From a virus (taxonomy: Duplodnaviria > Caudoviricetes): a stretch of 64,000 bases of DNA. Every line of letters starts with the position of its first letter. Position 1 is the stretch's first letter. Under the pieces are notes generated by a model. That model was not told the origin of the DNA. It ran no database searches and saw only the letters and a list, made by a program, of their open reading frames with translations. The stretch is from positions 1 through 64,000 of IMG/VR virus record IMGVR_UViG_3300027734_003164. One strand, given 5' to 3'. The position numbers and the translations under genes were made by a program. Below are positions 1-64,000 of the stretch, piece after piece.

Positions 1-178
1 TCGTACAATCGTTAGTCCATTTACCATTACTTCTAATTGCCCATCCATCAATAATGTCTCCGTTTAAAATTAAAGTTTCCATTTCATTTTTTTCTAAAAA
101 CTCTAATATCTTTTCTGTTTGTGATTGTCTTGCACCTAAATGCAAATCACTCATTATCACCGTCTTCCATTTTTTCAT
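1..178 (-). CDS. Metallophosphoesterase, UDP-2,3-diacylglucosamine diphosphatase (LpxH)-like; runs off the window
   Basis: Not in the ORF track. Manual translation MKKWKTVIMSDLHLGARQSQ...LILNGDIIDGW shows calcineurin-like motifs DxH and GDxxD. ATGA overlap with the GT2 stop. Confidence 0.75.
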   Translation of the reverse strand, partial: MKKWKTVIMSDLHLGARQSQTEKILEFLEKNEMETLILNGDIIDGWAIRSNGKWTNDCT

Positions 179-891
179 TTCCAGTAATTTTTGTCTTCAG
201 TGAAATAAGATTTATTTTTGTGATTGAAAAAAGAACCAAGAAACAATTTAACCATATAAAATAAACCTTTGTTTTCAAATCTTCTTGGAGGTGTAAAAAC
301 TATATTATTTATTCTACCAAACTTATTATGTTTAATTTGTTTGGAAAAATGATAGTCTTCAGCAACCTTTATTTCTTCATCGAAACCTTTAAGGTTTTTA
401 AAAGTCTCTGACCTTACCATCATAAATCCTCCCAAACAAAAAGGTGTCGACCATTTAGAAACTAACTGTAAAAAATCAAATAATTTATAAACATAATTAA
501 ATTTACCGTTGTCGCTTCTAAACTTAGCGGTTACTAAGTCAAGGTTGTTCTTATGTATTCGAAGAAACGCCCTTTTGATTATCTTAGGGTCCAATAAAAA
601 TACATCAGCATCCATAAATAAAACGTATGGTGTTTCAACCAATTTAAACCCGTTGTTTCTTGCAATTGCAGGTAAACCGCCATCCATGATGTGTAGATTA
701 ATTTTATCTAAGTTATGTTCTAATCTATCAATTAAATCAATTTTTGTAATACCATCATTTGAAGCGTCACAAACAATAACTTTAACACCAAAAATATCGG
801 ATTGATAATTTAATAAATCCAAAGTTTTTAGAATGATGTCCTTTTCATTTTTACAGGGAATTACTATGGTTAGAAACTTACTTAAATCCAT
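175..891 (-). CDS. Glycosyltransferase family 2
   Basis: TIVIPCKNE, VIVCDAS.DG, ARNNG, FMDAD (DxD), GGFMMVR, GFDE...EDY motifs. Confidence 0.85.
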   Translation of the reverse strand: MDLSKFLTIVIPCKNEKDIILKTLDLLNYQSDIFGVKVIVCDASNDGITKIDLIDRLEHNLDKINLHIMDGGLPAIARNNGFKLVETPYVLFMDADVFLLDPKIIKRAFLRIHKNNLDLVTAKFRSDNGKFNYVYKLFDFLQLVSKWSTPFCLGGFMMVRSETFKNLKGFDEEIKVAEDYHFSKQIKHNKFGRINNIVFTPPRRFENKGLFYMVKLFLGSFFNHKNKSYFTEDKNYWK

Positions 892-1044
892 ATTTAAAAT
901 ATAAAATTACTTATTGTAATAGTCAAAGTAATGGTGGAAATAAATATAATCATGTAGGTGATGTTTTATAATAATAGATAGTTTGAATAATTTTTAATAT
1001 TATATTTCATAAAACTTTTAACTTAAGAATGACACACTTAACAA

Positions 1045-1614
1045 TTACTTAATAATTGTAACATAACCCGATACTACTTGTTTTTCACCATTTTTTAAAG
1101 ACTTGAAAGTCATTTTCCACAAATATGTTCCGTCGGTTATTGGTCTATTATTGTAAGTTCCATCCCATTTTATTTCGGGGTCGAATGACTGCCAAATCAA
1201 TTCACCCCATCGGTTATATACTTCAAATACAAACCCTTCAATTGATATACCATTGGTTATTGTTGGTCCCCATACTTGGTTAAATTCATTACCATCAGGA
1301 GTAAATGAATTTGGAACCCAATATATCAAAGGGTCACATTTTGTTACAATTATATTCAATACTACGGGTATACCTTCACAACCTAACTCGTTTGCCCCAA
1401 CAGCAACAAGTTGGTAATCACCAACATTATCGTAGGTGATATTGATGTTGGCACCTTGACCTATAAAGTTCCCATTTAAAAACCACTGAATTGTTCCGTT
1501 CATATCAATCGTCGTAGAATATGTAACGGTATTATTGTTTTCACATATTTCAAACTCTTGTTGTGAGAAACAAGTAAAAGTTAAAAATAAAAATAAATAC
1601 AATAATGTTTTCAT
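1045..1614 (-). CDS. Secreted protein with gliding-motility-associated (T9SS type B, CHU_C) C-terminal domain
   Basis: Signal peptide; WVPNSFTPDGNEFNQVW...VYNRWGELIW...WDGTYN...GTY...GYVTIIK. Confidence 0.75.
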   Translation of the reverse strand: MKTLLYLFLFLTFTCFSQQEFEICENNNTVTYSTTIDMNGTIQWFLNGNFIGQGANINITYDNVGDYQLVAVGANELGCEGIPVVLNIIVTKCDPLIYWVPNSFTPDGNEFNQVWGPTITNGISIEGFVFEVYNRWGELIWQSFDPEIKWDGTYNNRPITDGTYLWKMTFKSLKNGEKQVVSGYVTIIK

Positions 1615-2180
1615 TAGTTATGCGATATTGGTGTTAGAGTTGGAAGTGGATTTACAACCACATTTATTGTTGTTGAAAAAGAACAACTACCATTTGTATA
1701 TAAATAAGATATTGTATGGGTTCCTGCGCCTGCTGTTTGAGGACAAAACTGACCATTAACAACTCCTGTTCCTGCCCAAACACCACCAGCAGGTGTACCA
1801 ACTAAAGGAACACATGGGTCTGTTGAACAAAACGGTCCAATTTGTGTAATTGTTGGAACTACATTATAAATTAATACATTCAAATTAACGGCCGGTGATG
1901 AACACCCTTGTGGGCTGGTATAAACCACTGAAACACCGTTGTTAATTAATCCTGCGGGGCAGTTAGACCAATTGACAAATATAGTATTAGAGCCTTGTCC
2001 TGATTGAATTGTGGCACAAGCAGGTACTGTCCAGTTATAGTTTCCATTCCCTACGGAAGTAACTGTGTATTGTGATAAGGTTCCTGATTGAAAACAAACC
2101 GTATCGGGATTGTTTGTTGTAAGTTGACCAAAAAGTGTTGTGGTCATAAACATGAAGAATAGTACTAATAGTTTTTTCAT
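1614..2180 (-). CDS. Secreted Cys-containing PKD/Ig-like beta-sandwich protein
   Basis: Signal peptide; YNWTVP..ATIQSGQGSNTIFVNW PKD-like motif; ends PISHN. Confidence 0.55.
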   Translation of the reverse strand: MKKLLVLFFMFMTTTLFGQLTTNNPDTVCFQSGTLSQYTVTSVGNGNYNWTVPACATIQSGQGSNTIFVNWSNCPAGLINNGVSVVYTSPQGCSSPAVNLNVLIYNVVPTITQIGPFCSTDPCVPLVGTPAGGVWAGTGVVNGQFCPQTAGAGTHTISYLYTNGSCSFSTTINVVVNPLPTLTPISHN

Positions 2181-2186
2181 TTTTTT

Positions 2187-3242
2187 TTAATTATGGTTTA
2201 TTGGTCCCAATATTATTTGTTGGGGTTGGGTTATTGTTACGGAACCCGTTGCGGTACAACCATTTAGATTTACCGTTACGGTGTATGTTCCAGGACATAA
2301 ATTTGTTATAGATGATGTGGTTTGACCACCTGGACTCCACAAGAATGTGGCTCCTACTGTATTAACGTTAGAATTTGCCGTTCCATTACAAAGACCAAAA
2401 CAAGTGACATTTGTTGATGTTGGGTTGACTGTTAAATTAACTGCGGTATATGTAATTGTAATATATCCGTGACCTGTGTTATTTGCGGCTAAACAAGTTC
2501 CACCAACAGGTACTAACGATGAACCTGCACCGCCACCTCCACCTCCATTTCCACCTGTGCAACAACCATCATTTCCTCCTCCACCACCACCATAAAAACC
2601 TCCACCTCCACCACCACCTGATGCTGTTTGCCAAAATCCACCATTTCCACCTTGACCCAAAGTTCCCGCTTGGCCACCAGGAGGTGTTCCTGCCCAAGGA
2701 GCTCCACCATTTCCACCTGCGACTTGTGTTCCACCACCTCCACCTGCACCAAATGTATTACCGCCGGGGTTTCCATTATTACACCCGGCACTTCCACCTG
2801 GAGTTGTTGTGTTTGAGCCGCCACCTTTTCCGCCTCCACCGCCAGCAACGATTACTCTATTTGCTAATGCGGTCCCTCCAATTCTAATATCACTCGCACC
2901 TCCACCTCCACAAGAATTATATGTTACGTTTGCAGGACTTGACGCATATCCTGTTCCTCCACCATTCCATCCTCCTGAATTATTACCACAAGTTCCCATA
3001 CCACCGACATAAATATTTAAAGTTTGTCCTGGGGTTACTGTTAAAGTTCCTGTAATTCTTGCTCCATTTCCACCAACAGAACCACCACCTTTTGCACCTG
3101 CGGCAACGACATTTATTGATGTAACACAAGGGGGGACAACCCACGTTTGAAGTGCACCTGTATAATTAAAGGTGACAGTTTGAGTTTGTGAAAAACTTAT
3201 AAAAAAAAGAAATAAATATAAACCAGTTAAAATAAGTTTCAT
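2187..3242 (-). CDS. Secreted glycine-rich-domain protein with a SprB-like repeat
   Basis: Start moved to MKLILTG at 3242, 5 nt below a TATTTAT motif. FNYTGALQTWVVP...GAKGG, poly-Gly hexapeptide blocks, TNVTCFGLCNGTA SprB-type repeat; ends PINHN. Confidence 0.65.
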   Translation of the reverse strand: MKLILTGLYLFLFFISFSQTQTVTFNYTGALQTWVVPPCVTSINVVAAGAKGGGSVGGNGARITGTLTVTPGQTLNIYVGGMGTCGNNSGGWNGGGTGYASSPANVTYNSCGGGGASDIRIGGTALANRVIVAGGGGGKGGGSNTTTPGGSAGCNNGNPGGNTFGAGGGGGTQVAGGNGGAPWAGTPPGGQAGTLGQGGNGGFWQTASGGGGGGGFYGGGGGGNDGCCTGGNGGGGGGAGSSLVPVGGTCLAANNTGHGYITITYTAVNLTVNPTSTNVTCFGLCNGTANSNVNTVGATFLWSPGGQTTSSITNLCPGTYTVTVNLNGCTATGSVTITQPQQIILGPINHN

Positions 3243-3246
3243 GATA

Positions 3247-3253
3247 ATAAATA
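3247..3253 (-). promoter_or_regulatory. TATTTAT motif (putative phage late promoter element)
   Basis: Same motif recurs just upstream of many transcription units (see findings). Confidence 0.5.
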
Positions 3254-3313
3254 GATAGAAGTTAAATAAAAAAATATCAAATGAAAATTTGTTATAATTC
3301 AATTATTATTTGC

Positions 3314-3340
3314 AAAAAAAAGGGAGTTTTCACTCCCATT
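3314..3340 (-). terminator. Rho-independent terminator
   Basis: GGGAGT-GAAA-ACTCCC followed by a T8 run on the minus strand. Confidence 0.8.
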
Positions 3341-3344
3341 TTAT

Positions 3345-4073
3345 TTAAAACATGTTCAAAAGAAGGTCACCGTTTCCTTCCCACATTTTAATTTGTCGTT
3401 TAGGAACCCAAAACTCCATTTCACCAATCTCTTCAACTCTTTTAAGGTATTCATTACGGAAACGTTCTGCTTCAGACTTATCGGTAATGTATTCAACACC
3501 CATGTGACCTGCACAAGTCTTACCCATTTTAGTCAACATTGAAAACTCATCAGTCAACGTTCTACCACAACACACACATACATCACCACGTTTGATTGTC
3601 ATCTTACCTGCCAACTTGATGGCTTTAGGTGAAATTGCTAAAACTTTAGTAAGGTCCAAAAGTGTTGGGTTGAATTTAAGACCATAAGTTTCTTTCATCT
3701 TTTGACCAATACTACGTCCTACAATAATAGTGTCACCGTCCAAAGCAAGATTCATCTTACGAGTCGCATTTTTAGTCTCCTCTTTTTGGATTTGATTCAA
3801 CGCCGCAGATACTTGTTTATCAGACAATTTACCAAACTTTTCAAGTTTAGATTTGATGTCATTAACAAATTCACTTGGACCATTGTAGGCTTGGATTTTT
3901 TTCATGTCATCAGACAACTCAACTAGTTTTACTTCAGAAACCGCAGATAAGATTTTTTCTACAGCCGCTAATTGTTTTGGTGTTAGCGTGCCGTATTTTT
4001 TGATTGTATCTTTCATCTTGATAACAAAAGAGTTAGAACCTTGATAATTTTGAACTTGGGTGATGGTGGTCAT
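3345..4073 (-). CDS. Hypothetical protein with two helical repeats and a C-terminal DUF6011-like Zn-binding motif
   Basis: CVCCGRTLTDEFS...GKTCA; two F...K..L.KYG.L(T/S).KQ..A repeats. Confidence 0.5.
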   Translation of the reverse strand: MTTITQVQNYQGSNSFVIKMKDTIKKYGTLTPKQLAAVEKILSAVSEVKLVELSDDMKKIQAYNGPSEFVNDIKSKLEKFGKLSDKQVSAALNQIQKEETKNATRKMNLALDGDTIIVGRSIGQKMKETYGLKFNPTLLDLTKVLAISPKAIKLAGKMTIKRGDVCVCCGRTLTDEFSMLTKMGKTCAGHMGVEYITDKSEAERFRNEYLKRVEEIGEMEFWVPKRQIKMWEGNGDLLLNMF

Positions 4074-4099
4074 AGATATGTGTTTTATTGATTACCTTA

Positions 4100-4107
4100 C
4101 AAAGATA
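4100..4107 (-). promoter_or_regulatory. Bacteroidota sigma70-type -7 element TATCTTTG
   Basis: Matches TAnnTTTG consensus, about 27 nt upstream of the 4073 start. Confidence 0.65.
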
Positions 4108-4127
4108 GTAATAAAATCATAACCTCC

Positions 4128-4159
4128 AAAAAAAATCCCCACTTTTTTGTGAGGATTTT
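4128..4159 (-). terminator. Rho-independent terminator
   Basis: AAAATCCTCAC / GTGGGGATTTT stem followed by a T run. Confidence 0.75.
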
Positions 4160-4165
4160 AATTTT

Positions 4166-4918
4166 TTACATCATTTCTTCAGCCAAGTCCCAAAGTTTGG
4201 TGTTGATTTGGTTTACTGCCATGATGTTTTGTAGTCCACGGAGTTTTGTTCTACGTCCATTCTGAGATGTCATCTCCACTCCACCACGAACAAACTTCTC
4301 TTGTACGACGTTAAAAACTCGCCACATATCATCACCTTCATCTTCCATACGATTTGGTGTTAGAAGTCCTACAATCTCCATCTCCTTTAAAACTTTATCC
4401 TTACCAAAACGAACCTCAGCCGATTTACGAAGAAAATCAATCTTTTCATCAGTGGATAGTTCACGCTCCATCATTCGTTGAACTGACGTTTCAATCTTTG
4501 GTAATCGTCCTGCGAATGACTCGGTTAATTGTTTTACCTCGTCCAAATCAAATCGTGAGTGACGAAGGTTAAAAGATTCTGATAGGGCCGTTGGGACTGT
4601 TAAACCATTCGAACAAACCAGTCGGTGAAGTCCTGCACTTACTCGAAATGTTGCCATACCGTTGTGTGAGTTTCTGATGATTGCTTCAACCAAAGTATCT
4701 CCAACTTTTGGTAATTCACCGTTACGTAATCGTAGTTCGTGAACTGAATGTAATCCTCTACCAACTTGCTTTGCACTCGCCAGTTTCCATCCTTCTCGTT
4801 CAAAGTTTTCTAAGATGTCCAAAGTAGGTACGAATACATACTTGTCTGACATTTTTGGAGATGCTGATGATGCAAATACAGAAGGTGTTGTGTTTTTTAA
4901 ATCGCTTAAATTAATCAT
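4166..4918 (-). CDS. DUF932/DUF945 family protein
   Basis: S.KY.FVPT..IL..F..EGW, H...L, IIRNSHNG...F...AGLHRLVCSNGL motifs. Confidence 0.8.
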   Translation of the reverse strand: MINLSDLKNTTPSVFASSASPKMSDKYVFVPTLDILENFEREGWKLASAKQVGRGLHSVHELRLRNGELPKVGDTLVEAIIRNSHNGMATFRVSAGLHRLVCSNGLTVPTALSESFNLRHSRFDLDEVKQLTESFAGRLPKIETSVQRMMERELSTDEKIDFLRKSAEVRFGKDKVLKEMEIVGLLTPNRMEDEGDDMWRVFNVVQEKFVRGGVEMTSQNGRRTKLRGLQNIMAVNQINTKLWDLAEEMM

Positions 4919-5030
4919 GTATATATTTGTTTTTATGTTTCTGTTTTCTTGTATATGTTTTTTTACTTTTTTGAATCACAGGTCGAGTAACCTGCCATAT
5001 TTCCTGAATCGTAACTTCTATTGTTTTCAT
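4911..5030 (-). CDS. Small basic hypothetical protein (39 aa)
   Basis: Not in the ORF track. MKTIEVTIQEIWQVTRPVIQKSKKTYTRKQKHKNKYIHD; TATATTTG promoter at 5038-5045. Confidence 0.55.
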   Translation of the reverse strand: MKTIEVTIQEIWQVTRPVIQKSKKTYTRKQKHKNKYIHD

Positions 5031-5070
5031 AACAGTACAAATATATAAAATTAAAATACAAAAACAAAAT

Positions 5071-5325
5071 TTATTTTTTTATCATTGCCCTTAATTGACT
5101 ATTACTTTTGTGTGTTATTTTATAATAATTAGATAAGGGGTTCTTACCTTTCTCAGAATCTATGTGTCCTTTTTGGTAAGCTCTATTTATATTATCTGCT
5201 TCAACAGATTCTAATTCATTTATTTTAACTAAAATTTCTTCCAATAAATTATTTTCTTCAGGACTTTTAGCTGAATTTTTTTTATCCTTTAACCAATTTC
5301 TTAACTCTTGTCTAAACGTTTTCAT
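5071..5325 (-). CDS. Hypothetical protein
   Basis: 84-aa ORF in gene-dense, co-oriented context. Confidence 0.6.
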   Translation of the reverse strand: MKTFRQELRNWLKDKKNSAKSPEENNLLEEILVKINELESVEADNINRAYQKGHIDSEKGKNPLSNYYKITHKSNSQLRAMIKK

Positions 5326-5370
5326 ATTAATTAAAATATAATGAACTATTTTTTTTAAGTCAAACAGAAA

Positions 5371-5772
5371 TTAAAATTCATCTACCGTATTTTCAATTTT
5401 TTCATTATAGTCATCACTAAATTGAATTTTAACAATTCTAACTCTTGCGCCATCACCTCCAAAAAAATATTTTAATTCTTCATTTATTAAATTTGTTAAA
5501 TGATTATTTAATTTATAATCTTTTAATAAACTGTTTTTTAATTCTTTGAACACTGAAAAAATTGTAGTAACTCTTTTATCACCATCAGTAATTTCAACTA
5601 AAACATCCAAATAATCATAGTATTCGCCAACAGAAATCATTTTTCTTTGTCCTGTAATCACAAATTGATATTTAAATTCAATTTCCAATCCGTGAGAAAT
5701 TTCACCAACGTAATCAAAAATTATGTTGCTAATTATTTTATTTATTGACTGTATGTGTTTTTCTGAAATCAT
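5371..5772 (-). CDS. Hypothetical protein
   Basis: 133-aa ORF at the end of the leader-gene operon. Confidence 0.65.
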   Translation of the reverse strand: MISEKHIQSINKIISNIIFDYVGEISHGLEIEFKYQFVITGQRKMISVGEYYDYLDVLVEITDGDKRVTTIFSVFKELKNSLLKDYKLNNHLTNLINEELKYFFGGDGARVRIVKIQFSDDYNEKIENTVDEF

Positions 5773-5777
5773 ATAAT

Positions 5778-6362
5778 TTACATATACATATTATAATAGT
5801 AATGAATCAATTTTTTAATTGAGTCGATTAACAATTTAGGAAATTCGTTATTTAAAAAATCAATTAGTTCTGAAATAGAATCAAAACTTGTTGGTGTATA
5901 ACTTGTTGTTAAACCTAATCCATCGTAATCCTCATAATTATCACCAGACTCCCTATCCTCAAAATCACTACCCTCAACAGGTGTTTCACAATCACCATTC
6001 CAATAAGGTGTTGCAAAACCTTTTAACGTATAATTCTTATCATTAAACTCAAAAACTATACTCCCACTATAACCACCCCATGAGAACTTTAAATCCGCAA
6101 ACATGTCATCAAAACTATGTTTCTTGTTAACTAAATCTGTTCTAAAAAGTAAACCAACTAATTTATAAGCTAAACCACAATCAATATGTATTTCTTTATC
6201 TTTTAATAGAAAAATTATTTGTTCTAAAGATAATCCAGTATAATCTGATATTTCATTAAATTCCATACCGTCATTCCACATTTTATAGACGAGGTTTGAG
6301 TTTTTTTCAAAATTTGATTCTAAAAGAGTATTAAATTGTTCTTCTGTAATTATTATTTTCAT
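5778..6362 (-). CDS. MKIIITE-leader hypothetical protein
   Basis: Begins MKIIITEEQFNTLLE. Confidence 0.75.
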   Translation of the reverse strand: MKIIITEEQFNTLLESNFEKNSNLVYKMWNDGMEFNEISDYTGLSLEQIIFLLKDKEIHIDCGLAYKLVGLLFRTDLVNKKHSFDDMFADLKFSWGGYSGSIVFEFNDKNYTLKGFATPYWNGDCETPVEGSDFEDRESGDNYEDYDGLGLTTSYTPTSFDSISELIDFLNNEFPKLLIDSIKKLIHYYYNMYM

Positions 6363-6766
6363 CAAAAATTAAAGTCTTTTCTTTTATTAATTATATCTCT
6401 TACGGATATAATAATCACTTTAGCACCAATTACATTTCTTGCCTCTTCTTGTAGTTGATAAATAAAATTTGCTAAATTGTTGTATTTATAAATCGAATCA
6501 ATATAACAATCAATAGTGATGTTTATTGATTCCATTTTATTTTTTTCAAAATAATCCATAGATGTTGACTTTGAGACATCGACCACTTTAATTTCTTCAA
6601 TCATATCTATTGGGTCACAAATATAACTTTGGTGACTTCTTATGTAATATCCTCCCTCACAATTTTCTATAAGTTGTTCTAATGCCATGTCAATAAGATT
6701 TTGCATCTTATCTGTTTGAGATTCAATTAACATTTTATACTGACTTTCTGTAATTATTATTTTCAT
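6362..6766 (-). CDS. MKIIITE-leader hypothetical protein
   Basis: Begins MKIIITESQYKMLIE; overlaps neighbours. Confidence 0.75.
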   Translation of the reverse strand: MKIIITESQYKMLIESQTDKMQNLIDMALEQLIENCEGGYYIRSHQSYICDPIDMIEEIKVVDVSKSTSMDYFEKNKMESINITIDCYIDSIYKYNNLANFIYQLQEEARNVIGAKVIIISVRDIINKRKDFNF

Positions 6767-7137
6767 CCTATATTGGCTCCTGTAACATCTTTTATTGAAA
6801 CACTTGGAAATAAACTATTAAAGTATTCTGCCAATGCGTATTTGAAATGCCTTGTATAAATATGCCAAGGAACTAACTTTTCAATATCTTCCGCCCAATT
6901 ATAATCATAATAAAGTGTTCGACTACCTTTTCGATAATTAAGTAAAATTTTACCATCTGAATCACCTAACATAATTCTATCTTCTGTTTCACCTGAAGAT
7001 GTAATTTCTAATTTAATGGCCGTAAAAAACATCTCTTCATATTTTGGATATTCTTCAGAATAAGGAGCATCAAATCTATCTCTACCGAATGTTCTTTCGA
7101 TTTCTAATAATTGAGATTCTGTAATTATTATTTTCAT
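6763..7137 (-). CDS. MKIIITE-leader hypothetical protein
   Basis: Begins MKIIITESQLLEIE. Confidence 0.75.
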   Translation of the reverse strand: MKIIITESQLLEIERTFGRDRFDAPYSEEYPKYEEMFFTAIKLEITSSGETEDRIMLGDSDGKILLNYRKGSRTLYYDYNWAEDIEKLVPWHIYTRHFKYALAEYFNSLFPSVSIKDVTGANIG

Positions 7138-7733
7138 TATACGATTTCAACTTCAACATCAATTGGTAATCCGTATTTTTCAAGTAGATTATAAAAATAA
7201 TCATACGCAACACTTCTAATATATCCCAGTAAATCACCAGTTTCATAATATTCTCTTGATATTTCTAAAGCTTCATAAATTGAAACAGTTACTATTCGGT
7301 AGTTTTCATCTTCGTCATCATCCTGCTCTTCGTCATAAACAGACATTTCTATACTTCCATCACCACTAACATTTAACTCAATCAGATTGACTTGTGTACC
7401 GTCTGTCATGTTGTAATCGTCCATTCCAACAACATCAACCTCAGCATAAAGATTTTGAGCATCGTCTTGTATTTCAAATGTTTTACCGTAAATATCGCCA
7501 ATCATTTTATCATATAAAACATCCATACCTCCATTATATTCGTACCATATTGGTCTTATTTGTTGGTAATCTTCAGAGGTGTTTTTTCTTACACCCAAAA
7601 CATTATATAACATATCGTCCAATACTGGTTCTTCCCCACTTCTTTTTTGTCTATCCCAAAAAGAATATAAAAATTCACGAAGATTTTCTTCCGTTAGTAT
7701 ATCGTATTGTGCTTCAGTTATAATAATTTTCAT
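7137..7733 (-). CDS. MKIIITE-leader acidic hypothetical protein; paralog of 9080-9631
   Basis: Begins MKIIITEAQYDILTEE; L.S.WD.Q...G.P..D motif shared with 9080-9631. Confidence 0.75.
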   Translation of the reverse strand: MKIIITEAQYDILTEENLREFLYSFWDRQKRSGEEPVLDDMLYNVLGVRKNTSEDYQQIRPIWYEYNGGMDVLYDKMIGDIYGKTFEIQDDAQNLYAEVDVVGMDDYNMTDGTQVNLIELNVSGDGSIEMSVYDEEQDDDEDENYRIVTVSIYEALEISREYYETGDLLGYIRSVAYDYFYNLLEKYGLPIDVEVEIV

Positions 7734-8539
7734 TATTTCTTTTTCTTTTTTACAACATTCCCAAATTTATGATTTCCAATTGTTACAGTTGGAACCCATT
7801 TTGTTGTGTCAGTGTCTTTGGTCCAATAAGGTTTGACATAATTTGCGTAGTAAAATTGAGCTCCTTGTGTGACATCGGATAATCCACCTATATTTTCAGC
7901 AATCGAAATGGCAGTTGTTAGTTGTTTGTGGTTTTTATATTTATTATAAACATCTTGTAGTTTTTCACCACCACTGTTATATTTATTCCACATAGAAAAT
8001 TGTTTATTAGCCAAAGCCTGTGATTCAACACTTGAACCATAGTTCAAAAAATTATTATCTGCTCTATTTTTTAAAACATTTGCAACAGCTTGCATAGATT
8101 TATATGGGTCGGATTCACCACCTGCTTCACCCAATAAAGTACATACAATTTTTTTGTTATTTTCAGATAAATCATTAAATTCTTTTTTTTCACTAACTTC
8201 TGTTTCTTCTTTTTTTCCTTCTAATTTTTCTAATGTTTTTTTCCCAATCTGTGTACCTTTCACTTCATCAGGTTCCCATAATTTTTTTATAGCCTCTTGG
8301 GTTTTATTACCATAGTAACCATTATTACTTTTTGTATCCAATAAGTTTTTGTCTTGCAACATTTTTTGAATTTTTACTATTGCTGAACTTTCACCAGCGT
8401 TACAATAACCTTTCTCGATAATCTTACCATCTCTTATTTGTTGTAAAGTAATGAGTTCATCTTCTTTTGTTCCTTCAGGACAAGGATTAGTGTTTTCTAA
8501 AATATATCTAAACTGAGTTTCTGTGATAATTATTTTCAT
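7733..8539 (-). CDS. Cell wall hydrolase (SleB/Hydrolase_2) with peptidoglycan-binding segment and MKIIITE leader
   Basis: LLGEAGGE (catalytic Glu), AVANVLKNR, QFSMWN, GAQFYYANYVKPYW, IGNHKF; IQKML...GYYGNKTQEAIKKL PG-binding-like. Confidence 0.8.
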   Translation of the reverse strand: MKIIITETQFRYILENTNPCPEGTKEDELITLQQIRDGKIIEKGYCNAGESSAIVKIQKMLQDKNLLDTKSNNGYYGNKTQEAIKKLWEPDEVKGTQIGKKTLEKLEGKKEETEVSEKKEFNDLSENNKKIVCTLLGEAGGESDPYKSMQAVANVLKNRADNNFLNYGSSVESQALANKQFSMWNKYNSGGEKLQDVYNKYKNHKQLTTAISIAENIGGLSDVTQGAQFYYANYVKPYWTKDTDTTKWVPTVTIGNHKFGNVVKKKKK

Positions 8540-8545
8540 ATTTTT

Positions 8546-8552
8546 ATAAATA
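8546..8552 (-). promoter_or_regulatory. TATTTAT motif (putative late promoter) heading the MKIIITE operon
   Basis: GTATTTATAAAAATATG directly upstream of the 8539 start. Confidence 0.55.
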
Positions 8553-8562
8553 CATTAAGCAT

Positions 8563-8591
8563 AAAAAAAGTCAGGATTTCCTGACTTTTTT
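8563..8591. terminator. Rho-independent terminator (symmetric, bidirectional)
   Basis: AAAAAAAGTCAGG-ATTT-CCTGACTTTTTT. Confidence 0.8.
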
Positions 8592-8611
8592 ACTATATAT
8601 AGGACGAGATA

Positions 8612-8860
8612 TTAAAGACCATATAATTCTTTTTTTGGTCCGAGTAAATCAATAGCTTTACTCACCGCCAGGTCTTTGGTCTTTAAACCTTTCTCGATTA
8701 TTTTTTTAGCGTGATAGACAACATAATCCGTAGTTTTAACATCACCTTTGGTGAACTTATACTTACTTTCTTTTTTTGGTTTCATTGTGTCATTAGCATA
8801 GATGTCGTAGAATCCAACTTTGCAAATGTAACGTCCTTTTTTTCCTGATTTTGTCGCCAT
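8612..8860 (-). CDS. Small basic hypothetical protein
   Basis: 82-aa ORF with its own TACATTTG promoter (8898-8905) and terminator. Confidence 0.7.
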   Translation of the reverse strand: MATKSGKKGRYICKVGFYDIYANDTMKPKKESKYKFTKGDVKTTDYVVYHAKKIIEKGLKTKDLAVSKAIDLLGPKKELYGL

Positions 8861-8936
8861 AATTTATTGTTTATTTTTTAAGTGGTTAATATTAATACAA
8901 ATGTATATAAACTATTTCGTTTAATCAAAACTTTTA

Positions 8937-9083
8937 TTAATTATTTTTTTTCTTTTTTCTTCCCTGACAATGGGCTCTTTGTGAAAAACCTTTTGGGTTG
9001 TTACAATCAATAGACCTTTTATATTTGTTGGACCATTTCTCAATTAACATTTGAAGTTGTTCTTCTGTAATAATAATTTTCAT
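8937..9083 (-). CDS. 48-aa MKIIITE-leader microprotein with a Cys pair
   Basis: Not in the ORF track. MKIIITEEQLQMLIEKWSNKYKRSIDCNNPKGFSQRAHCQGRKKKKNN. Confidence 0.75.
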   Translation of the reverse strand: MKIIITEEQLQMLIEKWSNKYKRSIDCNNPKGFSQRAHCQGRKKKKNN

Positions 9084-9631
9084 ATCTCAACGTAATACAC
9101 ATCAACCTTTATTCCTGTTCTTGGATATATTAGTTCATTTAAACAATCTTGGATGACATTTGAAATCTCACTTTGTATTTCCCATCCCACTTCGTCATCA
9201 TTTATAGCGTCTTTTAATGACATGTGTCTTCCATCCATAAGGGTTACAGAACCTCTTTTTGATGCTTGACAGTCTAATTTATATACATCATCTTGATTAT
9301 AAACATCAATAATAGCCCAATCAAAATCATATCCACCAACAAGTCTTTCGGGAAAGTCTCTTGTCGAAAAGTTACTATTTGATAGTTCATCAATTATTTC
9401 CATAGTTTTTTTTTCTCCACCAATGTAGTCATTAAAAAACTCAGCATAGTCATTAATATCCGTCCATTTATCTATACCAAAATACTTCAGCTCATCTTCA
9501 TCAAATGTTGGGTAACCGTATTCTTTAGTTTGTTTATCCCACATACTAATAAGAATATCAGAAATACGAGTGGGTTTTTTTGAATTTTCAACCACCATCT
9601 TCATTTGGGATTCTGTGATTATTATTTTCAT
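9080..9631 (-). CDS. MKIIITE-leader hypothetical protein
   Basis: Begins MKIIITESQMKMVVE. Confidence 0.75.
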   Translation of the reverse strand: MKIIITESQMKMVVENSKKPTRISDILISMWDKQTKEYGYPTFDEDELKYFGIDKWTDINDYAEFFNDYIGGEKKTMEIIDELSNSNFSTRDFPERLVGGYDFDWAIIDVYNQDDVYKLDCQASKRGSVTLMDGRHMSLKDAINDDEVGWEIQSEISNVIQDCLNELIYPRTGIKVDVYYVEI

Positions 9632-10656
9632 TTTTCAGAACCTAAAATAAAATTCATGTCTGTGATGAATTTTTCACTTTTTGCTAAATCCATAACAATG
9701 TCTTGTGGTAATTGTCTTCCTAAACCGTTTACCCCATATTTTTGTCCAAAATTATTTAATGTTTCAATTGTTTTTTTTGTTGAGTCGTCACCAATTAAAA
9801 ATTCTTCATATTCTTTTTTTGACAAGTCAGGAAATATTAGTTCACCACTAATGGTTGGATTTTGAAAAATTCTTGATGAAAATCTAATTTGCATCGCCCC
9901 TTTTGTTTTTGGTGCATTAATCATATCAACAGTCAATCCCAATTCAATTAATTTTTCTTTACTAAAATAATACATTTTTATTCTTTGGTTTTCCATTGGT
10001 ATTCCGACTAACATACCATCTATTTCAGACATGGCTTCTGTTAATATGTCTTTAGCAATGTCTAAAAATACCGGGTCTTGACTTTCAACAAGCCACTTTA
10101 ATGGATTACTTTCTTGTATAATTGAAGCTAACTCTTTTTTATATTCTTCGTCTCCTTGAAAATTATTGTAGTATGTTGAAAAATTGGTTTTAATTGATTT
10201 TAATACTGGCGATTCACTTAACTTGTTTAATGTTTTAAGTGAATATTGTGAACCGTCCACTGCAACTACATCGTATGGTGATGTTTTAGATTCAGATATT
10301 TCAGCATCTAATAATCCGGCAATTAAACCTTCAAAATCAAAACCTCTACTTCTAGATTTTATAAATCTTCTATAGTAGTTGTCAAATCTAAATCTATTTC
10401 TTATTGTTACGTTTGATAGGTCTAAAGACATTAAACCTGTTATTGTTCTATTAAAATTAATGGTTTTTCTTGAGTTTTCAGCCTGTATAATATTTGATAT
10501 GGCTTCTTTAGCCGCAAACATATCTAACGGAATTAATCTAATTTTTTGAAGTTCTCTACTCATTAACTTTTGTAATTCCTTATCGGACATCTCATTAATA
10601 AGAGATTCCACTAATCTTAATTTTTTTTCTGCGTTGTCAAAATAAAAGTTGCTCAT
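9628..10656 (-). CDS. Hypothetical protein, possible PD-(D/E)xK nuclease fold
   Basis: G.DFEGLIA...PYDVVAVDGSQYSLKT spacing resembles E...PD...(D/E/S)xK. Confidence 0.45.
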   Translation of the reverse strand: MSNFYFDNAEKKLRLVESLINEMSDKELQKLMSRELQKIRLIPLDMFAAKEAISNIIQAENSRKTINFNRTITGLMSLDLSNVTIRNRFRFDNYYRRFIKSRSRGFDFEGLIAGLLDAEISESKTSPYDVVAVDGSQYSLKTLNKLSESPVLKSIKTNFSTYYNNFQGDEEYKKELASIIQESNPLKWLVESQDPVFLDIAKDILTEAMSEIDGMLVGIPMENQRIKMYYFSKEKLIELGLTVDMINAPKTKGAMQIRFSSRIFQNPTISGELIFPDLSKKEYEEFLIGDDSTKKTIETLNNFGQKYGVNGLGRQLPQDIVMDLAKSEKFITDMNFILGSEK

Positions 10657-10662
10657 ATAATA

Positions 10663-11778
10663 TTAAATATAATCTAAAAACATTTCGTTTATGTTTCTTC
10701 TTGTTCTGTCCCAATCAGGATAATCGGGGATTCTAATGTCAATACATTCTATTTCATCATTATAAATCATACCATTAATAAGTGAAGTATATCCACCAAA
10801 ATATTCTAAAAATGAATCACTATAAGTTCCGCCTTTGTTATTTTCTAAAAATGTTTTTATAATTCCAATAAAATCTCTGATTTTAATATATTGGTCGTAT
10901 TTAGTTTTTTCACCAACCTTTCTTGGAACCTCATCAATACGACCCTCGAAGTATTCACTAAGACCTTTATAAACGGCGTCATAAATCTCATCTTCGTATG
11001 CTTGATTTTCAGAGTTATAGTAAATACTTATTAGTTCATGACCAATATCTTCTAAATCTTTTTTGAAAAGTTCGTTTGATGCGTCACTATCGTTTAATAG
11101 GTCGTTTAAATCTTCAGGTCTTATTCTAAAATAACCTTCAGTTCCTTGAATTTCAGATAAATGTTCAAAAAAGTCGGAATTATAATCCTCTAATGATAAT
11201 TCTTGATTTCCTATTTTTTTATAAATAACATCTTTAAGATGTGTAATATTAGAATCATTTAAATCATGTATTGTATCATGTGGTGTCATACCAGAATCAA
11301 AATACCAATCGTGACCTAAACCATCTTCACTTAAAATTAATTTTGCAACATGTCTGGGGTCACTATCACTTCTTCTACTACCACTACAAAAATATTCACT
11401 TAACTCTTCTCTATCTCTTAAACTTAGATAAAAACCACCATTTCTAATCTCAACATCGGTAATTAAATTTTTGACTATATAATAAACTGTGTCTTCGTAG
11501 TTGTCTTCTAAACCTTTTAAAAGTAATATATTTTTTAGTTCTTCAGGTGCGTTGTCGTAACTAAGATTTGTTAAAACACCATTTTCATCTAAAAAATGAA
11601 TAAGTTCATCATCCCAAGCACGATAATATATTTGACCTAAATCAATTTCATCTAAAAGACCATATTTTTTAACAAACTTAAAAAAAGTAATAAGGTCGTT
11701 AAAATACGGCTCAATTTCATCTTCAAATTCACCGTCATTAAATGAATCAACTAATTGTCTTGCTCTTTCTGAACTCAT
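10663..11778 (-). CDS. Acidic hypothetical protein
   Basis: 371-aa ORF; TATTTAT at 11784-11790. Confidence 0.7.
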   Translation of the reverse strand: MSSERARQLVDSFNDGEFEDEIEPYFNDLITFFKFVKKYGLLDEIDLGQIYYRAWDDELIHFLDENGVLTNLSYDNAPEELKNILLLKGLEDNYEDTVYYIVKNLITDVEIRNGGFYLSLRDREELSEYFCSGSRRSDSDPRHVAKLILSEDGLGHDWYFDSGMTPHDTIHDLNDSNITHLKDVIYKKIGNQELSLEDYNSDFFEHLSEIQGTEGYFRIRPEDLNDLLNDSDASNELFKKDLEDIGHELISIYYNSENQAYEDEIYDAVYKGLSEYFEGRIDEVPRKVGEKTKYDQYIKIRDFIGIIKTFLENNKGGTYSDSFLEYFGGYTSLINGMIYNDEIECIDIRIPDYPDWDRTRRNINEMFLDYI

Positions 11779-11790
11779 ATTTTATAAATA

Positions 11791-12693
11791 CTATAACTCT
11801 ATAGGTTTATTTTTGAATAGAACTTCAGTTTTGCTTAAAATTTCATATTTCCCTTCTATATTTTTAAATACATAAACATCATCTACATCGTATGAGGCAA
11901 ATACAAAATAATCAACAGGTTTTTTATCTAACCCTATAACATTATATGTAGTAACCAAATAACCATCTTTAGTTTCTTGAATGCTTGTCAGAGGTTTTAC
12001 TTGGAACTTTGCTGATTTTTCTTTTTTCTCGTTGGTCATTATAATATCAATGCCACTTCTATCTGAAGTTGAGCCAGGTAAATATCTTTTGGATAATTCC
12101 CAATCAGGTAGTTTTTCAACAACTTTTGATAAGAACTCGTGAGCCTTTCTTTCGTTCATCTCACCTCTCATAAGTGATGTTGCATTCAACTCAACCAAAT
12201 CTTTTAATATTGGACCTTCTTTAAAAATCTTATTTCTATTTCTTGACATCCACAATATAAAATCTTTTACTGACTCTTCGTTTGTTAAACTATTGGATGT
12301 TTCTTTTTCCCATAAATTAACCAAATACTTTCTTACTTGTGGGTTTGTATCAAAATAATTTATTATTGACCAGTCTCCACCTTCTTGTTCATAATCATCA
12401 AGACCTTTTTCTTTCATTAAATCAAAAACGGTATATATGTTTACAAATCCTCCACGACCTCTTGTTCCTCTTCCTTCTTGGTCTGACCAATTTGTATTTC
12501 CGTATATATCTTTTAGTATAAAAAAGACTTTTTCTTTGAATGGTTTGGTGAACTCAGGACTATCGATAGTAATATTACTTTCAATATTGGTGTCTTCAGT
12601 AGTATCATCTTCAAAATCTAAAGAAAGTTGTTCACCTTCTATTAAATTCATTAATTTTTTTATTCTTGTTATATCTTCGTTAATACTTTTCAT
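11791..12693 (-). CDS. NEDITRIKKLM-leader protein, possible PD-(D/E)xK nuclease C-terminal domain
   Basis: Begins MKSINEDITRIKKLMNLIE; GEMNE...DRSGIDII...KFQVKP. Confidence 0.5.
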   Translation of the reverse strand: MKSINEDITRIKKLMNLIEGEQLSLDFEDDTTEDTNIESNITIDSPEFTKPFKEKVFFILKDIYGNTNWSDQEGRGTRGRGGFVNIYTVFDLMKEKGLDDYEQEGGDWSIINYFDTNPQVRKYLVNLWEKETSNSLTNEESVKDFILWMSRNRNKIFKEGPILKDLVELNATSLMRGEMNERKAHEFLSKVVEKLPDWELSKRYLPGSTSDRSGIDIIMTNEKKEKSAKFQVKPLTSIQETKDGYLVTTYNVIGLDKKPVDYFVFASYDVDDVYVFKNIEGKYEILSKTEVLFKNKPIEL

Positions 12694-13424
12694 TACACTA
12701 ATTTTATTTCTTCACGACTCCCAACAAATGAGTCTCCATAGTTTTCGTAATATTCTAAATTCATTTCTTTATCTTCCAAATCAAAATATATTGTTCCTTC
12801 ACCTCCCTCGTCATTTTCAAATCCCGAAGCATATAAATCTAACATTTCATAACCCAAATTTTCTATATTTGCAGAATAATTACCGTCATCAATAGAACCA
12901 CTGTCACCATAACCACTAAAATTCATTTCAAAATCAGTATTACCATCATTTTCATCAATTAAAGATTGTACAAAATTATCATCATTTAATTTTTCATATA
13001 GTCTTTCGGTATTTTGATTCCACCAATTTCTAGATTGTTTAGATAATTCATCAAATGATTTAGTTATGTTATTATTATTAACACCTTGTGTATAAATAAC
13101 TGTGGTAACTTCAAAAGTAGATGTAAGTGGTGTGTATTTTATAGTTAATGAGCCACTTCCTGTACAACTATCACAATCAGTTTCAGAAAGTAATATATCA
13201 TCATATTCTTTTTCAATGTAATTTATAATTTCATCAAAGTAGTGTTCAATACCACCTATCGTATCCATTCTACTAAAATCAGACCAATTAAGATATAATC
13301 CACCGTCTACTTCATCATAACTATAATCCCAACTTATATCTCGGTCGTCCATTGTTGCACGACAATATAAATTAAACTTTTGTAATTCTTTTTTAAATTC
13401 TTTAGGTACTTTAATTTCTTTCAT
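12693..13424 (-). CDS. DUF6878-like protein
   Basis: FSGYGDSGSID...GFENDEGGEGTIYFD motif; adjacent to DUF6915-like gene. Confidence 0.55.
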   Translation of the reverse strand: MKEIKVPKEFKKELQKFNLYCRATMDDRDISWDYSYDEVDGGLYLNWSDFSRMDTIGGIEHYFDEIINYIEKEYDDILLSETDCDSCTGSGSLTIKYTPLTSTFEVTTVIYTQGVNNNNITKSFDELSKQSRNWWNQNTERLYEKLNDDNFVQSLIDENDGNTDFEMNFSGYGDSGSIDDGNYSANIENLGYEMLDLYASGFENDEGGEGTIYFDLEDKEMNLEYYENYGDSFVGSREEIKLV

Positions 13425-13444
13425 AATAATAAATACTTCAATAT

Positions 13445-13798
13445 TTAATCTTCAAACTCTAATTTTTTTGTTCTTGTAACCCATAATGGTTTTTCACCTG
13501 ACATTAATACTTTAATCCAATCAGACGCAGATGGAATATGACCATCACAATCTTCTCTTACATGTTGTTCTCCAACGTATCTGGTGTATACTGTTTTATT
13601 ATCGCTATTTTTAAATTCAGGTCCAAACCTTTGTTCCATTTCAAAAATACCTTCTGAATGGTGTCTGAACGCTCTGTGTAAAGAATGGCCATACCAACTT
13701 TTGGTTTCATCTAACCAATTATGTAAATGAATATAATCTTCCCACTTTCCACCAAACTTTTTGGCGGAACTTTTTGCGTGTAAAATTGGATGTGCCAT
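13445..13798 (-). CDS. DUF6915-like protein
   Basis: MAHPILHAKSSAKKFGG..EDY..LHNWLDETK...HRAFRHH.EGIF...VGEQHVREDC.G.IP...DW. Confidence 0.7.
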   Translation of the reverse strand: MAHPILHAKSSAKKFGGKWEDYIHLHNWLDETKSWYGHSLHRAFRHHSEGIFEMEQRFGPEFKNSDNKTVYTRYVGEQHVREDCDGHIPSASDWIKVLMSGEKPLWVTRTKKLEFED

Positions 13799-13800
13799 AA

Positions 13801-14157
13801 CTAATCTAAATTTGGAAAATATTCAATAACCTCATTAATTTCCAACGATACGTGCAAATTTTCTAAGATTAATGTTTCAAAAAAATCTCTTGTTTTTTTA
13901 TTTCTATATATATCAGAAAATAATTCCGTTAAATCATTTACAAAATTTTTATGATGGTAATCAATACCAGTAATCTCATTAATTTTACCCCAAGACAACA
14001 TTACTTTATTGTTTTTAAAATTACCTAAATAAATTGAGAGGGGTTCTTTCAAACAATTTTCATTAATGTCACTAATAAAAATCATTTTTCTTGATGGCAT
14101 ATAACTTACCACATAAAACTCTTTGATATAATTTTTAACTTTGTCACTCAGTTTCAT
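13801..14157 (-). CDS. Hypothetical protein
   Basis: 118-aa ORF, coupled overlaps. Confidence 0.6.
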   Translation of the reverse strand: MKLSDKVKNYIKEFYVVSYMPSRKMIFISDINENCLKEPLSIYLGNFKNNKVMLSWGKINEITGIDYHHKNFVNDLTELFSDIYRNKKTRDFFETLILENLHVSLEINEVIEYFPNLD

Positions 14158-14465
14158 TTAACTATTTTTAAAACTTCTGAGTTTTCGTATTCGATTTCTA
14201 TAATATTAGTTTCTTCTGTTGCATTTTTTAAATCGTCAACGGGTATTTTATTTTGATTGGGTTTGAATAAAACTTTATATCTTTTTGTGGAACTCAGAGT
14301 TGGTTTTTGAAATAAGTTTATTTGATATTCGTTTGCACATTCAACAAACGTTGGAAACTGGTCGGAAACTGTTACAATTGCAAAATCCCCAATTTTTACA
14401 TCTTCATCAATTACAAAATACGGTTCATCATCTATAAAAAAAACTTTAACTCTTTCTTTTTTCAT
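14154..14465 (-). CDS. Hypothetical protein
   Basis: ORF with ATG at 14465. Confidence 0.6.
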   Translation of the reverse strand: MKKERVKVFFIDDEPYFVIDEDVKIGDFAIVTVSDQFPTFVECANEYQINLFQKPTLSSTKRYKVLFKPNQNKIPVDDLKNATEETNIIEIEYENSEVLKIVK

Positions 14466-14665
14466 CACTTTATAACTTGTATTATTTCTGTTTTATAGTA
14501 ACATTTTTTTTGATTTTCTATATGGTAATGGTATACCCTTATGAATGATGAATCGTTTTCTATTTTATATTCAGAATATGCATCGCAACCGGCATTTTTT
14601 TTACTTCTACAGGATGTTAATAATATTAAGAAAGTTATAATTGTTAGTTTAAATAAAGTTTTCAT
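14465..14665 (-). CDS. Small putative lipoprotein
   Basis: Hydrophobic N-terminus ending LLTSC (lipobox-like). Confidence 0.55.
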   Translation of the reverse strand: MKTLFKLTIITFLILLTSCRSKKNAGCDAYSEYKIENDSSFIRVYHYHIENQKKCYYKTEIIQVIK

Positions 14666-14837
14666 TTTCTCCTGTATTTTTTTCTTTAGGGACCATTTTT
14701 AATGACCATGGGTCAAAACATATAAATAACTTACATTTTTTTACCTCATGTACCATACAATCATAATATAAATCATCCTTAAGTATAGGTTTAGTTATTT
14801 CCGTTTCGTAAATTTTTTCTTCGTACTCTAATATCAT
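14649..14837 (-). CDS. Hypothetical protein
   Basis: 62-aa ORF; start uncertain. Confidence 0.45.
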   Translation of the reverse strand: MILEYEEKIYETEITKPILKDDLYYDCMVHEVKKCKLFICFDPWSLKMVPKEKNTGENENFI

Positions 14838-15024
14838 TTTTTTTATTCATTTCATTTTTAATTTCTTCCCAATCTTCTCTTTTAACTGCGACTCTAGTAT
14901 CATCAATAGTAAAAAAAACTTCATTTGGAAACTCTAATGCGTCTTTAATTTTATCAAGACTTACGGTTATTCTAGTATAATAAATAGATTCATTTGCAAA
15001 TCTTACCATTAATTCTTTTTTCAT
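14791..15024 (-). CDS. Hypothetical protein
   Basis: 77-aa ORF. Confidence 0.55.
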   Translation of the reverse strand: MKKELMVRFANESIYYTRITVSLDKIKDALEFPNEVFFTIDDTRVAVKREDWEEIKNEMNKKNDIRVRRKNLRNGNN

Positions 15025-15038
15025 TTCTTAATAATAAT

Positions 15039-15070
15039 AAAAAAAGGTGACTCCATCAATGGGAGTCACC
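15039..15070 (-). terminator. Rho-independent terminator overlapping the RNA ligase stop
   Basis: GGTGACTCC / GGAGTCACC 9-bp stem followed by a T run on the minus strand. Confidence 0.8.
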
Positions 15071-16177
15071 AACATTATTTTTCTCCCCGTAGATTAAGTA
15101 GTCAGGATTGATAACTTTACCAACTTTGTGACGCTCACCATCAATATGTTTAACAACAACACCTTCGTGTGGAACTTTAGTCCCCATGATAAAGTTATTG
15201 AATACATGTCTATCTTGTTCATCTTTGGACCACGGACCTAAATAAAGAACAGGAACTCTTGGTAAGTCTAAGACCTCAAAGAGATGTTTTTCATCATGGT
15301 ATGGTAAGTATTTACCATTTAATTCAACATCAAAACCAGCAAACCTTAAACCCTCAAGTCCGTAGTCGTAATTCTTTTGGATTCCATGTCCGTAGATTTC
15401 ACCGTATATTATCAAACCATCACCTAAGTATTCTTCAGAAGCAAATGTTTTTACAAACTTCCATAGTTTATTTTTGATTTCGTAATTATCAGCAATTGTT
15501 CTCCATACATCAGTAGAATAAAACCCTTGAGAATCAGAACCTTTTTCAACGTTGTGGGAACCGTAAACATACTCATACCCAACCCATTTAACTCCAAACA
15601 ATTTTTTAACTCTATCTAATATTGAAAGTTTTTTCTTTCTTACGATACCATAACGAGCGTTAGTTCCGTGAAGTTTACGAGTGATTGTAACTAAGTCCTC
15701 TTCATTAAACATCTCAGGTGCGTTCTTCAAGTTAGGGAACTTGTAGTAGACGTGGAAGTTAGGGTTTTGGTGGTATTTGAATTTTCTACCTCCAACACTT
15801 AACTGAATTGTTTTAACTGGTGGTTCGTATTTAAATATCTCAAGTAATTCCATGCAGTCAGAACCTTCATACCTATATTTTTCAGGAACAAACCCTATTG
15901 GTATTATTAAACATTCAGAATAAACCCCACGAAGTTTCACAGTTCTTACTCGTTGTCCTTTTCGTAAATAACTAGTAACACCCATAGCGTCAGAAAGTTT
16001 CAATGGTATTATTGCATCTGTAGTTGCAACAACAACCAAATCAGTTACTTTATATTCACCTTTTTTAACTATCGTATTCCAACCACCAACCATTGCAAGT
16101 TCTATGTTATCAGCCCCTTCTATTGGTAATATATCACATACTAAACCAACATAACATACACTATTTAAATTTTCCAT
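15056..16177 (-). CDS. ATP-dependent RNA ligase (DRB0094/Rnl2-like family)
   Basis: N-terminal PIEGADNIELA.VGGW..IVKKG; motif I KLHGTN, III YGEIYG, IIIa FAGFDV, IV EGVVVK, V KVINPDYL. Confidence 0.85.
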   Translation of the reverse strand: MENLNSVCYVGLVCDILPIEGADNIELAMVGGWNTIVKKGEYKVTDLVVVATTDAIIPLKLSDAMGVTSYLRKGQRVRTVKLRGVYSECLIIPIGFVPEKYRYEGSDCMELLEIFKYEPPVKTIQLSVGGRKFKYHQNPNFHVYYKFPNLKNAPEMFNEEDLVTITRKLHGTNARYGIVRKKKLSILDRVKKLFGVKWVGYEYVYGSHNVEKGSDSQGFYSTDVWRTIADNYEIKNKLWKFVKTFASEEYLGDGLIIYGEIYGHGIQKNYDYGLEGLRFAGFDVELNGKYLPYHDEKHLFEVLDLPRVPVLYLGPWSKDEQDRHVFNNFIMGTKVPHEGVVVKHIDGERHKVGKVINPDYLIYGEKNNVGDSH

Positions 16178-16179
16178 TT

Positions 16180-16443
16180 CTATATTCTTTCAAATTCTTC
16201 TTTAATTAATTCTATTTCACCATTCAACCTTTCAAGTTCTTTAGAAATCATTTCTCTAATAACTTCTCTGTTGTAAATTGTAACCTCTTCTTTTCTTGAG
16301 AGAAATGCATTTGATGCGTTAAATTCAATCGTCACATTTAAAGAACAAGATTCTAACGCAGATTCTAATTTACGCTTCTGTCTTTCTAATCTATCAAGGT
16401 CTTCTTTGATTTTTTTTGCTTGTTCAAATTTTTCTAATTCCAT
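16180..16443 (-). CDS. Hypothetical coiled-coil protein
   Basis: 87-aa ORF. Confidence 0.6.
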   Translation of the reverse strand: MELEKFEQAKKIKEDLDRLERQKRKLESALESCSLNVTIEFNASNAFLSRKEEVTIYNREVIREMISKELERLNGEIELIKEEFERI

Positions 16444-16452
16444 AACTATTTT

Positions 16453-16875
16453 TTATACTGTGTGTTCAATTTTAACTCTTATACAATTTTGTTCCATTCT
16501 ATTTAAGTGTAGGTAATTGTTGATGTAACCCATCATATTACCACTACCAACAGCATTCGCAGAATGGACTACAACCTCAACCACAGGTTTACCATCTAAC
16601 CATTGATTAACTAACCATTTAGTGCAATCCATACCAGTCTTTTCAGTGATATTATCGTAGTTAATTGTGTAGTTTTTTACGACTCCGTAATGCCATTCTT
16701 TCATTGCACTATCACCTAAGTCGTGGTCTAAAGATATTAGTTCAATGTTCTCCAAACCAATTTCATTTATCTTACTAACAAATTCATCATAAGAACGAAC
16801 AACAATCCAACTTGGGTCTACTGGGGTACGAACGTCATCTAAATAGATTCTGTATTTTTGTTTTTCTAATTCCAT
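16453..16875 (-). CDS. Cyclic-phosphate-processing receiver-like domain protein
   Basis: IYLDDVRTP, ISLDHDLGD, TGMDC..WL, VHSAN.VG..NM; TATATTTG promoter at 16880-16887. Confidence 0.7.
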   Translation of the reverse strand: MELEKQKYRIYLDDVRTPVDPSWIVVRSYDEFVSKINEIGLENIELISLDHDLGDSAMKEWHYGVVKNYTINYDNITEKTGMDCTKWLVNQWLDGKPVVEVVVHSANAVGSGNMMGYINNYLHLNRMEQNCIRVKIEHTV

Positions 16876-16899
16876 ATCACAAATATATTAATTATTTTT

Positions 16900-17424
16900 T
16901 TAATCTTCACCATCTTCTTCAGAATATTTTACCTTCATACTTCTTGGTTCAGTAAAATCCCATGTCTTACTTTCAAACTCTGTAACCCATTCATTAACAT
17001 CTTCTCTTGTCCAAATCGGAGCAAACATAGGTCGGTACTTTAATGGTTTATCTTTACATTCTTCCCACTCATCAAGTCGTTGTGTTACATCATCAATAAA
17101 GTTTTTTTCTTTGTTGTATTTAACCCAGTCACGGTAATCATCTTCTGATTTAATAAACATAACATCACCATAGTTTTCAAACTCCATTTCAGGAAATTCC
17201 AAATTTGGATTGTTGGTATAAACATCAACAATTCCATTATCACCATAATATGAATCACAAAGTTCTTTTAAACCATATAAACTACTTGGTTTTTCTTCCC
17301 ATACACTACCGAACTGACGAACAGAACAGATATATAAATAACCATCTGTGTGGTTATATATTCTACTGTTAATTTCATTTCTTAATGAAATAAGTTCGTC
17401 CATTGTTAGTTTTTCTAAATTCAT
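16900..17424 (-). CDS. Hypothetical protein
   Basis: 174-aa ORF. Confidence 0.65.
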   Translation of the reverse strand: MNLEKLTMDELISLRNEINSRIYNHTDGYLYICSVRQFGSVWEEKPSSLYGLKELCDSYYGDNGIVDVYTNNPNLEFPEMEFENYGDVMFIKSEDDYRDWVKYNKEKNFIDDVTQRLDEWEECKDKPLKYRPMFAPIWTREDVNEWVTEFESKTWDFTEPRSMKVKYSEEDGED

Positions 17425-17429
17425 AATTT

Positions 17430-17783
17430 CTATAGTATTACAATATCAATTAGTTTAGTTAAACAAGCAAGTTCTGCTTCTTCGTAGGTGTCATATTTTA
17501 CAAAATTATTAGTTACTTTTTTACCTCTTTCAAAATTTTCCTTTTTTGATAAATCTTTAGGTTTTATACCAGCCATATCTGAAGTAATGATTCCATACTT
17601 TTCTACATTTGGTAAATAGTTTACTTCACTATTTAATTTATACTTCTCTCTAAACCATCTTAAAACTAAAGCTTGTTCTGAAATTCTTTCATCACTATTT
17701 AATGGTAAATCATCTAATTCTTCTATTGTAGTAGCAGAATAATGTATGTAACCAAGTTTTTTTAATTCTTTAAATATTTTCAT
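17430..17783 (-). CDS. Hypothetical phage protein
   Basis: QALVLRWFREKY...TYEEAELACL.KLI-type motif. Confidence 0.65.
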   Translation of the reverse strand: MKIFKELKKLGYIHYSATTIEELDDLPLNSDERISEQALVLRWFREKYKLNSEVNYLPNVEKYGIITSDMAGIKPKDLSKKENFERGKKVTNNFVKYDTYEEAELACLTKLIDIVIL

Positions 17784-17818
17784 AATTTCTCTATTTATTT
17801 TCCATAATTTTTTATTTT

Positions 17819-18181
17819 TTAATCAACATCATACAATCCGTCCTTTTGAGAATCGTCCATCATTTTTATTAAAAGAGCTTCTCTACTATACTTTCTAATT
17901 AGTTTAAAAATTTCTGTAATATCTGTAAATTCTGACGGAGGACTATCAAGTCTACCAGGAAGAAATATCAAAGTAAACCCGTGATTACCATATAACTTCT
18001 CTTTCACTTTAATACTACAAATTTCATCAATATAAACCCAAGGGAAGTTACCCTGAAGTTTAATTTCAATTCCAATTTTTTTCAATCTTTCTACAAAGAC
18101 CTTGATTTTATCGCCAGTCAATTTTGTAGAGTCATCTTCTCTTTCCATATAGGTTCCAAATTTAGTTTCTATTATTTTCAT
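17819..18181 (-). CDS. Hypothetical phage protein
   Basis: Start moved to MKIIETKF to give an ATGA overlap; RLKKIGI.I.L.GNFPWVYIDEI motif. Confidence 0.6.
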   Translation of the reverse strand: MKIIETKFGTYMEREDDSTKLTGDKIKVFVERLKKIGIEIKLQGNFPWVYIDEICSIKVKEKLYGNHGFTLIFLPGRLDSPPSEFTDITEIFKLIRKYSREALLIKMMDDSQKDGLYDVD

Positions 18182-18441
18182 TTCATTAATTCCAAAAATA
18201 TTATTACAACAACGGACCCGAACAAATATCCAAGTCCTGAACATAATGCCAATCTCATTCTTTCCTTCCAAGTTTTTGACTCAACCATAAATCCCACGAA
18301 AGGTAGTGATAAAAATGGTCCGATGAACGCAAAAAATAACATTCCAATATAGTTCTTGTCAGCAACTACTGTAATGTAAAATGTGCTTCCAATTTCTAAT
18401 ATAAGTGCGGAGAAAAAAACAATCAAATACTTTTTAATCAT
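18178..18441 (-). CDS. Small membrane protein
   Basis: Three hydrophobic segments. Confidence 0.65.
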   Translation of the reverse strand: MIKKYLIVFFSALILEIGSTFYITVVADKNYIGMLFFAFIGPFLSLPFVGFMVESKTWKERMRLALCSGLGYLFGSVVVIIFLELMK

Positions 18442-18659
18442 CGAAGAACATATTGATGAATTACTATCACTAATTTTCCTTCGAATATGGCTCTATCGTT
18501 TTTTATGTCAATATTCATCCAACCCAAATCTTCTTTGAGTCTATTGGATTGAACTTGAACTTCGTGTTCAGCATCTTTTTGATTTTTAAAAAAACCAAAG
18601 TAGGAATCACACCCACCCGTTTTATCACATACTCCGTATATAAATTCTCTACCATCCAT
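18438..18659 (-). CDS. Hypothetical protein
   Basis: 73-aa ORF. Confidence 0.6.
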   Translation of the reverse strand: MDGREFIYGVCDKTGGCDSYFGFFKNQKDAEHEVQVQSNRLKEDLGWMNIDIKNDRAIFEGKLVIVIHQYVLR

Positions 18660-18882
18660 TTTTATATGTTTTTCTTAATTCTTCTTTTAAACCTGTTAAT
18701 AAACCTTTTTTATATGCAACGTAATCTTCTTCGTATTTAGATGGCCAAGCCACAAGATAAGAATTTTTATCGTCTTTTGGGTAAGTATAAAAATCTTTTT
18801 TTATTCTTTTTTTGGTTTTTCTTGGTAATCTAAACTTTTTCTTTTTTTGAGCTATAACATTCAATTTTTTTATCTTTAACAT
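18649..18882 (-). CDS. Basic hypothetical protein
   Basis: KFRLPRKTKK; TACATTTG promoter at 18887-18894. Confidence 0.6.
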   Translation of the reverse strand: MLKIKKLNVIAQKKKKFRLPRKTKKRIKKDFYTYPKDDKNSYLVAWPSKYEEDYVAYKKGLLTGLKEELRKTYKNGW

Positions 18883-18962
18883 TCCACAAATGTAATCATA
18901 TTAAATTGAATAAACAATATTTTTTTAATATATTTGAATCATACTAAAAAAATAAAACACAA

Positions 18963-19232
18963 ATGACAAAAAATACTATACCATCTATATTTATCAGGAG
19001 ACGGATTTCAATCGATGATTTGAATAAATTGGTCTGTGATGTAAAACGTTTATCCGACATTGAAGACCCACAAACGTATGTAACTTCTGTTTATGACTTG
19101 GTTAGGTTTTTTATTTTTTCAAATGATAATCTTGCCAAAGAGATAAGTAGACAAAGTGACACTCACGAATCATATATTAAAATCCAAGACCATATTTTAA
19201 ATTATTTAAGAAATATATTACATGAAAAATAA
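18963..19232 (+). CDS. Hypothetical protein
   Basis: 89-aa ORF on the plus strand, coupled to the next gene. Confidence 0.55.
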   Translation: MTKNTIPSIFIRRRISIDDLNKLVCDVKRLSDIEDPQTYVTSVYDLVRFFIFSNDNLAKEISRQSDTHESYIKIQDHILNYLRNILHEK

Positions 19233-20001
19233 AAAAGAACTAAAATATCATAACCCTTTGGGTGGGTTATTTTCTGCTGATGTTGATGATGAGTTTATAA
19301 CAGGTAAAGTTGGTGAATTAGTTAATTTATCAAAGGACTACCCAACAATAAATTTACCTATATCTAAAATACCCGATATCCCACATCATTCAGAACCAGA
19401 AGAAAATTTCTATATAATGAACTCGAGTTTGAGCTATCCAATAATCGTTATGGTTAACATTCGCGGTGAAATCGAAAGAGTGTTAGATGGTAATCATAGA
19501 ATACAAAAATCTTTATATTTAGGGAATAATACAATAAAAGCAAAGTTAATACCAAAAAAAGATATTAAAAAATTTTTTGGTAAATCAAACTTACAAGAAT
19601 CTATAAGAAGAATTTTAAGGGAGGAATTTGAATCCCAAAATTATCCAATTTGGTTATTAAGAAGAACCAATCATATTGAGGCTCTTTTACGTAAACAAAT
19701 GTCACACCTTTCTTGTGAATCGTGTTTTTGGGGATTTGAATCATTTATGTTAAATGTATTTAGGGGTGTTTATTTGGAATTATCAAATGAACTTGATTTT
19801 TTAACCTCACAGGATGACGAATATGAATATGATGATGACGAATATGATGATGACGAATATGAATATGATGATGACGAACCATTATATAATGAGAATAGAG
19901 AAATTGTTGATGATTTTATAGAAAAAAATTATTATAATTTATTAAAAACCTATTTTGATGATTTTTGTAAAAAATGTAATAAAAAAACATCAATTTCTTA
20001 A
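19222..20001 (+). CDS. ParB/sulfiredoxin-like domain fused to an acidic C-terminal domain
   Basis: YPIIV...VLDGNHRIQK...TIKAK; internal LQESIRRILREE motif; YEYDDDE repeats. Confidence 0.55.
   Translation: MKNKKELKYHNPLGGLFSADVDDEFITGKVGELVNLSKDYPTINLPISKIPDIPHHSEPEENFYIMNSSLSYPIIVMVNIRGEIERVLDGNHRIQKSLYLGNNTIKAKLIPKKDIKKFFGKSNLQESIRRILREEFESQNYPIWLLRRTNHIEALLRKQMSHLSCESCFWGFESFMLNVFRGVYLELSNELDFLTSQDDEYEYDDDEYDDDEYEYDDDEPLYNENREIVDDFIEKNYYNLLKTYFDDFCKKCNKKTSIS
19813..19878 (+). repeat. Tandem GATGATGACGAATAT(GAATAT) repeats encoding DDEYEY
   Basis: Direct inspection of 19813-19878. Confidence 0.8.
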
Positions 20002-20174
20002 ATATTTCTACTTCCATAACACTCCAATTTTTTATTATTTACATTCCACAAATCTTTTACCCCTTCAGTCATATGACAATTATGACGTTTGCCGGTCCTA
20101 CGACCAAAATCAACAATCATATCATTATGACGATTACGAATTAAATGTGGGCATTCTTTACAGGGTTTTTTCAC
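19998..20174 (-). CDS. Small Cys/His protein (possible metal binder)
   Basis: PCKECPH...HNCHM...C; GTG start at 20174 chosen because TATCTTTG lies at 20179-20186. Confidence 0.6.
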   Translation of the reverse strand: MKKPCKECPHLIRNRHNDMIVDFGRRTGKRHNCHMTEGVKDLWNVNNKKLECYGSRNI

Positions 20175-20192
20175 CTTACAAAGATACAAAAA

Positions 20193-20504
20193 TTATAAAT
20201 CTAATTTATATAATCTACACATTTCTAACATATATTTTTTTAAGTTGGTTATTGTTTCTTTGAAATCAACTCTTGGTGTTTCTTTAAACCTTTCAGCTAA
20301 ATCATCATCTTTTAACGTATCGTTACAACTTTGATATATGTCTTTGAAGACTTGAGCATAGTATTGTTCTTTACTATATTCATCTTTAATTTTTCTTTCA
20401 AGTATTTTACCTTCTAGTTCACGACAATAATCAATCAACTCACTTACTTCTGAAATGTCCATCAAATGTTTATTATTTTTAAATATTTGATTTATGTTCT
20501 TCAT
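20193..20504 (-). CDS. Hypothetical protein
   Basis: Start moved to MKNINQ. Confidence 0.6.
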   Translation of the reverse strand: MKNINQIFKNNKHLMDISEVSELIDYCRELEGKILERKIKDEYSKEQYYAQVFKDIYQSCNDTLKDDDLAERFKETPRVDFKETITNLKKYMLEMCRLYKLDL

Positions 20505-20859
20505 AGTGTTTATCGCATAATGTGGTATGCCAACCAATATTTGTTTTTAATTCACCTTTTTCTCCACAGGTCTCACAAGTTTGATAACTTAAGTTTTCAG
20601 CTTCACTTATTCTCTTATGAACTTCGTTTGATGCTCCGTTAATATAAAATCTTAATCCACCGAATTTTTCTTTTACTTGACAAACTTGTTTATCCCACCC
20701 AAGTTTGATTAAGTCTTCAATCAGTTCTTTAATTAAAAAGTACCAACCAGACCCTACATCGAAGAACGTTGCTTGTTTAATTGTTGGTCTATCGGGATAG
20801 TGTCCATTTTTTAGACCCCCTATAGATTCTAAAAACTCATTCATTTCTTCTTTAGTCAT
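20479..20859 (-). CDS. Phage hypothetical protein with C-terminal Zn-ribbon
   Basis: VGSGWY.LI..L...QVKEKFGGLRFY...CETCGEKG...TLC..H. Confidence 0.7.
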   Translation of the reverse strand: MTKEEMNEFLESIGGLKNGHYPDRPTIKQATFFDVGSGWYFLIKELIEDLIKLGWDKQVCQVKEKFGGLRFYINGASNEVHKRISEAENLSYQTCETCGEKGELKTNIGWHTTLCDKHYEEHKSNI

Positions 20860-20978
20860 TTTTTAAAAACTTTAATATTTTTTCTTTTACTCCACTTTGT
20901 TTGTTGCTTTTTGTAACGACTACCCCAATTATTAGAGAGACAAATTACACTATCGTTGTCTAAAAATAAAACTTTCAT
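20856..20978 (-). pseudogene. Truncated HAD-like phosphatase remnant (40 aa)
   Basis: MKVLFLDNDSVICLSNNWG: HAD motif I (DxD) followed by an early stop. Confidence 0.45.
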
Positions 20979-21018
20979 CTTATTATACATTTAATAAAAC
21001 AAAGATAATAAAATATTT

Positions 21019-21222
21019 TTAATTAAAAAAACCGTTACTTAGAAAATCATAAAAAATTAAGATTTTGTCGTATAAAAAAAAATAGATAATTAGTAGTATG
21101 ACTAAAAAAGATGTCCAAGAAAAGTGTGGATGCGTTTCATACATATATTTTGTAAACTGAATTGAATCTTCTAACAGATAGACAAAAATTATTATAAAAA
21201 AACCAAATAAAATTATTTCCAT
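21019..21222 (-). CDS. Small membrane protein
   Basis: Two hydrophobic segments. Confidence 0.55.
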   Translation of the reverse strand: MEIILFGFFIIIFVYLLEDSIQFTKYMYETHPHFSWTSFLVILLIIYFFLYDKILIFYDFLSNGFFN

Positions 21223-21223
21223 A

Positions 21224-23968
21224 CTATTTTATAATTTGTTTTAAAGTTTCTGTTGATAACTCTTTTGATACAATTCTTACATAATAAATACCTGAAATTA
21301 AAGATTTGTTGTCAATATCATACAAGTTAATACCTTGGTTTATTTTTATTTCTTTTTCAAAAACTTTTGCTCCTTTTGTATCTTTAATTTCAATAATCCC
21401 GTCTCCAATCATATTTTTATTATTTAAAACAACTTGAAACATTCCAGAACTTGGATTTGGAAACGTTGAAAAATATCCTTTTGAATTTCCATTACAAATA
21501 ACATTGATGGGTCCATATTCATCACTAACGCCATCAATATCATATTGCATTAATTTATAATAGTTGTTTCCATCAATCTCATTTTCATCTTTTGCTGTAT
21601 AACTTAATTCTTGAGTTGAATTTCCTGCTGAGGCTAAGGTGGTTAATTTAGACCAATTCTCACCATCTCTTGATTTAAGAACATCAAAGTGAGATGTATT
21701 GTGTTCAGTTGCCGTTTTCCAATTTAAAGTAATAAAATTTTCATTACAAGTTCCGTCAAACGATAATAATTCCACAGGTAATGCTCCGTTTGTTATTATA
21801 TTAAAAAATCTAACTTGAGTTCCACAGTTTGATGAATTTGAAACCGTAACTCTAACGGACCCATCGGTTGTTGTTTGAGGCCAATAAAAAGATATTGATG
21901 GTGTATTAGAGTTTGGTATGTTTGACCAATATGGTGCCGTTATTGATTGAGTGTAATCCCACTGATAGGTTGCGTTTGGAACAGGTGTTATTGAATATGT
22001 TTCTTGAGTTCCAGCAATAATTGTGTTGTTCCCCGACACTGTAGAAACAAATCCAACTGAAGGGTTTACGGTTATTGTTGTTGATGTTGCATTTGAACAA
22101 CCGTTTGATGACACTGTTAGTGTGTATGTTTGAGTTGTTGTCGGTGACGCAAAAGGACTTGGCGCGTTTGGATTTGTCAGTCCTGTAGATGGTGTCCAAG
22201 AATACGTAATTGGTGGTGTTGTATTACAAGATGTAACTATTTGATTAAAAGCCTGACCTCCACCTAAACTTCCACTTGAAATAGTAGTTCCATTACAAGT
22301 GATTGTAAAAGTTGCCGTATTGTCATTCCAAGTTCCTTGAGTTTCAATTAAAAAAGTATAAGGCCCATTTGCTGATGACCCAATAGGTATAACATTTGTT
22401 GTTCCGGTTCCATAATTTCCCCCTGAACCTATTATAGTTCCCAAATTATTATATAATGTCCAACTTGTTTCATCCATAAACCCACCACTTGATATAGTAA
22501 CAACTAAATTTCCAGGAACAGATAAACCACTAACATTAGAATTTAATTGAGTGCTTGGCCCATTACATATAACATTAGATGTCGGAGTTATTGTAACTTG
22601 CGGTATTTGATTTACTGTTATAGTGGTCGAAGTACAACTTGAACTAAATAACCCTGAATTGTAATTTCTTGCAAAATATGTTGTGGTTGTTGAAGGTGTT
22701 ACAGTAATTGAATTTCCTGTTCCAATAAAAGTAGTTCCACATCCACCTGTATACCAATATACCGTTCCAATTGCCCCATTAGCAGTTAAAGTTGTTGATG
22801 TTCCATTACAAATTGTATTTTGTGTTGCCGTTATATATGTTGGAGCAGATGGTGGTGGAGTTGTGCAGATTAAACCAAGTGAGAAAGCACTTGATGTTGA
22901 ATATCCATGAACTAATATGTAGTAGTTTAGTCCAACGGTTGATGTCCATTGATAAGACGCTGATGATGTGGCACATGATGGCCCCATATCATCATTACCA
23001 CCCACACAAGTTAAAGCACTACAACTTGTCCCACTAAAAACTGATATTTTACTATCCCAAGCAGTATTACATAAATAAGCAGTCATAATCTGTCCAGTGC
23101 CCGTAACACGATACCAAACACCAGGTTGAGTTTGTGTAACAGAACAAGTTGAATTTTCTCCTACACCTGAATTTGTGGCATTAACCGTTGTTCCTGAAAT
23201 AATTTGTCCACAAGATATTGATGTTGCATTACAAACTAAATCATTTGCAGGTGCTGCAGGTGCCGAACAAGTAACACAAGTTACTGTTGATGTTCCACAT
23301 GAAGAAGCAGTCCCACAACTTGAATTTGTGTTATAATGAACAAATACGGTTCCTGTATAAGATGACGCCCAATTCAAGGGTGCATTACCATAAGCAACAA
23401 TTGGTCCGTTATATGTTCCTGTATGAACTGTGATGTAACCACCTAAACTATATCCAAATTGATATGTTTGTCCTGCAACAATACCTGAAACTGTAGAATA
23501 TTCACTTTGGAAATTACAGCTAGAAATTGTAACCGTTGTTGGTGTTGAAGGTGCAACAGCAGAACCATATGAAGAAGTATTTGTACAACCTGGTGTTGCA
23601 ACCGTACAATTAGCAAGACAAGTACTACCTAAAGTAGTCGCCGTTCCCGAAACAGGTTGTATGGTGGCAAGTAAAACGGTTCCAACATTATTCACAACTT
23701 GAACTCTCATTTCACTTGGATAAGTTCCCGCTATTGTTCTATAAACTCTAATCGTTTGCCCACTACTTGCGGTAAAATTAAATATTGCAGGCCCTAAACC
23801 TGTCGATAAAGTTATATTACTTAAAACAGTTAAACCATTAACTGAAACTGAAACGGCACCTCCGTTCCAACCATCACCAAAAGTATCAGTAAGTCTTATT
23901 GTGTGGGTGCATTGAGAAATAACAAAACTTGTAAAAAAAACAAAAATCGATAATAATAAATTCTTCAT
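21224..23968 (-). CDS. Large secreted Cys/Thr-rich multi-Ig-domain protein with T9SS type A C-terminal sorting domain
   Basis: Signal peptide; Ig-like repeats (WYTGGCG.T.IGTG.SITVTP..TTTY; YSWTPSTGL); ALPVELLSF, W.TATE.N...F; FPNPSSG...G.Y.VRI CTD. Confidence 0.8.
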   Translation of the reverse strand: MKNLLLSIFVFFTSFVISQCTHTIRLTDTFGDGWNGGAVSVSVNGLTVLSNITLSTGLGPAIFNFTASSGQTIRVYRTIAGTYPSEMRVQVVNNVGTVLLATIQPVSGTATTLGSTCLANCTVATPGCTNTSSYGSAVAPSTPTTVTISSCNFQSEYSTVSGIVAGQTYQFGYSLGGYITVHTGTYNGPIVAYGNAPLNWASSYTGTVFVHYNTNSSCGTASSCGTSTVTCVTCSAPAAPANDLVCNATSISCGQIISGTTVNATNSGVGENSTCSVTQTQPGVWYRVTGTGQIMTAYLCNTAWDSKISVFSGTSCSALTCVGGNDDMGPSCATSSASYQWTSTVGLNYYILVHGYSTSSAFSLGLICTTPPPSAPTYITATQNTICNGTSTTLTANGAIGTVYWYTGGCGTTFIGTGNSITVTPSTTTTYFARNYNSGLFSSSCTSTTITVNQIPQVTITPTSNVICNGPSTQLNSNVSGLSVPGNLVVTISSGGFMDETSWTLYNNLGTIIGSGGNYGTGTTNVIPIGSSANGPYTFLIETQGTWNDNTATFTITCNGTTISSGSLGGGQAFNQIVTSCNTTPPITYSWTPSTGLTNPNAPSPFASPTTTQTYTLTVSSNGCSNATSTTITVNPSVGFVSTVSGNNTIIAGTQETYSITPVPNATYQWDYTQSITAPYWSNIPNSNTPSISFYWPQTTTDGSVRVTVSNSSNCGTQVRFFNIITNGALPVELLSFDGTCNENFITLNWKTATEHNTSHFDVLKSRDGENWSKLTTLASAGNSTQELSYTAKDENEIDGNNYYKLMQYDIDGVSDEYGPINVICNGNSKGYFSTFPNPSSGMFQVVLNNKNMIGDGIIEIKDTKGAKVFEKEIKINQGINLYDIDNKSLISGIYYVRIVSKELSTETLKQIIK

Positions 23969-24132
23969 TGTGTATAAAATTAAAATACATTAATCGTTAT
24001 ACTCACTTGAAGAATCCTAATTGGAAACCCCCATCTACCATGGGCCGGTCGAGATACTATAATAAATACGAAGAACTACTTGATTTTTGTATATAAATTA
24101 TCGTGTATTGAGCAAAACACTATTTTGACTTA

Positions 24133-24540
24133 TTATTTTCTAATTTTAACCGTATCAACCGGTGTAATCGTTACATTTGTTACACCTCTCTTTAAAAAAT
24201 TAAGTTGTTTTGCCGTTCCATAACTCAAATCAATAATGAATTTAGAACTTTTTGGTAGTCGGTCATTAACTTTTACATAACAAACTGAATCATTATGATG
24301 ATTAAATACTTTTACTATTGTTCCAAATTTAAAGTATTTGTGAGCTGCGGTTAAACTATCTGCGTAAAATCTTTCTCCTGATGCTGTCATTCTACCTGTC
24401 CAGTGTTGTCCATAGTAGGTAGCAGTTCCTTTATATTCAGGTGTGGTTAAAATAAAAGATAAAAATAGTAATGGTGTGAAAACCAATAATTTATTTAAGA
24501 TTCCAATTTTTGTATTTTGTTTCAATTTTTCTTTTTCCAT
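24133..24540 (-). CDS. RlpA-family (DPBB) lytic transglycosylase
   Basis: GTATYYG, TASGERF, LTAAHK, VKVNDR, IIDLSYGTA..L; start uncertain (overlaps upstream gene). Confidence 0.85.
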   Translation of the reverse strand: MEKEKLKQNTKIGILNKLLVFTPLLFLSFILTTPEYKGTATYYGQHWTGRMTASGERFYADSLTAAHKYFKFGTIVKVFNHHNDSVCYVKVNDRLPKSSKFIIDLSYGTAKQLNFLKRGVTNVTITPVDTVKIRK

Positions 24541-25738
24541 ATTTTTTTTCCATGACTCTTTGGTGTAAATCCCAATTCAGAATAGATTCACTAACTTGTT
24601 CGTCATCTTTTGCCATATCATATAATTTTGATATTTTCTTTAACATTTTGTTTGCCACATAATTAAATTTTTCAAATTCGACTTCAAAAAATTTAGTTGG
24701 GTTTTTTTCATACTTTGTGGTTTGAGATAAAAACTTTTGTCTTATTTGATTTGTTTTATGGAGTCCTTCTAACTTTTCTTTGGCTCCGTCAGGTAGTAAA
24801 CCTAATTGTAAACCAAATTTTAAAAAGTCATCATAAGAATGTTCTGTCATCGTCATAAACAATTCCATTCTGTTATTTACCAAATCAATGTATACTATTT
24901 CCAACGCTTTATTTATTTTTTCATCAATAGTCATGTTAGAAGGGTCTTCACCAATATGTTCAATAAGTTTGTCCAATCTTTCTTCTTGTTCTTTTAATAG
25001 TGAAATAAAATCATTGAATGTAAAGTTTTTGATTTGAACTAATTCTTTATAAACTCTGTTGTTTTCTAAAAAATCTTTGAATTGAGATTTTGTTATATTT
25101 TTTCTTTTCATTGAATACGCCACTTCTGTTGGTCTAACCAAGTTTTCTATCGCATGAATATAATACATTTTACGATAAAAATCCCTATCAATTGCAGGTA
25201 TTCCAAAAGTACCTCTTTGTTGAGTTGCCTGATATTCAGCATCAAGACCAATTAACGCATATTTTTTAGATTGTTTATCGTATTTGTGTTTTATTTCATG
25301 AGCTAAAGATGAAACGTGTTCATCTCTTTCTTCTTCCATTTTTTGAATTAGCCCTTCAGGTTCCCAATTTTCACCAACAGCAAATGTAATTGTTAATTCT
25401 AAAGTTGTTGACGGTTGAGCCTCTTTCATAAAGGTTTCTCTACTAAATCCAAATCTACCTCCCATTCCCATTTGAATTATATCTAAAACACCCTCTTCAT
25501 CTTCTATTTCTTCAATATTAACTACAAGTTCATATGAATCAATTTTAATTTTTTTCTTATCTCCAAGTTCAAATTCTATTATACCATCGAATTTATATTC
25601 ATCTTGAATAGAGTCTATGGATTTAATGTCTTGTTCAACAACATCATATAACATGTCGGCAGCATCCAAAATATTTTCAGGAACACCTAACGCCTCATTC
25701 AACATTTTTAATTGGTTTTCGGATATAATAATTTTCAT
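24491..25738 (-). CDS. MKIIISE-leader protein with zincin-like HExxH motif
   Basis: Begins MKIIISENQLKMLNE; LAHEIKH...E; TATTTAT at 25743-25749. Confidence 0.6.
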   Translation of the reverse strand: MKIIISENQLKMLNEALGVPENILDAADMLYDVVEQDIKSIDSIQDEYKFDGIIEFELGDKKKIKIDSYELVVNIEEIEDEEGVLDIIQMGMGGRFGFSRETFMKEAQPSTTLELTITFAVGENWEPEGLIQKMEEERDEHVSSLAHEIKHKYDKQSKKYALIGLDAEYQATQQRGTFGIPAIDRDFYRKMYYIHAIENLVRPTEVAYSMKRKNITKSQFKDFLENNRVYKELVQIKNFTFNDFISLLKEQEERLDKLIEHIGEDPSNMTIDEKINKALEIVYIDLVNNRMELFMTMTEHSYDDFLKFGLQLGLLPDGAKEKLEGLHKTNQIRQKFLSQTTKYEKNPTKFFEVEFEKFNYVANKMLKKISKLYDMAKDDEQVSESILNWDLHQRVMEKKYGKRKIETKYKNWNLK

Positions 25739-25812
25739 AATAATAAATATGTTGGAGTTATGGTTTATCCAACAACCCCAACTATATTATTTTGCCTAAG
25801 ATTTGTCAAACT

Positions 25813-26505
25813 TTACAAAAATGTTATTTCATTTGTTATTGGGTTCCAATCAATATGCCAAGGTAAATGTGAATATAAGTATTGTTCATTCAATACTGCA
25901 GCGTTGAAATAATGTGTATGTCCGTCAAAATAATGACCATACCCACTATGAATATGACCACAGATGTGAATTTTTGGTTTGATTTGTTTAATTCGTTCTG
26001 CCAATAATTCACAACCCAAATGTTGCCCACGACGACCTTCAACATCATCTAACATACCCCAAGCCGGACCGTGAGTAATCAAGATATCAATATCATCAGG
26101 AATATCTTTCCATTTTTGTTCCAATTCCCATCCGGCTTTAGGTAAGTTAAACGCCCAATTATAAAACTCAGGTTGCCAAGGACTACCCCAAATTTTAATC
26201 TCAGGTTCACCACCTTCTATAATGCCCAAAAACTCATCTTCAAGATAATTAATATCTTTATATGTATTTAAAATCTCTTTAGTTTTTTCAACATTATTTT
26301 GAAATCCCCAATCGTGATTACCCGCAATAAAAACTTTAGTAGTGTAATTATCCAAACTATTATACCACTTCGCAAACTCACGAATTTCATGTTCATACCC
26401 CATAGAACTAATGTCACCGGCATGTAATAATAAATCACCACCCTTCAAATCACCTGTAACGTGTTTGTGTTTGTTGTGAGTGTCGCTCAATATTGTTAGT
26501 ATCAT
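25813..26505 (-). CDS. Calcineurin-like metallophosphoesterase (MPPED/239FB-like)
   Basis: SDTH, HAGD, IAGNHD, WGSPWQPEF, ITHGP, GHIH. Confidence 0.85.
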   Translation of the reverse strand: MILTILSDTHNKHKHVTGDLKGGDLLLHAGDISSMGYEHEIREFAKWYNSLDNYTTKVFIAGNHDWGFQNNVEKTKEILNTYKDINYLEDEFLGIIEGGEPEIKIWGSPWQPEFYNWAFNLPKAGWELEQKWKDIPDDIDILITHGPAWGMLDDVEGRRGQHLGCELLAERIKQIKPKIHICGHIHSGYGHYFDGHTHYFNAAVLNEQYLYSHLPWHIDWNPITNEITFL

Positions 26506-26720
26506 ATTTTTCTTTTTTGTTTTTTTCTTTCTGACTTAAATTTAAAAATAAATTCTACTAATTCAAAACAATTTAATTGTTTCTTCCACTTATTTTTAAA
26601 ATTTTCAAATAAGTTTTCAGAAGTTTTAATTTGCTCCAAGGTCACACTAGAGTTTAAAACTCTAATTACGTATTCAAAATCTTTATTTGCTTTCATTTGT
26701 TCTATTATTTTTTTATCCAT
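26502..26720 (-). CDS. Hypothetical protein
   Basis: 72-aa ORF. Confidence 0.55.
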   Translation of the reverse strand: MDKKIIEQMKANKDFEYVIRVLNSSVTLEQIKTSENLFENFKNKWKKQLNCFELVEFIFKFKSERKKQKRKI

Positions 26721-27076
26721 ATGTTTTCATTATTCAATTTAAAGGTACCAATAAATTTCATATTCCATTCATGTGGCGAAACTAATGAAAGGAAAAATCT
26801 ATCGTTTTTTTGATAAAGGTGGTAAATCTCACCAACAACAGGCTCAAAATTAAAATCAGACGAATAAATTAATTCGTTCCAAAAAAACTCCTCCATCATT
26901 TCATTATACTCTTCTTGTAGTTCTTTAAATTTATCTTCAAAATTCTTATTAACTTTATTAACTTTTGTAACCTTCCAATTACTAATATCATCTACTTTAA
27001 TTGCAGGTGCCCCAACATTACTCCCATAAGGAAGTAAACCAGGATTATTTGCAACGTTGTCAGGTTTATTTTCCAC
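26705..27076 (-). CDS. DUF2452-like protein
   Basis: LPYGSNVGAPAI, FEPVVGEIYHLY...FLSL.SP.EW...FIGTFKL. Confidence 0.7.
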   Translation of the reverse strand: MENKPDNVANNPGLLPYGSNVGAPAIKVDDISNWKVTKVNKVNKNFEDKFKELQEEYNEMMEEFFWNELIYSSDFNFEPVVGEIYHLYQKNDRFFLSLVSPHEWNMKFIGTFKLNNENIWIKK

Positions 27077-27399
27077 TATAAAGATTCAATTTTTTTATTA
27101 ATTTTTTCTACTAAATCTATGTTTATATTTTTTTCACTATTAAGTATTTCTTCAAGAAGTTTTTTGGTTTCAAGTTTTCCTTTTTGTTTAACTCGGGAAG
27201 TAGAGTTTAACTCAACTTCATATAAATAATATGCGACTTCATCCACCTTTTTTAACTTATTAATATATTTTTCAATTCTTTGGTCTATTCTACGTCTTCT
27301 ATCTAAATTAGTTATGGTAGGTAATGCTTTATATAATTCATCCAATCTACCTTTGAGGTATTGAATTTCACCAAACTTTAGTATCTCTTGATTTGTCAT
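27076..27399 (-). CDS. Hypothetical protein
   Basis: 107-aa ORF. Confidence 0.6.
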   Translation of the reverse strand: MTNQEILKFGEIQYLKGRLDELYKALPTITNLDRRRRIDQRIEKYINKLKKVDEVAYYLYEVELNSTSRVKQKGKLETKKLLEEILNSEKNINIDLVEKINKKIESL

Positions 27400-27638
27400 T
27401 TTTTATGAATTGGGTTTTTACAGTTTCCTTTATGTGAACCCCATTGTCTATCGGCGTTTCCTATTTTAATGTATTCACATCCTTGGTAAGTATACTCTGT
27501 TACTCTGGTAATTTCCGATGGGGTTTCTTTTTGTGGTTTTTGTTCTTCACAGGATGTTAAAGAGACAAGAGCCATTCCAAATAATAATCCAAATATCATA
27601 ACAAATAATAATCCAACATCAGGTCCTTCTTCTTTCAT
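27396..27638 (-). CDS. Small putative lipoprotein
   Basis: LTSC lipobox; YQGCEYI...HKGNCKNPIH. Confidence 0.65.
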   Translation of the reverse strand: MKEEGPDVGLLFVMIFGLLFGMALVSLTSCEEQKPQKETPSEITRVTEYTYQGCEYIKIGNADRQWGSHKGNCKNPIHKK

Positions 27639-27663
27639 TCTTGGTTTTACTTTATTTATATTT

Positions 27664-27885
27664 TTATTTTAATTTTTCAATTTTATAAAAACCACATATC
27701 ATATATGGTTCTCCCGGTGTATTATGTAAACCCGGACTTTTGTTGAATAGAACGCACCCATTTGATGTTTCATTATAGAAATTACAATAAAAAATTCTAT
27801 TTTTTGAATCAGTAATTTTATAATTGTAAGATGGCCCACAAGAAAACAAGATACTAATAACAAAGATAAGTACGAAAATTTTCAT
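27664..27885 (-). CDS. Small putative lipoprotein
   Basis: LFSC lipobox. Confidence 0.6.
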   Translation of the reverse strand: MKIFVLIFVISILFSCGPSYNYKITDSKNRIFYCNFYNETSNGCVLFNKSPGLHNTPGEPYMICGFYKIEKLK

Positions 27886-27916
27886 ATCTTAAAAATAGAT
27901 ATTTTATTATTTTAAA

Positions 27917-28369
27917 TCAATCGCAGTCTTCAATATAATTTTGAATATTTTTTTTAGCGTTCTCTATTAGCCATAGATTTGCGTTTGGTACTTTTAATAA
28001 AAAATCTAACTCATATGAATACGCCATTAATTCTTCATTTGAATTTTTGATATTTTTCCCATAAAGAAGTAGATGACAACTTTCATGAATTAATATTGCG
28101 CAGATATTATAGATATTTCCAAAGTTCATTTCCTTAGTTGGAATTAAAATTGTGTTTGGTGGTTCGGTTGTTGCAAAACTATTATTCCAATAACCAATAG
28201 TATTACATTTAGTTATTAAAGTATTATATTTAACGGTGTCGTATTTTTGTATTGTGTCTAAAGCTTGTTCTACTTTATCTTTCCACCCATCCCCAACATC
28301 TGTAATCTTGATTTGTGAGAAAGAGTATGAAGATAATATTAGTAATATCAAAAATATCCATATTCTCAT
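27917..28369 (-). CDS. Secreted zincin-like (HExxH) protein
   Basis: Signal peptide; LIHESCHL...EELMAY. Confidence 0.55.
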   Translation of the reverse strand: MRIWIFLILLILSSYSFSQIKITDVGDGWKDKVEQALDTIQKYDTVKYNTLITKCNTIGYWNNSFATTEPPNTILIPTKEMNFGNIYNICAILIHESCHLLLYGKNIKNSNEELMAYSYELDFLLKVPNANLWLIENAKKNIQNYIEDCD

Positions 28370-28821
28370 GGTAATTTAATAACCGCCTCGTGTATTGCTT
28401 TTTTGAGTGCTGACGATACTGTCATTTTTTCAAAAGGCATCATTCCTTCTTTTACCTCAATCATTATCGCTCTAATTTCGGTCTCAGATTCACCAATTCC
28501 CTCATAACATTTACCATCGTAATACAGTCTTACACCCACTTGGGTTAGTGATTCAGTTTTTTCAAAACCAATTATTCTTATAGTTGTTTTAGGTAATCCA
28601 AAATAATATACCTCAACATCAATATCTTTTCCATCTTCAGATAAACAGAATTTTTCAGATAGTTCATCTTCAACAATTTGTCGAATACCAAAACGAATGT
28701 CTCGGTTTCCCATCTCTTTTAATTTAGCTGTGTTGTAAACTGAATCAACATAAACACACTGTTGTGCGGTGGCAAAGATGCCAAGAATTAACATACCGAA
28801 TAGTAAGATTAAATTTTTCAT
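28366..28821 (-). CDS. Secreted CsgG-like short paralog
   Basis: G...IVE..L...F, GIGESET.I, SSALKKA motifs parallel those in 33007-33747. Confidence 0.5.
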   Translation of the reverse strand: MKNLILLFGMLILGIFATAQQCVYVDSVYNTAKLKEMGNRDIRFGIRQIVEDELSEKFCLSEDGKDIDVEVYYFGLPKTTIRIIGFEKTESLTQVGVRLYYDGKCYEGIGESETEIRAIMIEVKEGMMPFEKMTVSSALKKAIHEAVIKLP

Positions 28822-28824
28822 ATT

Positions 28825-29637
28825 TTAAAATTTTAAATTTGTTCCAATTAGAACGTTATTCATTAATCCCCATTTTGGGGTTGTGTTCATATTCATTCTC
28901 CAATTAACATTTAGTCTAAATTTTTTTGTTAATCGATATGATACGTTATTTCCAACAACCGCGTTAAACGTATTAGATGTTGAAAAGAAGTTTTTACCTA
29001 TGTCATAATATGGTGAACATAAAGTGATAAATGTTTCAGGTCTCCACTCAAACTTTTCGGATATTGTTATTTCTTTTTGTCCCAATAATACAACATACGG
29101 AACCGCAACAAAATAAGGATTTTCTGAACTTTTATCCCCATTTATCACAATCGAACTACCCATTTGAACCCCTAAAGTTAAACCGTATACTTTTTCAAAT
29201 TCCCAAGTTTTAGTCACGCTTAATCCATTATTCAATGTGAAACCCATTTTACCAGTATTCAAGTGAAAATACCAATCATTTCTTCTATAATATAATGAAT
29301 ATGTTTGTTGAGTTAAATCGAATGTCAAAACCGCATTTATACCAAAACCTTTACCACCATTCACACGACTATATCCAATACCTGTACCATATCTCCAACC
29401 ACTCTCATAAGTAGGGTTTTGAATAAATGCAAAATCGGCAGAAGTTAAAATTGGGTTTGGTTTAATTATTGAACCACCACCAAATGACCTACCTTGTGCA
29501 CCGACTATATTATTCTGTGTTGTTCCAAAATCTTCAGTTGGTGAGTCTTCTGCCGGTGGTGTAGGTGGTGGGGGAGGTGGTGAAGTTTGACTAAACAAAC
29601 TAAACGGTATTAATAGTGTTAATAATAATTTTTTCAT
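28825..29637 (-). CDS. Putative outer-membrane beta-barrel protein
   Basis: Signal peptide, Pro-rich linker, amphipathic strands, C-terminal IGTNLKF; resembles the C-terminus of 31283-33010. Confidence 0.5.
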   Translation of the reverse strand: MKKLLLTLLIPFSLFSQTSPPPPPPTPPAEDSPTEDFGTTQNNIVGAQGRSFGGGSIIKPNPILTSADFAFIQNPTYESGWRYGTGIGYSRVNGGKGFGINAVLTFDLTQQTYSLYYRRNDWYFHLNTGKMGFTLNNGLSVTKTWEFEKVYGLTLGVQMGSSIVINGDKSSENPYFVAVPYVVLLGQKEITISEKFEWRPETFITLCSPYYDIGKNFFSTSNTFNAVVGNNVSYRLTKKFRLNVNWRMNMNTTPKWGLMNNVLIGTNLKF

Positions 29638-31313
29638 TAGTAATTTACTGTTGTTTTATATGCGGGGGCAATTAAATAGTAATTCACATTACTCCCACTT
29701 ACTGGTGAGTTTATTGTTATTGACGGAACACCAGGGATTGACAATTTTAAGTTCGTGGTATTAGTGTTCAATGTTGTGTACTGTGCTGTAGTATAAAATC
29801 TTGATGGGCCTGTACCTACCCAACTTGGTAAAAAATTAATTCTTTTTAAATTAATGTAATTTTCATCAGCAATATTAATCCTCCCATCATTATTAACATC
29901 ATACCTGTTGTAATGAATACTTTTAGTTTGTGTTGTACCTAATATAAGTTTTGATACTTCAATCATATCTGTTGTACTTAAAGTTGTTACTGGTGTTGGT
30001 GCGTCCATTTGAATATACCACTCCACTGATGGATTTGTTAATTCATTAAAACTCCAATATCCAAGTGAATTTGTATAAACAGTTCGAAATAGAGACCAAG
30101 GAGTGTAAGTAACAACATAATCAAATTCTAAAACATATGGTAGTGATACTCCATTTGGTAAATCATTCCACAATCCTCCCCCAACAAATTGAGCATAATC
30201 TTCACTTCCTGAATTGTTTGGTTCTCCACCATTCCAAGAAAGATAAGGATTTAAACCAAATCTATACGATAAAGACATATAACATCTATTTATTTCATCT
30301 AAAGATAAGGCCGTATTGTAAACTTGGAACGCACCCAATCTGAATGAACCATAAGCCCCACTTCCCATATTTGTTGCATCACTTAAACCTATTGCAAATG
30401 TTTGATTACCTCCACCATCTATATGTGGGGCGAATCTTAAAAAATTAACCGAACCAAAACTTACACCGTTTCTATAACCTCTCATAGTTGTACCATCGTA
30501 TGTAATAGCAACCATGGACCATTGATTCAAAGTAATTGGTGTTGATAGTTGTGTTATACCAGTACCATTCCAAAAACCAACATTAAGAGTATTACCATTA
30601 GTAATCTCCATAACTGATTCATGCCACCCTGATGAAGGTGATGAAACGCCTAATTCACTTACAATAACCCCATTACCTGTTGGGTATACCCATGCCACTA
30701 ATGTTATAACCTTAGAAGACCCAAAGTAATTTGTTAGACTCGGAGTGATTCCGTAAGTGTTAATTCCATTAAATGTTAAATATTTACCACCAGTACTTGT
30801 ATAAACTGGTGTGTTTGTAAGGGACATGTTACTAGCATTTGTTAAATCATTAAGTGTTGGTCCTGAAGTATAACTTGAAACGTCATAATTATTCACCCTT
30901 CCATTTGTAACATAATTTTCAGTCCATCTCCATCCACCTAAAGGTTCTGAGTAAAAAGCACCTGTATTATCTTGATAGTATCCAATCCAACCTGAAGGCC
31001 AAGTATTGAATAAAAATGAATTTTCAGCAGCGTTAGATATAGTCGCTAAATGTCCATTCATTGCTTCACATGCGGATTTCGCATTTGACCAAAAAGTTGT
31101 GGTGGTCGACCTATAGTATGAGTGTCCGTTATAATTTGTTTGAGATGTAAACCCATTCATAACTGGAGTTGTCCTTTTATATAACTTAACAGGCACATTT
31201 ACTGCACCTGTTCCATCAGCATTATAAACATAACCTGAATACGTAAAATTTTGACCGTACAAATTTATATAAGTCAAAAATATTATTGTCCAATTAATAA
31301 TCTTGTTCCACAT
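29637..31313 (-). CDS. Secreted C-type lectin + LamG (concanavalin-like) + dockerin-like protein
   Basis: YNGHSYY...W..AK..CE..GHLATI...EN...WIG; LamG TLVAWVYP...W..VAITYDG.....Y.NG; WNGGEPNN...EDY...WND; YDVNNDGRINIAD. Confidence 0.75.
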   Translation of the reverse strand: MWNKIINWTIIFLTYINLYGQNFTYSGYVYNADGTGAVNVPVKLYKRTTPVMNGFTSQTNYNGHSYYRSTTTTFWSNAKSACEAMNGHLATISNAAENSFLFNTWPSGWIGYYQDNTGAFYSEPLGGWRWTENYVTNGRVNNYDVSSYTSGPTLNDLTNASNMSLTNTPVYTSTGGKYLTFNGINTYGITPSLTNYFGSSKVITLVAWVYPTGNGVIVSELGVSSPSSGWHESVMEITNGNTLNVGFWNGTGITQLSTPITLNQWSMVAITYDGTTMRGYRNGVSFGSVNFLRFAPHIDGGGNQTFAIGLSDATNMGSGAYGSFRLGAFQVYNTALSLDEINRCYMSLSYRFGLNPYLSWNGGEPNNSGSEDYAQFVGGGLWNDLPNGVSLPYVLEFDYVVTYTPWSLFRTVYTNSLGYWSFNELTNPSVEWYIQMDAPTPVTTLSTTDMIEVSKLILGTTQTKSIHYNRYDVNNDGRINIADENYINLKRINFLPSWVGTGPSRFYTTAQYTTLNTNTTNLKLSIPGVPSITINSPVSGSNVNYYLIAPAYKTTVNY

Positions 31314-33010
31314 GTTATAGTATAATTTAATGTATTAACTTTTATCGCCCAAGCACCCCCACCATTTATATTAAATTTGAATCTTTTGGTTATTGCAATA
31401 TTAGTACCAATTGATGGTAGAATAACATAAGGTGATTTTAAAACTAAATCATTGTAATAACTTACATAGGGCGAATAAACAAATAGACCCATAAGTTTTA
31501 CGTCAAATCTTCTACCGAATTTTAAATCGTACATTCCACCACCTATGAGTGCCGTACCTAAAAAAGAGGTTTTATAAACTTGACCATATGAAACTGTTCC
31601 CATATAAACCGCCTTTAATCCTGGTACTTTAGGAAACATAAACATTTGACCTCCAGCTAAAGTCCCATAAAGTGACCCTCTACCTTCAAAACCTAATGAT
31701 ACTGTTCCCGATAATAAGCCCATAGATTTTTTATTTATCCACGCATGGTAACCTGTTAGATTAGGCCCTCTTTGAGCTGACACATAATCAAGTAATCCGC
31801 CCCGAGCAGTTTGTCCGTCCCATCTCATATTGTGGTAACCTCCTGTTAATTTTAATCCAGTTGTTACTTCTGAGTTTTGAAAGTTGAAACCTACAAAATC
31901 ACTTGATGCAATTACTGTAGGTTTTCCCCCTTCTTTATTTTGATTTATTGTTTTGGTTGCCCCTTGTGTAATGTTGGTTTGTCCTCCCCCTTGTTCTTCA
32001 GTTTGAGTTGTGGTTTCTTCACCATTAGGTGTATTTCCACCATTACCTTGAGAATTTGAATTTACATTAGTTTGGGTATTATTTGTTGGTGAGGCATTTG
32101 TTGTTGTTGTTGTTATTTCTTCACCTTGTCCATTAGTTCCTTGACCATTCTCACCAGACCCATTCCCGTTATTCCCCCCAATATTCCCGCTATTATTAGT
32201 GCTCCCATTGTTTTGATTAGTATTATTGTTTTGGTTGTTTATAGACTGGTTAGTCTGTGAATTTCCATTTTCATTTGTTCCACTTTGAGTTGTAGTTCCT
32301 CCTGCTTGTGTTGAAGTTTCATTTCCAACATTTGTAGAAGAGGTTCCATTTGTTCCGTTGTTTGAACTTGTTTCATTTGTTCCAGTAGTGGTCGCACTTC
32401 CTTCATTATTGTTACTTGTTCCATTTATTTGGTTTTGATTGTTATTGGTTGTGGAGTTATTATTATTTGTTGTTGTAGTATTATTTGTTGTAGTAGTATT
32501 ATTTGTTGTAGTATTGTTTGTTATATTATTTCCACTTCCATTTTGGGAATTGTTCCCGTTTTTTTTGTTGTTTTTTTTATCGTTTGCCTTTGAGCTTGAG
32601 TTTGATGAATTTGATGCTGCGGTCAATGTTCCACTTAGAAAATCTGTGGCACCATTTGATATATCCATAAGAGCGGATAATGAATTTATTAATCCAACGG
32701 TATTCAATGCAACGTCTTGTGCAATGTTAATAGAACCTGCGAGTCCAACAATTTCAGAACATGGTGAACCATCAAATTGTGAAAAAACATTATTAGCCCA
32801 AGACTCAAAAGTACCATCGACAAAATCTTGTTGTGTAAAGTTTTCTATAAAACCATAATACCCAACAGTGACAGAGCCATTGATGGGTACTATAATATTT
32901 TTAACGTTTCCAGTACAGGGGTCGGTGTATGAATAGTTGTATGTTTGCGCGTTTGAATTGTAGAAATTAAACACAAAAAACAGTACGGATATGAAAATTT
33001 TTATTTTCAC
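31283..33010 (-). CDS. Secreted protein with long Asn/Thr/Gly low-complexity linker and putative beta-barrel C-terminus
   Basis: Signal peptide, YTDPC motif, about 200 aa N/T/G/Q-rich region, strand-rich C-terminus. Confidence 0.65.
   Translation of the reverse strand: MKIKIFISVLFFVFNFYNSNAQTYNYSYTDPCTGNVKNIIVPINGSVTVGYYGFIENFTQQDFVDGTFESWANNVFSQFDGSPCSEIVGLAGSINIAQDVALNTVGLINSLSALMDISNGATDFLSGTLTAASNSSNSSSKANDKKNNKKNGNNSQNGSGNNITNNTTTNNTTTTNNTTTTNNNNSTTNNNQNQINGTSNNNEGSATTTGTNETSSNNGTNGTSSTNVGNETSTQAGGTTTQSGTNENGNSQTNQSINNQNNNTNQNNGSTNNSGNIGGNNGNGSGENGQGTNGQGEEITTTTTNASPTNNTQTNVNSNSQGNGGNTPNGEETTTQTEEQGGGQTNITQGATKTINQNKEGGKPTVIASSDFVGFNFQNSEVTTGLKLTGGYHNMRWDGQTARGGLLDYVSAQRGPNLTGYHAWINKKSMGLLSGTVSLGFEGRGSLYGTLAGGQMFMFPKVPGLKAVYMGTVSYGQVYKTSFLGTALIGGGMYDLKFGRRFDVKLMGLFVYSPYVSYYNDLVLKSPYVILPSIGTNIAITKRFKFNINGGGAWAIKVNTLNYTITCGTRLLIGQ
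32440..32530 (-). repeat. Tandem repeats encoding (NNTTT)n
   Basis: TATTATTTGTTGTAGTAG-type units seen on the plus strand. Confidence 0.7.
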
Positions 33011-33747
33011 CTTGGGAATACGCCTTTCGTAATTAACCGTTTAACCACTCTTGATGATGCGGTTTCTAAAGCTTTTTTTGTGGATATACCTATTGTTGAT
33101 TGGTTAAATTTTACATCGTCTGAAATGTCTCCCAAAATTGATGTTGTTTTAATAGTTACTGCTTCACCTAACCCCGAACCAACAATAACTTGACTTGTTT
33201 CAGCATCTACAAATTTAATTTGAAGACCTAATCTTGTGGTTTGATTTACAGTCTGTTGACCATTTACTTTAACTATCTCATCTTCAGAAACACTAAAATC
33301 GTATACTTCAATATAAACAAAATATTTTGCCAAAACTACATTTCCTTTTACTTCAATTTTGTTAGATGAAACTCCCTTGTCTGATGCTTTGTCTTGTGCA
33401 ATCATTCTTTGTTTTATTTCCTCTTTTTCTTCAGTAAAAATAAATCTATTTGTATACTCCAAATATTCTATAACAATATTTGTTACACCAAGACCAACTC
33501 TTTTATCTTTAAGTTCGGGATATAAAGAATATAATTCTTCATTGATTCCTATTTTTAATAATTGTATCGGTACTTGAATAGTGTCGTTGTATTCAGCAAC
33601 TGAATCAATTGATTGTTTCTTTTCAAAATCCGCAACATATTGTTCTGTCTTTACAGAGCCAATTCCCCCTCCGTTTTGAGGGGGTTGAGCTTGTATTGTT
33701 TTACATCCAATCAATAAAAGTGGTAATATGTAAAGTATTTTTTTCAT
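33007..33747 (-). CDS. CsgG/HfaB-family lipoprotein
   Basis: LLIGC lipobox; GLGVTNI..E.L..TNRF.F.E, A.YFVY.EVYDFSV, LGLQIKFVDAET.QVI..SG.GEA. Confidence 0.75.
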   Translation of the reverse strand: MKKILYILPLLLIGCKTIQAQPPQNGGGIGSVKTEQYVADFEKKQSIDSVAEYNDTIQVPIQLLKIGINEELYSLYPELKDKRVGLGVTNIVIEYLEYTNRFIFTEEKEEIKQRMIAQDKASDKGVSSNKIEVKGNVVLAKYFVYIEVYDFSVSEDEIVKVNGQQTVNQTTRLGLQIKFVDAETSQVIVGSGLGEAVTIKTTSILGDISDDVKFNQSTIGISTKKALETASSRVVKRLITKGVFPR

Positions 33748-34031
33748 TACCCTTCTACTTCTTCGTCTTCTTCTTTATCATTTTGTTTACCTGACAAATA
33801 TTTGTCAACTGAAGCAATACCAAATGAACCTAATGTAATCCATAAAAATCCATCATAGATAAATTTATTGATTGGCATTTCTTGTCCGTATAACCCTGTG
33901 TAGATGTCCACACCAAGGCAAATTACCATCATGATAAATGCTCCAAAACCAACGATTGATTTTTCGTTGATGTCGTTTTTGTCCATAAACATTCTTACGA
34001 AGAATGATTTTTTTGTTTTCTTTTGTGCCAT
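33747..34031 (-). CDS. Small two-TM membrane protein
   Basis: INEKSIVGFGAF...LGSFGIASVDK. Confidence 0.65.
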   Translation of the reverse strand: MAQKKTKKSFFVRMFMDKNDINEKSIVGFGAFIMMVICLGVDIYTGLYGQEMPINKFIYDGFLWITLGSFGIASVDKYLSGKQNDKEEDEEVEG

Positions 34032-34051
34032 TTTATTTTATTTGTTGTTTA

Positions 34052-34390
34052 TTACCAAGACTCTTCCTCTTTTTTAGGTTGTGGTTGAGGTTGAGTTGGT
34101 TGTTGAGTTGCAGGTTTTTCGATAATTCTTTCACGAACCACACCCCCACCATTATTGTTCTCAGTTTTTTGTTTATTTTCTTGGTTTTGTTGTACATTTA
34201 TAGTTATAGGCGCTTGACCTCCAGACTGTTCTGTTTTTGTCTCCTCTTTTGGTTCTTCGTCACCTCCACCATATAACATAACACCTAACCATGTTCCACC
34301 ACCAGCAATTACTGTTGATAATGTACCAACAATGGTCTTTTTTAATCCTGACCACGTTCCGTCGTTTGTGTCTTGTGTTTCTTCTGACAT
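34052..34390 (-). CDS. Single-TM protein with Gln/Pro-rich tail
   Basis: GLKKTIVGTLSTVIAGGGTWLGVMLY. Confidence 0.65.
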   Translation of the reverse strand: MSEETQDTNDGTWSGLKKTIVGTLSTVIAGGGTWLGVMLYGGGDEEPKEETKTEQSGGQAPITINVQQNQENKQKTENNNGGGVVRERIIEKPATQQPTQPQPQPKKEEESW

Positions 34391-34412
34391 TTTGTTTTTG
34401 TTTATTTTAGGT

Positions 34413-36317
34413 TTATTGTTTTACAATTTTTGAGACTTTAGTTTCTCCGTTCTCCATAGTTAATGTAACTAAGTAAAGACCTCTTTCTAAACTCCCTAAG
34501 TTTTCAACATAGTTATATTCTCCGTTTGGTAATTGAGTGTCAAAGATTGTAATTAACTTTCTTCCAACAACATCGGTTATTGATAGGTTTGCGTTTGTGG
34601 TTTCTTTAACTTCAAATGATATTGTAACCTCATCAACAACAGGGTTAGGGTTTACTGAAATAGTGTTTCCAATTACTTGACCCATATTACTTTTTAATAC
34701 TTGAAGGATTCCGTTTGTTGGAGTTACTGTTAAATCTTTTGATTGGACATTTCCTGCGAATTTTAAAGAAGTATAAAGAGGACTTTCTTCCCAAAGGTTT
34801 TGTGGTTGTTTTGCTATAAATTGTAATTTAACAACCTCATCACCATTTTTTAATGTTTGTTCTCCGTTTGTTATGTCAAATCCACCCCAATCAACTTGAT
34901 TGTTATTAGGATTAACATATGTAATCCATTCCATCGCATTAGATGTAGAATATATGCCTTTAAATTCTAATAGTTCTGAATTGTATTTTAAACCGAACTG
35001 AAGTGATGACAACTCTTCACCGTTAGTGAAAACCTTAACCGGTAATTCAACCAAGTTTCCTGCTTCAACTGTTATGTGAGGAACATTTACTTCAATTGTT
35101 GATGTTGGAAAATCGTATTCAACTTTTGTGTCGATTACATTATAGATTTGTGATTCCAATCCTGGTATTGGTCCAACCAATACTTCAATAGGAGTTACAC
35201 GAGCCATGTTATAACCCGTACCGTTGGCATCTCCAGGAACCATTACATAATATACTACAGAGTCAGGTTGTCCTGGTAATATATCAAATGTAAAGTTAGT
35301 CACACCGGGGATTGTTGATGTATAGTTGGTGTTAGACCCATTGATAGTTGCAAATTCAGATGTGGTAAAGAATTTAACATCTTTTGTATTGTTAGGCCAT
35401 TGTGTAAATCTACCTGATACTCTACCGAACACACCCCATACGTCAGATATAGTTGTATTATTAGAACCATTCACATCTGCTGTGAAGTAATCAAATCCAG
35501 TCATGGTTCCATTTCCTAAAACCCACTGATTGATTAACTGAGCATCCGTTGAAGATATAATATTACCAACACCCATAGTGTCTCCTTGAATTGCAAGTCT
35601 TACATCCCAATATGTTGTATCTAACGGTACTGATATATTAAAGTCACCGTTTATATCTGTAACATAAGAAGAATGTTGTGTCCAAGTGTTTCCACCGAAT
35701 GGTCTTCTTTGTAATGCTAAATTTAAATATTTAGCCGGTGAACCTGTTACATTTGTAAACGTTCCGTGAAATGCGAAGTTCACAGGAGTAAATACACCAC
35801 CATAGTTATGAACACTTAATGTTGTATCCATACCGTTTTGTTTTGCGGCATATGGTGTAAAAGTTTGTGGTCCTGTCCAAGTTAAGTTAGAGATAGACGC
35901 CAAGTTACTGAATGTTGCCGCTGGAGCATGAACAAAGGTGATAAGAAATCTTTCACCGTTTGGTATTGTATATGTCGCACTTGGCCCTGTATAAACTAAA
36001 GTAATTGTGATATAACCATTTGCAGTATTTGTAATATACTGAAGGTCTAAGTTCGCAGATGGTCCGATTAATGAAACAGTTGCATTTGTAAAAGCAACAT
36101 TATCATAGAATACTCTAAACTGAACTCCCGCAAATTTTGTAAGAGTTGTATTTTGTAAAGTAATCTTCGCATCCGTTGTACCTTGTGCTGTTGTTCCAAC
36201 TTGATACTGTGAAGCAATAATTCCCCACAATCCGTTTGATGGCGCCACTGGTACTTGTGTATAACCAATAAATGGTAAAAATAAAAGTAATAAGGTTAGG
36301 TAATAGATAGTTTTCAT
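34413..36317 (-). CDS. Secreted cohesin - dockerin-like - cohesin protein with T9SS type A C-terminal domain
   Basis: FAGVQFRVFYDN and VELPV...LSSLQFGLKYNSELLEF (cohesin-type); ADVNGSNNTTISD (dockerin/EF-hand-like); VNPNPV.D...DVVGR...G.Y.V.L CTD. Confidence 0.75.
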   Translation of the reverse strand: MKTIYYLTLLLLFLPFIGYTQVPVAPSNGLWGIIASQYQVGTTAQGTTDAKITLQNTTLTKFAGVQFRVFYDNVAFTNATVSLIGPSANLDLQYITNTANGYITITLVYTGPSATYTIPNGERFLITFVHAPAATFSNLASISNLTWTGPQTFTPYAAKQNGMDTTLSVHNYGGVFTPVNFAFHGTFTNVTGSPAKYLNLALQRRPFGGNTWTQHSSYVTDINGDFNISVPLDTTYWDVRLAIQGDTMGVGNIISSTDAQLINQWVLGNGTMTGFDYFTADVNGSNNTTISDVWGVFGRVSGRFTQWPNNTKDVKFFTTSEFATINGSNTNYTSTIPGVTNFTFDILPGQPDSVVYYVMVPGDANGTGYNMARVTPIEVLVGPIPGLESQIYNVIDTKVEYDFPTSTIEVNVPHITVEAGNLVELPVKVFTNGEELSSLQFGLKYNSELLEFKGIYSTSNAMEWITYVNPNNNQVDWGGFDITNGEQTLKNGDEVVKLQFIAKQPQNLWEESPLYTSLKFAGNVQSKDLTVTPTNGILQVLKSNMGQVIGNTISVNPNPVVDEVTISFEVKETTNANLSITDVVGRKLITIFDTQLPNGEYNYVENLGSLERGLYLVTLTMENGETKVSKIVKQ

Positions 36318-36335
36318 TAAAGTATTTTAAAATTT

Positions 36336-36935
36336 TTATTTTATGTCAGAACTTTCAATCAATGTGTAAGTAAAAGAGTTTCCGTGTTTTTCACGAGCCT
36401 TTCTACAAATTTTCATAAATTCTTCAAAGTCCGCACTTCTTTTAAACACTTGACACCCTTCTGACCAATTTTCAACATAAGTTGAGTCAGCACCAGCCTT
36501 GTGAATGTTAATACCAAATAGACCTTCATCTACTTTGTTTTCATCATAACTTAAGTCTTTATTTGCGTCACGATAAACTTTAACATTTTTTGCTTGTTTC
36601 AACGCCTCATACTTACCTTGGTGGAGTCCAATTCCGTGAGAACCTCTGTATTGTCCTTCAACCAATCTTGCAACTCCTTTAACATTATGGTATTCTAAAA
36701 CTCCTTTTTTACCTGGGTCGGTTGTTGCTGGCCACTCATGATATTTCCATGCTCCCGTTTCATCTTTATAACTCATTGTTAGTAAGTCGTCAAATGCATT
36801 TGTAACTTTTTGACCAGTATCAGAATTTCTAATACCAATAATATTGACATCATAACCTTTGTTATTTTTGTCTTCAAAATAAACGTAACCTTTGTTTTTT
36901 AAGGTAGATTCAACCTGTTCTCTTGTGTATTTCAT
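36336..36935 (-). CDS. Putative peptidoglycan-modifying enzyme (YkuD/L,D-transpeptidase-like His/Cys motif)
   Basis: ATTDPG, GQY, GINIHKAG...WSEGCQVF; start moved to MKYTREQ. Confidence 0.5.
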   Translation of the reverse strand: MKYTREQVESTLKNKGYVYFEDKNNKGYDVNIIGIRNSDTGQKVTNAFDDLLTMSYKDETGAWKYHEWPATTDPGKKGVLEYHNVKGVARLVEGQYRGSHGIGLHQGKYEALKQAKNVKVYRDANKDLSYDENKVDEGLFGINIHKAGADSTYVENWSEGCQVFKRSADFEEFMKICRKAREKHGNSFTYTLIESSDIK

Positions 36936-37022
36936 AATTTTCCTTTTTTTAATAAGTATTTTCAAGTAGGGTATAATTCAATTTTTTTTTGATTTTTTTA
37001 TTTACTTTATTTTTTAAAATAG

Positions 37023-37029
37023 TATTTAT
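37023..37029 (+). promoter_or_regulatory. TATTTAT motif upstream of the endolysin
   Basis: AGTATTTATAGGAAAATTAATTATTATG. Confidence 0.5.
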
Positions 37030-37045
37030 AGGAAAATTAATTATT

Positions 37046-37882
37046 ATGATACTAAAAAATGGGTCAAAAGGAGATGACGTAAAAAAACTCCAAGAAAAAC
37101 TAGGTGTTGAGGCAATTGGAACCTTCGGGCCTAAAACTGAAGCCGCTGTTAAAGCATGGCAAAAAGCAAATGGATTAAAAGATGATGGTATTGTAGGTGA
37201 TGCCACTTGGGCTAAACTATTTGGTAAGTCAGCTCCCGCAGCAACTGTAGTTAAAGAAGATGTGGTTATACCTTCAGGAGGACCGTTAAACATTGAAAAA
37301 TTAAAAGGTCATATCCCTGACGCAGTGTTGGCACAAATACCTGAAACCGCAGCTAAATTCAACATTACAAACAACTTGAGACTTGCACATTTTCTATCAC
37401 AATGTGGTCATGAGTCAGGTGGGTTTAAGGCCGTGAGTGAAAACTTAAATTACTCAGCGGATGGTTTGAAAAAAATCTTTGGTAAGTACTTTCCCGGTAA
37501 TCTTAACGAGTCTTATGCAAAACAACCCGAGAAGATTGCATCTCGTGTTTATGGTAATAGAATGGGTAATGGTGATGAAGCATCAAAAGAAGGTTATAAG
37601 TTTAGAGGTAGAGGATATATCCAATTAACAGGAAAAGCAAACTACACAAAGTTCACTCAATTTATTGGTGAGGACTGTGTTTCAAACCCTGATTTAGTGG
37701 CAACTAAATATCCTTTGGCATCTGCAGCGTTCTTTTTTGATTCAAACAAACTATGGGTAATTTGTGACAAAGGAGCCGATGATGCAACAGTCACATCAGT
37801 AACAAAAAGAGTAAATGGTGGAACATTAGGTTTATCTGACCGAATAAAACACTTTAAAGAATATTACAATTTACTTAAGTAA
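37046..37882 (+). CDS. Endolysin: PG_binding_1 domain + glycoside hydrolase family 19
   Basis: LKNGSKGDDVKKLQ..LG...GTFGPKT..AVK.WQ..NGL.DDGIVG; LAHFLSQCGHESGGF, ENLNYS, FRGRG.IQLTGK.NY, KRVNGG..GL.DR. Confidence 0.9.
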   Translation: MILKNGSKGDDVKKLQEKLGVEAIGTFGPKTEAAVKAWQKANGLKDDGIVGDATWAKLFGKSAPAATVVKEDVVIPSGGPLNIEKLKGHIPDAVLAQIPETAAKFNITNNLRLAHFLSQCGHESGGFKAVSENLNYSADGLKKIFGKYFPGNLNESYAKQPEKIASRVYGNRMGNGDEASKEGYKFRGRGYIQLTGKANYTKFTQFIGEDCVSNPDLVATKYPLASAAFFFDSNKLWVICDKGADDATVTSVTKRVNGGTLGLSDRIKHFKEYYNLLK

Positions 37883-37888
37883 AACACG

Positions 37889-37915
37889 AAACCCCTCTTA
37901 ACGGAGGGGTTTTTT
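37889..37915. terminator. Rho-independent terminator between convergent genes
   Basis: AAACCCCTC-TTAACG-GAGGGGTTTTTT. Confidence 0.85.
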
Positions 37916-37916
37916 A

Positions 37917-38186
37917 TTAGTTATTAATCCAAGTCCAACCTAAAAGTAATTTAGAAAAATAACGGTGAATTATATTTGGTTTTTTTTCAAAAAAAATGTG
38001 AAAACTTTTACCAACTTTGTAATAACCAACTTGTTTTGGATATTTGATTACTGTTTGTGTAACTTCACCTTGTCTCAATATCCAATCATTTATTGAATCT
38101 TGGACTTCAATTTTTTTGTTATCCGTTTTTTGTTTGTTTTTTGTCGGATTAACTGCCCTTTTTATAGTTTTTTTTTCTTGTTCCAT
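37917..38186 (-). CDS. Hypothetical protein
   Basis: KKPNIIHR.F.KLLLGW.W motif. Confidence 0.6.
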   Translation of the reverse strand: MEQEKKTIKRAVNPTKNKQKTDNKKIEVQDSINDWILRQGEVTQTVIKYPKQVGYYKVGKSFHIFFEKKPNIIHRYFSKLLLGWTWINN

Positions 38187-38188
38187 TT

Positions 38189-38386
38189 TTATTTTTTATT
38201 TTCATTTTTATAGTCGACCCAACTTATCCAAAACCCAATAGCCACAATTACATTCATACCCACAGATGCAATTAATTCATGAATATCTTTATATACATTC
38301 ATTGTTAAATGAACGTGACCAACAACCCAAAATGGTATTGATAAGTTAGACGAAACCCAAAGTAAAATATATTTCAATAATTTCAT
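38189..38386 (-). CDS. Small membrane protein
   Basis: Two hydrophobic segments. Confidence 0.6.
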   Translation of the reverse strand: MKLLKYILLWVSSNLSIPFWVVGHVHLTMNVYKDIHELIASVGMNVIVAIGFWISWVDYKNENKK

Positions 38387-38418
38387 AAATTATATTTATT
38401 GCTCTGAGTTTTTTATTT

Positions 38419-38652
38419 TTAATTTGCTTTTTCTAATTGGTCTTCGTTAAAGATGTGAAGAAGTCCATATTCATCCATCTCACCAACGACTCTCGTATTA
38501 CCTTCAACTGTTTGGAACACAGATACGATTGTACATGGAAACTTATATCCTTTAACTTTAACTGCTTTATCACCTACTTTGAACTTAGGTTGATTTGACG
38601 GGAAATCTCCGTCTGATAATTGTGGGTCATCCCACGATGTATCTCTATTCAT
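38419..38652 (-). CDS. Small SH3/KOW-like (R67 DHFR-type barrel) protein
   Basis: KFKVGDK..KVKGY.FP.TIVSVF.T..G..RVV.E..EYGLLHIFNEDQL; start moved to MNRDTSW. Confidence 0.5.
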   Translation of the reverse strand: MNRDTSWDDPQLSDGDFPSNQPKFKVGDKAVKVKGYKFPCTIVSVFQTVEGNTRVVGEMDEYGLLHIFNEDQLEKAN

Positions 38653-38784
38653 AATTTTATTTTTTAAATCTATAACCGATAAACCAAAAATCAATTCTGA
38701 AAAACCAATTACCGTCGTGTTTTCCAAAACCAATTCTAATCATCCGATTATTGTGGTTAAGTTTTATTTTATCAATTTTCATTT

Positions 38785-39864
38785 TTAATTAGAAAGCGGC
38801 ATTTTGATAGTCGGGTGTGATTGGTAATTTTTAAGTGTGAAATCACCAATAACATAAGATTCTATTGATGGTCTTGTTCCTTCATAAGTTGGAAATTGAT
38901 TAATAGTTGGTAACTCAAATGGTTCTCTTGTTAATTGTTCTTTAACTCCATCAATCTGATTTAAATAAATGTGACAATCTCCCATATTTGAAATCAACTC
39001 ATCAGGAACCATATTAACCTCCTTTGCCAATATTGTTAGAAGTAATCCATAAGACGCCAAATTAAATGGCGTTCCAAGTGGTACGTCCTGGCTTCTGCAG
39101 TTATACATTAAAGAGATTGCTCTGGTTGGAATATTAAATTTGTCACATTCTTTATGAACCTCATTATCTAAATCTATACTAACATTACTTTTTATAAAAT
39201 CAAACAGTTCATTTGAATCCAATAAATTAATTTGTTTAGTGTTTTTATAAGTGATTCTTTCACTAGCACTTAACTTTCTTGTATAAACTTGAAATCCATA
39301 ATGACAAGGTGGAAGAACCATTTGGTCCAACTCGCCTACATTCCATGCATTTACCATCAATCGTCTTGAGTCTGGGTTTGTTTTAAGGTCGTTGATTAGA
39401 TTTGTGATTTGGTCTATATTTCCCATTCCATGTTTATCCTCTAAAACTCCAGCGCTCCAACTTCGCCACTGTCTGCCATACACGGGACCTAACTCACCCC
39501 ATTTCTCAGCAAACTCATCATCGGTTTTAATTCTATCAACAAACATTTTTTCATCCAAATGTGGTTCCCAATCTTGAACCTGGTCTGAATAATTTTTATA
39601 AGCATCTCCTGTCCAAATATTGCAATCGTTTTCTAAAAGAAACTTGATGTTGGTATCTCCTCTAAGAAACCAAAGCAATTCAGTTACAATAGTTTTCCAA
39701 GCCATTTTCTTGGTTGTAAGAAGTGGAAATTTACCATCTTTAAATTTGTATCTAATAGACCGTCCAAATACACTTAAAACTTCACCATTACGTGTATTCT
39801 TTTTAATACCATTATCCAAAATGTCTTGAAGTAATGCTAAATATTGTTTATCTAATTCGTTCAT
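38785..39864 (-). CDS. thyA: Thymidylate synthase
   Basis: FPLLTTKK, ELLWFLRGDTN, LGPVYGRQWR, PDSRR..V.AWN, LPPCH, RSQD..LG.PFN.ASY, GDCHIY.NQ. Confidence 0.95.
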   Translation of the reverse strand: MNELDKQYLALLQDILDNGIKKNTRNGEVLSVFGRSIRYKFKDGKFPLLTTKKMAWKTIVTELLWFLRGDTNIKFLLENDCNIWTGDAYKNYSDQVQDWEPHLDEKMFVDRIKTDDEFAEKWGELGPVYGRQWRSWSAGVLEDKHGMGNIDQITNLINDLKTNPDSRRLMVNAWNVGELDQMVLPPCHYGFQVYTRKLSASERITYKNTKQINLLDSNELFDFIKSNVSIDLDNEVHKECDKFNIPTRAISLMYNCRSQDVPLGTPFNLASYGLLLTILAKEVNMVPDELISNMGDCHIYLNQIDGVKEQLTREPFELPTINQFPTYEGTRPSIESYVIGDFTLKNYQSHPTIKMPLSN

Positions 39865-40060
39865 ATTCTTTTTGTTTTAAATCTAATTCACTTTCATAAA
39901 AATAAGGACAACACCACTTTCTTTCATCACAATTAAGCTTAATCATTTTTCCATTATAACAACCCACTTGAGTTACTGCAGCCCAACCACTATATCTAGT
40001 TTTAACTCTGTCACCTACTTTTAAGTCATCAAATGTCATTGTTCTCTTATTATTTCCCAT
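39848..40060 (-). CDS. Hypothetical protein
   Basis: 70-aa ORF; LKVGDRVK. Confidence 0.55.
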   Translation of the reverse strand: MGNNKRTMTFDDLKVGDRVKTRYSGWAAVTQVGCYNGKMIKLNCDERKWCCPYFYESELDLKQKEYERIR

Positions 40061-40263
40061 TTGAAATTATATGTCTCACCTATTGTATCACCAACATCAT
40101 TAGAATGTAGTATAAGCATAGTGTTTTCTTTATCATTTAGTAGTGAAGTAAACCACTCTAATTCTTCTTCATCACTATGTGAATACCAGGTATCTTCATC
40201 AAACTCAATTTCTGCTTCAATTTTTATTTTTGCTTTCATAGGTTTCTTTGTAGTATTGTTCAA
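40036..40263 (-). CDS. Hypothetical protein
   Basis: 75-aa ORF. Confidence 0.55.
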   Translation of the reverse strand: MNNTTKKPMKAKIKIEAEIEFDEDTWYSHSDEEELEWFTSLLNDKENTMLILHSNDVGDTIGETYNFKWEIIREQ

Positions 40264-40462
40264 TCTTTTCCCTGCTCATTCCAACAATTAAATTATCTAC
40301 AAAATCTATCATCTGCTCTTTCTCCATCTCTTTGGCTTGTTCTTTTAGCTTCAAATAGTCTTCAACCTTAATTGAAATTTGTATTCTTCCAATGCTTACA
40401 TTTTCCCAAGAATCTCCTTGGTCTTCAAGTTGCTCTATAAATTTTTCTACTGCTGTTCTCAT
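40217..40462 (-). CDS. TAVE...EQAKEMEKE family small protein
   Basis: Paralog of the next ORF. Confidence 0.6.
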   Translation of the reverse strand: MRTAVEKFIEQLEDQGDSWENVSIGRIQISIKVEDYLKLKEQAKEMEKEQMIDFVDNLIVGMSREKIEQYYKETYESKNKN

Positions 40463-40474
40463 TGTTCTTGTTGT

Positions 40475-40693
40475 TTAAAGGTTCTCTTCCCAATATTCTT
40501 CAAATGTGAACCAATTTTCCTCAGCAATACCTTTGCCTTCAAATCTACCTGCTTGATGTGCTACATCCCAAGTTTCTTGATGTGCTTCCTTCTCCATCTC
40601 TTTGGCTTGTTCCCAATCAAACTTATCAGGTTCCCTTTGTTTTGCAATTTCATGCAACCACTCTACCGCCGTTTGTTTTTTATTATTTTCCAT
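40475..40693 (-). CDS. TAVE...EQAKEMEKE family small protein
   Basis: KQTAVEWL...EQAKEMEKE. Confidence 0.65.
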   Translation of the reverse strand: MENNKKQTAVEWLHEIAKQREPDKFDWEQAKEMEKEAHQETWDVAHQAGRFEGKGIAEENWFTFEEYWEENL

Positions 40694-40695
40694 TT

Positions 40696-40941
40696 TTAAC
40701 TTTCAATATTTAAATTATATGAAGTGAGTGTTTCTCTTATTTCATCTCTAATTTTTTGACATACTTCTATTTCTTCGGCAGACGCCTCCTCATTTGAATA
40801 AAACTTAAATCCGTGTTTGGTTGTGGTTCTTAATTTTTGGTCTAAGTCCCACATTGCCAATTTCCACTTATATCCATCAAGAGCGTCTCTTGCATCTTGT
40901 GATTCTTCTACCGAATCAAATTCTATTATTATTTTTCCCAT
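40696..40941 (-). CDS. Hypothetical phage protein
   Basis: ALDGYKWKLAMWDLDQ.LR...K. Confidence 0.65.
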   Translation of the reverse strand: MGKIIIEFDSVEESQDARDALDGYKWKLAMWDLDQKLRTTTKHGFKFYSNEEASAEEIEVCQKIRDEIRETLTSYNLNIES

Positions 40942-40951
40942 AAAAACAAAC

Positions 40952-41170
40952 TTATAAATTTTTTTCTATTATATCAAGGTACTCGTTAAAATTTAATTTG
41001 GATGGTGGTCTACCATCAATGTCGTGAAGACGATTGTAGTAATTTCTAATTTTTTGAATTGTTTCGTATGCTTCAACCTCATGAAGTCCATCCATTAAGG
41101 TGTTGTCCCACAGTCTTTGTTCATCTTCATTCATATCTGAATTTAAATAAGGTATTCTATCTTCGCTCAT
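40952..41170 (-). CDS. Hypothetical protein
   Basis: LWDNTLMDGL motif. Confidence 0.6.
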   Translation of the reverse strand: MSEDRIPYLNSDMNEDEQRLWDNTLMDGLHEVEAYETIQKIRNYYNRLHDIDGRPPSKLNFNEYLDIIEKNL

Positions 41171-41472
41171 AATAATTTTAATTCTTTTCTATATTTTTTT
41201 ATTTTTTCTCTTGTCTTTTGAAATTCATCTCCATCGCTTGCTTTATGACCTTTACCAACAGCATCTGTAATCATTAATTCGTTTTTTAAAATAAAAGTCA
41301 ATTTTTCTGAATTTGTCAATTCATAAGGAACAACTTCTGTCCTGATAAACTCACGAATCATCGCTCTTATCTTATCAATCTGTTCTGTCGGGTTCTGTTT
41401 TGTTCCGTGCACCATTACAGATGTTTGGTAGATTGTTCTACTTAACTCTAATATTTTTTTATCAAATCCCAT
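41167..41472 (-). CDS. Hypothetical protein
   Basis: 101-aa ORF. Confidence 0.6.
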   Translation of the reverse strand: MGFDKKILELSRTIYQTSVMVHGTKQNPTEQIDKIRAMIREFIRTEVVPYELTNSEKLTFILKNELMITDAVGKGHKASDGDEFQKTREKIKKYRKELKLL

Positions 41473-42136
41473 CTTTAACTGTATTTCTAATTACACCTTC
41501 AACTCTATGTTTATGTGGATAAGAGTCTTCAATAATATCTTTAACAACAATTTTTTCGAAGTCACAAGAATGTTTAACATCACAAATACCATTTTCAATT
41601 ATGTCTTCAACCAAATCTATCGTTGGCACACGGAACCCCTTGGTTTCCTTCACCCCATTTTGAATGGCATCTTTAATTGACCGAAACGGTTTTTGAAGTC
41701 TTTTACTGGTTTGTCTTACCCCATTTTGAAGGGTGTCTTCAACCTCATTATTTTGTTTTGGAGATTCAATTTGATGAACTATTTTACCTTCCATCTCTAT
41801 TGAACCCAAATAACCACTAGGTGTTGTTTCTTTCACCCCATTTTGAATGGTGTCTTCAACAGGTTTAATACCCAAAAATCTTGATTCAAACCAATTCTTA
41901 ATCAAATCTTTTTCTTCGGTGCAGTCCTTACCGATTAGTTCCAACTCACTTTGAAATAGGTTATAGTTGAACCATAAGGTTTTATCCTTTGTAAATTCAA
42001 CCACCCATTTTTTTTCTTTGGTGAATATCAACCAAGTTGAACCTTGTTCTGTAACATACTTGTCTGCACCTTCAATCATTTGGTCAAACATTCCAAAAAC
42101 AAGTTTCTCTAATTTTTTTCCTGATGGATTTTTCAC
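41462..42136 (-). CDS. Hypothetical protein with internal VED.IQNGVKET repeats
   Basis: At least four imperfect repeats in the C-terminal half. Confidence 0.65.
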   Translation of the reverse strand: MKNPSGKKLEKLVFGMFDQMIEGADKYVTEQGSTWLIFTKEKKWVVEFTKDKTLWFNYNLFQSELELIGKDCTEEKDLIKNWFESRFLGIKPVEDTIQNGVKETTPSGYLGSIEMEGKIVHQIESPKQNNEVEDTLQNGVRQTSKRLQKPFRSIKDAIQNGVKETKGFRVPTIDLVEDIIENGICDVKHSCDFEKIVVKDIIEDSYPHKHRVEGVIRNTVKDGI

Positions 42137-42145
42137 GGTTTTAAT

Positions 42146-42325
42146 TTATTGATATAAGGTATATAATTTTTCAGCAATTTTTTTCAACTTGAACTCCAAT
42201 TCTTGTATTGTTCTTTTTTGTTCCTCATTTAGTTCAAACCCATTTGCTCTTATGTCGGCAATTTCGTTAGTTAGTCGTCTGTGTTCAGACATTAACTGTC
42301 CATGTAAAATTCTTTTGTCTTCCAT
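42146..42325 (-). CDS. Small coiled-coil protein
   Basis: Start moved to MEDKRILH. Confidence 0.6.
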   Translation of the reverse strand: MEDKRILHGQLMSEHRRLTNEIADIRANGFELNEEQKRTIQELEFKLKKIAEKLYTLYQ

Positions 42326-42336
42326 ATACTTTTTTT

Positions 42337-42918
42337 TTAATCCCACCAATAGGGTAATCTTTCCTCTAAAATTCGGAAAAGAAGTTTATTTGCTTTATTA
42401 TGATTATAGTAAGATACTTCTAAACATAAAGTTTTTTTATCTTCAATAACTCCATGTTTTTTAATAACCACACGTACTGAAGAAGGATATTTATTTAGAT
42501 AATCGTCAAATCTTTCATCAGTTGTTTTAATTTCAATAGATTTTGAATCAGGTTTATTTGGAACATCTTCGAAACTAATATCATCGTTCCAATAATCCAT
42601 ACATTCCAATTCATAATAACCTTCTTTGACTCTTTCAAGTAGGTTAAGAACCAAAGTCATATCTCTATTATCTCTTTCAATATCCGTGTGTCTGTTGGCG
42701 CTTACAAGTTCTTTTCTTTGAAACTCTATTTTCTTTTGTAGAATTTTTAAAATGAAGTCTCCATCCCAATCTCTATCGTGGTATATAGTGGGCAACCATC
42801 TAAAAATGTTTTTTACACCGGTAAAAAAATATCTTATTCTCCAATGTAATTTACTTAATAAAGTATTTCTATCCCAATCAGAATCTTTTGGTATTGGTAA
42901 TTGTTTATATGTTTTCAT
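42337..42918 (-). CDS. Hypothetical phage protein
   Basis: KNIFRWLPTIY.DRDWD...WWD C-terminus. Confidence 0.7.
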   Translation of the reverse strand: MKTYKQLPIPKDSDWDRNTLLSKLHWRIRYFFTGVKNIFRWLPTIYHDRDWDGDFILKILQKKIEFQRKELVSANRHTDIERDNRDMTLVLNLLERVKEGYYELECMDYWNDDISFEDVPNKPDSKSIEIKTTDERFDDYLNKYPSSVRVVIKKHGVIEDKKTLCLEVSYYNHNKANKLLFRILEERLPYWWD

Positions 42919-42928
42919 TTGTTTTTGT

Positions 42929-43165
42929 TTATTTCAATTTATAAACTTTATATGGTGGATTTATTTTTGTTTCGCTCCCATCACTATTTTTATAAATTAA
43001 GGTGTCTTCTCTATAATATATGGAATCCGCATACCAAATAGCATCATGCATAGGATTGGTTCCTGATGTTGGTAAATAAATTTTTCCTTTTATTTTGTAT
43101 TTAAAATCTTCCTCGACACAAGAAAATAATAAAAATAAAGGTAGTAGGTAAATTAACTTTTTCAT
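42929..43165 (-). CDS. Small putative lipoprotein
   Basis: LFSC lipobox. Confidence 0.6.
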   Translation of the reverse strand: MKKLIYLLPLFLLFSCVEEDFKYKIKGKIYLPTSGTNPMHDAIWYADSIYYREDTLIYKNSDGSETKINPPYKVYKLK

Positions 43166-43428
43166 TTTTTGTTAAATAATTCTTTTAGTTCTTCTTGTAG
43201 GTTGTCGTATTCTTCTACATAATTTTCAAATAGTTTTTTATTTTCAAAAAATCCCAATGTAAAAGACAACGATGTTAAAATATATAAAAAATTAAAATTA
43301 ATAAAATTTAAAAAAATCATAACTTGTTCCACAATAAATAAAACAAGACACATAAATCCTAAAAAACTATGAACTCTCATTTGTGATGTAACAACAATCA
43401 ATCTTGAATAAATTTCATTCTCTCTCAT
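43162..43428 (-). CDS. Small membrane protein
   Basis: Two hydrophobic segments. Confidence 0.55.
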   Translation of the reverse strand: MRENEIYSRLIVVTSQMRVHSFLGFMCLVLFIVEQVMIFLNFINFNFLYILTSLSFTLGFFENKKLFENYVEEYDNLQEELKELFNKK

Positions 43429-43832
43429 TTTAACTTCGAGACATTTGTTAAGATAGTATCCAAAGACATTTGGATATTTGATTTAATTTCTTTTTCATAA
43501 GATATTGCGTCAGCTTCAACTCTACTATTGAATAGTTTTATCAACTTAGTTGCATTATCATATCTTAATTTGATTTCATAGTGATAGATATGATTTGTAA
43601 TTTCTAAATACGAATCATCAATAAGAATAAAAATGCCTAATGGTTTATTCACAATATATCTTTTTCCTGAAACTGGAGCTATTGTAAATTTAGAATCAGG
43701 ATTTCTCAACATGTTTCTAAATATGGTCATAGCTTTTTGTTCGTGAGAATCCTCGAAGGCAGTTTTTTGATTAATCCATATATTTTTAATGAATCTTTGA
43801 ATTTTGTAAGATATTTTTTTTGTTAGTTTCAT
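43425..43832 (-). CDS. Hypothetical protein
   Basis: 135-aa ORF; TAGTTTTG promoter at 43846-43853. Confidence 0.65.
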   Translation of the reverse strand: MKLTKKISYKIQRFIKNIWINQKTAFEDSHEQKAMTIFRNMLRNPDSKFTIAPVSGKRYIVNKPLGIFILIDDSYLEITNHIYHYEIKLRYDNATKLIKLFNSRVEADAISYEKEIKSNIQMSLDTILTNVSKLK

Positions 43833-43878
43833 AATTTTGTTTTTACAAAACTAAGTAATAAAAGAAATAAAAACAAAT

Positions 43879-44517
43879 TTATTTAAACTTTTTTATTTGA
43901 TTTTTTTCTCTCATTCGATTAGCATAATCCAACCAAATCTTTTTGACTTTCGGCCATTCTTTTTTTGGATTGTCAAATTTTAAAATATTTTCTCTGAACC
44001 ATTCTTCCATGGCGTCATCAAGTGATACTCTTTTGAATCTTGCCCTTGAAATCAACCCTTTTACATATGCTGGTATTTCATGTGGGTTTGTCAGGTATTC
44101 AAAGTTGTTGGTGTATTCAGTACTTGGGTAATACATATCCTCAAAATTATCTTGACCGATATGTTCCACTTCATGTACTAATGTTTCTTTTAATTCGGCT
44201 GTAAAATCAACCATTACTTTAGGGAAGTCTTGAGGTCTATATGTAATCTCAATTTCTATAATATCAAATTCGGCTTCCGCACTTATTGAAAATGGATGAT
44301 TAAAATCTTCATCATAAATGAATTTACACACCACATCAAATTCGGCGTATTCATCACCTCTTTCTACATAATAGTTTTTAGTGAAATTTTCTTCTTGTTT
44401 GAAATGATAAATTACATCTCGATATATTTCATTAACAACTATATCAAGTTTACCTTCCTTAATTAAGTTTTTTTTTAACTTATTAACAATAATATTTTCA
44501 AATATAGAATTAATCAT
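43879..44517 (-). CDS. Zincin-like HExxH protein
   Basis: LVHEVEHIGQ...Y...PHEIPAY. Confidence 0.55.
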   Translation of the reverse strand: MINSIFENIIVNKLKKNLIKEGKLDIVVNEIYRDVIYHFKQEENFTKNYYVERGDEYAEFDVVCKFIYDEDFNHPFSISAEAEFDIIEIEITYRPQDFPKVMVDFTAELKETLVHEVEHIGQDNFEDMYYPSTEYTNNFEYLTNPHEIPAYVKGLISRARFKRVSLDDAMEEWFRENILKFDNPKKEWPKVKKIWLDYANRMREKNQIKKFK

Positions 44518-45125
44518 TGTTGAAGATACGTCATCAGAACTCCACCTATTGCGGTTGCGTGATTTTGTAAATGGTTAATTGATTCAATGTCCAATTTGGT
44601 TTTTCTTTTGGTAAAGTCGACAGAAAGAACCCCAATGAATTTTTCTTCTATTGTTTTAATAGCAAATAAATAAGAAGATTTACAGTTAGATTCCTCGGCA
44701 ACATATTTTAAACCAAACGTTGCAATTTTCTCATCTTTAAAATCAGGAACTTCAATTACGTTATTATTGTAAAGTTCGTTAATTGATTTTGAAAAAAGAT
44801 TTACAGGTATATTTTTGAAATTTGTTTGGACAGAATTGGTATTAGGCCCAACCGTTTCATAAACTATTGAAAACTTAGCCATAGACCTACCAGTTGGATA
44901 AAAATTACCTCCGTTATGGAATTGTGAAACCCATACTCTATCGGCACCAAATTCTTCTTTTATATGTTCTATTTTTTGATTTACAAGTTCACTAACTCGT
45001 AATGTGTCCATAACCATATCAGGTTTTGTCTTTTGTTTATCCAAAAGATGTTTGATATATAAAAGTAATATGGGACCCAATACCCCCGATATGAAGGCAA
45101 TAATTAATTGATAAATTCCGTCCAT
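44514..45125 (-). CDS. Single N-terminal TM + GAF-like domain protein (possible T4 T-type holin architecture)
   Basis: TM at residues about 4-25; ADRVWVSQFHNGG...FS..YE.V...KSSYLFAI......FIGVL.VDF. Confidence 0.55.
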   Translation of the reverse strand: MDGIYQLIIAFISGVLGPILLLYIKHLLDKQKTKPDMVMDTLRVSELVNQKIEHIKEEFGADRVWVSQFHNGGNFYPTGRSMAKFSIVYETVGPNTNSVQTNFKNIPVNLFSKSINELYNNNVIEVPDFKDEKIATFGLKYVAEESNCKSSYLFAIKTIEEKFIGVLSVDFTKRKTKLDIESINHLQNHATAIGGVLMTYLQQ

Positions 45126-45152
45126 TTTAATGAATTGAAAAATTTAGAAAAA

Positions 45153-45326
45153 TTATTTGTTATTTTTCTCTATTATGGACCAAATAGTACCTGTTAGTGT
45201 TATAATTCCACCAATAATTTCTGTTGCGGTAGATTCGTCAATTAAACCTTTAGTAATTAATATACCACCAATAAAAGTAAGTCCGTGTCTGACAATTCCT
45301 AAAATTTGTTCTTTCGTAAGTTTCAT
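45153..45326 (-). CDS. Small two-TM putative holin (57 aa)
   Basis: Not in the ORF track. MKLTKEQILGIVRHGLTFIGGILITKGLIDESTATEIIGGIITLTGTIWSIIEKNNK. Confidence 0.65.
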   Translation of the reverse strand: MKLTKEQILGIVRHGLTFIGGILITKGLIDESTATEIIGGIITLTGTIWSIIEKNNK

Positions 45327-45381
45327 TTTTAAATTCTTGAACGTTTATTTATTTTAATAAATATAATAAACATCATAAAAA

Positions 45382-45468
45382 TTACGCTTTGTGTTGAAAG
45401 TATTTGTAAATTATAAAAACAATAAGTAGACACGGAGTCGATGCTGCGATGATTTCGGTAATAGACAT
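45382..45468 (-). CDS. 28-aa hydrophobic peptide
   Basis: MSITEIIAASTPCLLIVFIIYKYFQHKA. Confidence 0.4.
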   Translation of the reverse strand: MSITEIIAASTPCLLIVFIIYKYFQHKA

Positions 45469-45493
45469 AATTTTTTTATTTATATATATGTAA

Positions 45494-45550
45494 AACAATA
45501 ATAATAATGGTTATAAGAGTTGTCAAAACTTTCATAACCATTATTTTTTT
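45494..45550 (-). terminator. Long inverted repeat, probable terminator of the tRNA operon
   Basis: AATAATGGTTAT / ATAACCATTATT stem. Confidence 0.55.
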
Positions 45551-45559
45551 TAGCATTTG

Positions 45560-45636
45560 TGGTGGTCCCACCTGGGTTCGAACCAGAGACCTACGCATTA
45601 TGAGTGCGGTGCTCTAACCTGCTGAGCTATAAGACC
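45560..45636 (-). tRNA. tRNA with CAT anticodon, probably Ile2 (lysidine) rather than Met; CCA encoded
   Basis: GGTCTTA/TGGGACC acceptor, GCTC D-stem, loop CTCATAA, TTCGAAC T-loop, ACCA end; lacks initiator GGG/CCC anticodon stem. Confidence 0.85.
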
Positions 45637-45643
45637 AAAATAA

Positions 45644-45823
45644 TTATAATAGATTTTTAAAAAACTGCGTCCATTTTTCAATTGCCGGTTCTAACAAAAT
45701 AATTGAACCCATACAATATAAAATAGACATCCAATCAACATTAGTTTTGAAAAACTGATAGACACAAACCACACCCAATAGAGTAGTTAATATCCCAAAA
45801 ATAGTATAAATGTGTTTTTTCAT
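45644..45823 (-). CDS. Small two-TM protein (59 aa)
   Basis: Not in the ORF track. MKKHIYTIFGILTTLLGVVCVYQFF... Confidence 0.55.
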   Translation of the reverse strand: MKKHIYTIFGILTTLLGVVCVYQFFKTNVDWMSILYCMGSIILLEPAIEKWTQFFKNLL

Positions 45824-45847
45824 ATATTAATTTTTTAAATCTTTTTG

Positions 45848-45919
45848 CGGTCCATGCGAGAATCGAACTCGCGGCTCATCCGTGACAGGGATGAATGTTA
45901 GCCACTACACCAATGGACC
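45848..45919 (-). tRNA. tRNA-Asp(GTC)
   Basis: GGTCCAT/ATGGACC acceptor, CATCC-CTGTCAC-GGATG anticodon arm, G discriminator; CCA not encoded. Confidence 0.9.
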
Positions 45920-45924
45920 TATTT

Positions 45925-46203
45925 TTATATCAAAGCGTCCCATTCAGAAACCACAAATTCAAGTTTTAAAAATCCTTCAACGGGAATATAGGTTACTTGA
46001 AGACCTCCTGTTCCCATACTCATTTCTGTTTGTATAGCTTCAGTTAAAAGTTGTCTTGCCGTTTCTCTAATCTCACCTTGACAAGGAATCTTTTCTTCAG
46101 CACTTGACCATTCCCAACCAAGAGCTTTCATAGTTTTATGAACTTTTTCAAAGTCAAACCAATCCATTATGTTATCCACCGCTTTTCTTTGTTCCTCTGT
46201 CAT
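45925..46203 (-). CDS. Hypothetical phage protein
   Basis: IMDWFDFEKVHKTM..L.WEW; TATATTTG at 46208-46215. Confidence 0.7.
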   Translation of the reverse strand: MTEEQRKAVDNIMDWFDFEKVHKTMKALGWEWSSAEEKIPCQGEIRETARQLLTEAIQTEMSMGTGGLQVTYIPVEGFLKLEFVVSEWDALI

Positions 46204-46226
46204 AATACAAATATAAGAATAATTTT

Positions 46227-46496
46227 TTATAAAGACTGCACTTGTTCCATAACTCCTGTAACCTCATCAGGATTTAAATAACCAATCACATCACTTGTAA
46301 CAGGAGTTTCATATGTTAGATTACCTTCTTTGTCTAAAACTGCAATTTCAAACAAACCATCTTTTCCACCATATGAATATGTGTGAGATACAACACTAAC
46401 TCCAAATCCATTTTCAAACATCATTCGAGAACGAACACCTGACATATATGGTTCATCAGATAATTTTTCAAATTCTAAATCTTCAAATTTTTTCAT
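46227..46496 (-). CDS. Hypothetical phage protein
   Basis: FENGFGVSVV...SYGG..GLFEIAVL...Y.TP.T.DVIG.L. Confidence 0.75.
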   Translation of the reverse strand: MKKFEDLEFEKLSDEPYMSGVRSRMMFENGFGVSVVSHTYSYGGKDGLFEIAVLDKEGNLTYETPVTSDVIGYLNPDEVTGVMEQVQSL

Positions 46497-46513
46497 AACT
46501 TTTAATTTTTTTG

Positions 46514-46619
46514 TAGTCAGGACAGGATTCGAACCTGCATAGTGCCTTTTTCACTTGATTATCTTATGTCGAAATAAGAACTGGGAACACCAGTGCGATA
46601 CCATTCCGCTCACCTGACT
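46514..46619 (-). ncRNA. tRNA-like RNA (106 nt) with aberrant anticodon arm and double-hairpin variable region
   Basis: AGTCAGG/CCTGACT acceptor, GCG/CGC D-stem with GG loop, GCAGG-TTCGAAT-CCTGT T-arm. Confidence 0.7.
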
Positions 46620-46695
46620 ATGTCCTCGTCTTTCCGAGATGTCAATACGGATATTTTGTGTACAATTCAGGACTCTCGTATTGCTTCCTTAGTTG

Positions 46696-46769
46696 TAGTT
46701 AATACTGGACTCGAACCAATGACCTATTCCGTATCAGGGAATCGCTCTAACCAACTGAGCTAATTAACT
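46696..46769 (-). tRNA. tRNA-Ile(GAT)
   Basis: AGTTAAT/ATTAACT acceptor, ATTCC-CTGATAC-GGAAT anticodon arm, TTCGAGT T-loop. Confidence 0.9.
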
Positions 46770-46913
46770 ATGTTTGTATTTAAAAGAATTTTGGTCAACC
46801 ACTCGCGTCCCACCAATTTATTGTATCAAACTTTCTGTAGTTCAAACGATTAAATCTCCTACTACTCATTTTCAACTCACTTGCCTAAGCCTTGTCCGTT
46901 GTAAATTCTTTTG

Positions 46914-46988
46914 TGGTATGGGAGTGGAATCGAACCACCGGCACAGGAATTTTCCGTTTCCTTGCTCTACCTACTGAGCTACCACACC
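46914..46988 (-). tRNA. Atypical tRNA-Phe(GAA)-like with 8-nt anticodon loop lacking U33
   Basis: GGTGTGG/CCATACC acceptor; AGGAA-ACGGAAAA-TTCCT; extra C between T-stem and acceptor. Confidence 0.6.
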
Positions 46989-47096
46989 AATTATTTGTAA
47001 TTAGTAGTTGATACACACTCTCGTTTCACCATCTTGTATCAACAGGTTAATGCACTTTACGAGTTTCCCTTTTCTTACAATCACAATATTTTTAAA

Positions 47097-47105
47097 TCAA
47101 AGAAC
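47097..47105 (-). promoter_or_regulatory. boxA-like antitermination motif GTTCTTTGA
   Basis: Lies in the leader of the tRNA array; identical 9-mer at 54899-54907. Confidence 0.45.
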
Positions 47106-47120
47106 TTTTTTCTCTTGTTG

Positions 47121-47155
47121 TGGGGGTGAGACCACCATCACATTTTCTCACCCCC
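47121..47155 (-). other. Strong 5-prime leader hairpin of the tRNA operon
   Basis: GGGGGTGAGA / TCTCACCCCC 10-bp stem just below TATATTTG (47169-47176). Confidence 0.65.
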
Positions 47156-47168
47156 GTTGTTTGTTATA

Positions 47169-47176
47169 CAAATATA
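47169..47176 (-). promoter_or_regulatory. Bacteroidota-type TATATTTG promoter driving the tRNA/ncRNA array
   Basis: TAnnTTTG consensus; TTTG-like element about 20 nt upstream. Confidence 0.65.
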
Positions 47177-47224
47177 TGTAGTTTATTTTGATTTACCAAA
47201 TCTTTTTTAAACTTTTTTTAAAAT

Positions 47225-47255
47225 AAAAAACCCACCTTTTTTTGAAGATGGGTTT
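47225..47255 (-). terminator. Rho-independent terminator
   Basis: AAACCCATCTT / AAGGTGGGTTT followed by a T run. Confidence 0.75.
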
Positions 47256-47278
47256 CTAAAATATTTCAGATTGTAATA

Positions 47279-47596
47279 TTACATTCTTGAACCTAATCTA
47301 CTTTCTAAGTCTCTTAATTCATCTCTTTTTGATGTATAAGTTCCAAAGGTGTCATCTTCATCGTGTGCGCCATAACCTTTTTTAAGTCTTGCCATAATTG
47401 AACTTGCAACTTCATTTGGTTTTTCAACAATAAACTTAGCTAATGTAATCATTTCGTCATTCCCTTTTTCAGAAAATTCAAAAGTTGCGAATATATCATC
47501 AAGAATGCTATTGATTTCTCTTCTATCGTTTTTGTCTTCTTTGATTACACGTCTAACAATACGTGATAAATCTCTTTCAGTTAATCTATTTCTCAT
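47279..47596 (-). CDS. RLTE-leader hypothetical protein
   Basis: MRNRLTERDLSRIVRRVIKE; TATTTAT at 47612-47618. Confidence 0.75.
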   Translation of the reverse strand: MRNRLTERDLSRIVRRVIKEDKNDRREINSILDDIFATFEFSEKGNDEMITLAKFIVEKPNEVASSIMARLKKGYGAHDEDDTFGTYTSKRDELRDLESRLGSRM

Positions 47597-47636
47597 AATA
47601 ATATTTTTATTATAAATATATCGTTAATTGAAAAAA

Positions 47637-48134
47637 TTATTTAATCTCAAAAGCACATCTCATAATTTTTTTTGTTTTAACCGAATCTTCGAAGTTTCCA
47701 ATAACAACACCATCTTTGATTGTGAATGCGTGTTGTCTGACAAGAACAAAGAATGTTCCTTTAGGGTTTTGTTTGATGAAAGTTCCAACTGTCATTTGTC
47801 TTAATTTGGTTTCTCCTTTAATTGTAACATTATAAGACAAAGAATTAATCAATGTAGAACTTTTTCTAACCCCAACAGGATAAACTTTTTTGTAGTTTAC
47901 AGTCGTTCTATTGTCAGCCATTCTTACAAGTTTACTTACAGTCCCATAAGTTCCTTTTTTTGGTTTTCTACCAAATTTCTCAGCAACGTACTTATGTGCG
48001 TTGTCATATGGAATGTCAAATGCCGATGCAAATGCTCTAACGACGCAGTCGGCTCTTTCTGATTTTGCAATCACAGATTCTGAATAACCTTGGATTGCTT
48101 TTGATGTGGCTTCGTATGGTAGTTTGTTTTTCAT
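47637..48134 (-). CDS. Hypothetical phage protein (possible papain-like Cys/His motif)
   Basis: DCVVRAFA......YD.AH...HAFTIKDGV; TATATTTG at 48139-48146. Confidence 0.6.
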   Translation of the reverse strand: MKNKLPYEATSKAIQGYSESVIAKSERADCVVRAFASAFDIPYDNAHKYVAEKFGRKPKKGTYGTVSKLVRMADNRTTVNYKKVYPVGVRKSSTLINSLSYNVTIKGETKLRQMTVGTFIKQNPKGTFFVLVRQHAFTIKDGVVIGNFEDSVKTKKIMRCAFEIK

Positions 48135-48218
48135 AATACAAATATACGAAAAATATTTAATTCAAAAAAATCTGATAAAATTTTTTATAAAAATGTTTGG
48201 TGGTTTAAATAAAATAAC

Positions 48219-48226
48219 TATCTTTG
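48219..48226 (+). promoter_or_regulatory. Bacteroidota-type promoter TTTG-N19-TATCTTTG
   Basis: TTTG at 48196-48199 and TATCTTTG at 48219-48226. Confidence 0.75.
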
Positions 48227-48265
48227 TATTGTAATCAGTTATTAATCATTTAAAAAATTAAAGTC

Positions 48266-48709
48266 ATGAAAAGTTTGTTTGTAAGTTTCTTGTTTTCCGT
48301 TATTAGTTTTATTTCATTTAGTCAGAGTGTTATTCTTGAATATAAGCAATTTAATTCTTTCACCAGTGATAAAAATTTTAATGTTTTAACACCATCTGAA
48401 GTTTTACAGAACAAAGATATTAAAACTTACCAAAGTGAGTTATGTAATATTAAGTATGAAATTATGATAAATGAAAAAAAGATTTTAATTTTTAATCATG
48501 GGGATTTAGTTGGTTGTGAATATTTGAAATCTTTTGAAAAAACGGATAAAGAAATAAAATTTTCATTTTTAACTCAAGATTGGTATGAAACAGAAAAAAA
48601 ACTTACATCATTTTTGGTAAACCTTAACACACATACAACATTAGTATATAGTAATACCGAAAATGGTTTGGTTGGTCTTATGATAAATAATATGGGAGTT
48701 AGTGAATAA
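48266..48709 (+). CDS. Secreted/periplasmic hypothetical protein
   Basis: Signal peptide ending SFS-Q. Confidence 0.7.
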   Translation: MKSLFVSFLFSVISFISFSQSVILEYKQFNSFTSDKNFNVLTPSEVLQNKDIKTYQSELCNIKYEIMINEKKILIFNHGDLVGCEYLKSFEKTDKEIKFSFLTQDWYETEKKLTSFLVNLNTHTTLVYSNTENGLVGLMINNMGVSE

Positions 48710-48716
48710 CTCCCAT
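48692..48716. terminator. Inverted repeat between convergent genes
   Basis: ATGGGAGTTA-GTGAA-TAACTCCCAT. Confidence 0.7.
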
Positions 48717-48746
48717 TTATATTTTATATATTTATTCAATTAAAAA

Positions 48747-49532
48747 TTATTTACCAATTTGCGCTTTCCAAGTAGACCTTAAACTACCAAGACCGTCACA
48801 AAAATAAGAAACAACACTGTCTGCTAAATTTTTGTTCATTTTAGTCAAATTGGCACTCCTAAAAGCTTGGGAAAAATTTTTGTTCGATGCCACCCTACCA
48901 ATTTGTTCATTGGGTTTAGATTGAAGTACGTTACTCATAACATAGTGGTATGAAGACATATTTGCCGATTTCAAATCATCCAAATCTTTTGTAATTGCAG
49001 CACTATAAGCTCCGTTACAATTAACAGTATAATTTATACTACCGGGAGTAACGTTGGGGTAAGCACTAATACTTAAATCTAATAGGACATAATCTCCACC
49101 ACTAGTTCCAAATTTTATAGATGAAATCGTTGCCTTTACCGGTGTACCTGTAAACTTACTTGCCACTGTATAACTACTACCATAACCAACAGTTAAAAGT
49201 TGGTTTCCTGATGGGTCTGTTACTGAAAATTTTTGCCCTTGGGTAACTGCCGGTCCAGGAGCTGTTGCGGTTTTTGCACTTTTGTCCAAGTTTTCAGGTT
49301 TTATTGCGTTTGTCTTAACCCAATCAATGTCTTGTTGTTTGGTTAACTCAGTCCAAGTTTTACCCTCATCTCTACTAGTGTAGTATTTGTTCCCTTGTAC
49401 TTTATATTTAATTTTACGACCATCACCTTCCCAATTATAAATTGCCTGTTCTGACAAATATTGTCTTGATGTAGCGTTTTGATGCATATTAAGTATTCTA
49501 CTTTTTTCTTCTTCTGAAATTAAAAACTTCAT
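48747..49532 (-). CDS. KFLISEEEK-leader hypothetical protein
   Basis: MKFLISEEEKSRILNMHQNAT; TATTTAT at 49565-49571. Confidence 0.75.
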   Translation of the reverse strand: MKFLISEEEKSRILNMHQNATSRQYLSEQAIYNWEGDGRKIKYKVQGNKYYTSRDEGKTWTELTKQQDIDWVKTNAIKPENLDKSAKTATAPGPAVTQGQKFSVTDPSGNQLLTVGYGSSYTVASKFTGTPVKATISSIKFGTSGGDYVLLDLSISAYPNVTPGSINYTVNCNGAYSAAITKDLDDLKSANMSSYHYVMSNVLQSKPNEQIGRVASNKNFSQAFRSANLTKMNKNLADSVVSYFCDGLGSLRSTWKAQIGK

Positions 49533-49665
49533 AATCATTTTGTTTTATTTTTTATTATTTAAATATAAATATAGAGTTGAATAAAAAAAAAAACTAATAA
49601 AGTTTTTTTTGGTTTAATTTTTATGTGTATATTTGTAGAAATAATCATTTAAAAAAATAAACCTC

Positions 49666-50082
49666 ATGAAAACACTACTTTTAACATTCGGTCTTTTATT
49701 GTCCACTTTAAGTTTTTCTCAAAAAATTATAATTCATGTTTTTGAAAAACAAGAAATGGTTTGTGAAAGAAAAACAACTTTGGATTCTGTCTATTCAAGT
49801 CCTGATTATAGTTATGATGTTGATTCCACTTATACACGTTACGTGTTAGATTTGGATGAAAAAACTTCTACATACTTTGTTAATAATGTAGAAAAAAGTG
49901 TTCTTCCAATTGAATACGAAGATTTTGGTGATGATGTTTTAAAAGTTAGTATTCTTGAATATGGTTTTGATTATGGTTTGTTGGTGAATACAAAAGATGA
50001 ATCCGTAATGTGGTATTGGTTTACTGATTACATGACAACTGTGAAGAAAATTTCAAAGTGTCGTTTTGAAAAAGCCTCTTAA
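49666..50082 (+). CDS. Secreted/periplasmic hypothetical protein
   Basis: Signal peptide ending SFS-Q; TATATTTG at 49628-49635. Confidence 0.7.
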   Translation: MKTLLLTFGLLLSTLSFSQKIIIHVFEKQEMVCERKTTLDSVYSSPDYSYDVDSTYTRYVLDLDEKTSTYFVNNVEKSVLPIEYEDFGDDVLKVSILEYGFDYGLLVNTKDESVMWYWFTDYMTTVKKISKCRFEKAS

Positions 50083-50083
50083 T

Positions 50084-50115
50084 AAAAAAACCCCGTCTTT
50101 TCAGGTGGGGTTTTT
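50084..50115. terminator. Bidirectional terminator
   Basis: AAAAAAACCCC...GGGGTTTTT. Confidence 0.8.
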
Positions 50116-50123
50116 AATTTGTA

Positions 50124-50531
50124 TTATTTTTGACTTGGTGTCGATTTTTTATAATTTTGAACATTATTGTTCATTTCAGTTAATTTAGTTTTTAGTGCGT
50201 CCATGAATTTTTCTGTTTGACCTGCAACCCTAAAGTTTCCTTGTAATCCATTTCCACCCATAAATATTGAAACCATCTCATCAATATTTGTAGAAACGTT
50301 GGAAGTGCCTTTGAGCCCTCTCAGATTTCCGTCTGGCATTTTTGATGCCCCTGTTAAATAAACATAATCTTGATTTGCATCATATCTTATACTAACAGTA
50401 ATATTACCATATGATAATTGGATAGTGGATGGTTTTTTTACTGCGGTATTAGGAGTTGGTGCCTGCTCATTAATAACACGTCTAACAATACGTGCTAAGT
50501 CTGATTCTGTAAGTCTTATAATTCTTTTCAT
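50124..50531 (-). CDS. RLTE-leader hypothetical protein
   Basis: MKRIIRLTESDLARIVRRVINEQ. Confidence 0.75.
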   Translation of the reverse strand: MKRIIRLTESDLARIVRRVINEQAPTPNTAVKKPSTIQLSYGNITVSIRYDANQDYVYLTGASKMPDGNLRGLKGTSNVSTNIDEMVSIFMGGNGLQGNFRVAGQTEKFMDALKTKLTEMNNNVQNYKKSTPSQK

Positions 50532-50555
50532 TTTTTTTGTTTTTTATTTATTTTA

Positions 50556-51092
50556 TTATTTTTGAGTTGGGATATATTCTTTTCCTTTTTTTATTAAAAT
50601 CCCTCCCATGCTTTGAGTTGTTGTATCAGAAAATTTAGTTACAATTCCTGTTGTGTGAATCCCTAATTTTGGTGTTGCTGAACCAACTATCAAAGTTCCT
50701 GTTAAATAAGCGAATCCATCTCCACCTATTACAAATTTTTGAGCCCCAGTTGGTCTTAGTGTTCCTTCACCAGCGGTTCCACCCAATTCTATACTAACCA
50801 ATTTATATGGTAAATAAGATGGGTTTTTAGTTATTTCTTTTACGGTGTCACGACTACTATTATCTAAAATTCGAAAAGTTGTTAGATAATCCGATTTAGC
50901 ATAAGCCTCTTTTGCTGGAACATCTACAGTTGCACCTTGTTGATTTTTTATTTTCTTATAAGGTATAAAAATTTCAGGAGAGTTAGTGCTTTCTTCCATC
51001 AAAAAATGTCTTGATTTTTCTTCAATTATTCTATTTTCCAACATCAAGTTTGATTGTTGCATGTGTCTAATTTTGCTATAACTTCTATTCAT
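50556..51092 (-). CDS. MNRSYSKIRH-leader hypothetical protein
   Basis: Start moved to MNRSYSKIRHMQQSNLMLE; TATTTAT at 51111-51117. Confidence 0.7.
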   Translation of the reverse strand: MNRSYSKIRHMQQSNLMLENRIIEEKSRHFLMEESTNSPEIFIPYKKIKNQQGATVDVPAKEAYAKSDYLTTFRILDNSSRDTVKEITKNPSYLPYKLVSIELGGTAGEGTLRPTGAQKFVIGGDGFAYLTGTLIVGSATPKLGIHTTGIVTKFSDTTTQSMGGILIKKGKEYIPTQK

Positions 51093-51128
51093 AATTTTAT
51101 TATTTAATATATAAATATACCAACAAAC

Positions 51129-51157
51129 AAAAAAAGGTGTTGTTTCCAACACCTTTT
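51129..51157 (-). terminator. Rho-independent terminator after the second tRNA cluster
   Basis: AAAAGGTGTTG-GAAA-CAACACCTTTTTT. Confidence 0.8.
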
Positions 51158-51166
51158 AATTTTGAT

Positions 51167-51236
51167 AAGTCGCAACGGGATTCAAACCTGTGACACGTCC
51201 ATAAATGGATTGCTCTACCAACTGAGCTATGCGACT
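51167..51236 (-). ncRNA. tRNA-like RNA with truncated anticodon arm (no readable anticodon)
   Basis: AGTCGCA/TGCGACT acceptor, GCTC-AGTTGGTA-GAGC D-arm, TCCA-TTTA-TGGA mini-arm, T-loop TTTGAAT. Confidence 0.7.
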
Positions 51237-51261
51237 TATACCATCTATTAACCTACCTTAA

Positions 51262-51387
51262 TTATAATTCATTTAATTCTGAAGATAAAGCTTCTTTTTC
51301 TTCATATTCAAAAAATTCTTTCATGTATTGAAAATAATCTTCTGAGTTAATAAAATCATAATGTTGTTGTTCAAATATTTCTTCCAT
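51262..51387 (-). CDS. 41-aa acidic peptide between tRNAs
   Basis: MEEIFEQQHYDFINSEDYFQYMKEFFEYEEKEALSSELNEL. Confidence 0.55.
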   Translation of the reverse strand: MEEIFEQQHYDFINSEDYFQYMKEFFEYEEKEALSSELNEL

Positions 51388-51403
51388 AATTATTTTTTTT
51401 TTG

Positions 51404-51476
51404 TAGTCCCATCAGGGTTCGAACCTGAAAGATTTCTTTAGAAGAGAAATATGTTATCCAATTACATCATGGGACC
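51404..51476 (-). tRNA. tRNA-Arg(TCT)
   Basis: GGTCCCA/TGGGACT acceptor, TTTCT-CTTCTAA-AGAAA anticodon arm; TATATTTG promoter at 51497-51504. Confidence 0.9.
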
Positions 51477-51521
51477 ATTTCAATTAATTTATATTACAAA
51501 TATATAAAACTTTGTTTAAAT

Positions 51522-51552
51522 AAAAAACCCCCCAATTAAAAAAAGGAGGGTT
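51522..51552 (-). terminator. Rho-independent terminator
   Basis: AACCCTCC / GGGGGGTT followed by a T run. Confidence 0.65.
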
Positions 51553-51572
51553 AATTAAATTTTATTTAATCT

Positions 51573-52163
51573 TTATAACCCAGATTGTGTTTTTTCAACT
51601 GTTTTATTTCCTGTCGCACTTGTCATTTTATATTTACTGTTTTGAACATCACCTTGTTGGTCGTATTTGGTTACTTGTTTATATTTTGAACCATCGTCCG
51701 CAGTACCTTTAGTAACTTGTCTTCCTTTTTTACCTTTAGGATTTAATATCTGACTTACTGCTCTTTTTGCCTCTTCTTCAGTATTATATCCATTCCCACC
51801 ATTTGTGGATAAAAGTGTATTTTCTTTTGGTATACCCATACCGTTGTTTCCCCACGAGCTGGCAACATAGAATTTACCACCAAGGTATGAAGTCAATCCT
51901 TCACCACAAGTATCACCACTAACAGGGAACCATTTCATATAGTTCAGGTTTCCTTGTTTTTCATACCTACATGCGGTTTTATTTAATTTTACGATATATA
52001 TATCTTGACCATAAAAATCATTATCTAAACAATCATTGGGGTTAATACATTTATATGGTCCAGATACTTTTACTGATTGTTCGTTGAGTATGGGTTTTTT
52101 AAATTCTTCATGTAGATTTAAAATTCTTATTTTTTCTTCTTCACTAATAAGAAACTTTCTCAT
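51573..52163 (-). CDS. KFLISEEEK-leader hypothetical protein
   Basis: MRKFLISEEEKIRILNLHEE. Confidence 0.75.
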   Translation of the reverse strand: MRKFLISEEEKIRILNLHEEFKKPILNEQSVKVSGPYKCINPNDCLDNDFYGQDIYIVKLNKTACRYEKQGNLNYMKWFPVSGDTCGEGLTSYLGGKFYVASSWGNNGMGIPKENTLLSTNGGNGYNTEEEAKRAVSQILNPKGKKGRQVTKGTADDGSKYKQVTKYDQQGDVQNSKYKMTSATGNKTVEKTQSGL

Positions 52164-52164
52164 A

Positions 52165-52464
52165 TTACATTCCAATAATTAATTCATCAGGATTAAATCC
52201 TCTTGAGCCTTTAATTTTATCTTCCATTTCATCATACATATATGATTTAACAACAGCCAAAATTGATTGTTCTGATTGAGCAATTTTTGTTTCCATCCAA
52301 TCTTCCAACTGCTCACCTTCTTCCATCATTTCCCACATTTTATGTGCCAACGTTGCAATTGTAAAAAGTTGTTGTTTTGCCATGTAAGAACCTCCTTCAT
52401 GGTTTTCTTTAAGTTGTTTTACAACCTCTTCAAGTTGTTCTTCTGTTATAATGATTCTTCCCAT
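52165..52464 (-). CDS. IIITE-leader hypothetical protein
   Basis: MGRIIITEEQLEEVVKQLKE; YMAKQQL...LEDWMETKIAQ. Confidence 0.75.
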   Translation of the reverse strand: MGRIIITEEQLEEVVKQLKENHEGGSYMAKQQLFTIATLAHKMWEMMEEGEQLEDWMETKIAQSEQSILAVVKSYMYDEMEDKIKGSRGFNPDELIIGM

Positions 52465-52473
52465 ACAATTTTT

Positions 52474-52725
52474 TTATCTCAACTTTCTTTTTAATTCATC
52501 AATTATATTTTCTAACCTTCTAACTTGATGTTTAACCAAATCTTTGGCTTCCTCAATTTTTCTTGAATCCCCTCTTTTTGTTGCGGCATCTAATTCATCT
52601 AAAGAGCCAGATACTCTTCTACATGTCCCTCTGAAATCTTCAGCAACTTGATTTATACTTTCGTTAATTGTTCTTTTAACAATTTTATTTAAATCAGATT
52701 CACTTAGTCTAACTATTTTTTTCAT
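52474..52725 (-). CDS. RLSE-leader hypothetical protein
   Basis: MKKIVRLSESDLNKIVKRTINE. Confidence 0.75.
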   Translation of the reverse strand: MKKIVRLSESDLNKIVKRTINESINQVAEDFRGTCRRVSGSLDELDAATKRGDSRKIEEAKDLVKHQVRRLENIIDELKRKLR

Positions 52726-52746
52726 TTTAATATATTAATTTATTTA

Positions 52747-53115
52747 TCACCAGGTTCTGCAAGCCCAATATCTTGGTTTCCATCTTGGGCCAGGATTATC
52801 GCAATTGTGTCTTGCTCTAAATGAACGTCTCCTTTCAGGATTGTTCTTTTTAATCACCATTCGTTTTCCTTTTGCTGATTTTCCACCAAACCCAAAGTTC
52901 ACTTTAACAACCTTTCCTTTGTCGTTTTTAACGTATACCTTGAACTTTTTGATGTCCCCTTGCATAATCTTACCAAGTTGTACTTTTCGTCCCTGATACT
53001 CCGCCTCATGTAGCAAGTTTATTTCTTCAACATTTCCGTAAATGTCTTCATAAATAAAATCCTGATGGAATGATTCTTCAATTAAAATTTTTTTAATTAT
53101 TGATTCTATATTCAT
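52747..53115 (-). CDS. Basic phage protein with I.K.IL.E leader
   Basis: MNIESIIKKILIEE; EAEYQGRKVQL...KKFKVYV...KVNFG...NPERRRSFRARHNC...RYWAC..W; TATTTAT at 53120-53126. Confidence 0.75.
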   Translation of the reverse strand: MNIESIIKKILIEESFHQDFIYEDIYGNVEEINLLHEAEYQGRKVQLGKIMQGDIKKFKVYVKNDKGKVVKVNFGFGGKSAKGKRMVIKKNNPERRRSFRARHNCDNPGPRWKPRYWACRTW

Positions 53116-53136
53116 AACAATAAATATATCATTAAT

Positions 53137-53163
53137 AAAAAAAGGTGAAGTCTCCTTCACCTT
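53137..53163 (-). terminator. Rho-independent terminator
   Basis: AAGGTGAAGG-AGA-CTTCACCTTTTTT. Confidence 0.75.
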
Positions 53164-53228
53164 AATTTTGGGTCGACACGGTTCGTGCCAACATCTCTCC
53201 ACCACTTTGTTTTTATAGAACAAAGAAA

Positions 53229-53495
53229 CTACCCCTCCAATTTAGATTTTGCAACAACAACTTCAGCCATGGTTATGTCCTTGTTGGTCCCCAAAACTAA
53301 TGACTCTTTTAACATATTAAAGGGAATATGTATCAAGAAATCCTTCCCATTAAAAGTTGAAAAGTCTTCTTTAAGAGTCAGTGATGAGTGAATCATGTTT
53401 AAGAATATTTTAAACTGAATCTCATCAACAAAAGTTTCATTTAACAGTTCCCCGTGCTTAGGGTGAACAAGTAGTATATTTTTAATTGTTGCCAT
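53229..53495 (-). CDS. Hypothetical protein
   Basis: 88-aa ORF; TATATTTG at 53504-53511. Confidence 0.7.
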   Translation of the reverse strand: MATIKNILLVHPKHGELLNETFVDEIQFKIFLNMIHSSLTLKEDFSTFNGKDFLIHIPFNMLKESLVLGTNKDITMAEVVVAKSKLEG

Positions 53496-53528
53496 ATCTT
53501 CTACAAATATAAAAATAATATTTCAATA

Positions 53529-53912
53529 TTACAAATAATTCCAAGTAATTTTTTTAACTACTATTTCATCAATATCTGATATACCAAAATATTTTAATTC
53601 TTCTTTAATTGTTGCGTCGATGAATCTTCTTATGTATCTATTTGCACTTCTAGCGTGATTTTTTTGATATTGAGTTGAGTAAACCCAATAATCACATTTC
53701 ATATCAACAATCACATCAAATTCATAAATGTATTTTTTGTAAGTGCGATACTTGTTATATCCGTCTGAATATTTTCTAATATTTGTTATTTTGACAACAG
53801 TGTTGTTATACTCACTCCATTTATATAAATTAACTAATTTAAAAATGTTTTTACACAAAAATTTTTTGATTAATGATATTTGTTTGTCTTTTACTAATTC
53901 TCTTTTTTCCAT
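53529..53912 (-). CDS. Hypothetical protein
   Basis: 127-aa ORF; TATCTTTG at 53917-53924. Confidence 0.65.
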   Translation of the reverse strand: MEKRELVKDKQISLIKKFLCKNIFKLVNLYKWSEYNNTVVKITNIRKYSDGYNKYRTYKKYIYEFDVIVDMKCDYWVYSTQYQKNHARSANRYIRRFIDATIKEELKYFGISDIDEIVVKKITWNYL

Positions 53913-53944
53913 ACCACAAAGATATATAAAAAAATGAATTGCAC

Positions 53945-53976
53945 AAAAAAATGGATAATAATATTTTACTATCCAT
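53945..53976 (-). terminator. Terminator downstream of the large ncRNA
   Basis: ATGGATAGTAA / TTATTATCCAT followed by a T run. Confidence 0.7.
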
Positions 53977-54010
53977 CAATTTTTTTACCGGTGGCTCCAT
54001 TAAAAAAAAA

Positions 54011-54830
54011 CGCTGAGATTACACGTTTGTGTGAGAACCTTTAGAGTCATTATTGTTTCTACTCTTATCCACCATCTTTTGAATGGTATTTCTCAGTGAC
54101 GATTATTTAGGTGAATCACTCCTTGAGGTCTAAACTACTCTCTTATTACTCAACTCTCTTCGAGGATGCCTCCCCAACTAATCCTTGCGGGATTAGAGGT
54201 CTTTTGTAAAAATACACTCAGCCTTGGGAGCTTTATGTGCCGTGAACAACTCACGACTATGTAGTCACCTTTCGATTAGACCTGACGGACACTTTTCCTT
54301 ATTTAAAATTAATAGTTAATAATAATTAAGTTTTGTGTCGTGGATTGTGAAAGTAGTGGTCCGTCACGGGCTCTATTATCTTTTGAACAATAGAATACAC
54401 AACTACTCTCTGAAATGTCCCCATTTCCATATTTCAAGACTACTTCGAAACTAACTCCTTGGTGGGAGTCGGTCAAGGTCAATAACAGCACCACCTGTAC
54501 ATCAACATACCTTTCGGTTTTAAGTATCCTCTAATAATGGAACTCGCAATAAAAGTGTTGGAACACTTTGTTTTGCAAAATTCCTACGAGTTATTCCTAT
54601 TGGTGTTCCCACCTCAATTAGACGACCCACATCGCCCAATCATCTAACCACTTTCCCTACAGCGTTGCCCTCGGTACTAAAGGTTAAACGGTATCCCGCT
54701 TGTGTACTCGACCTCGATTATCCGAAGACAACCAAGACGCAAATCAATTACACTTTTGATTCACTTTATCCCACTTTCGTGGTTTATTTTAATGGACCAT
54801 ACACGGCCCATTGAACTCTTCGTTTCACAA
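54011..54830 (-). ncRNA. Large (about 800 nt) ornate structured RNA, GOLLD-like
   Basis: No credible ORF; GC-richer than flanks; many GNRA/UUCG hairpins; repeated GAGTAG motifs; AT-rich linker at about 54295-54335; own promoter, boxA-like leader and terminator. Confidence 0.7.
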
Positions 54831-54898
54831 ATTTTAAAGAAAAGGGGGTTAATCTTTTTTTTTTAAATTTTGTTTGAACAATTTGTTCGTTTTAAATT

Positions 54899-54907
54899 TC
54901 AAAGAAC
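54899..54907 (-). promoter_or_regulatory. boxA-like motif GTTCTTTGA in the leader of the large ncRNA
   Basis: Identical to 47097-47105. Confidence 0.45.
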
Positions 54908-54962
54908 GTTTGTGATTTGAATACTGAGTATCTTTCATCACCTATAAGTTTCAAATCTTTTA

Positions 54963-54993
54963 CAAATTTATGTATTTAATTTGAGACTGTCAA
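54963..54993 (-). promoter_or_regulatory. Promoter TTGACA...TAAATTTG for the large ncRNA
   Basis: TTGACA upstream element and TAnnTTTG at 54963-54970. Confidence 0.65.
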
Positions 54994-55000
54994 GTTTTTT

Positions 55001-55144
55001 TTAAACTTTTTCTACAAAAACATCTTCAGTTCCGTAGTAGTTTGCTCTCACACTTGCAAAGACTTCATTTGAAGTATAAAGTTTTCTTCCTTTATCGTCA
55101 AAATAATAAAAAATCTCTGAAATGTTGATTAAATCTTCACTCAT
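55001..55144 (-). CDS. 47-aa hypothetical protein
   Basis: Not in the ORF track. MSEDLINISEIFYYFDDKGRKLYTSNEVFASVRANYYGTEDVFVEKV; TAGATTTG at 55193-55200. Confidence 0.6.
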   Translation of the reverse strand: MSEDLINISEIFYYFDDKGRKLYTSNEVFASVRANYYGTEDVFVEKV

Positions 55145-55288
55145 ACTTTCAATTTTTCAAATTATACAATGGGTCGTTTCCCAATTGTTTTACAAATCTA
55201 ATACTATTATTTTGATTTGTCAAACATTACAATAAAAATTTTTTGATTTTTTTGTGATAAATATAAATATATCTAAGTTTACAAAAAG

Positions 55289-55786
55289 TTACAATTCAAG
55301 AAAATAAAAATCTTTTACGTCATCTGAATAGTGTAAATCGTATCCTAAATTTTTATATAAGTTTTGTGCGGTATTGTTTTCTCGATGAGTAATTAAAGTA
55401 CAATACTTAAATCCTTCCTGTTTAGATACATCGTGAGCCAAATTCATAATTTGTTTTCCAAAACCATTTCCTCTAAAATTTTCATTTACATATACATCGT
55501 AAATGTATGTGGTGTTGTCCCTATTAAAAAAGTTTTCATCACAATTTTTTTTGCACCAACTTTTTTCTTCATATAATCTAGGTATGTCATAATCTAATTC
55601 CCACCCATTATCAAAAGATACTACATTCGCATAACCAATTAAATTTTCATCTAAACCCATAATTTTGATTTTTTTCCCAAAAGTATTTTTAGTTTCCCCC
55701 TCAAATAAAATATTAGTTGGAATCTGACTACTTTCAAAAATATTCATCATAGATTTCATTCTTGATATTTCTTCGTGTAGTTTCAT
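55289..55786 (-). CDS. GNAT-family N-acetyltransferase with HEEISRMKSMM leader
   Basis: YIYDVYVNENFRGNGFGKQIM (motif A), L...NNTAQNLYKNLGY (motif B). Confidence 0.85.
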   Translation of the reverse strand: MKLHEEISRMKSMMNIFESSQIPTNILFEGETKNTFGKKIKIMGLDENLIGYANVVSFDNGWELDYDIPRLYEEKSWCKKNCDENFFNRDNTTYIYDVYVNENFRGNGFGKQIMNLAHDVSKQEGFKYCTLITHRENNTAQNLYKNLGYDLHYSDDVKDFYFLEL

Positions 55787-55792
55787 TTTTAA

Positions 55793-57292
55793 TTAACTAT
55801 TTTCAATTTTTTTATTTAAAATATCCACAAAAGTATTTTTCATATCTTTTACTAAATCCGAATAAGTTCTTTTTGGTGTGTTTTCCATTTCATCTTCAAA
55901 GTTTATACCTTCTCTTCTTATCTGATTAAGAGCGGCTTCAATTTGTTTTTCTGACAACTTTCTAAATCTTAAAAGTTTTTGTTTAATGTCTTTAACAAAA
56001 TTATTATCTCCTTCGTAATTTGCAATCGGTAATGTTTCTTCAGGTAAATCTTTAGTGTATGGTTTATCATATCCACTATATAAGAAGTTTATTCCTGATA
56101 TGTTGGTAATACATTTATGTCCTCCTGAATTTGCTTGTAAAAAGTCATAACCATTAATAGTTTGTTTTTCAGAATCAAATGAAGGCATTTTACCATATAA
56201 TGCCATCATATCTTTTGATGTGAAACCAACTGACTCAGGTGTCGCCTCTCTTTCTGAGATTCTTTTAATAATTCTAAAACTTAGTATTTCTTTTTCTAAT
56301 TCAGGTCTAAACTTCTCTAAAACCTCATCTTTAATTTCACCTAAGTTTATACCTTTAAGTGCTCTTTCTTCTTTAAATGGGTTGCAAGATGCTTGAACCA
56401 TACCGACTTGCCCACCAAGACCAGTCACTAAAAAGTCAGCGTCAGGGTGTATTCTAAATGGTACATATCTATCATAAGAACCTTTTCTCATACTACCAAG
56501 ACCAAATTGTGAAATAACATTTCCTGTTTTTTCTATTGCCCCTTCTTTTTGTCTTGCTTGTAAGAATTTTTCTTGGTTTTGTGTCATGGTTTCAATAGAT
56601 GCAAAATCTTGGTCTTTTGCCATTTTTTTGATATTAGTAAGAATACTAATTAATGATGGTTTCGAGTTCATTACTAAACTTTCCATGAAGTTAGGATTAT
56701 TTTTATAAGCCAAAAGTAACTTATTAACCACCAATCCCATTAACATTTTATTTTGTTTTAATGAACTGTCTTTGTCAAATTTATATAAGAAGTTCATTAC
56801 CATTTCTGGAGTTATTTTATTAACAGCAAAGTTTGCAGAATCAACAGTTGATATTAACATTATATCGTCAGATGGGAATATTTCTTTAGGGGATATAACT
56901 TGTGATATTGTTTCAACATTGGACCTTGCGTGTCTAAAACTTGTTGCAGTATCGTCTTCAACGCCAGCTTGACTATCGTGATGGTCTGTATGAATAACAA
57001 ACATTGGTTTACCGTGTGCAAAATCCACAAGTACTGGCATCACATCACCCTCACCTTCAGGTTTTTTAATTGCAAATTCTTTTGTTCCATATTGAATAAC
57101 TTCGCAATCAACCACATTAATACCATTTTGTTCCAAATAGTTTTTCATGGCAATTGCAGTTGTAACACCATCTAAGTCTTGATGAAAATAAATTTTAGCC
57201 TTTTTGTATCTTTTAGCAATATTTTTAATATCTCTAATTCCTGATTCTTTAATCAGCATTCTAAATTGACTTTCAGTTATAATAATTTTCAT
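55793..57292 (-). CDS. DHH-family phosphoesterase with MKIIITE leader
   Basis: FHQDLDGV, VDFA, TDHHD, C-terminal GGH; start moved to MKIIITESQ; TATTTAT at 57297-57303. Confidence 0.75.
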   Translation of the reverse strand: MKIIITESQFRMLIKESGIRDIKNIAKRYKKAKIYFHQDLDGVTTAIAMKNYLEQNGINVVDCEVIQYGTKEFAIKKPEGEGDVMPVLVDFAHGKPMFVIHTDHHDSQAGVEDDTATSFRHARSNVETISQVISPKEIFPSDDIMLISTVDSANFAVNKITPEMVMNFLYKFDKDSSLKQNKMLMGLVVNKLLLAYKNNPNFMESLVMNSKPSLISILTNIKKMAKDQDFASIETMTQNQEKFLQARQKEGAIEKTGNVISQFGLGSMRKGSYDRYVPFRIHPDADFLVTGLGGQVGMVQASCNPFKEERALKGINLGEIKDEVLEKFRPELEKEILSFRIIKRISEREATPESVGFTSKDMMALYGKMPSFDSEKQTINGYDFLQANSGGHKCITNISGINFLYSGYDKPYTKDLPEETLPIANYEGDNNFVKDIKQKLLRFRKLSEKQIEAALNQIRREGINFEDEMENTPKRTYSDLVKDMKNTFVDILNKKIENS

Positions 57293-57314
57293 ATTAATAA
57301 ATACCAATTAAAAT

Positions 57315-57341
57315 AAAAAACCCACTATAATGGTGGGTTTT
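57315..57341 (-). terminator. Rho-independent terminator
   Basis: AAAACCCACC-ATTATA-GTGGGTTTTTT. Confidence 0.75.
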
Positions 57342-58176
57342 CTTGTAGAGTTTCTAATGTTTTGAAGTATTCAACTCTTGTTCTTGCAATATTTGTATAA
57401 TTTTCACTTAGTTCTATTCCCAACCATCTTCGGTCAAGTATTTGTGCGGCAACTAAACTAGTACCACTACCGGCAAATGGGTCCATAACTATATCGTTCT
57501 TGTAGGATAGTATTTTAATCGCTTTGGTTGGAATGTCCATTGAGAACGTTGCCTTGGTGAGTGATTTAGTATCTGCAAAGTAATTCCACTGACCAAACAC
57601 GAGTTCCATAAACTCTTTCTTATCGTTTTCTTCATAAACATTTTTAGTTCTTACAATACCATCTTTATTTTCAACCTCGGTGGGGACCCCTTTCCATTGT
57701 GGTTCTCCTTTAACTTTTTTAATATGATGTTTTTTATATGCCAAAATAACACACTCTTTTGGGTTGTAGATATAAGGTGATGATGGGCTCATCCAAGAAC
57801 CCCAAGCTGTAGTTTTACTTCTATGTGGTGATTGTTCTTCAAGGTCGACAATACCAAAAAAACCAAATCCAATTTCTTTCATGATTTGCCACATTTCAGA
57901 AACAAAGAAAATTCGTCCACCTTTTTTCTGTCTATTAATTTCATAAGGAATATTGAGACTTATTCTACCATCGTCTTTTAATACTCTGTACGTTTCACTT
58001 AACCACGCCTTTGCAAACTCAACATATTCTGTGAACTCAACATCATCTTCATGTACGTCATAATCAATTCCCACACCATAAGGTGGGCTTGTAACAACCA
58101 AATCAATACACCCTTCTGGTAATGTCTTCATTACCTCAATACAATCACCGTTTATTATTTTTCCAGTTTCTATCAT
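57325..58176 (-). CDS. Site-specific DNA methyltransferase (N4-C/N6-A, beta class)
   Basis: GDCIEVM, VTSPPY (motif IV) before DPFAGSGTS (motif I), WLGIELS. Confidence 0.9.
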   Translation of the reverse strand: MIETGKIINGDCIEVMKTLPEGCIDLVVTSPPYGVGIDYDVHEDDVEFTEYVEFAKAWLSETYRVLKDDGRISLNIPYEINRQKKGGRIFFVSEMWQIMKEIGFGFFGIVDLEEQSPHRSKTTAWGSWMSPSSPYIYNPKECVILAYKKHHIKKVKGEPQWKGVPTEVENKDGIVRTKNVYEENDKKEFMELVFGQWNYFADTKSLTKATFSMDIPTKAIKILSYKNDIVMDPFAGSGTSLVAAQILDRRWLGIELSENYTNIARTRVEYFKTLETLQENPPL

Positions 58177-58177
58177 C

Positions 58178-58294
58178 TTAAAATATCATTTTTATTACTT
58201 CACTAATTAACATCCATGTCATCATTAACCAAAATAAAATTATACATCCCGCAATAATTCTATATCTTCTTTCTATGTTTTTTTTAATTTTCAT
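58178..58294 (-). CDS. 38-aa single-TM peptide
   Basis: Not in the ORF track. MKIKKNIERRYRIIAGCIILFWLMMTWMLISEVIKMIF. Confidence 0.5.
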   Translation of the reverse strand: MKIKKNIERRYRIIAGCIILFWLMMTWMLISEVIKMIF

Positions 58295-58605
58295 ACTAAT
58301 TGTGCTATTATTTGTGCTAATTTATATCCCGTAAATGCTCCCGCTGCCGCTGAACCAGGTAATACAACGAATTTACCTAACATGGTTTCATATTTTTTTC
58401 TATTAACAATGTAAGAAATCAATACGTAATAAACAATATAGTTAATTAAAACCATAAAGTCCAGTTCTTTTGCCGCAAAAACTACTATTGAATTACCTAA
58501 AAATCCCCACATAAAATTTATAAGGGTTTCTCTTAATAATTCGTTTGGTGTTGTAAGAGCGTCCCAAACATTTATTTCTTTATCAAGACCTGTTTTCTTT
58601 TTCAA
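58291..58605 (-). CDS. Membrane protein
   Basis: TTG start at 58605 (MKKKTGLDKEINV) preferred over the track GTG at 58686; three hydrophobic segments. Confidence 0.6.
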   Translation of the reverse strand: MKKKTGLDKEINVWDALTTPNELLRETLINFMWGFLGNSIVVFAAKELDFMVLINYIVYYVLISYIVNRKKYETMLGKFVVLPGSAAAGAFTGYKLAQIIAQLV

Positions 58606-58816
58606 GCGTTTCGATGTGGTGTTGAAGGTACCAAAGGGCTTTTCTGAGGTCTTCAAGTTCTTTGTCTTTTCTTTTTTTTCCTGCACGTGATATATATTTT
58701 ACTGTATTTCCTAAACTAAATCCCAAATCCCAAGCATCAATAACCTTGATGGCTTCGTATTCATTATTTTTTCCTCCATAATGTTCTGGATGATTTACCT
58801 GTTCTTTATTTTCCAT
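58583..58816 (-). CDS. DUF3310 family protein
   Basis: VNHPEHYGG...EAI.VI...F.LGN.VKYISRAGKK...EDLRKA.WYL. Confidence 0.85.
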   Translation of the reverse strand: MENKEQVNHPEHYGGKNNEYEAIKVIDAWDLGFSLGNTVKYISRAGKKRKDKELEDLRKALWYLQHHIETLEKENRS

Positions 58817-58817
58817 T

Positions 58818-59168
58818 CTATTTCCAAAATAATTGTATTATTAAAATTCCTATCGCCAAAATTAAACAAACTATGGTTTTAAGTGTTAGTGGTTCTTTAA
58901 AAATTAACCAACTTAACCATGTAAAAACAACCGCCCCAACACTAAACCCAATCAACCTTGAAGGCCACATTTGACCATTAAACGCTATTATCATGTTTTT
59001 TACAGAATACATAAATAACATAGATATTGGTATTCCCATCAACACGGTTAACCAATAATTATTTTTTATCCATTCATATTTTAAAGGTCCTTGAAGTTGA
59101 AAGAATGTTGACACTTGAGCTAAAAAACCAAAGAAAATCCCCACTAATAACGCCCATCCATTAACCAT
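58818..59168 (-). CDS. Small four-TM membrane protein (DMT/SMR-like size)
   Basis: Four hydrophobic segments; F..EP.T.KT..CL.LA. Confidence 0.6.
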   Translation of the reverse strand: MVNGWALLVGIFFGFLAQVSTFFQLQGPLKYEWIKNNYWLTVLMGIPISMLFMYSVKNMIIAFNGQMWPSRLIGFSVGAVVFTWLSWLIFKEPLTLKTIVCLILAIGILIIQLFWK

Positions 59169-60286
59169 TATTCCTCTTCTCTGTATTCTTTTAACAACTC
59201 TTCATTTGTAACTGTTCCGTATTTACCGCTCAGTTCATCTACGTTTATTTTGGTATTCATTTTCATGGTAATCTCCATTAATGTTTCCGTACTTTTAAGT
59301 GATTTTATAATTTCTAAAACAACTTTATATGAATCAGCGTTAGATGCCGGTCTTCTATCTTCAATATACCCTTTCCAATTTTCGGCGGTTGATTTTGGGA
59401 TTCTAATTGATGCCCCTCTATCACCAACACCATAACTATATTTTTCAATTGATTGTGTTTCGTGTTTTCCTGTAAGTCTTAAATTATTTTCAGAACCATA
59501 ATTTTTAATATGGTCATGATGTCTCGAACCAAATGTATTGAAAATTGCCTGAAAATATTCATATCCACCTAGTGTTCTCATTCTTTCATTTGAAAAATTG
59601 GTATGCATCCCTGAACCATTCCAGTCACCTTTAATTGGTTTTGGATGTAAAATTATTTCATAGTTGTACTTTTCTGAAAGTCTATGTAAAAAATATCTTG
59701 TCATCCATAAATCATCGGCAGCCTTTAAACTTCCTTTAGAAAAAACTTGGTATTCCCATTGTCCTAATGCGACTTCAGCATTAATACCTGTTATTTCCAT
59801 ACCATACATTAAACATAACGCCATGTGTTCCTCAGCAAAACCCCTTCCAACAACATTATGTCCAACTCCACAATAATATTTTCCTTGGGGTTCTAAATGT
59901 GGGGTTTCGTGGCCTAAGATATTATTTGTTTTTGAATTTTTAATAAAATATTCTTGTTCGAAACCAAACCACAAATCTTCTTGGTTTTCAACTTTTGACC
60001 TAATGTTTGATTCGTCGGGTGTACCGTCTGAATTTAATACTTCACATAAAACATATACCCTGCTATTTTCTAAAGGAAAAGATTTTTGAGTATAATATCT
60101 TACAGGTTTTAATATTTTATCTGAATTTTCTGTGTTTGCTTGATTTGTTGATGACCCATCGAAACTCCATTCTGGAAATTTGAACTCATTCACATTTGTA
60201 TTAATTTCTTCAACTTTTACTTTACTTCTAAGGTTTGGTTCTGGAGTATATCCATCTAACCATACATATTCTAAGGTTACTTTCAT
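59168..60286 (-). CDS. glnA: Glutamine synthetase (short GSII-like form)
   Basis: EYVWLDG..LRSK, WSFDGSST, GFEQEY, EVALGQWEYQV, HPKP..GDWNGSGMHTNFS, RLTGKHET, RGASIRIP, EDRRPASN. Confidence 0.9.
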   Translation of the reverse strand: MKVTLEYVWLDGYTPEPNLRSKVKVEEINTNVNEFKFPEWSFDGSSTNQANTENSDKILKPVRYYTQKSFPLENSRVYVLCEVLNSDGTPDESNIRSKVENQEDLWFGFEQEYFIKNSKTNNILGHETPHLEPQGKYYCGVGHNVVGRGFAEEHMALCLMYGMEITGINAEVALGQWEYQVFSKGSLKAADDLWMTRYFLHRLSEKYNYEIILHPKPIKGDWNGSGMHTNFSNERMRTLGGYEYFQAIFNTFGSRHHDHIKNYGSENNLRLTGKHETQSIEKYSYGVGDRGASIRIPKSTAENWKGYIEDRRPASNADSYKVVLEIIKSLKSTETLMEITMKMNTKINVDELSGKYGTVTNEELLKEYREEE

Positions 60287-60465
60287 TTATTTTTATTTAT
60301 ATATTCAATTATTGTTTTTTCATTTGCCCCATCCTTGAATAATCTGTAAACTTCTTCAGAAAACTTATCCGTTATAAAAAGTGCGTCTGCTTGAAGATAC
60401 TCAATTATATGATGTTGATTTTTTAAAATTTGTTCTTTGTTAAGAAATCTTTTATTAAATCCCAT
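60283..60465 (-). CDS. Hypothetical protein
   Basis: MGFNKRFL motif. Confidence 0.6.
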   Translation of the reverse strand: MGFNKRFLNKEQILKNQHHIIEYLQADALFITDKFSEEVYRLFKDGANEKTIIEYINKNK

Positions 60466-60583
60466 TACTCTTTTTACTTTTTAAGTTTAACAAAAAGGTT
60501 CTCACTTGGTTTCCTAAATCTAAGTCGTTAGGGTACTTTTTGACCATACTTTTAATCTCTTTAATGATTTCTTTTTTTTTCAT
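60455..60583 (-). CDS. 42-aa hypothetical protein
   Basis: Not in the ORF track. MKKKEIIKEIKSMVKKYPNDLDLGNQVR... Confidence 0.5.
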   Translation of the reverse strand: MKKKEIIKEIKSMVKKYPNDLDLGNQVRTFLLNLKSKKSNGI

Positions 60584-60600
60584 ATCAATAGTATAGTTTA

Positions 60601-61350
60601 TTAAATTGTTTTTGTCAAATTAACCTTATTTATAATTTTAGATTGTTGTATAAAGTTTAACAATTTTCTTTTGGTCAAAGGAATCAATGTCTCATTGAAT
60701 GGAAAATTATCGTCGTGATTTACTTTGAATAGTATAAGTTCTCTATGAACTTCTTCACTACTTAAATTTTTAATTAAAGTTTTTTTGTTTTCAAATAACT
60801 CCGAAGTAATTTCTTGGTTTTCAATCTCACATATTTTTTTAATGTAGCATTTAACATCAGGAAAATCCTTTTTAATTTCTTTAATTACAAATTCGTATAA
60901 GTAATTTTTTTCTTTGTTTCTAATTATAAAAAGTCCTTGTTTGTTTTCAATTTTTTTTGGGTTCTTTAATACAGTTAATGAAATACTATCATTCACCAAC
61001 TCCCAAATTGCCTTTGCATGGTCAAAAAAGTTTTGTAATTTCTCTGATGAATATTTGCTTATTCTATATAATTCTAAGATTTCTTGACCAGTCATTGGTG
61101 GTATTTCTTGACTAACTAAATCTGATAATAAAATTTCTTCATCTTTTTCTTTTAATTTTTTTGTCAATGACAGATATTGACCTTTTTGTAACACTAAATT
61201 TATATTAGCCAAATGAAGTGACAACAATTGAAAATTTGGATAAAGTTTAAAATCGTTTAACTCTTTTTCAATTTTTTGTAAATACCCTAATAAAATATAT
61301 TGTTTGTGTTCAAAATCTACTGGCTCTTGAAATACCCAATTTGTCTCCAT
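60601..61350 (-). CDS. Hypothetical protein
   Basis: 249-aa ORF; P.DFEHKQY.LL.YLQ. Confidence 0.7.
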   Translation of the reverse strand: METNWVFQEPVDFEHKQYILLGYLQKIEKELNDFKLYPNFQLLSLHLANINLVLQKGQYLSLTKKLKEKDEEILLSDLVSQEIPPMTGQEILELYRISKYSSEKLQNFFDHAKAIWELVNDSISLTVLKNPKKIENKQGLFIIRNKEKNYLYEFVIKEIKKDFPDVKCYIKKICEIENQEITSELFENKKTLIKNLSSEEVHRELILFKVNHDDNFPFNETLIPLTKRKLLNFIQQSKIINKVNLTKTI

Positions 61351-61389
61351 GTATAAAAAATAAGAAAAATATGTTGGTCAGTAAATAAA

Positions 61390-62589
61390 TTAATTATATC
61401 TCATTACAATAAATGGCTCTCCATTTACATAAATTTCATCGTGGTCACCGTCATAACTACCTAAAATATCACCCCAAGAATCATTATCAATTATATAATC
61501 TATTACAGCCTCCGTATCAACATAATACAAAATTTCATTTTTATCAAATCCTTGGTCAGATAAAAATGAAACAAATTCATCTTCATTATCGTCAACATAA
61601 GATTCAATTGCCGATTCTATTTCGTCTTCGTTGTAATCACCTTCTGGGTTTTCTTCAACGTCTTTAATTAATTCTGTTATATCATCAATTTCTTCTTGGA
61701 TGTTATTTTCGGTTTCGTCATCTAAATCTTCATTATTTATTCTTTGTTCTAATTTTTCAATTTTTTGTTTGTATATATTTACAATTTTTTCTTGTTGTTG
61801 TGTCAAATCTTTTTTAATTCCCCAGTTTTCAGGGTCATCATAAAATGATTCTGATATATAATCTCTTAAAAAACCCCTAACCGACTCATTATCTAAATGG
61901 TCTTCCCAAACCCAAGAAGCAAATGCTTCATATCCAAGTTCATCTATTCTTCCCTCGATTGAACGTCTGGCAGCACTTTCTATTTCATCTTCACTAAATA
62001 CCATCCATTCTGTGTCTCTACTTTCTTCACCTAACCAAGTAAAAAAACCACCACCGTAATGTGTGTAATTTTCAGGATAAATAAAATATTTGTCCTCAAG
62101 AACTTCCTCCTCACTAACGCCATCGTCATAATAAGACAATATACGTTGATTTTCTAAATGTTCGTATAACGCCTCTGTTCGGTAGGATATTTTTTTTCCA
62201 TTTTCAATATTCCAATCGTTTTTCTTTCTTAGTTCATCTAAATAATTAAGTTTTTCTTGAAGTATTTTTTGTTGTCTTATATAATATCTTTTACTATACC
62301 AGTCTCTAACGGTTTTAGCTTTACTTTCATCAAAAACATCAACGTCACTATAACTAATATCTAAATTTCCTTCAATTTTAGAAAGTGAGTCAAGATTTTT
62401 AATTTCTTTGTCGTATTGTAAATCTAAATCACCGGTGATTATAATATCTTTATTTTTGTAATATTTTTTTAGTAATGCAACATCACTATTGAAATAGGGC
62501 AAATTTTCTTTAAAGTCTTCAGGTGAAATCCTTATAACATTTTCAATCTGCTCATAAATGACTCTTTTTATAATTTTTTCTAATGACAT
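61390..62589 (-). CDS. Acidic hypothetical protein with I.R.I.E leader and LRR-like segment
   Basis: MSLEKIIKRVIYEQ; ITGDLDL...L.SL.KIEGNLDIS; TATTTAT at 62595-62601. Confidence 0.7.
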   Translation of the reverse strand: MSLEKIIKRVIYEQIENVIRISPEDFKENLPYFNSDVALLKKYYKNKDIIITGDLDLQYDKEIKNLDSLSKIEGNLDISYSDVDVFDESKAKTVRDWYSKRYYIRQQKILQEKLNYLDELRKKNDWNIENGKKISYRTEALYEHLENQRILSYYDDGVSEEEVLEDKYFIYPENYTHYGGGFFTWLGEESRDTEWMVFSEDEIESAARRSIEGRIDELGYEAFASWVWEDHLDNESVRGFLRDYISESFYDDPENWGIKKDLTQQQEKIVNIYKQKIEKLEQRINNEDLDDETENNIQEEIDDITELIKDVEENPEGDYNEDEIESAIESYVDDNEDEFVSFLSDQGFDKNEILYYVDTEAVIDYIIDNDSWGDILGSYDGDHDEIYVNGEPFIVMRYN

Positions 62590-62693
62590 ATGTTATAAAT
62601 ATCTAAAAAAAGAATTGATTTATCTTTGAATGAATATAAATTACAATATAAGAAAATATTTATATTAAAATAAACCATTTAAAACTTTAAGTC

Positions 62694-62834
62694 ATGGGAT
62701 GCGGATGTAAAAACAACCAAACACAAACTCAAACACAAACACAGACTCAAACACAAACACAGAGTCAACAAAACACACAGTCTGTTAAGAGTGCAGTTAC
62801 AAAAATTGTTGAAAAGTATTACAACAAAAAATAA
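62694..62834 (+). CDS. 46-aa MGCGC peptide with (QT)7 repeat
   Basis: Not in the ORF track. MGCGCKNN(QT)7QSQQNTQSVKSAVTKIVEKYYNKK; TATTTAT at 62657-62663. Confidence 0.65.
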   Translation: MGCGCKNNQTQTQTQTQTQTQTQSQQNTQSVKSAVTKIVEKYYNKK

Positions 62835-62897
62835 TTACTATTTAACTAAATTTTTTTTTTACATAAGATTGTAAAAATAAAAAGTTAAATATTAATA

Positions 62898-63749
62898 ATG
62901 TCACAAATTGAAATTAATAATCTTTTAGATGGAAAAAGATTATGCAACACACTAGCAAATATTCTTGTAAACAAATTCGAAGAAGTAACTCCTGGATGTA
63001 AGACTGAATTAACGGTTTTTAATCACAGGAGTTTTTTCATTGTTAATGGTTTTACAACGGCCAAACAAACTGTTAATATTCTTGAAAGTTTTAGAAACTA
63101 TTTAAGTGAATTTAAAGATAGTAGGTATGAAACGGTTAAGGTAATTGACATTATTAATTTTGTTGATGTATTAAAAACAAATCCTATCAATTTGAATTTT
63201 ACTTTCGATAAATTATCAAAAAAAGTAGAAAAAAGTCTTTTAGGTTTTGTTGATAACTTTTTTGATAGTGGTGTAAAAATTAATTTAAAATTTGACTACG
63301 ATAATAAAATTATTCTTTTTAACTCTGATTCTGATAATAATGTTTTAAGTAATGTTTTAAGGTTAGACTATCCAAATTATAAATTAATTGAATTTAATTT
63401 TGAAAATTTAGAGTACCATTCTGAAAGAAAATATGGTTTATCTAATGGTATTGAGAAATACTATAGTTTTTTAGGTGATTATATTTCTAACCATATTTTT
63501 GCAAAATCGCTATCAGACAATTTAAGTTTTTCGATTTACAGTGATGAATTATATATCAACATTAATTCAGAAAATATCATTTTTAAAATTAACAATAATA
63601 ATCATGTGGTTAAAACTGAATGGATGGAATCAATGATTTTAGATATATTTCCATTTGACGAAAAATCTTTATCTGATACTTTTGGAAATAAAAATATCGA
63701 AGAAAAAATAGAAGAGTTAGATTTATTAAACGAGATTATTTTATTCTGA
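62898..63749 (+). CDS. Hypothetical protein, N-terminus resembles degenerate S-adenosylmethionine synthetase
   Basis: K.LCN.LA..L......P.C.TE.......FIVNGFTT parallels MetK DKICDQISD...ACET...V.VAGEITT, but lacks GHPDK. Confidence 0.4.
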   Translation: MSQIEINNLLDGKRLCNTLANILVNKFEEVTPGCKTELTVFNHRSFFIVNGFTTAKQTVNILESFRNYLSEFKDSRYETVKVIDIINFVDVLKTNPINLNFTFDKLSKKVEKSLLGFVDNFFDSGVKINLKFDYDNKIILFNSDSDNNVLSNVLRLDYPNYKLIEFNFENLEYHSERKYGLSNGIEKYYSFLGDYISNHIFAKSLSDNLSFSIYSDELYININSENIIFKINNNNHVVKTEWMESMILDIFPFDEKSLSDTFGNKNIEEKIEELDLLNEIILF

Positions 63750-64000
63750 TACATAACTATTCGCTAAATTGAAGGCTTCTGTAATGTCTTGATAATCATC
63801 ATCAGGAGCCAACAATTTAACGTCGCTATAGTTTTCGCCAGATTTATCTAATGTCATGAATATCATTGCAGGAACAAATTCATTTTTTTTTGCACTGACA
63901 AATTCTTCGTACTCGTCGGCATATTCAAAAATATCTCTATCGATAAATGCTACTTCATTATTTTGAAATAATTCTTTCAAATCTGTACAATGTGGACACC
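63741..64000 (-). CDS. Glutaredoxin-like protein (5-prime end outside the window)
   Basis: In-frame CPHC upstream of the track start; FIDRDI...FVPA. Confidence 0.8.
   Translation of the reverse strand, partial: CPHCTDLKELFQNNEVAFIDRDIFEYADEYEEFVSAKKNEFVPAMIFMTLDKSGENYSDVKLLAPDDDYQDITEAFNLANSYVSE

What the first reader, a model, noticed from the sequence alone, without database searches (positions are those of the whole stretch)
5778..9631. Tandem array of unrelated proteins sharing an MKIIITExQ N-terminal leader
Seen: seven near-consecutive ORFs (5778, 6362, 6763, 7137, 7733, 8937, 9080) start MKIIITE[SEAT]Q and end the motif with a hydrophobic-x-E about 15 residues in. Three more occur at 24491, 52165 and 55793. 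The codons vary, and the downstream bodies are unrelated (SleB hydrolase, zincin, DHH enzyme, microprotein). Established: T4 internal head proteins carry a short N-terminal capsid-targeting sequence (MKTYQEFIAE) removed by the prohead protease after (I/L)-x-E. Inference: a modular tag that routes diverse cargo into the capsid or another phage compartment for injection.
Basis: partly seen in the sequence, partly recalled or inferred. Interest (0 to 1): 0.82.

Follow-up and report, generated by a model that had tools for sequence, protein, structure and literature searches.

The report
Shared N-terminal leader on phage proteins
Ten otherwise unrelated genes in this piece of a large uncultured lake phage start with the same short peptide (MKIIITE.Q...), which most likely works like phage T4's tag for loading proteins into the virus head, although no experiment has shown packaging or cutting.

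Summary
Nine minus-strand ORFs start MKIII[T/S]E.Q and a tenth starts MGRIIITEEQ. All ten have a hydrophobic-x-Glu at residues 12-20, and their bodies are unrelated.

- **Level of conservation:** it is at the protein level. There are 66 different 21-nt encodings, and synonymous codon usage matches that of the bodies.
- **Distribution:** the leader is strictly N-terminal and virus-specific. It sits on at least 63 unrelated body families in one group of roughly 270-320 kb T4-like phages.
- **Modularity:** orthologous bodies carry other leader classes instead (RLTESDL..IVRRVINE, ..IKKIL.EE). In a 635-kb megaphage the same body carries a T4-CTS-like MISKYNQFINEE. A fused protein keeps only one leader.
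- **Head machinery in relatives:** they have a T4 gp21-type protease, a scaffold, and a gp23-like capsid protein with an invariant LINE|A at the T4 cleavage position.
- **Match to T4:** the leader's ITE equals the proven cleavage site of T4 Alt (MELITE|).
- **Regulation:** leader operons share a TATTTAT box with the head and tail genes.

Best reading (about 50%): a capsid-targeting and processing tag for packaged, probably injected, cargo. Nothing shows packaging directly, because no cultured phage carries the leader. This scan has noted the same leader on other DNA, and the text search found no paper that names it.

The parts
5778..6362 (-). Leader gene 1 (194 aa), MKIIITEEQFNTLLE..., acidic body of unknown family
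   Evidence: orthologues with the same leader in L063, L030 and L052
6362..6766 (-). Leader gene 2 (134 aa), MKIIITESQYKMLIE..., unknown body; ATGA overlap with the next gene
6763..7137 (-). Leader gene 3 (124 aa), MKIIITESQLLEIE..., unknown body
7137..7733 (-). Leader gene 4 (198 aa), MKIIITEAQYDILTE..., very acidic body. In L113 this body is fused to the 9080-type body, and the second leader is lost
7733..8539 (-). Leader gene 5 (268 aa), first gene of the operon: MKIIITETQFRYILE... followed by PG_binding_1 and a SleB-type cell-wall hydrolase
   Evidence: Pfam Hydrolase_2 at 1.3e-12; PHROG endolysin; NCBIfam SleB
8546..8553 (-). GTATTTAT promoter-like box, ending 6 nt before the ATG at 8539
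   Evidence: the same box precedes the portal, protease, scaffold, capsid and sheath genes in relative G004
8563..8585 (-). Hairpin (GTCAGG-AAAT-CCTGAC) plus T-run: terminator-like end of the upstream operon
   Evidence: read from the sequence; the generic terminator scan did not list it
8937..9083 (-). Leader gene 6 (48 aa microprotein), MKIIITEEQLQMLIE... then KYKRSIDCNNPKGFSQRAHC
   Evidence: the tail matches T4-like cyanophage DNA at 79-84% identity
9080..9631 (-). Leader gene 7 (183 aa), MKIIITESQMKMVVE..., unknown acidic body
11784..11791 (-). TATTTAT box 5 nt before the ATG of 10663-11778. This is the probable start of the operon that ends with leader genes 7 and 6
24491..25738 (-). Leader gene 8 (415 aa), MKIIISENQLKMLNE..., body with an invariant HExxH; TATTTAT box 4 nt upstream (25743-25750)
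   Evidence: no family or fold match
52165..52464 (-). Leader gene 9 (99 aa), variant MGRIIITEEQLEEVVKQLKE...
55793..57292 (-). Leader gene 10 (499 aa), MKIIITESQFRMLIKE|SGIR..., DHH-type phosphoesterase body; TATTTAT box 4 nt upstream (57297-57304)
   Evidence: orthologues carry other leaders
50124..50531 (-). Class B leader gene, MKRIIRLTESDLARIVRRVINE... (also 47279-47596 and 52474-52725)
   Evidence: the same 22-residue leader sits on dozens of unrelated proteins
51573..52163 (-). Class C leader gene, MRKFLISEEEKIRIL... (also 48747-49538)
52747..53115 (-). Class D leader gene, MNIESIIKKILIEE...; its body is 87% identical to an A-leader protein in L050 (class D also at 61390-62589)
37046..37882 (+). 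Leaderless PG_binding_1 + GH19 lysin with a TATTTAT box: the likely ordinary endolysin, so the leader-tagged SleB enzyme need not be the lysis enzyme

Best explanation
MKIIITE.Q-(helix)-h-x-E is a portable N-terminal address tag of a group of about 270-320 kb T4-like phages that probably infect Bacteroidota. The proposed mechanism is by analogy with T4 internal proteins and Alt, and it is inferred rather than shown.

1. Late in infection, tagged soluble proteins are made together with the head proteins.
2. The exposed N-terminal strand and helix dock them onto the scaffolding core of the prohead.
3. The gp21-type prohead protease then removes the tag after Glu, at I-T-E7 and/or at the h-x-E near residue 15.
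4. The trimmed cargo stays in the capsid and enters the next host with the DNA.

The cargo includes a SleB-type wall hydrolase, a DHH phosphoesterase, an HExxH protein and small acidic proteins. In relatives it also includes lysozyme, SLT, an ECF sigma factor and a GDSL lipase.

Shown here: the tag exists and is conserved as protein. It is N-terminal, modular, exchangeable between classes and virus-specific. It is associated with the same promoter-like box as the head and tail genes.
For: 1. **Protein-level selection.** The 7-residue core has 66 distinct 21-nt encodings. Synonymous usage equals that of the bodies. Ser8 uses both AGY and TCN codons.

2. **N-terminal only.** 190 of 193 III[TS]E.Q occurrences lie 1-2 residues after Met.

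3. **Modularity.**
- 177 A-leader proteins fall into 63 unrelated body clusters. Their Pfam domains are as different as SleB, lysozyme, SLT, GDSL lipase and ECF sigma factor.
- Orthologous bodies carry A, B or D leaders.
- The DHH body carries MKIIITE here, MKNLIRKFLKEH..LILE in L014, and the T4-CTS-like MISKYNQFINEE in megaphage LR745206. In that megaphage KYxxFIxE recurs 12 times against 0 for the control.
- In each of these proteins the homologous body starts right after an I-x-E (after I-N-E-E in the megaphage).
- The fusion protein in L113 keeps one leader and replaces the second with a linker.

4. **T4-type head machinery.**
- All six relatives that are at least 86% complete have Peptidase_S77.
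- G004 has the order portal ... protease, scaffold, gp23-like capsid protein.
- That capsid protein aligns with T4 gp23. LINE|A sits at the position of T4's LTE|A and is invariant in six relatives.

5. **Protease-type sites.**
- I-T-E7 matches T4 Alt, which starts MELITE and is processed at ITE-6 (PMC5694885).
- h-x-E ends at residues 12-22 in 66% of A leaders and 89% of B leaders, against 17-39% in controls. In the window it is 10 of 10.
- Class B ends V-I-N-E, like the capsid protein's L-I-N-E.

6. **Co-regulation.**
- The [AG]TATTTAT box precedes the portal, protease, scaffold, capsid and sheath genes and 18 of 25 leader genes in G004 (Fisher p = 2e-7). It is absent at DNA polymerase, RNR, helicase and ClpC.
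- In the window, all five transcription units that hold A-leader genes start with the box, while only 16 of 120 genes have it.

7. **Virus-specific.** More than 120 IMG/VR loci carry the leader. Only 5 short MAG contigs do so in 185,579 cellular species.

8. **Soluble cargo with an unpacked tag.** Only 1 of 177 has a TM-like segment. AF2 gives mean pLDDT 60 for residues 1-10 of a well-folded 148-aa member, which has overall pLDDT 88.

9. **Precedent.** T-even internal proteins are diverse defence proteins that share only a CTS (PMC3012670).
Against: - There is no direct evidence of packaging, cleavage or injection for any leader protein.
- The nearest cultured phages by capsid-protein similarity (Flavobacterium Immutovirus, Microcystis Mel-JY01) lack the leader, so no virion proteome applies.
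- The leader cannot be aligned to T4's MKTYQEFIAE.
- 21% of A leaders have no [ILVM]-x-E between residues 8 and 29. Some family members delete residues 12-17 altogether. Only I-T-E7 is universal.
- About 20 tagged genes in this window and about 40 in G004 is far more than T4's handful.
- The box also precedes a DnaB-type helicase, and its role as a late promoter is inferred.
- The window's own genome is not held, so its protease and capsid genes were seen only in relatives.
- A leader gene beside the protease in G004 is not conserved in G003, G005 or G006.
Confidence: 0.5

Rival explanations
1. It is a protein-level N-terminal tag with another destination or purpose. Possibilities: a docking or recognition peptide for a different phage machine (for example the lineage's ClpC-type unfoldase and peptidase, a chaperone, or a non-capsid assembly); or a removable pro-peptide that keeps late enzymes such as wall hydrolases inactive until cut.
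For: Everything that shows a modular, exchangeable, virus-specific protein tag fits this reading equally well. Some tagged bodies, such as wall hydrolases and an HExxH protein, are enzymes that often need latency. Relatives carry a ClpC-like ATPase.
Against: - It does not explain why the tags end in the motif of the capsid protein's maturation site.
- It does not explain why the universal I-T-E equals T4 Alt's cleavage site.
- It does not explain why an orthologous body in a megaphage carries a T4-CTS-like leader.
- The ClpC gene lacks the box that leader genes share with head genes.
Confidence: 0.25
2. It is a translation-initiation feature. At many of these genes the TATTTAT box ends only 4-6 nt before the ATG, so the mRNAs may be leaderless. 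The AU-rich first codons (AUG AAA AUH AUH AUH ACN GAA) would then be selected for ribosome loading in a host without Shine-Dalgarno pairing. The phage's own ribosomal protein bS21 might help. On this reading the peptide is a by-product.
For: The box sits 3-7 nt from the ATG in 36% of A-leader genes. There is no Shine-Dalgarno sequence upstream. The codons are extremely AU-rich. A bS21 gene lies next to the protease gene in G005.
Against: - 56% of A-leader genes have no box and sit inside operons with ATGA or TAATG overlaps, yet they keep the same residues.
- Synonymous sites vary freely while the residues are invariant.
- Conservation extends to T-E-x-Q and an amphipathic helix, which no base-composition argument predicts.
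- The motif is essentially absent from 185,579 cellular genomes, including Bacteroidota hosts.
- Other leader classes with different sequences replace it on the same bodies.
Confidence: 0.08
3. It is a remnant of common descent or a recombination handle with no function of its own. Either the genes form one fast-evolving paralogue family that kept only its N-terminus, or the leader DNA persists because it allows in-frame cassette exchange.
For: The genes form tandem arrays. Three neighbouring genes (starts at 6362, 6766 and 7137) share an identical first 21 nt. G004 holds eight paralogues of one 148-aa leader family. T4's ipII and ipIII share 30 identical leader nucleotides.
Against: The bodies include unrelated Pfam folds. 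There are 66 different encodings of the same seven residues, which means purifying selection on the peptide rather than on the DNA. A handle alone does not explain N-terminal exclusivity or the loss of the leader in the fused protein.
Confidence: 0.07

Closest known systems
Phage T4 capsid targeting sequence (CTS, MKTYQEFIAE) of internal proteins IPI, IPII and IPIII
   Same: Both are short N-terminal peptides shared by otherwise unrelated, fast-evolving proteins. Both end in (I/L)-x-E. Both occur in a phage with a gp21-type protease, a scaffolding core and a gp23-type capsid protein. The genes are clustered in both. T4's ipII and ipIII start with the same peptide. The CTS is described as the only conserved part of a diverse set of defence proteins (PMC3012670).
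   Different: There is no alignable sequence similarity. Here the tag comes in at least four or five interchangeable classes. It sits on about 20 genes in this window, about 40 per related genome and at least 63 body families, against a handful in T4. The leader DNA is not conserved, whereas T4's is identical over 30 nt. Packaging and cleavage are unproven.
N-terminal propeptide of T4 Alt (MELITE|), an ADP-ribosyltransferase packaged in the head and injected
   Same: Alt starts M-E-L-I-T-E and is cut by gp21 at ITE-6 (PMC5694885). The leader here is M-K-I-I-I-T-E, with the same I-T-E at residues 5-7. A relative has MEIIISE. The cargo is enzymatic, as Alt is.
   Different: The match is only 3-4 residues. 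It is not established that Alt's hexapeptide is itself the targeting signal. Here a conserved Q9 and a helix follow the I-T-E.
Propeptide-processed ejection and inner-body proteins of giant phages (phiKZ, 201phi2-1, SPN3US)
   Same: These are large phages that package dozens of proteins. Many are trimmed by a gp21-related protease after Glu in a 3-residue motif, and some paralogues share identical N-termini (PMC5694885).
   Different: Those phages use (A/S/G)-x-E and have no common portable leader across unrelated proteins. Their head contents are known from proteomics, while here nothing is measured.
Polyvalent proteins of phages and conjugative elements (Iyer et al. 2017, PMC5512222)
   Same: They are predicted to be delivered with the DNA. 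Their domain repertoire overlaps: zincin-like HExxH peptidases, lysozyme or transglycosylase, and factors that jump-start transcription.
   Different: Polyvalent proteins fuse many domains in one giant polypeptide. Here each domain is a separate small protein with its own tag. The only atlas link (LPD domains, scores 0.80-0.83) is at chance level.

Membership tests
T4-type capsid targeting / gp21-processed N-terminal propeptides (IPI-III, Alt) | Short peptide at the extreme N-terminus, shared by otherwise unrelated proteins | tested here: met
   Ten ORFs in the window with unrelated bodies; 63 body clusters among 177 proteins; 190 of 193 occurrences are N-terminal
T4-type capsid targeting / gp21-processed N-terminal propeptides (IPI-III, Alt) | Peptide ends in the prohead-protease motif (I/L)-x-E | tested here: met
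   I-T-E7 is universal. A second h-x-E is present in 10 of 10 in the window, and ends at residues 12-22 in 66% of A leaders and 89% of B leaders in the wider set, against 17-39% in controls. T4 Alt is cut at ITE-6
T4-type capsid targeting / gp21-processed N-terminal propeptides (IPI-III, Alt) | Phage has a gp21-type (S77) prohead protease, a scaffolding core and a gp23-type capsid protein with a cleaved propeptide | tested here: inconclusive
   Met in all six relatives that are at least 86% complete. The window's own genome is not held, so it could not be checked there
T4-type capsid targeting / gp21-processed N-terminal propeptides (IPI-III, Alt) | Sequence similarity to the T4 CTS MKTYQEFIAE | tested here: not met
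   The only shared features are an MK start and a terminal h-x-E. However, an orthologous DHH body in megaphage LR745206 carries MISKYNQFINEE
T4-type capsid targeting / gp21-processed N-terminal propeptides (IPI-III, Alt) | Expressed late, together with the head genes | tested here: inconclusive
   Leader genes share the [AG]TATTTAT box with the portal, protease, scaffold, capsid and sheath genes, and the box is absent at replication genes except one helicase.
T4-type capsid targeting / gp21-processed N-terminal propeptides (IPI-III, Alt) | Tagged proteins are physically inside the capsid and the tag is removed | not testable with these tools
   No cultured carrier and no proteome
Sec / lipoprotein signal peptides | Hydrophobic core of about 10-15 residues after a basic N-terminus | tested here: not met
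   Only three Ile residues, followed by T-E-x-Q and a charged helix. 1 of 177 proteins has any TM-like stretch. True signal peptides are present on other genes of the window
Polyvalent proteins (Iyer et al. 2017) | Two to fifteen disparate domains fused in one polypeptide | tested here: not met
   Median length is 167 aa with mostly one domain each. One two-body fusion was seen

The most novel reading that the evidence does not exclude
A group of about 270-320 kb T4-like lake phages uses a set of interchangeable N-terminal address tags (MKIIITE.Q, RLTESDL..IVRRVINE, ..IKKIL.EE and others). The tags load dozens of swappable soluble proteins into the capsid for delivery with the DNA. The cargo includes wall hydrolases, a DHH phosphoesterase, HExxH proteins, an ECF sigma factor and many proteins of unknown function. 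If so, the injected protein set of uncultured phages could be read directly from sequence, and it is an order of magnitude larger than T4's.
Probability: 0.4. Interest if true: 0.8.

Novelty: new variant of a known kind. Interest (0 to 1): 0.62.

Why it matters
If the tag really routes proteins into the capsid, it gives a sequence-only way to list the proteins that uncultured giant phages bring into the cell with their DNA. That class is rich in anti-defence and host-takeover functions and is otherwise found only by virion proteomics of cultured phages.

It would also show that T4's small internal-protein system has been scaled up to tens of cargo proteins per genome, with several exchangeable tag types. 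A short, portable, self-removing loading tag could serve for engineering cargo into large capsids. A packaged sigma factor and a packaged DHH phosphoesterase would be new kinds of injected effectors.

Tried and rejected
- **Complex prediction** of the G004 prohead protease with residues 1-45 of a leader protein gave no verdict (score 0.00, controls not run). It counts neither for nor against.
- **Cultured carriers.** tblastn of the DHH and 198-aa leader proteins found only uncultured huge phages or nothing. A 30-aa class B leader query found nothing at E up to 10. Pattern scans of Flavobacterium phage immuto and Microcystis phage Mel-JY01 were negative.
- **Literature.** The string MKIIITE occurs in 0 papers.
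- **Curated families.** Pfam, PHROGs and NCBIfam have no model for the leader.
- **Body identification.** PDB profile searches for the DHH and HExxH bodies gave no hits. The AF2 model of the 415-aa protein was poor (pLDDT 63). Foldseek found nothing significant for it or for the 148-aa family. The atlas search gave only unnamed viral clusters.
- **Leader gene as a fixed part of the head module: rejected.** In G004 an MKIIITE gene sits between the portal and protease genes, but G003, G005 and G006 lack it there.
- **Charge bias of cargo: rejected as a discriminator.** Net charge per residue differs little from other genes.
- **Generic promoter and terminator scan** was uninformative.
- **The window's own genome is not held**.

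Full report
**1. What is there**

The window is about 30% GC, and almost all genes lie on the minus strand. Seven ORFs between 5778 and 9631 start MKIIITE[E/S/A/T]Q. Five of them (8539 down to 5778) are joined by ATGA or TAATG overlaps. Two more (9631 down to 8937) end the operon upstream.

Three further copies lie at 24491-25738 (MKIIISENQ), 52165-52464 (MGRIIITEEQ) and 55793-57292. All ten have [ILVM]-x-E ending at residue 12-20. The bodies share no significant similarity.

The body labels stand as follows:
- 7733-8539 is PG_binding_1 plus a SleB-type hydrolase.
- 55793-57292 keeps the DxD, DHH and GGH motifs of DHH phosphoesterases, but reaches only sub-threshold profile scores.
- 24491-25738 has an invariant HExxH and nothing else recognisable.

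The window holds other recurring N-termini:
- RLTESDL..IVRRVI.E at 47279, 50124 and 52474.
- KFLISEEEK.RIL at 48747 and 51573.
- ..IIKKIL.EE at 52747 and 61390.
- ..I[ST]R[IM]K..M at 11791 and 55289.

In total, about one gene in six carries such a leader.

**2. Protein or nucleotide signal?**

The upstream DNA is not conserved. Across 177 leader genes from the window and related contigs, the seven-residue core is written in 66 different ways. Synonymous codon frequencies in the leader match those in the bodies, and Ser8 uses both AGY and TCN codons. The conservation is therefore on the peptide.

In a sample of 163 non-identical N-termini, L/I at position 13 is 91%, E15 is 42% and E16 is 22%. 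After about residue 16, conservation is gone. Within one family, residues 12-17 can be deleted while MKIIITE.Q stays.

**3. Distribution**

CheckV completeness values for the host contigs scale with length as expected for genomes of about 290-350 kb. All six records that are at least 86% complete (269-322 kb) carry a T4 gp21-type protease, Pfam Peptidase_S77.

In 596 Gb of cellular genomes, the pattern extended by Tyr10 occurs five times. All five are on MAG contigs of 1.8-8.1 kb; two belong to a Flavobacterium MAG and one to a Saprospiraceae MAG. The leader is therefore a viral feature and not a host-type signal.

The motif is N-terminal in 190 of 193 occurrences. The loci in that count were found with an ATG-anchored pattern, which biases it. 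The unbiased six-frame scan of the window gives 10 of 10.

**4. Modularity**

The 177 A-leader proteins fall into 63 body clusters, of which 35 are singletons. Pfam finds SleB, phage lysozyme, SLT, GDSL lipase, Peptidase_M78, L5 gp82, LRR and a complete ECF-type sigma factor among them.

Orthologous bodies carry different leaders:
- Window 52747 (MNIESIIKKILIEE) is 87% identical in its body to L050:5671 (MEIIISESQYKRLVLEN).
- L136 (MNLNSIIKKVLKEE) matches L027 (MKKIKLTEADLAKIIQRIVNEG).

The DHH enzyme appears with several N-termini:
- MKIIITESQFRMLIKE|SGIR in the window.
- MKNLIRKFLKEHTLILE|SGIR in L014.
- MNMRKNLILE|SGIR in L108.
- MKKIISE|GGIR in L025.
- MISKYNQFINEE|VGLR in the 635-kb megaphage LR745206.

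The last of these resembles T4's MKTYQEFIAE. The pattern KYxxFIxE recurs 12 times in that genome, against 0 for the reversed control. I did not check that those 12 are N-terminal.

In L113, the bodies of the 7137-type and 9080-type genes are fused. The second leader is replaced by a linker, and the body resumes exactly at KPTRxSDILI. So there is one leader per polypeptide.

The class B leader, M[KR][KR]I[IV]RLTESDLARIVRRVI[NKS]E, is nearly invariant over 22 residues. It sits on dozens of unrelated metagenomic proteins and is often followed by a Pro/Thr-rich linker.

**5. Link to head assembly**

In the complete relative G004 (296 kb, fetched), the gene order is: portal, a 238-aa protein, a 148-aa MKIIITE protein, a 155-aa protein, the S77 protease, a 71-aa protein, a 508-aa acidic scaffold-like protein, then a gp23-like capsid protein. 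The leader gene at that place is not conserved in G003, G005 or G006, so I do not count it as evidence.

The capsid protein aligns with T4 gp23. SFLINE|ATGEG lies where T4 has SFLTE|AEIGG. That gp23 is cut after Glu65 is established knowledge. In five further relatives L-I-N-E-A is invariant and is followed by a variable stretch. That is the pattern expected of a maturation site. Class B leaders end V-I-N-E.

T4 Alt starts MELITE and is processed at ITE-6 (PMC5694885). The A leader has I-T-E at residues 5-7.

h-x-E ends at residues 12-22 in 66% of A leaders and 89% of B leaders. In same-size control windows or shuffles it is 17-39%, and in non-leader N-termini it is 28%.

**6. Regulation**

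A box [AG]TATTTAT precedes 93 of 383 genes in G004. These include the portal, protease, scaffold, capsid protein, tail sheath and probable terminase genes, and 18 of 25 regex-defined leader genes (odds ratio 9.7, p = 2e-7). It is absent at DNA polymerase, RNR, a helicase and ClpC. One DnaB-type helicase has it.

In the window, 16 of 120 genes have the box. Every transcription unit that contains an A-leader gene begins with it. Thymidylate synthase, RNA ligase and the signal-peptide genes lack it. That this box is a late promoter is an inference.

At A-type genes that head an operon, the box ends 4-6 nt before the ATG. This suggests leaderless or nearly leaderless mRNAs. A bS21 gene lies beside the protease gene in G005.

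These facts keep a translation-level rival alive. However, 56% of A-leader genes have no box and lie inside operons, and they keep the same residues.

**7. Structure**

AF2 folds the 148-aa family well (pLDDT 88). Residues 1-10 have mean pLDDT 60, there is no secondary structure before residue 7, and a helix runs from residue 7 into the body. In the 415-aa model, residues 1-14 are below 50. The MKIIIT segment is therefore not predicted to pack on the body.

Only 1 of 177 proteins has a TM-like segment. The window also has a leaderless PG_binding_1 + GH19 lysin with the box. The tagged SleB enzyme therefore need not be the endolysin. A virion-borne wall hydrolase has precedents such as T7 gp16 (my knowledge, not checked here).

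**8. Verdict**

The capsid-targeting reading is the best available explanation, and I give it about 0.5. It is the only reading that accounts at once for three things: the protease-type sites, the swap to a T4-CTS-like leader on an orthologous body, and the box shared with the head genes.

It remains unproven. No carrier is cultured, and no paper in the library names the motif.

Earlier notes of this scan report the same or similar leaders on this genome and on others, with the same reading. Those are unchecked AI notes. I used them only as leads.

In kind, this is a new variant of a known system, the T4 CTS and internal proteins. It differs in scale, in having several exchangeable tag classes, and in its sequence.

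Noticed in passing
window 8546-8553, 11784-11791, 13429-13436, 25743-25750, 53120-53127, 57297-57304 (minus strand): The promoter-like box [AG]TATTTAT ends only 4-6 nt before the ATG of operon-leading genes. If it is a -10-like late element, these mRNAs would be leaderless or nearly so.
   Followed up: partly
window 47279-47596, 50124-50531, 52474-52725, 48747-49538, 51573-52163, 52747-53115, 61390-62589, 11791-12693, 55289-55786: At least four further N-terminal leader classes occur: RLTESDL..IVRRVI.E; KFLISEEEK.RIL; ..IIKKIL.EE; ..I[ST]R[IM]K..M..[LIF].E. With the ten A-type genes, about 19 of roughly 120 genes are tagged.
   Followed up: partly
L089:6783-7346 (minus strand): A complete ECF-type sigma factor (Sigma70_r2 + r4) carries the MKIIITE leader, and a TATTTAT box lies 4 nt upstream. 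It is a candidate packaged transcription factor.
   Followed up: partly
L113:2149-3258: A 370-aa protein fuses the bodies of the 7137-type and 9080-type genes. The internal leader is replaced by a linker.
   Followed up: yes
window 8948-9036; L126 (Prochlorococcus phage P-TIM68): The C-terminal part of the 48-aa microprotein (..SIDCNNPKGFSQRAHC..) matches T4-like cyanophage DNA at 79-84% identity. In P-TIM68 the match lies inside a 373-aa hypothetical gene between the tail-completion and major-capsid genes.
   Followed up: partly
L156 (LR745206.1, 635-kb uncultured phage): The DHH orthologue starts MISKYNQFINEE, which is like the T4 CTS. The pattern KYxxFIxE occurs 12 times in that genome against 0 for the control.
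   Followed up: partly
L122:2650-2838 (G005); L125:590-778 (G003): A ribosomal protein bS21 homologue (Pfam 5e-9 for the G005 copy) lies next to the prohead protease gene in relatives.
   Followed up: partly
L135:2873-5968 (G004 portal gene): The 1031-aa portal protein has PHROG HNH-endonuclease matches at residues about 229-412, which suggests an inserted homing or intein-like element. A 574-aa homing endonuclease gene follows the capsid gene.
   Followed up: no
L134:17237-18508 (G004) and orthologues in L034, L091, L023, L040: A conserved 423-aa protein just upstream of the probable terminase gene has a leader ending I-[NM]-E|APIDY[DE]GP. This resembles the capsid protein's LINE|A site. It has no family match.
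   Followed up: partly
L152, L153 (Flavobacterium MAG); L155 (Saprospiraceae MAG): The only cellular-genome hits to the leader pattern are short MAG contigs binned with Bacteroidota. They are probably mis-binned phage fragments and give a weak hint to the host.
   Followed up: no
window 5071-5325: The last gene of the array operon starts MKTFRQEL, faintly like T4's MKTYQEF. This is probably chance.
   Followed up: no

Follow-up and report, generated by a model that had tools for sequence, protein, structure and literature searches.

The 64,000-nt stretch of viral DNA analysed here (hereafter the window; positions 1 to 64,000 of IMG/VR record IMGVR_UViG_3300027734_003164) carries on its minus strand a GOLLD RNA gene whose unit conserved across homologues spans 54812-54005 (808 nt), with a putative promoter and a leader on its 5′ side and terminator-like elements on its 3′ side (Table 1). 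A first-pass annotation, made from the letters alone, had placed an RNA of about 820 nt at 54011-54830; the region was correct, and the conserved unit has instead the limits given above. The same annotation had described the region as lacking a credible open reading frame (ORF) and as richer in GC than its surroundings. Indeed, the longest ORF in 54011-54830 amounts to 61 aa, and the GC content of the RNA region is 0.40, compared with 0.28-0.29 in the flanks and 0.31 in the whole window.

The 3′ domain (54410-54010, minus strand) matches the Rfam model RF02032 with 335 bits and an E value of 2.6e-95, over model positions 1-416 of 416; the gathering cut-off of this model is 150 bits, and the window scores more than twice that. 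Thus, of the two identities first proposed, a GOLLD-class RNA or a new giant RNA, the former stands and the latter falls. Comparison with the Rfam models of GOLLD, ROOL and other RNAs, suggested at that stage as a check, returned GOLLD above its cut-off and nothing else, with no ROOL match in the window and no other RNA family over the 5′ half and the leader in a permissive scan (E up to 1). The Rfam scans also gave no match to a group I/II intron or RNase P, either of which would have pointed to another identity, and a described intron or RNase P is ruled out because no non-GOLLD Rfam family matches, even permissively. GOLLD RNA was reportedly described by Weinberg et al. in 2009, and the membership of 54812-54005 (minus strand) in this family is, in our judgement, practically certain.

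Directly after the last GOLLD hairpin there is a U9 tract. Most homologues have a U-rich run at this point, while in six of them a tRNA, mostly tRNA-Met, begins within ~12 nt of the GOLLD end instead. Beyond the U9 tract, a 12-bp AU-rich hairpin followed by U7 forms a terminator-like element, in line with the terminator anticipated earlier; the fold has z = -2.45 for the 116-nt stretch, and, having fewer than three G-C pairs, this hairpin escaped the consensus scan. The ATG of the next gene, at 53912, is immediately preceded by a promoter-like TATCTTTG box belonging to that gene. The alignment of the 0.9 kb downstream of GOLLD with one homologous locus (L005) runs through ORFs, with an identity of 66%, and this stretch looks protein-coding.

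Seven tRNA genes lie on the GOLLD strand at 45560-51476, 2.5-9 kb downstream, and the window has an RNA ligase gene at 15056-16177. Against PHROGs, ten large window proteins gave nothing but this RNA ligase and a single family without assigned function, and 20 kb of the window, compared with a phage collection by megablast, gave no match. Two window proteins have T9SS C-terminal sorting domains, a neighbouring protein is found only in huge phages of 635-735 kb, and the window is kin to huge phages whose predicted hosts are Bacteroidetes. These sequence features support an origin of the window in a Bacteroidota phage and, indirectly, a giant size of this phage; the sorting domains and the kinship agree with the Bacteroidota host suggested in the first-pass annotation.

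Table 1. Coordinates of the GOLLD gene features and flanking elements in the window
Feature	Position	Strand	Basis and remarks
Putative promoter	54963..54993	-	Consensus scan and sequence; -33 TTGACA 54993-54988, -7 box TAAATTTG 54970-54963
Leader hairpin GUGAU...AUCAC with inner GAUAC/GUAU stem	54912..54941	-	Local fold, -6.9 kcal/mol; boxB position of rRNA leaders
boxA-like element GTTCTTTGAAA	54897..54907	-	No other exact copy across the 64 kb
Perfect hairpin GAACAA-A-UUGUUC just 3′ of boxA	54876..54888	-	Read from the sequence
GOLLD 5′ domain (cage cap in env-38)	54411..54812	-	Conservation and covariation; opened by P1 hairpin 54812-54791
P1 loop GUGUAU	54799..54804	-	Pairs with GUACAC 54707-54702
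GUACAC, partner strand of P1 loop	54702..54707	-	Joint covariation
GOLLD 3′ domain	54010..54410	-	RF02032 match
Loop CAAAAG, taken as L14 (B6)	54380..54385	-	CAAAA in 26/26; helix name from the text of the env-38 paper
Linker-closing helix, 5′ strand	54355..54365	-	Covariation; partner 54293-54284
AU-rich variable linker inside 3′ domain	54294..54348	-	Lowest identity of all segments, length variable
Linker-closing helix, 3′ strand	54284..54293	-	Covariation
GUGA, pairs with UCAC 54099-54096	54265..54268	-	Pseudoknot across long-range helix
Hairpin CUAAUCC-CGCAA-GGAUUAG, taken as P21a/L21a (B8)	54178..54196	-	Name from the text of the env-38 paper
Hairpin GGGGA-GGCA-UCCUC, taken as P21b/L21b (B9)	54162..54175	-	Name from the text of the env-38 paper
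U9 tract directly after last GOLLD hairpin	54001..54009	-	Sequence
Terminator-like element	53943..53977	-	Fold; 12-bp AU-rich hairpin 53977-53950, U7 53949-53943

Conserved fold of the two domains

Our alignment comprises 26 full-length sequences, the window and 25 other distinct viral ones drawn from IMG/VR viral contigs, and runs from P1 through the last hairpin. It covers the 5′ domain, which is without any Rfam model and is kept end to end in the 25 other sequences, at identities of 62-100%. Both domains hold a conserved, covarying fold. Homologues with covariation had been proposed as a check on the RNA, and across its whole length 124 of the 187 consensus pairs are doubly compensated. 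Double-sided compensatory changes occur at 67 of the 97 predicted pairs of the 5′ domain, where 96.9% of alignment cells pair and slid controls reach 35-44%; for the 3′ domain, 56 of 87 pairs are doubly compensated and 97.7% of cells are paired. Over both domains, slid-partner controls pair 35-46% of cells, compared with ~97% in the true fold.

Six of the seven hairpins listed in the first-pass annotation belong to the covariation-supported consensus fold, namely AATGGGCC/GGTCCATT (P1), CCAC-GAAA-GTGG, GGTTGTC-TTCG-GATAATC, GGTG-GGAA-CACC, ACC-GAAA-GGT and CTAATCC-CGCAAG-GATTAG. The seventh, ACAC-AAAC-GTGT, is not conserved and was dropped, the last hairpin of the family being CGU-(9 nt)-GCG. 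The recurring GAGTAG motifs noticed earlier are conserved GOLLD junction sequences (GAGUAG), and the AT-rich linker, likewise seen at that stage, is the least conserved segment of the RNA and aligns to an unstructured part of the RF02032 model.

Three crossing or tertiary pairings covary as well. The linker-closing helix, GACGGAC/GUCCGUC, has the variants GGUGGAC/GUCCAUC, AACGGAC/GUCCGUU, GACAGAC/GUCUGUC, AGGAGAC/GUUUCCU and AGGUAAC/GUUACCU; it crosses the outer stem 54410-54405/54354-54349, which covaries in its turn, and therefore forms a pseudoknot. The P1 loop and its partner strand occur in the combinations GUGUAU/GUACAC (16 sequences), GUAUAU/GUAUAC (8) and GCUUAU/GUAAGC (2), and this pairing is predicted to be a tertiary or inter-subunit contact. 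The pseudoknot across the long-range helix reads GUGA/UCAC in 15 sequences, UCGC/GCGA in 4 and UUGA/UCAA in 3, with GUGU/ACAC, UUGC/GCAA and UUGU/ACAA in 1 sequence each.

These results also bear on the idea that the locus is not a stand-alone RNA gene and represents instead a degenerate coding sequence or another element, such as a group I/II intron, RNase P, or a riboswitch or long 5′ UTR belonging to the downstream gene. At this locus GOLLD is the sole Rfam match, no ORF exceeds 61 aa, the helix substitutions are compensatory and not codon-patterned, a U-tract or a tRNA closes the conserved unit of the homologues, and a promoter-like box precedes the downstream gene itself. We regard this denial of a stand-alone gene as effectively refuted, with a negligible probability left to it.

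Putative contact loops and relation to the env-38 cage

The env-38 GOLLD was found by cryo-EM to form a protein-free D7 14-mer nanocage (Kretsch et al., Nature 2025, PMC12286853), in which the 5′ domains are the caps and the linker is disordered and lies inside the cage (PMC12286853). The window RNA is like env-38 in size (808 nt here, 833 nt there) and in its layout of a ~400 nt 5′ domain and a ~400 nt 3′ domain with an AU-rich linker. Both RNAs also start at P1 and have their 5′-domain blocks in the same order, according to a qualitative comparison by eye of the window and one homologue (L043) with the first ~330 bases printed in the supplement of that paper. A search of IMG/VR with a 25-mer for an env-38-like locus gave no match. 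As for GOLLD and env-38, the context is a phage genome with tRNAs close by; as a difference, the window copy has no tRNA in its linker or abutting it. Furthermore, whereas the 5′ region is less conserved in the GOLLD family overall (PMC12286853), conservation in this clade is equal in the 5′ and 3′ domains. ROOL is another large phage RNA that occurs near tRNA islands and forms RNA-only cages (PMC12286853), but the sequence and fold of GOLLD are unrelated to those of ROOL.

The putative counterparts of the env-38 contact loops B6, B8 and B9 are conserved in the window family. In env-38, the L14 adenosines form the inter-subunit A-minor bridge B6 (PMC12286853), and the loop that we take as L14 has an invariant CAAAA in 26/26 sequences on a covarying stem. 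L21a self-kissing constitutes bridge B8 between the half-shells, for which the evidence in the paper is GC/CG switching (PMC12286853). In the putative L21a of our alignment the central dinucleotide is GC in 12 sequences, CG in 11 and AU in 3, all of them self-complementary, so that a third variant is added to the two reported. L21b, the self-kissing bridge B9, is described as highly conserved (PMC12286853), and the putative L21b likewise keeps an invariant loop GC in the 26 sequences while its stem changes. For the L20-J13/15 kissing loop (B7), the complementarity of candidate loop and linker is no better than in shuffles, and the candidate loops vary only by U→C, which is compatible with any invariant G. 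The putative B6, B8 and B9 loops thus appear either conserved or varying only in ways that preserve self-pairing. The AU variant of L21a and the three crossing or tertiary pairings make the alignment useful for reading cryo-EM contacts.

By homology with env-38, the window GOLLD probably forms a cage-type multimer. The ~808-nt RNA would assemble, free of protein, into a closed and hollow multimer (14 copies in env-38), with the 5′ domains as caps, the 3′ domains as rings and the AU-rich linker directed inward. Our best guess at a role, and a rather doubtful one, is that such a cage holds or shields a translation component during infection; a translation-related cargo is suggested by the tRNA array, the RNA ligase and the tRNA-Met that abuts GOLLD in relatives (in most homologues a tRNA-Met abuts GOLLD or sits close upstream). 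The cryo-EM paper cites a ribosome pull-down with GOLLD and calls the cargo unknown (PMC12286853). The pull-down would fit a competing reading in which GOLLD is no container and, made in abundance, serves as a decoy or sponge, for example for ribosomes, RNA-targeting defence systems, host anticodon nucleases or other RNases; the cage geometry would then serve only for stability. The RNA ligase and tRNA array of the window, the usual marks of a tRNA-cleavage conflict, also fit this reading. The half-shell contacts are conserved, however, which points to selection on the closed assembly as such, and we consider a decoy unlikely.

Putative promoter, boxA-like leader and likeness to rRNA operons

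The leader of an rRNA operon contains promoters, a boxB hairpin, boxA and boxC, and assembles the NusB/NusE/NusA/NusG antitermination complex. Apart from a leader in this style, the RNA of the window is an ordinary new copy of the described GOLLD family. The putative promoter, of Bacteroidota type, lies ~150 nt upstream of GOLLD, directly after the stop codon (55003-55001) of a 47-aa ORF. Among the boxA-bearing homologues, 23/24 have a TAnnTTTG box 5′ of boxA, at a distance of 26-33 nt in 12 and of 54-67 nt in 9. The window has 55 nt between its -7 box and boxA, versus 26-28 nt in many relatives, and the spacing is inside the range of rRNA leaders. The putative host-type promoter and the boxA-like leader, first noticed in the window alone, find support in their conservation across homologues and in the comparison with Bacteroidota rRNA leaders. 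As a short AT-rich motif, TAnnTTTG recurs often in this genome by chance alone.

In 24/26 homologues the exact 9-mer GTTCTTTGA is found 60-112 nt ahead of P1, the background being 0.008 per 300 nt; of the two sequences without it, one is cut off by the end of its contig. No boxA was found within 300 nt in L001, a 642 kb phage, and none precedes the tRNA arrays of the window, where the only exact copy is the one before GOLLD. On the 5′ side of boxA, the window has a small hairpin at the position of boxB. Homologues have another small hairpin directly 5′ of boxA, with the compensatory forms TCGGA/TCCGA, TTCGG/CCGAA and CAGGA/TCCTG; a clear boxB-like hairpin is absent in four subclades of homologues. 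On the 3′ side, the place of the perfect hairpin of the window is taken in two homologues (L041 and L005) by a CGAC/GUCG hairpin, many homologues have a second conserved block, (T)TATCC[G/A]TTCA, and the sequence differs among subclades.

For comparison, we collected 60 16S leaders from mostly Bacteroidota loci. The exact GTTCTTTGA is present in 19/60 of them, at -88 to -222 and at ~38x the background rate, and the variant GTTCATTGAAA in six further leaders of the 60, mostly of marine Flavobacteriaceae; where Bacteroidota rRNA leaders bear boxA, it mostly lies 85-135 nt before 16S. The match between GOLLD and rRNA leaders reaches past the 9-mer, to GTTCTTTGAAAATATTG, and the extended consensus GTTC[T/A]TTGAAAATATTGAA is common to both. 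The arrangement is also alike, in that an identical boxA, adjoined by a small hairpin, follows a host-type -7 box and precedes a stable RNA that is long and structured. Furthermore, the -7 box is doubled in many relatives, with 85-93 nt between the two copies, in the manner of the tandem rRNA promoters P1/P2, and in relatives a tRNA often comes next in the same unit, as in rRNA operons. Unlike an rRNA leader, the window has one -7 box and not two, and the product of the GOLLD unit is not an rRNA. An rRNA-like leader-trailer processing stalk (RNase III type) was also considered and rejected, the duplex energies in 19 homologues being no better than in shuffles (mean z +0.33). Our literature search found no paper linking GOLLD to an rRNA-type boxA leader.

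The sequence suggests that GOLLD has a host-type promoter to itself, from which it would be transcribed as a stable RNA. The ~140-nt leader, with its hairpin followed by GTTCTTTGAAA, would imitate the boxA leader of Bacteroidota rRNA operons and load the host RNA polymerase with the Nus-factor rRNA antitermination complex. This complex could then carry the polymerase through a long, hairpin-dense and untranslated template and aid the co-transcriptional folding of the RNA, and transcription would stop at the U9 tract or at the AU-rich hairpin with its U7. That the boxA leader acts through Nus factors has, in our estimate, an even chance. The broader proposal, that the GOLLD of Bacteroidota phages, relatives of the largest known phages among them, is made by the host rRNA machinery and that the boxA-loaded Nus complex, acting in antitermination and as RNA chaperone, is required for its completion and cage-competent folding, falls slightly short of that.

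A competing explanation accepts a true GOLLD and takes GTTCTTTGAAA as a processing signal at which the mature RNA is released from its precursor, a phage-protein site or a piece of an extended promoter or discriminator that phages took from strong host promoters merely for high expression, with no recruitment of Nus factors. In its favour, it is the sequence and position of the element that are shown, the distance from boxA to P1 varies (60-112 nt), the sequence after boxA differs by subclade and in many homologues includes the second block, and GOLLDs outside Bacteroidota phages are without the boxA element. On the other hand, the match to rRNA leaders exceeds the 9-mer, the GOLLD boxA stands at an rRNA-leader-like distance from the -7 box, and templates of this type, giving long, hairpin-rich and untranslated transcripts, need boxA antitermination in rRNA operons. 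We hold this alternative to be possible, though on the improbable side. Taken whole, the explanation preferred here, a GOLLD gene with its cage and leader in a large AT-rich Bacteroidota phage, is very likely the best account of the locus.

If the Nus-based proposal holds, GOLLD would be a phage-made 'pseudo-rRNA' under rRNA-like regulation, and this would be the first known link of GOLLD biogenesis to a defined host machine. The boxA leader provides a testable statement on the making and regulation of this RNA. In Acinetobacter phage Herod, GOLLD is without a boxA leader, and such a leader is therefore not required by GOLLD in general. GOLLD also occurs, without having been annotated, in two of the largest known phage genomes, as well as in cultured Acinetobacter phages, which offer laboratory systems for knock-out tests.

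A GOLLD-family RNA in the gene-free stretch

On the minus strand of 54830–54011 the longest ORF is at most 61 aa, and GC content is 0.40 versus 0.28–0.29 in the flanks, which confirms the ORF-poor, GC-rich stretch that the first-pass annotation had placed at 54011–54830 and interpreted as a GOLLD-class or new giant RNA. The Rfam check proposed there gave GOLLD (RF02032) as the sole non-tRNA match in the whole window (Rfam 15, gathering threshold), at 54410–54010 on the minus strand (335 bits, gathering cut-off 150 bits; E-value 2.6e-95; 416 of 416 model positions). Since RF02032 models the conserved 3′ half of GOLLD only, the 400 nt upstream needed separate testing. When the 5′ half and leader were scanned permissively against Rfam, only the edge of GOLLD came up, which rules out a described intron, RNase P or another known family.

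Homologues were retrieved by scanning IMG/VR with a conserved 3′-domain motif (GTTGAGTAAT-N4-GAGTAG), which yielded 50 viral loci. In BLAST of window 54950–53900 against these loci, alignments spanned query positions 139–143 to 937–963 (mostly 944–950), the closest relatives being the exception. These end points are common to the homologues and thus define a conserved unit of 808 nt; the shared extent, 54812–54005, matches the coordinates first proposed almost exactly. Removal of duplicates and incomplete copies left 26 distinct full-length sequences, 62–100% identical to the window (alignment A1).

RNAalifold predicted 187 pairs on A1, 124 of them with at least one double-sided compensatory change. 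By our own count, double compensation is found in 67 of 97 pairs in the 5′ domain (96.9% of cells paired) and 56 of 87 in the 3′ domain (97.7%), whereas sliding the 3′ partner of the 5′ domain by 1–3 columns gave 35–44% of cells paired and 19–29 doubly compensated pairs. Within the window's clade, the 5′ domain is conserved as strongly as the 3′ domain. The covariation check suggested at first pass therefore finds abundant compensatory change in both domains, which together with the Rfam match supports the original interpretation: the window RNA is a new member of the known GOLLD family. Six of the seven hairpins originally drawn recur in the consensus fold, and ACAC-AAAC-GTGT is not conserved. 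Outside the nested fold, the loop of the first hairpin, P1, covaries with a strand 95 nt downstream (54804–54799 with 54707–54702), and GUGA/UCAC covary across a long-range helix (54268–54265 with 54099–54096). In addition, the linker is closed by a 10-bp covarying helix (54365–54355 with 54293–54284), which crosses the first 3′-domain hairpin at its outer stem.

A putative promoter and boxA-like leader upstream of GOLLD

TTGACA and TAAATTTG fit both sigma-70-like spacing and the Bacteroidota −7 consensus, TAnnTTTG. Beyond the 3′ end of GOLLD, a separate TATCTTTG box precedes the ATG of the next gene at 53912.

Features of the GOLLD locus in the window and GOLLD RNAs in two very large phage genomes
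Feature	Position	Strand	Remark
TTGACA	54993–54988	minus	directly after stop codon of upstream ORF
Putative −7 box TAAATTTG	54970–54963	minus	after TTGACA
Leader hairpin	54941–54912	minus	downstream of −7 box
boxA-like GTTCTTTGAAA	54907–54897	minus	sole exact copy in window
Small perfect hairpin	54888–54876	minus	between boxA and P1
P1 start	54812	minus	
U9 tract	54009–54001	minus	after last GOLLD hairpin
12-bp AU-rich hairpin + U7	53977–53943	minus	terminator-like; 3′ of U9 tract
GOLLD in L001 (LR756502.1, 642 kb)	3422–3828		flanked by tRNAs; not annotated in record
GOLLD in L002 (LR745206.1, 635 kb)	2861–3266		flanked by tRNAs; not annotated in record

The exact boxA 9-mer, GTTCTTTGA, lies 60–112 nt before P1 in 24 of 26 homologues, one of the other two being cut by a contig end; these loci give it a background rate of 0.008 per 300 nt. 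In 12 of the 26, a TAnnTTTG box ends 26–33 nt before boxA, and in 9 it ends 54–67 nt before. Several homologues carry paired TAnnTTTG boxes 85–93 nt apart, and in many a compensated hairpin separates the −7 box from boxA. In many GOLLD homologues (for example loci L044, L038, L045, L014 and L027), though not in the window's subclade, boxA is followed after 8–14 nt by another conserved block, (T)TATCC[G/A]TTCA, placed where a boxC would be expected by analogy with rRNA leaders.

For comparison with rRNA, 60 16S leaders were examined in bacterial-genome loci, mostly but not solely Bacteroidota, fetched with a 16S signature as Bacteroidota probe. Of these, 19 contain the exact 9-mer, positioned −88 to −222 relative to the 16S start, an enrichment of about 38-fold over background. 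The variant-tolerant consensus in these leaders is GTTC[T/A]TTGAAAATATTGAA, mostly at −85 to −135; several GOLLD leaders read ACGTTCTTTGAAAATATTGTA. The distance from −7 box to boxA is 19–65 nt in half of the rRNA leaders, a range that brackets the GOLLD values, and the rRNA-like leader-trailer stalk is absent from the GOLLD unit. Conservation before GOLLD and the match to 16S leaders make the boxA-like leader of the first-pass annotation well founded at the sequence level. In rRNA operons, boxA recruits NusB-NusE, building the rRNA antitermination and chaperone complex; by analogy, we infer that the GOLLD boxA could recruit Nus factors. A literature search found no paper tying GOLLD RNA to boxA or antitermination.

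Correspondence with the env-38 cage

The 833-nt GOLLD RNA env-38 forms a D7 14-mer cage by cryo-EM, residues 1–420 making the cap and 421–833 the ring of each half-shell, with the variable linker directed into the cage; it sits downstream of tRNA-Met, and its construct sequence is printed in the supplement (Kretsch et al., Nature 2025, PMC12286853). IMG/VR contained no exact copy of a 25-mer taken from env-38. Compared by eye, env-38 and the window RNA start with the same P1 hairpin and share, in order, a GAAAG hairpin, GAUAAAGUGGAAU, GAGCUUGAGUAGGCAAGUGAGAUAU, GAGGGUAACAC, GUUGAG followed by a GGAA-loop hairpin, and AAUAAGAAUAACUCAUAG, a series also present in A1. Three inter-subunit bridge motifs named for the cage (PMC12286853) can be recognised in the A1 sequences, with L14, L21a and L21b assigned by us from the paper's text. 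CAAAA of the putative L14 loop (B6) is invariant; the putative L21a loop (B8) has one of three self-complementary dinucleotides at its centre (GC in 12 sequences, CG in 11, AU in 3), in keeping with the needs of a symmetric kissing contact; and GC is invariant in the neighbouring putative L21b loop (B9). An L20-J13/15 kissing loop, sought in the window GOLLD and its homologues, was not demonstrated.

These comparisons show that the RNA belongs to the GOLLD family, that the folds of its two domains and its bridge loops are conserved, and that a conserved leader of rRNA type precedes it. In the working we propose, host RNA polymerase would start near 54955, and boxA would load Nus factors that keep the enzyme transcribing across 800 nt of untranslated hairpins and also assist folding of the RNA, which, its leader removed, would assemble into a closed env-38-like multimer.

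Genomic company and GOLLD in other phages

Seven tRNA genes lie at 45560–51476 on the same strand as GOLLD. In six homologues the GOLLD 3′ end is followed within ~12 nt by the start of a tRNA, in most cases tRNA-Met, and in eight others tRNA-Met lies 85–550 nt upstream. The window also encodes an RNA ligase at 15056–16177 (−) (PHROG 968; Pfam RNA_ligase with PHA02142 OB-fold). Together, the neighbouring tRNAs, tRNA-Met and the RNA ligase are a weak hint that the cargo or target of GOLLD has to do with translation. Rfam found two tRNA-like genes unreported by ARAGORN, at 51167–51236 (−) (47.6 bits) and 46514–46619 (−) (37.2 bits); given its 106-nt span, the latter may contain an insertion or intron. 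Besides the RNA ligase, tRNA array and GOLLD, the window encodes a glutamine-synthetase-like protein at 59168–60286 (−). An ~85-nt element occurs three times (47544–47621, 50472–50557 and 52660–52747), each at the start of a minus-strand gene, and is 72–75% identical to a stretch ~500 nt downstream of GOLLD in locus L006.

Two large proteins, at 21224–23968 (−) and 34413–36317 (−), carry at their C-terminus a T9SS sorting domain (Por_Secre_tail), a Bacteroidota feature; a cohesin domain is also present in one of them, and an Ig-like CHU_C-associated domain in the other. The sorting domain suggests export of these phage proteins by the host type IX secretion system.

The 504-aa protein adjoining GOLLD has homologues only in uncultured phage genomes of 635–735 kb, a group with predicted Bacteroidetes hosts. 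Full GOLLD RNAs are present in two of that group, L001 (275 bits) and L002 (287 bits), both among the largest known phage genomes; the paper describing the group does not mention GOLLD. In L002 a boxA lies between the upstream tRNA-Met and GOLLD; in L001 none was found within 300 nt of GOLLD. The GOLLD 3′ domain is also matched in cultured Acinetobacter baumannii phages (Herod, Bestia, AM24, YMC13/03/R2096, P577, Ab15 and vB_AciJM_313), which offer culturable systems for GOLLD genetics. In Herod (MW316732.1), GOLLD (225 bits; ~896–1685, Rfam match at 1308–1676) fills an unannotated ~790-nt gap between tRNA-Asn and tRNA-Asp, with a P1 hairpin of the same kind but without the boxA leader. In another related locus (L029), ARAGORN reports a phage-borne tmRNA at 5439–5846, ~1 kb downstream of GOLLD on the opposite strand.
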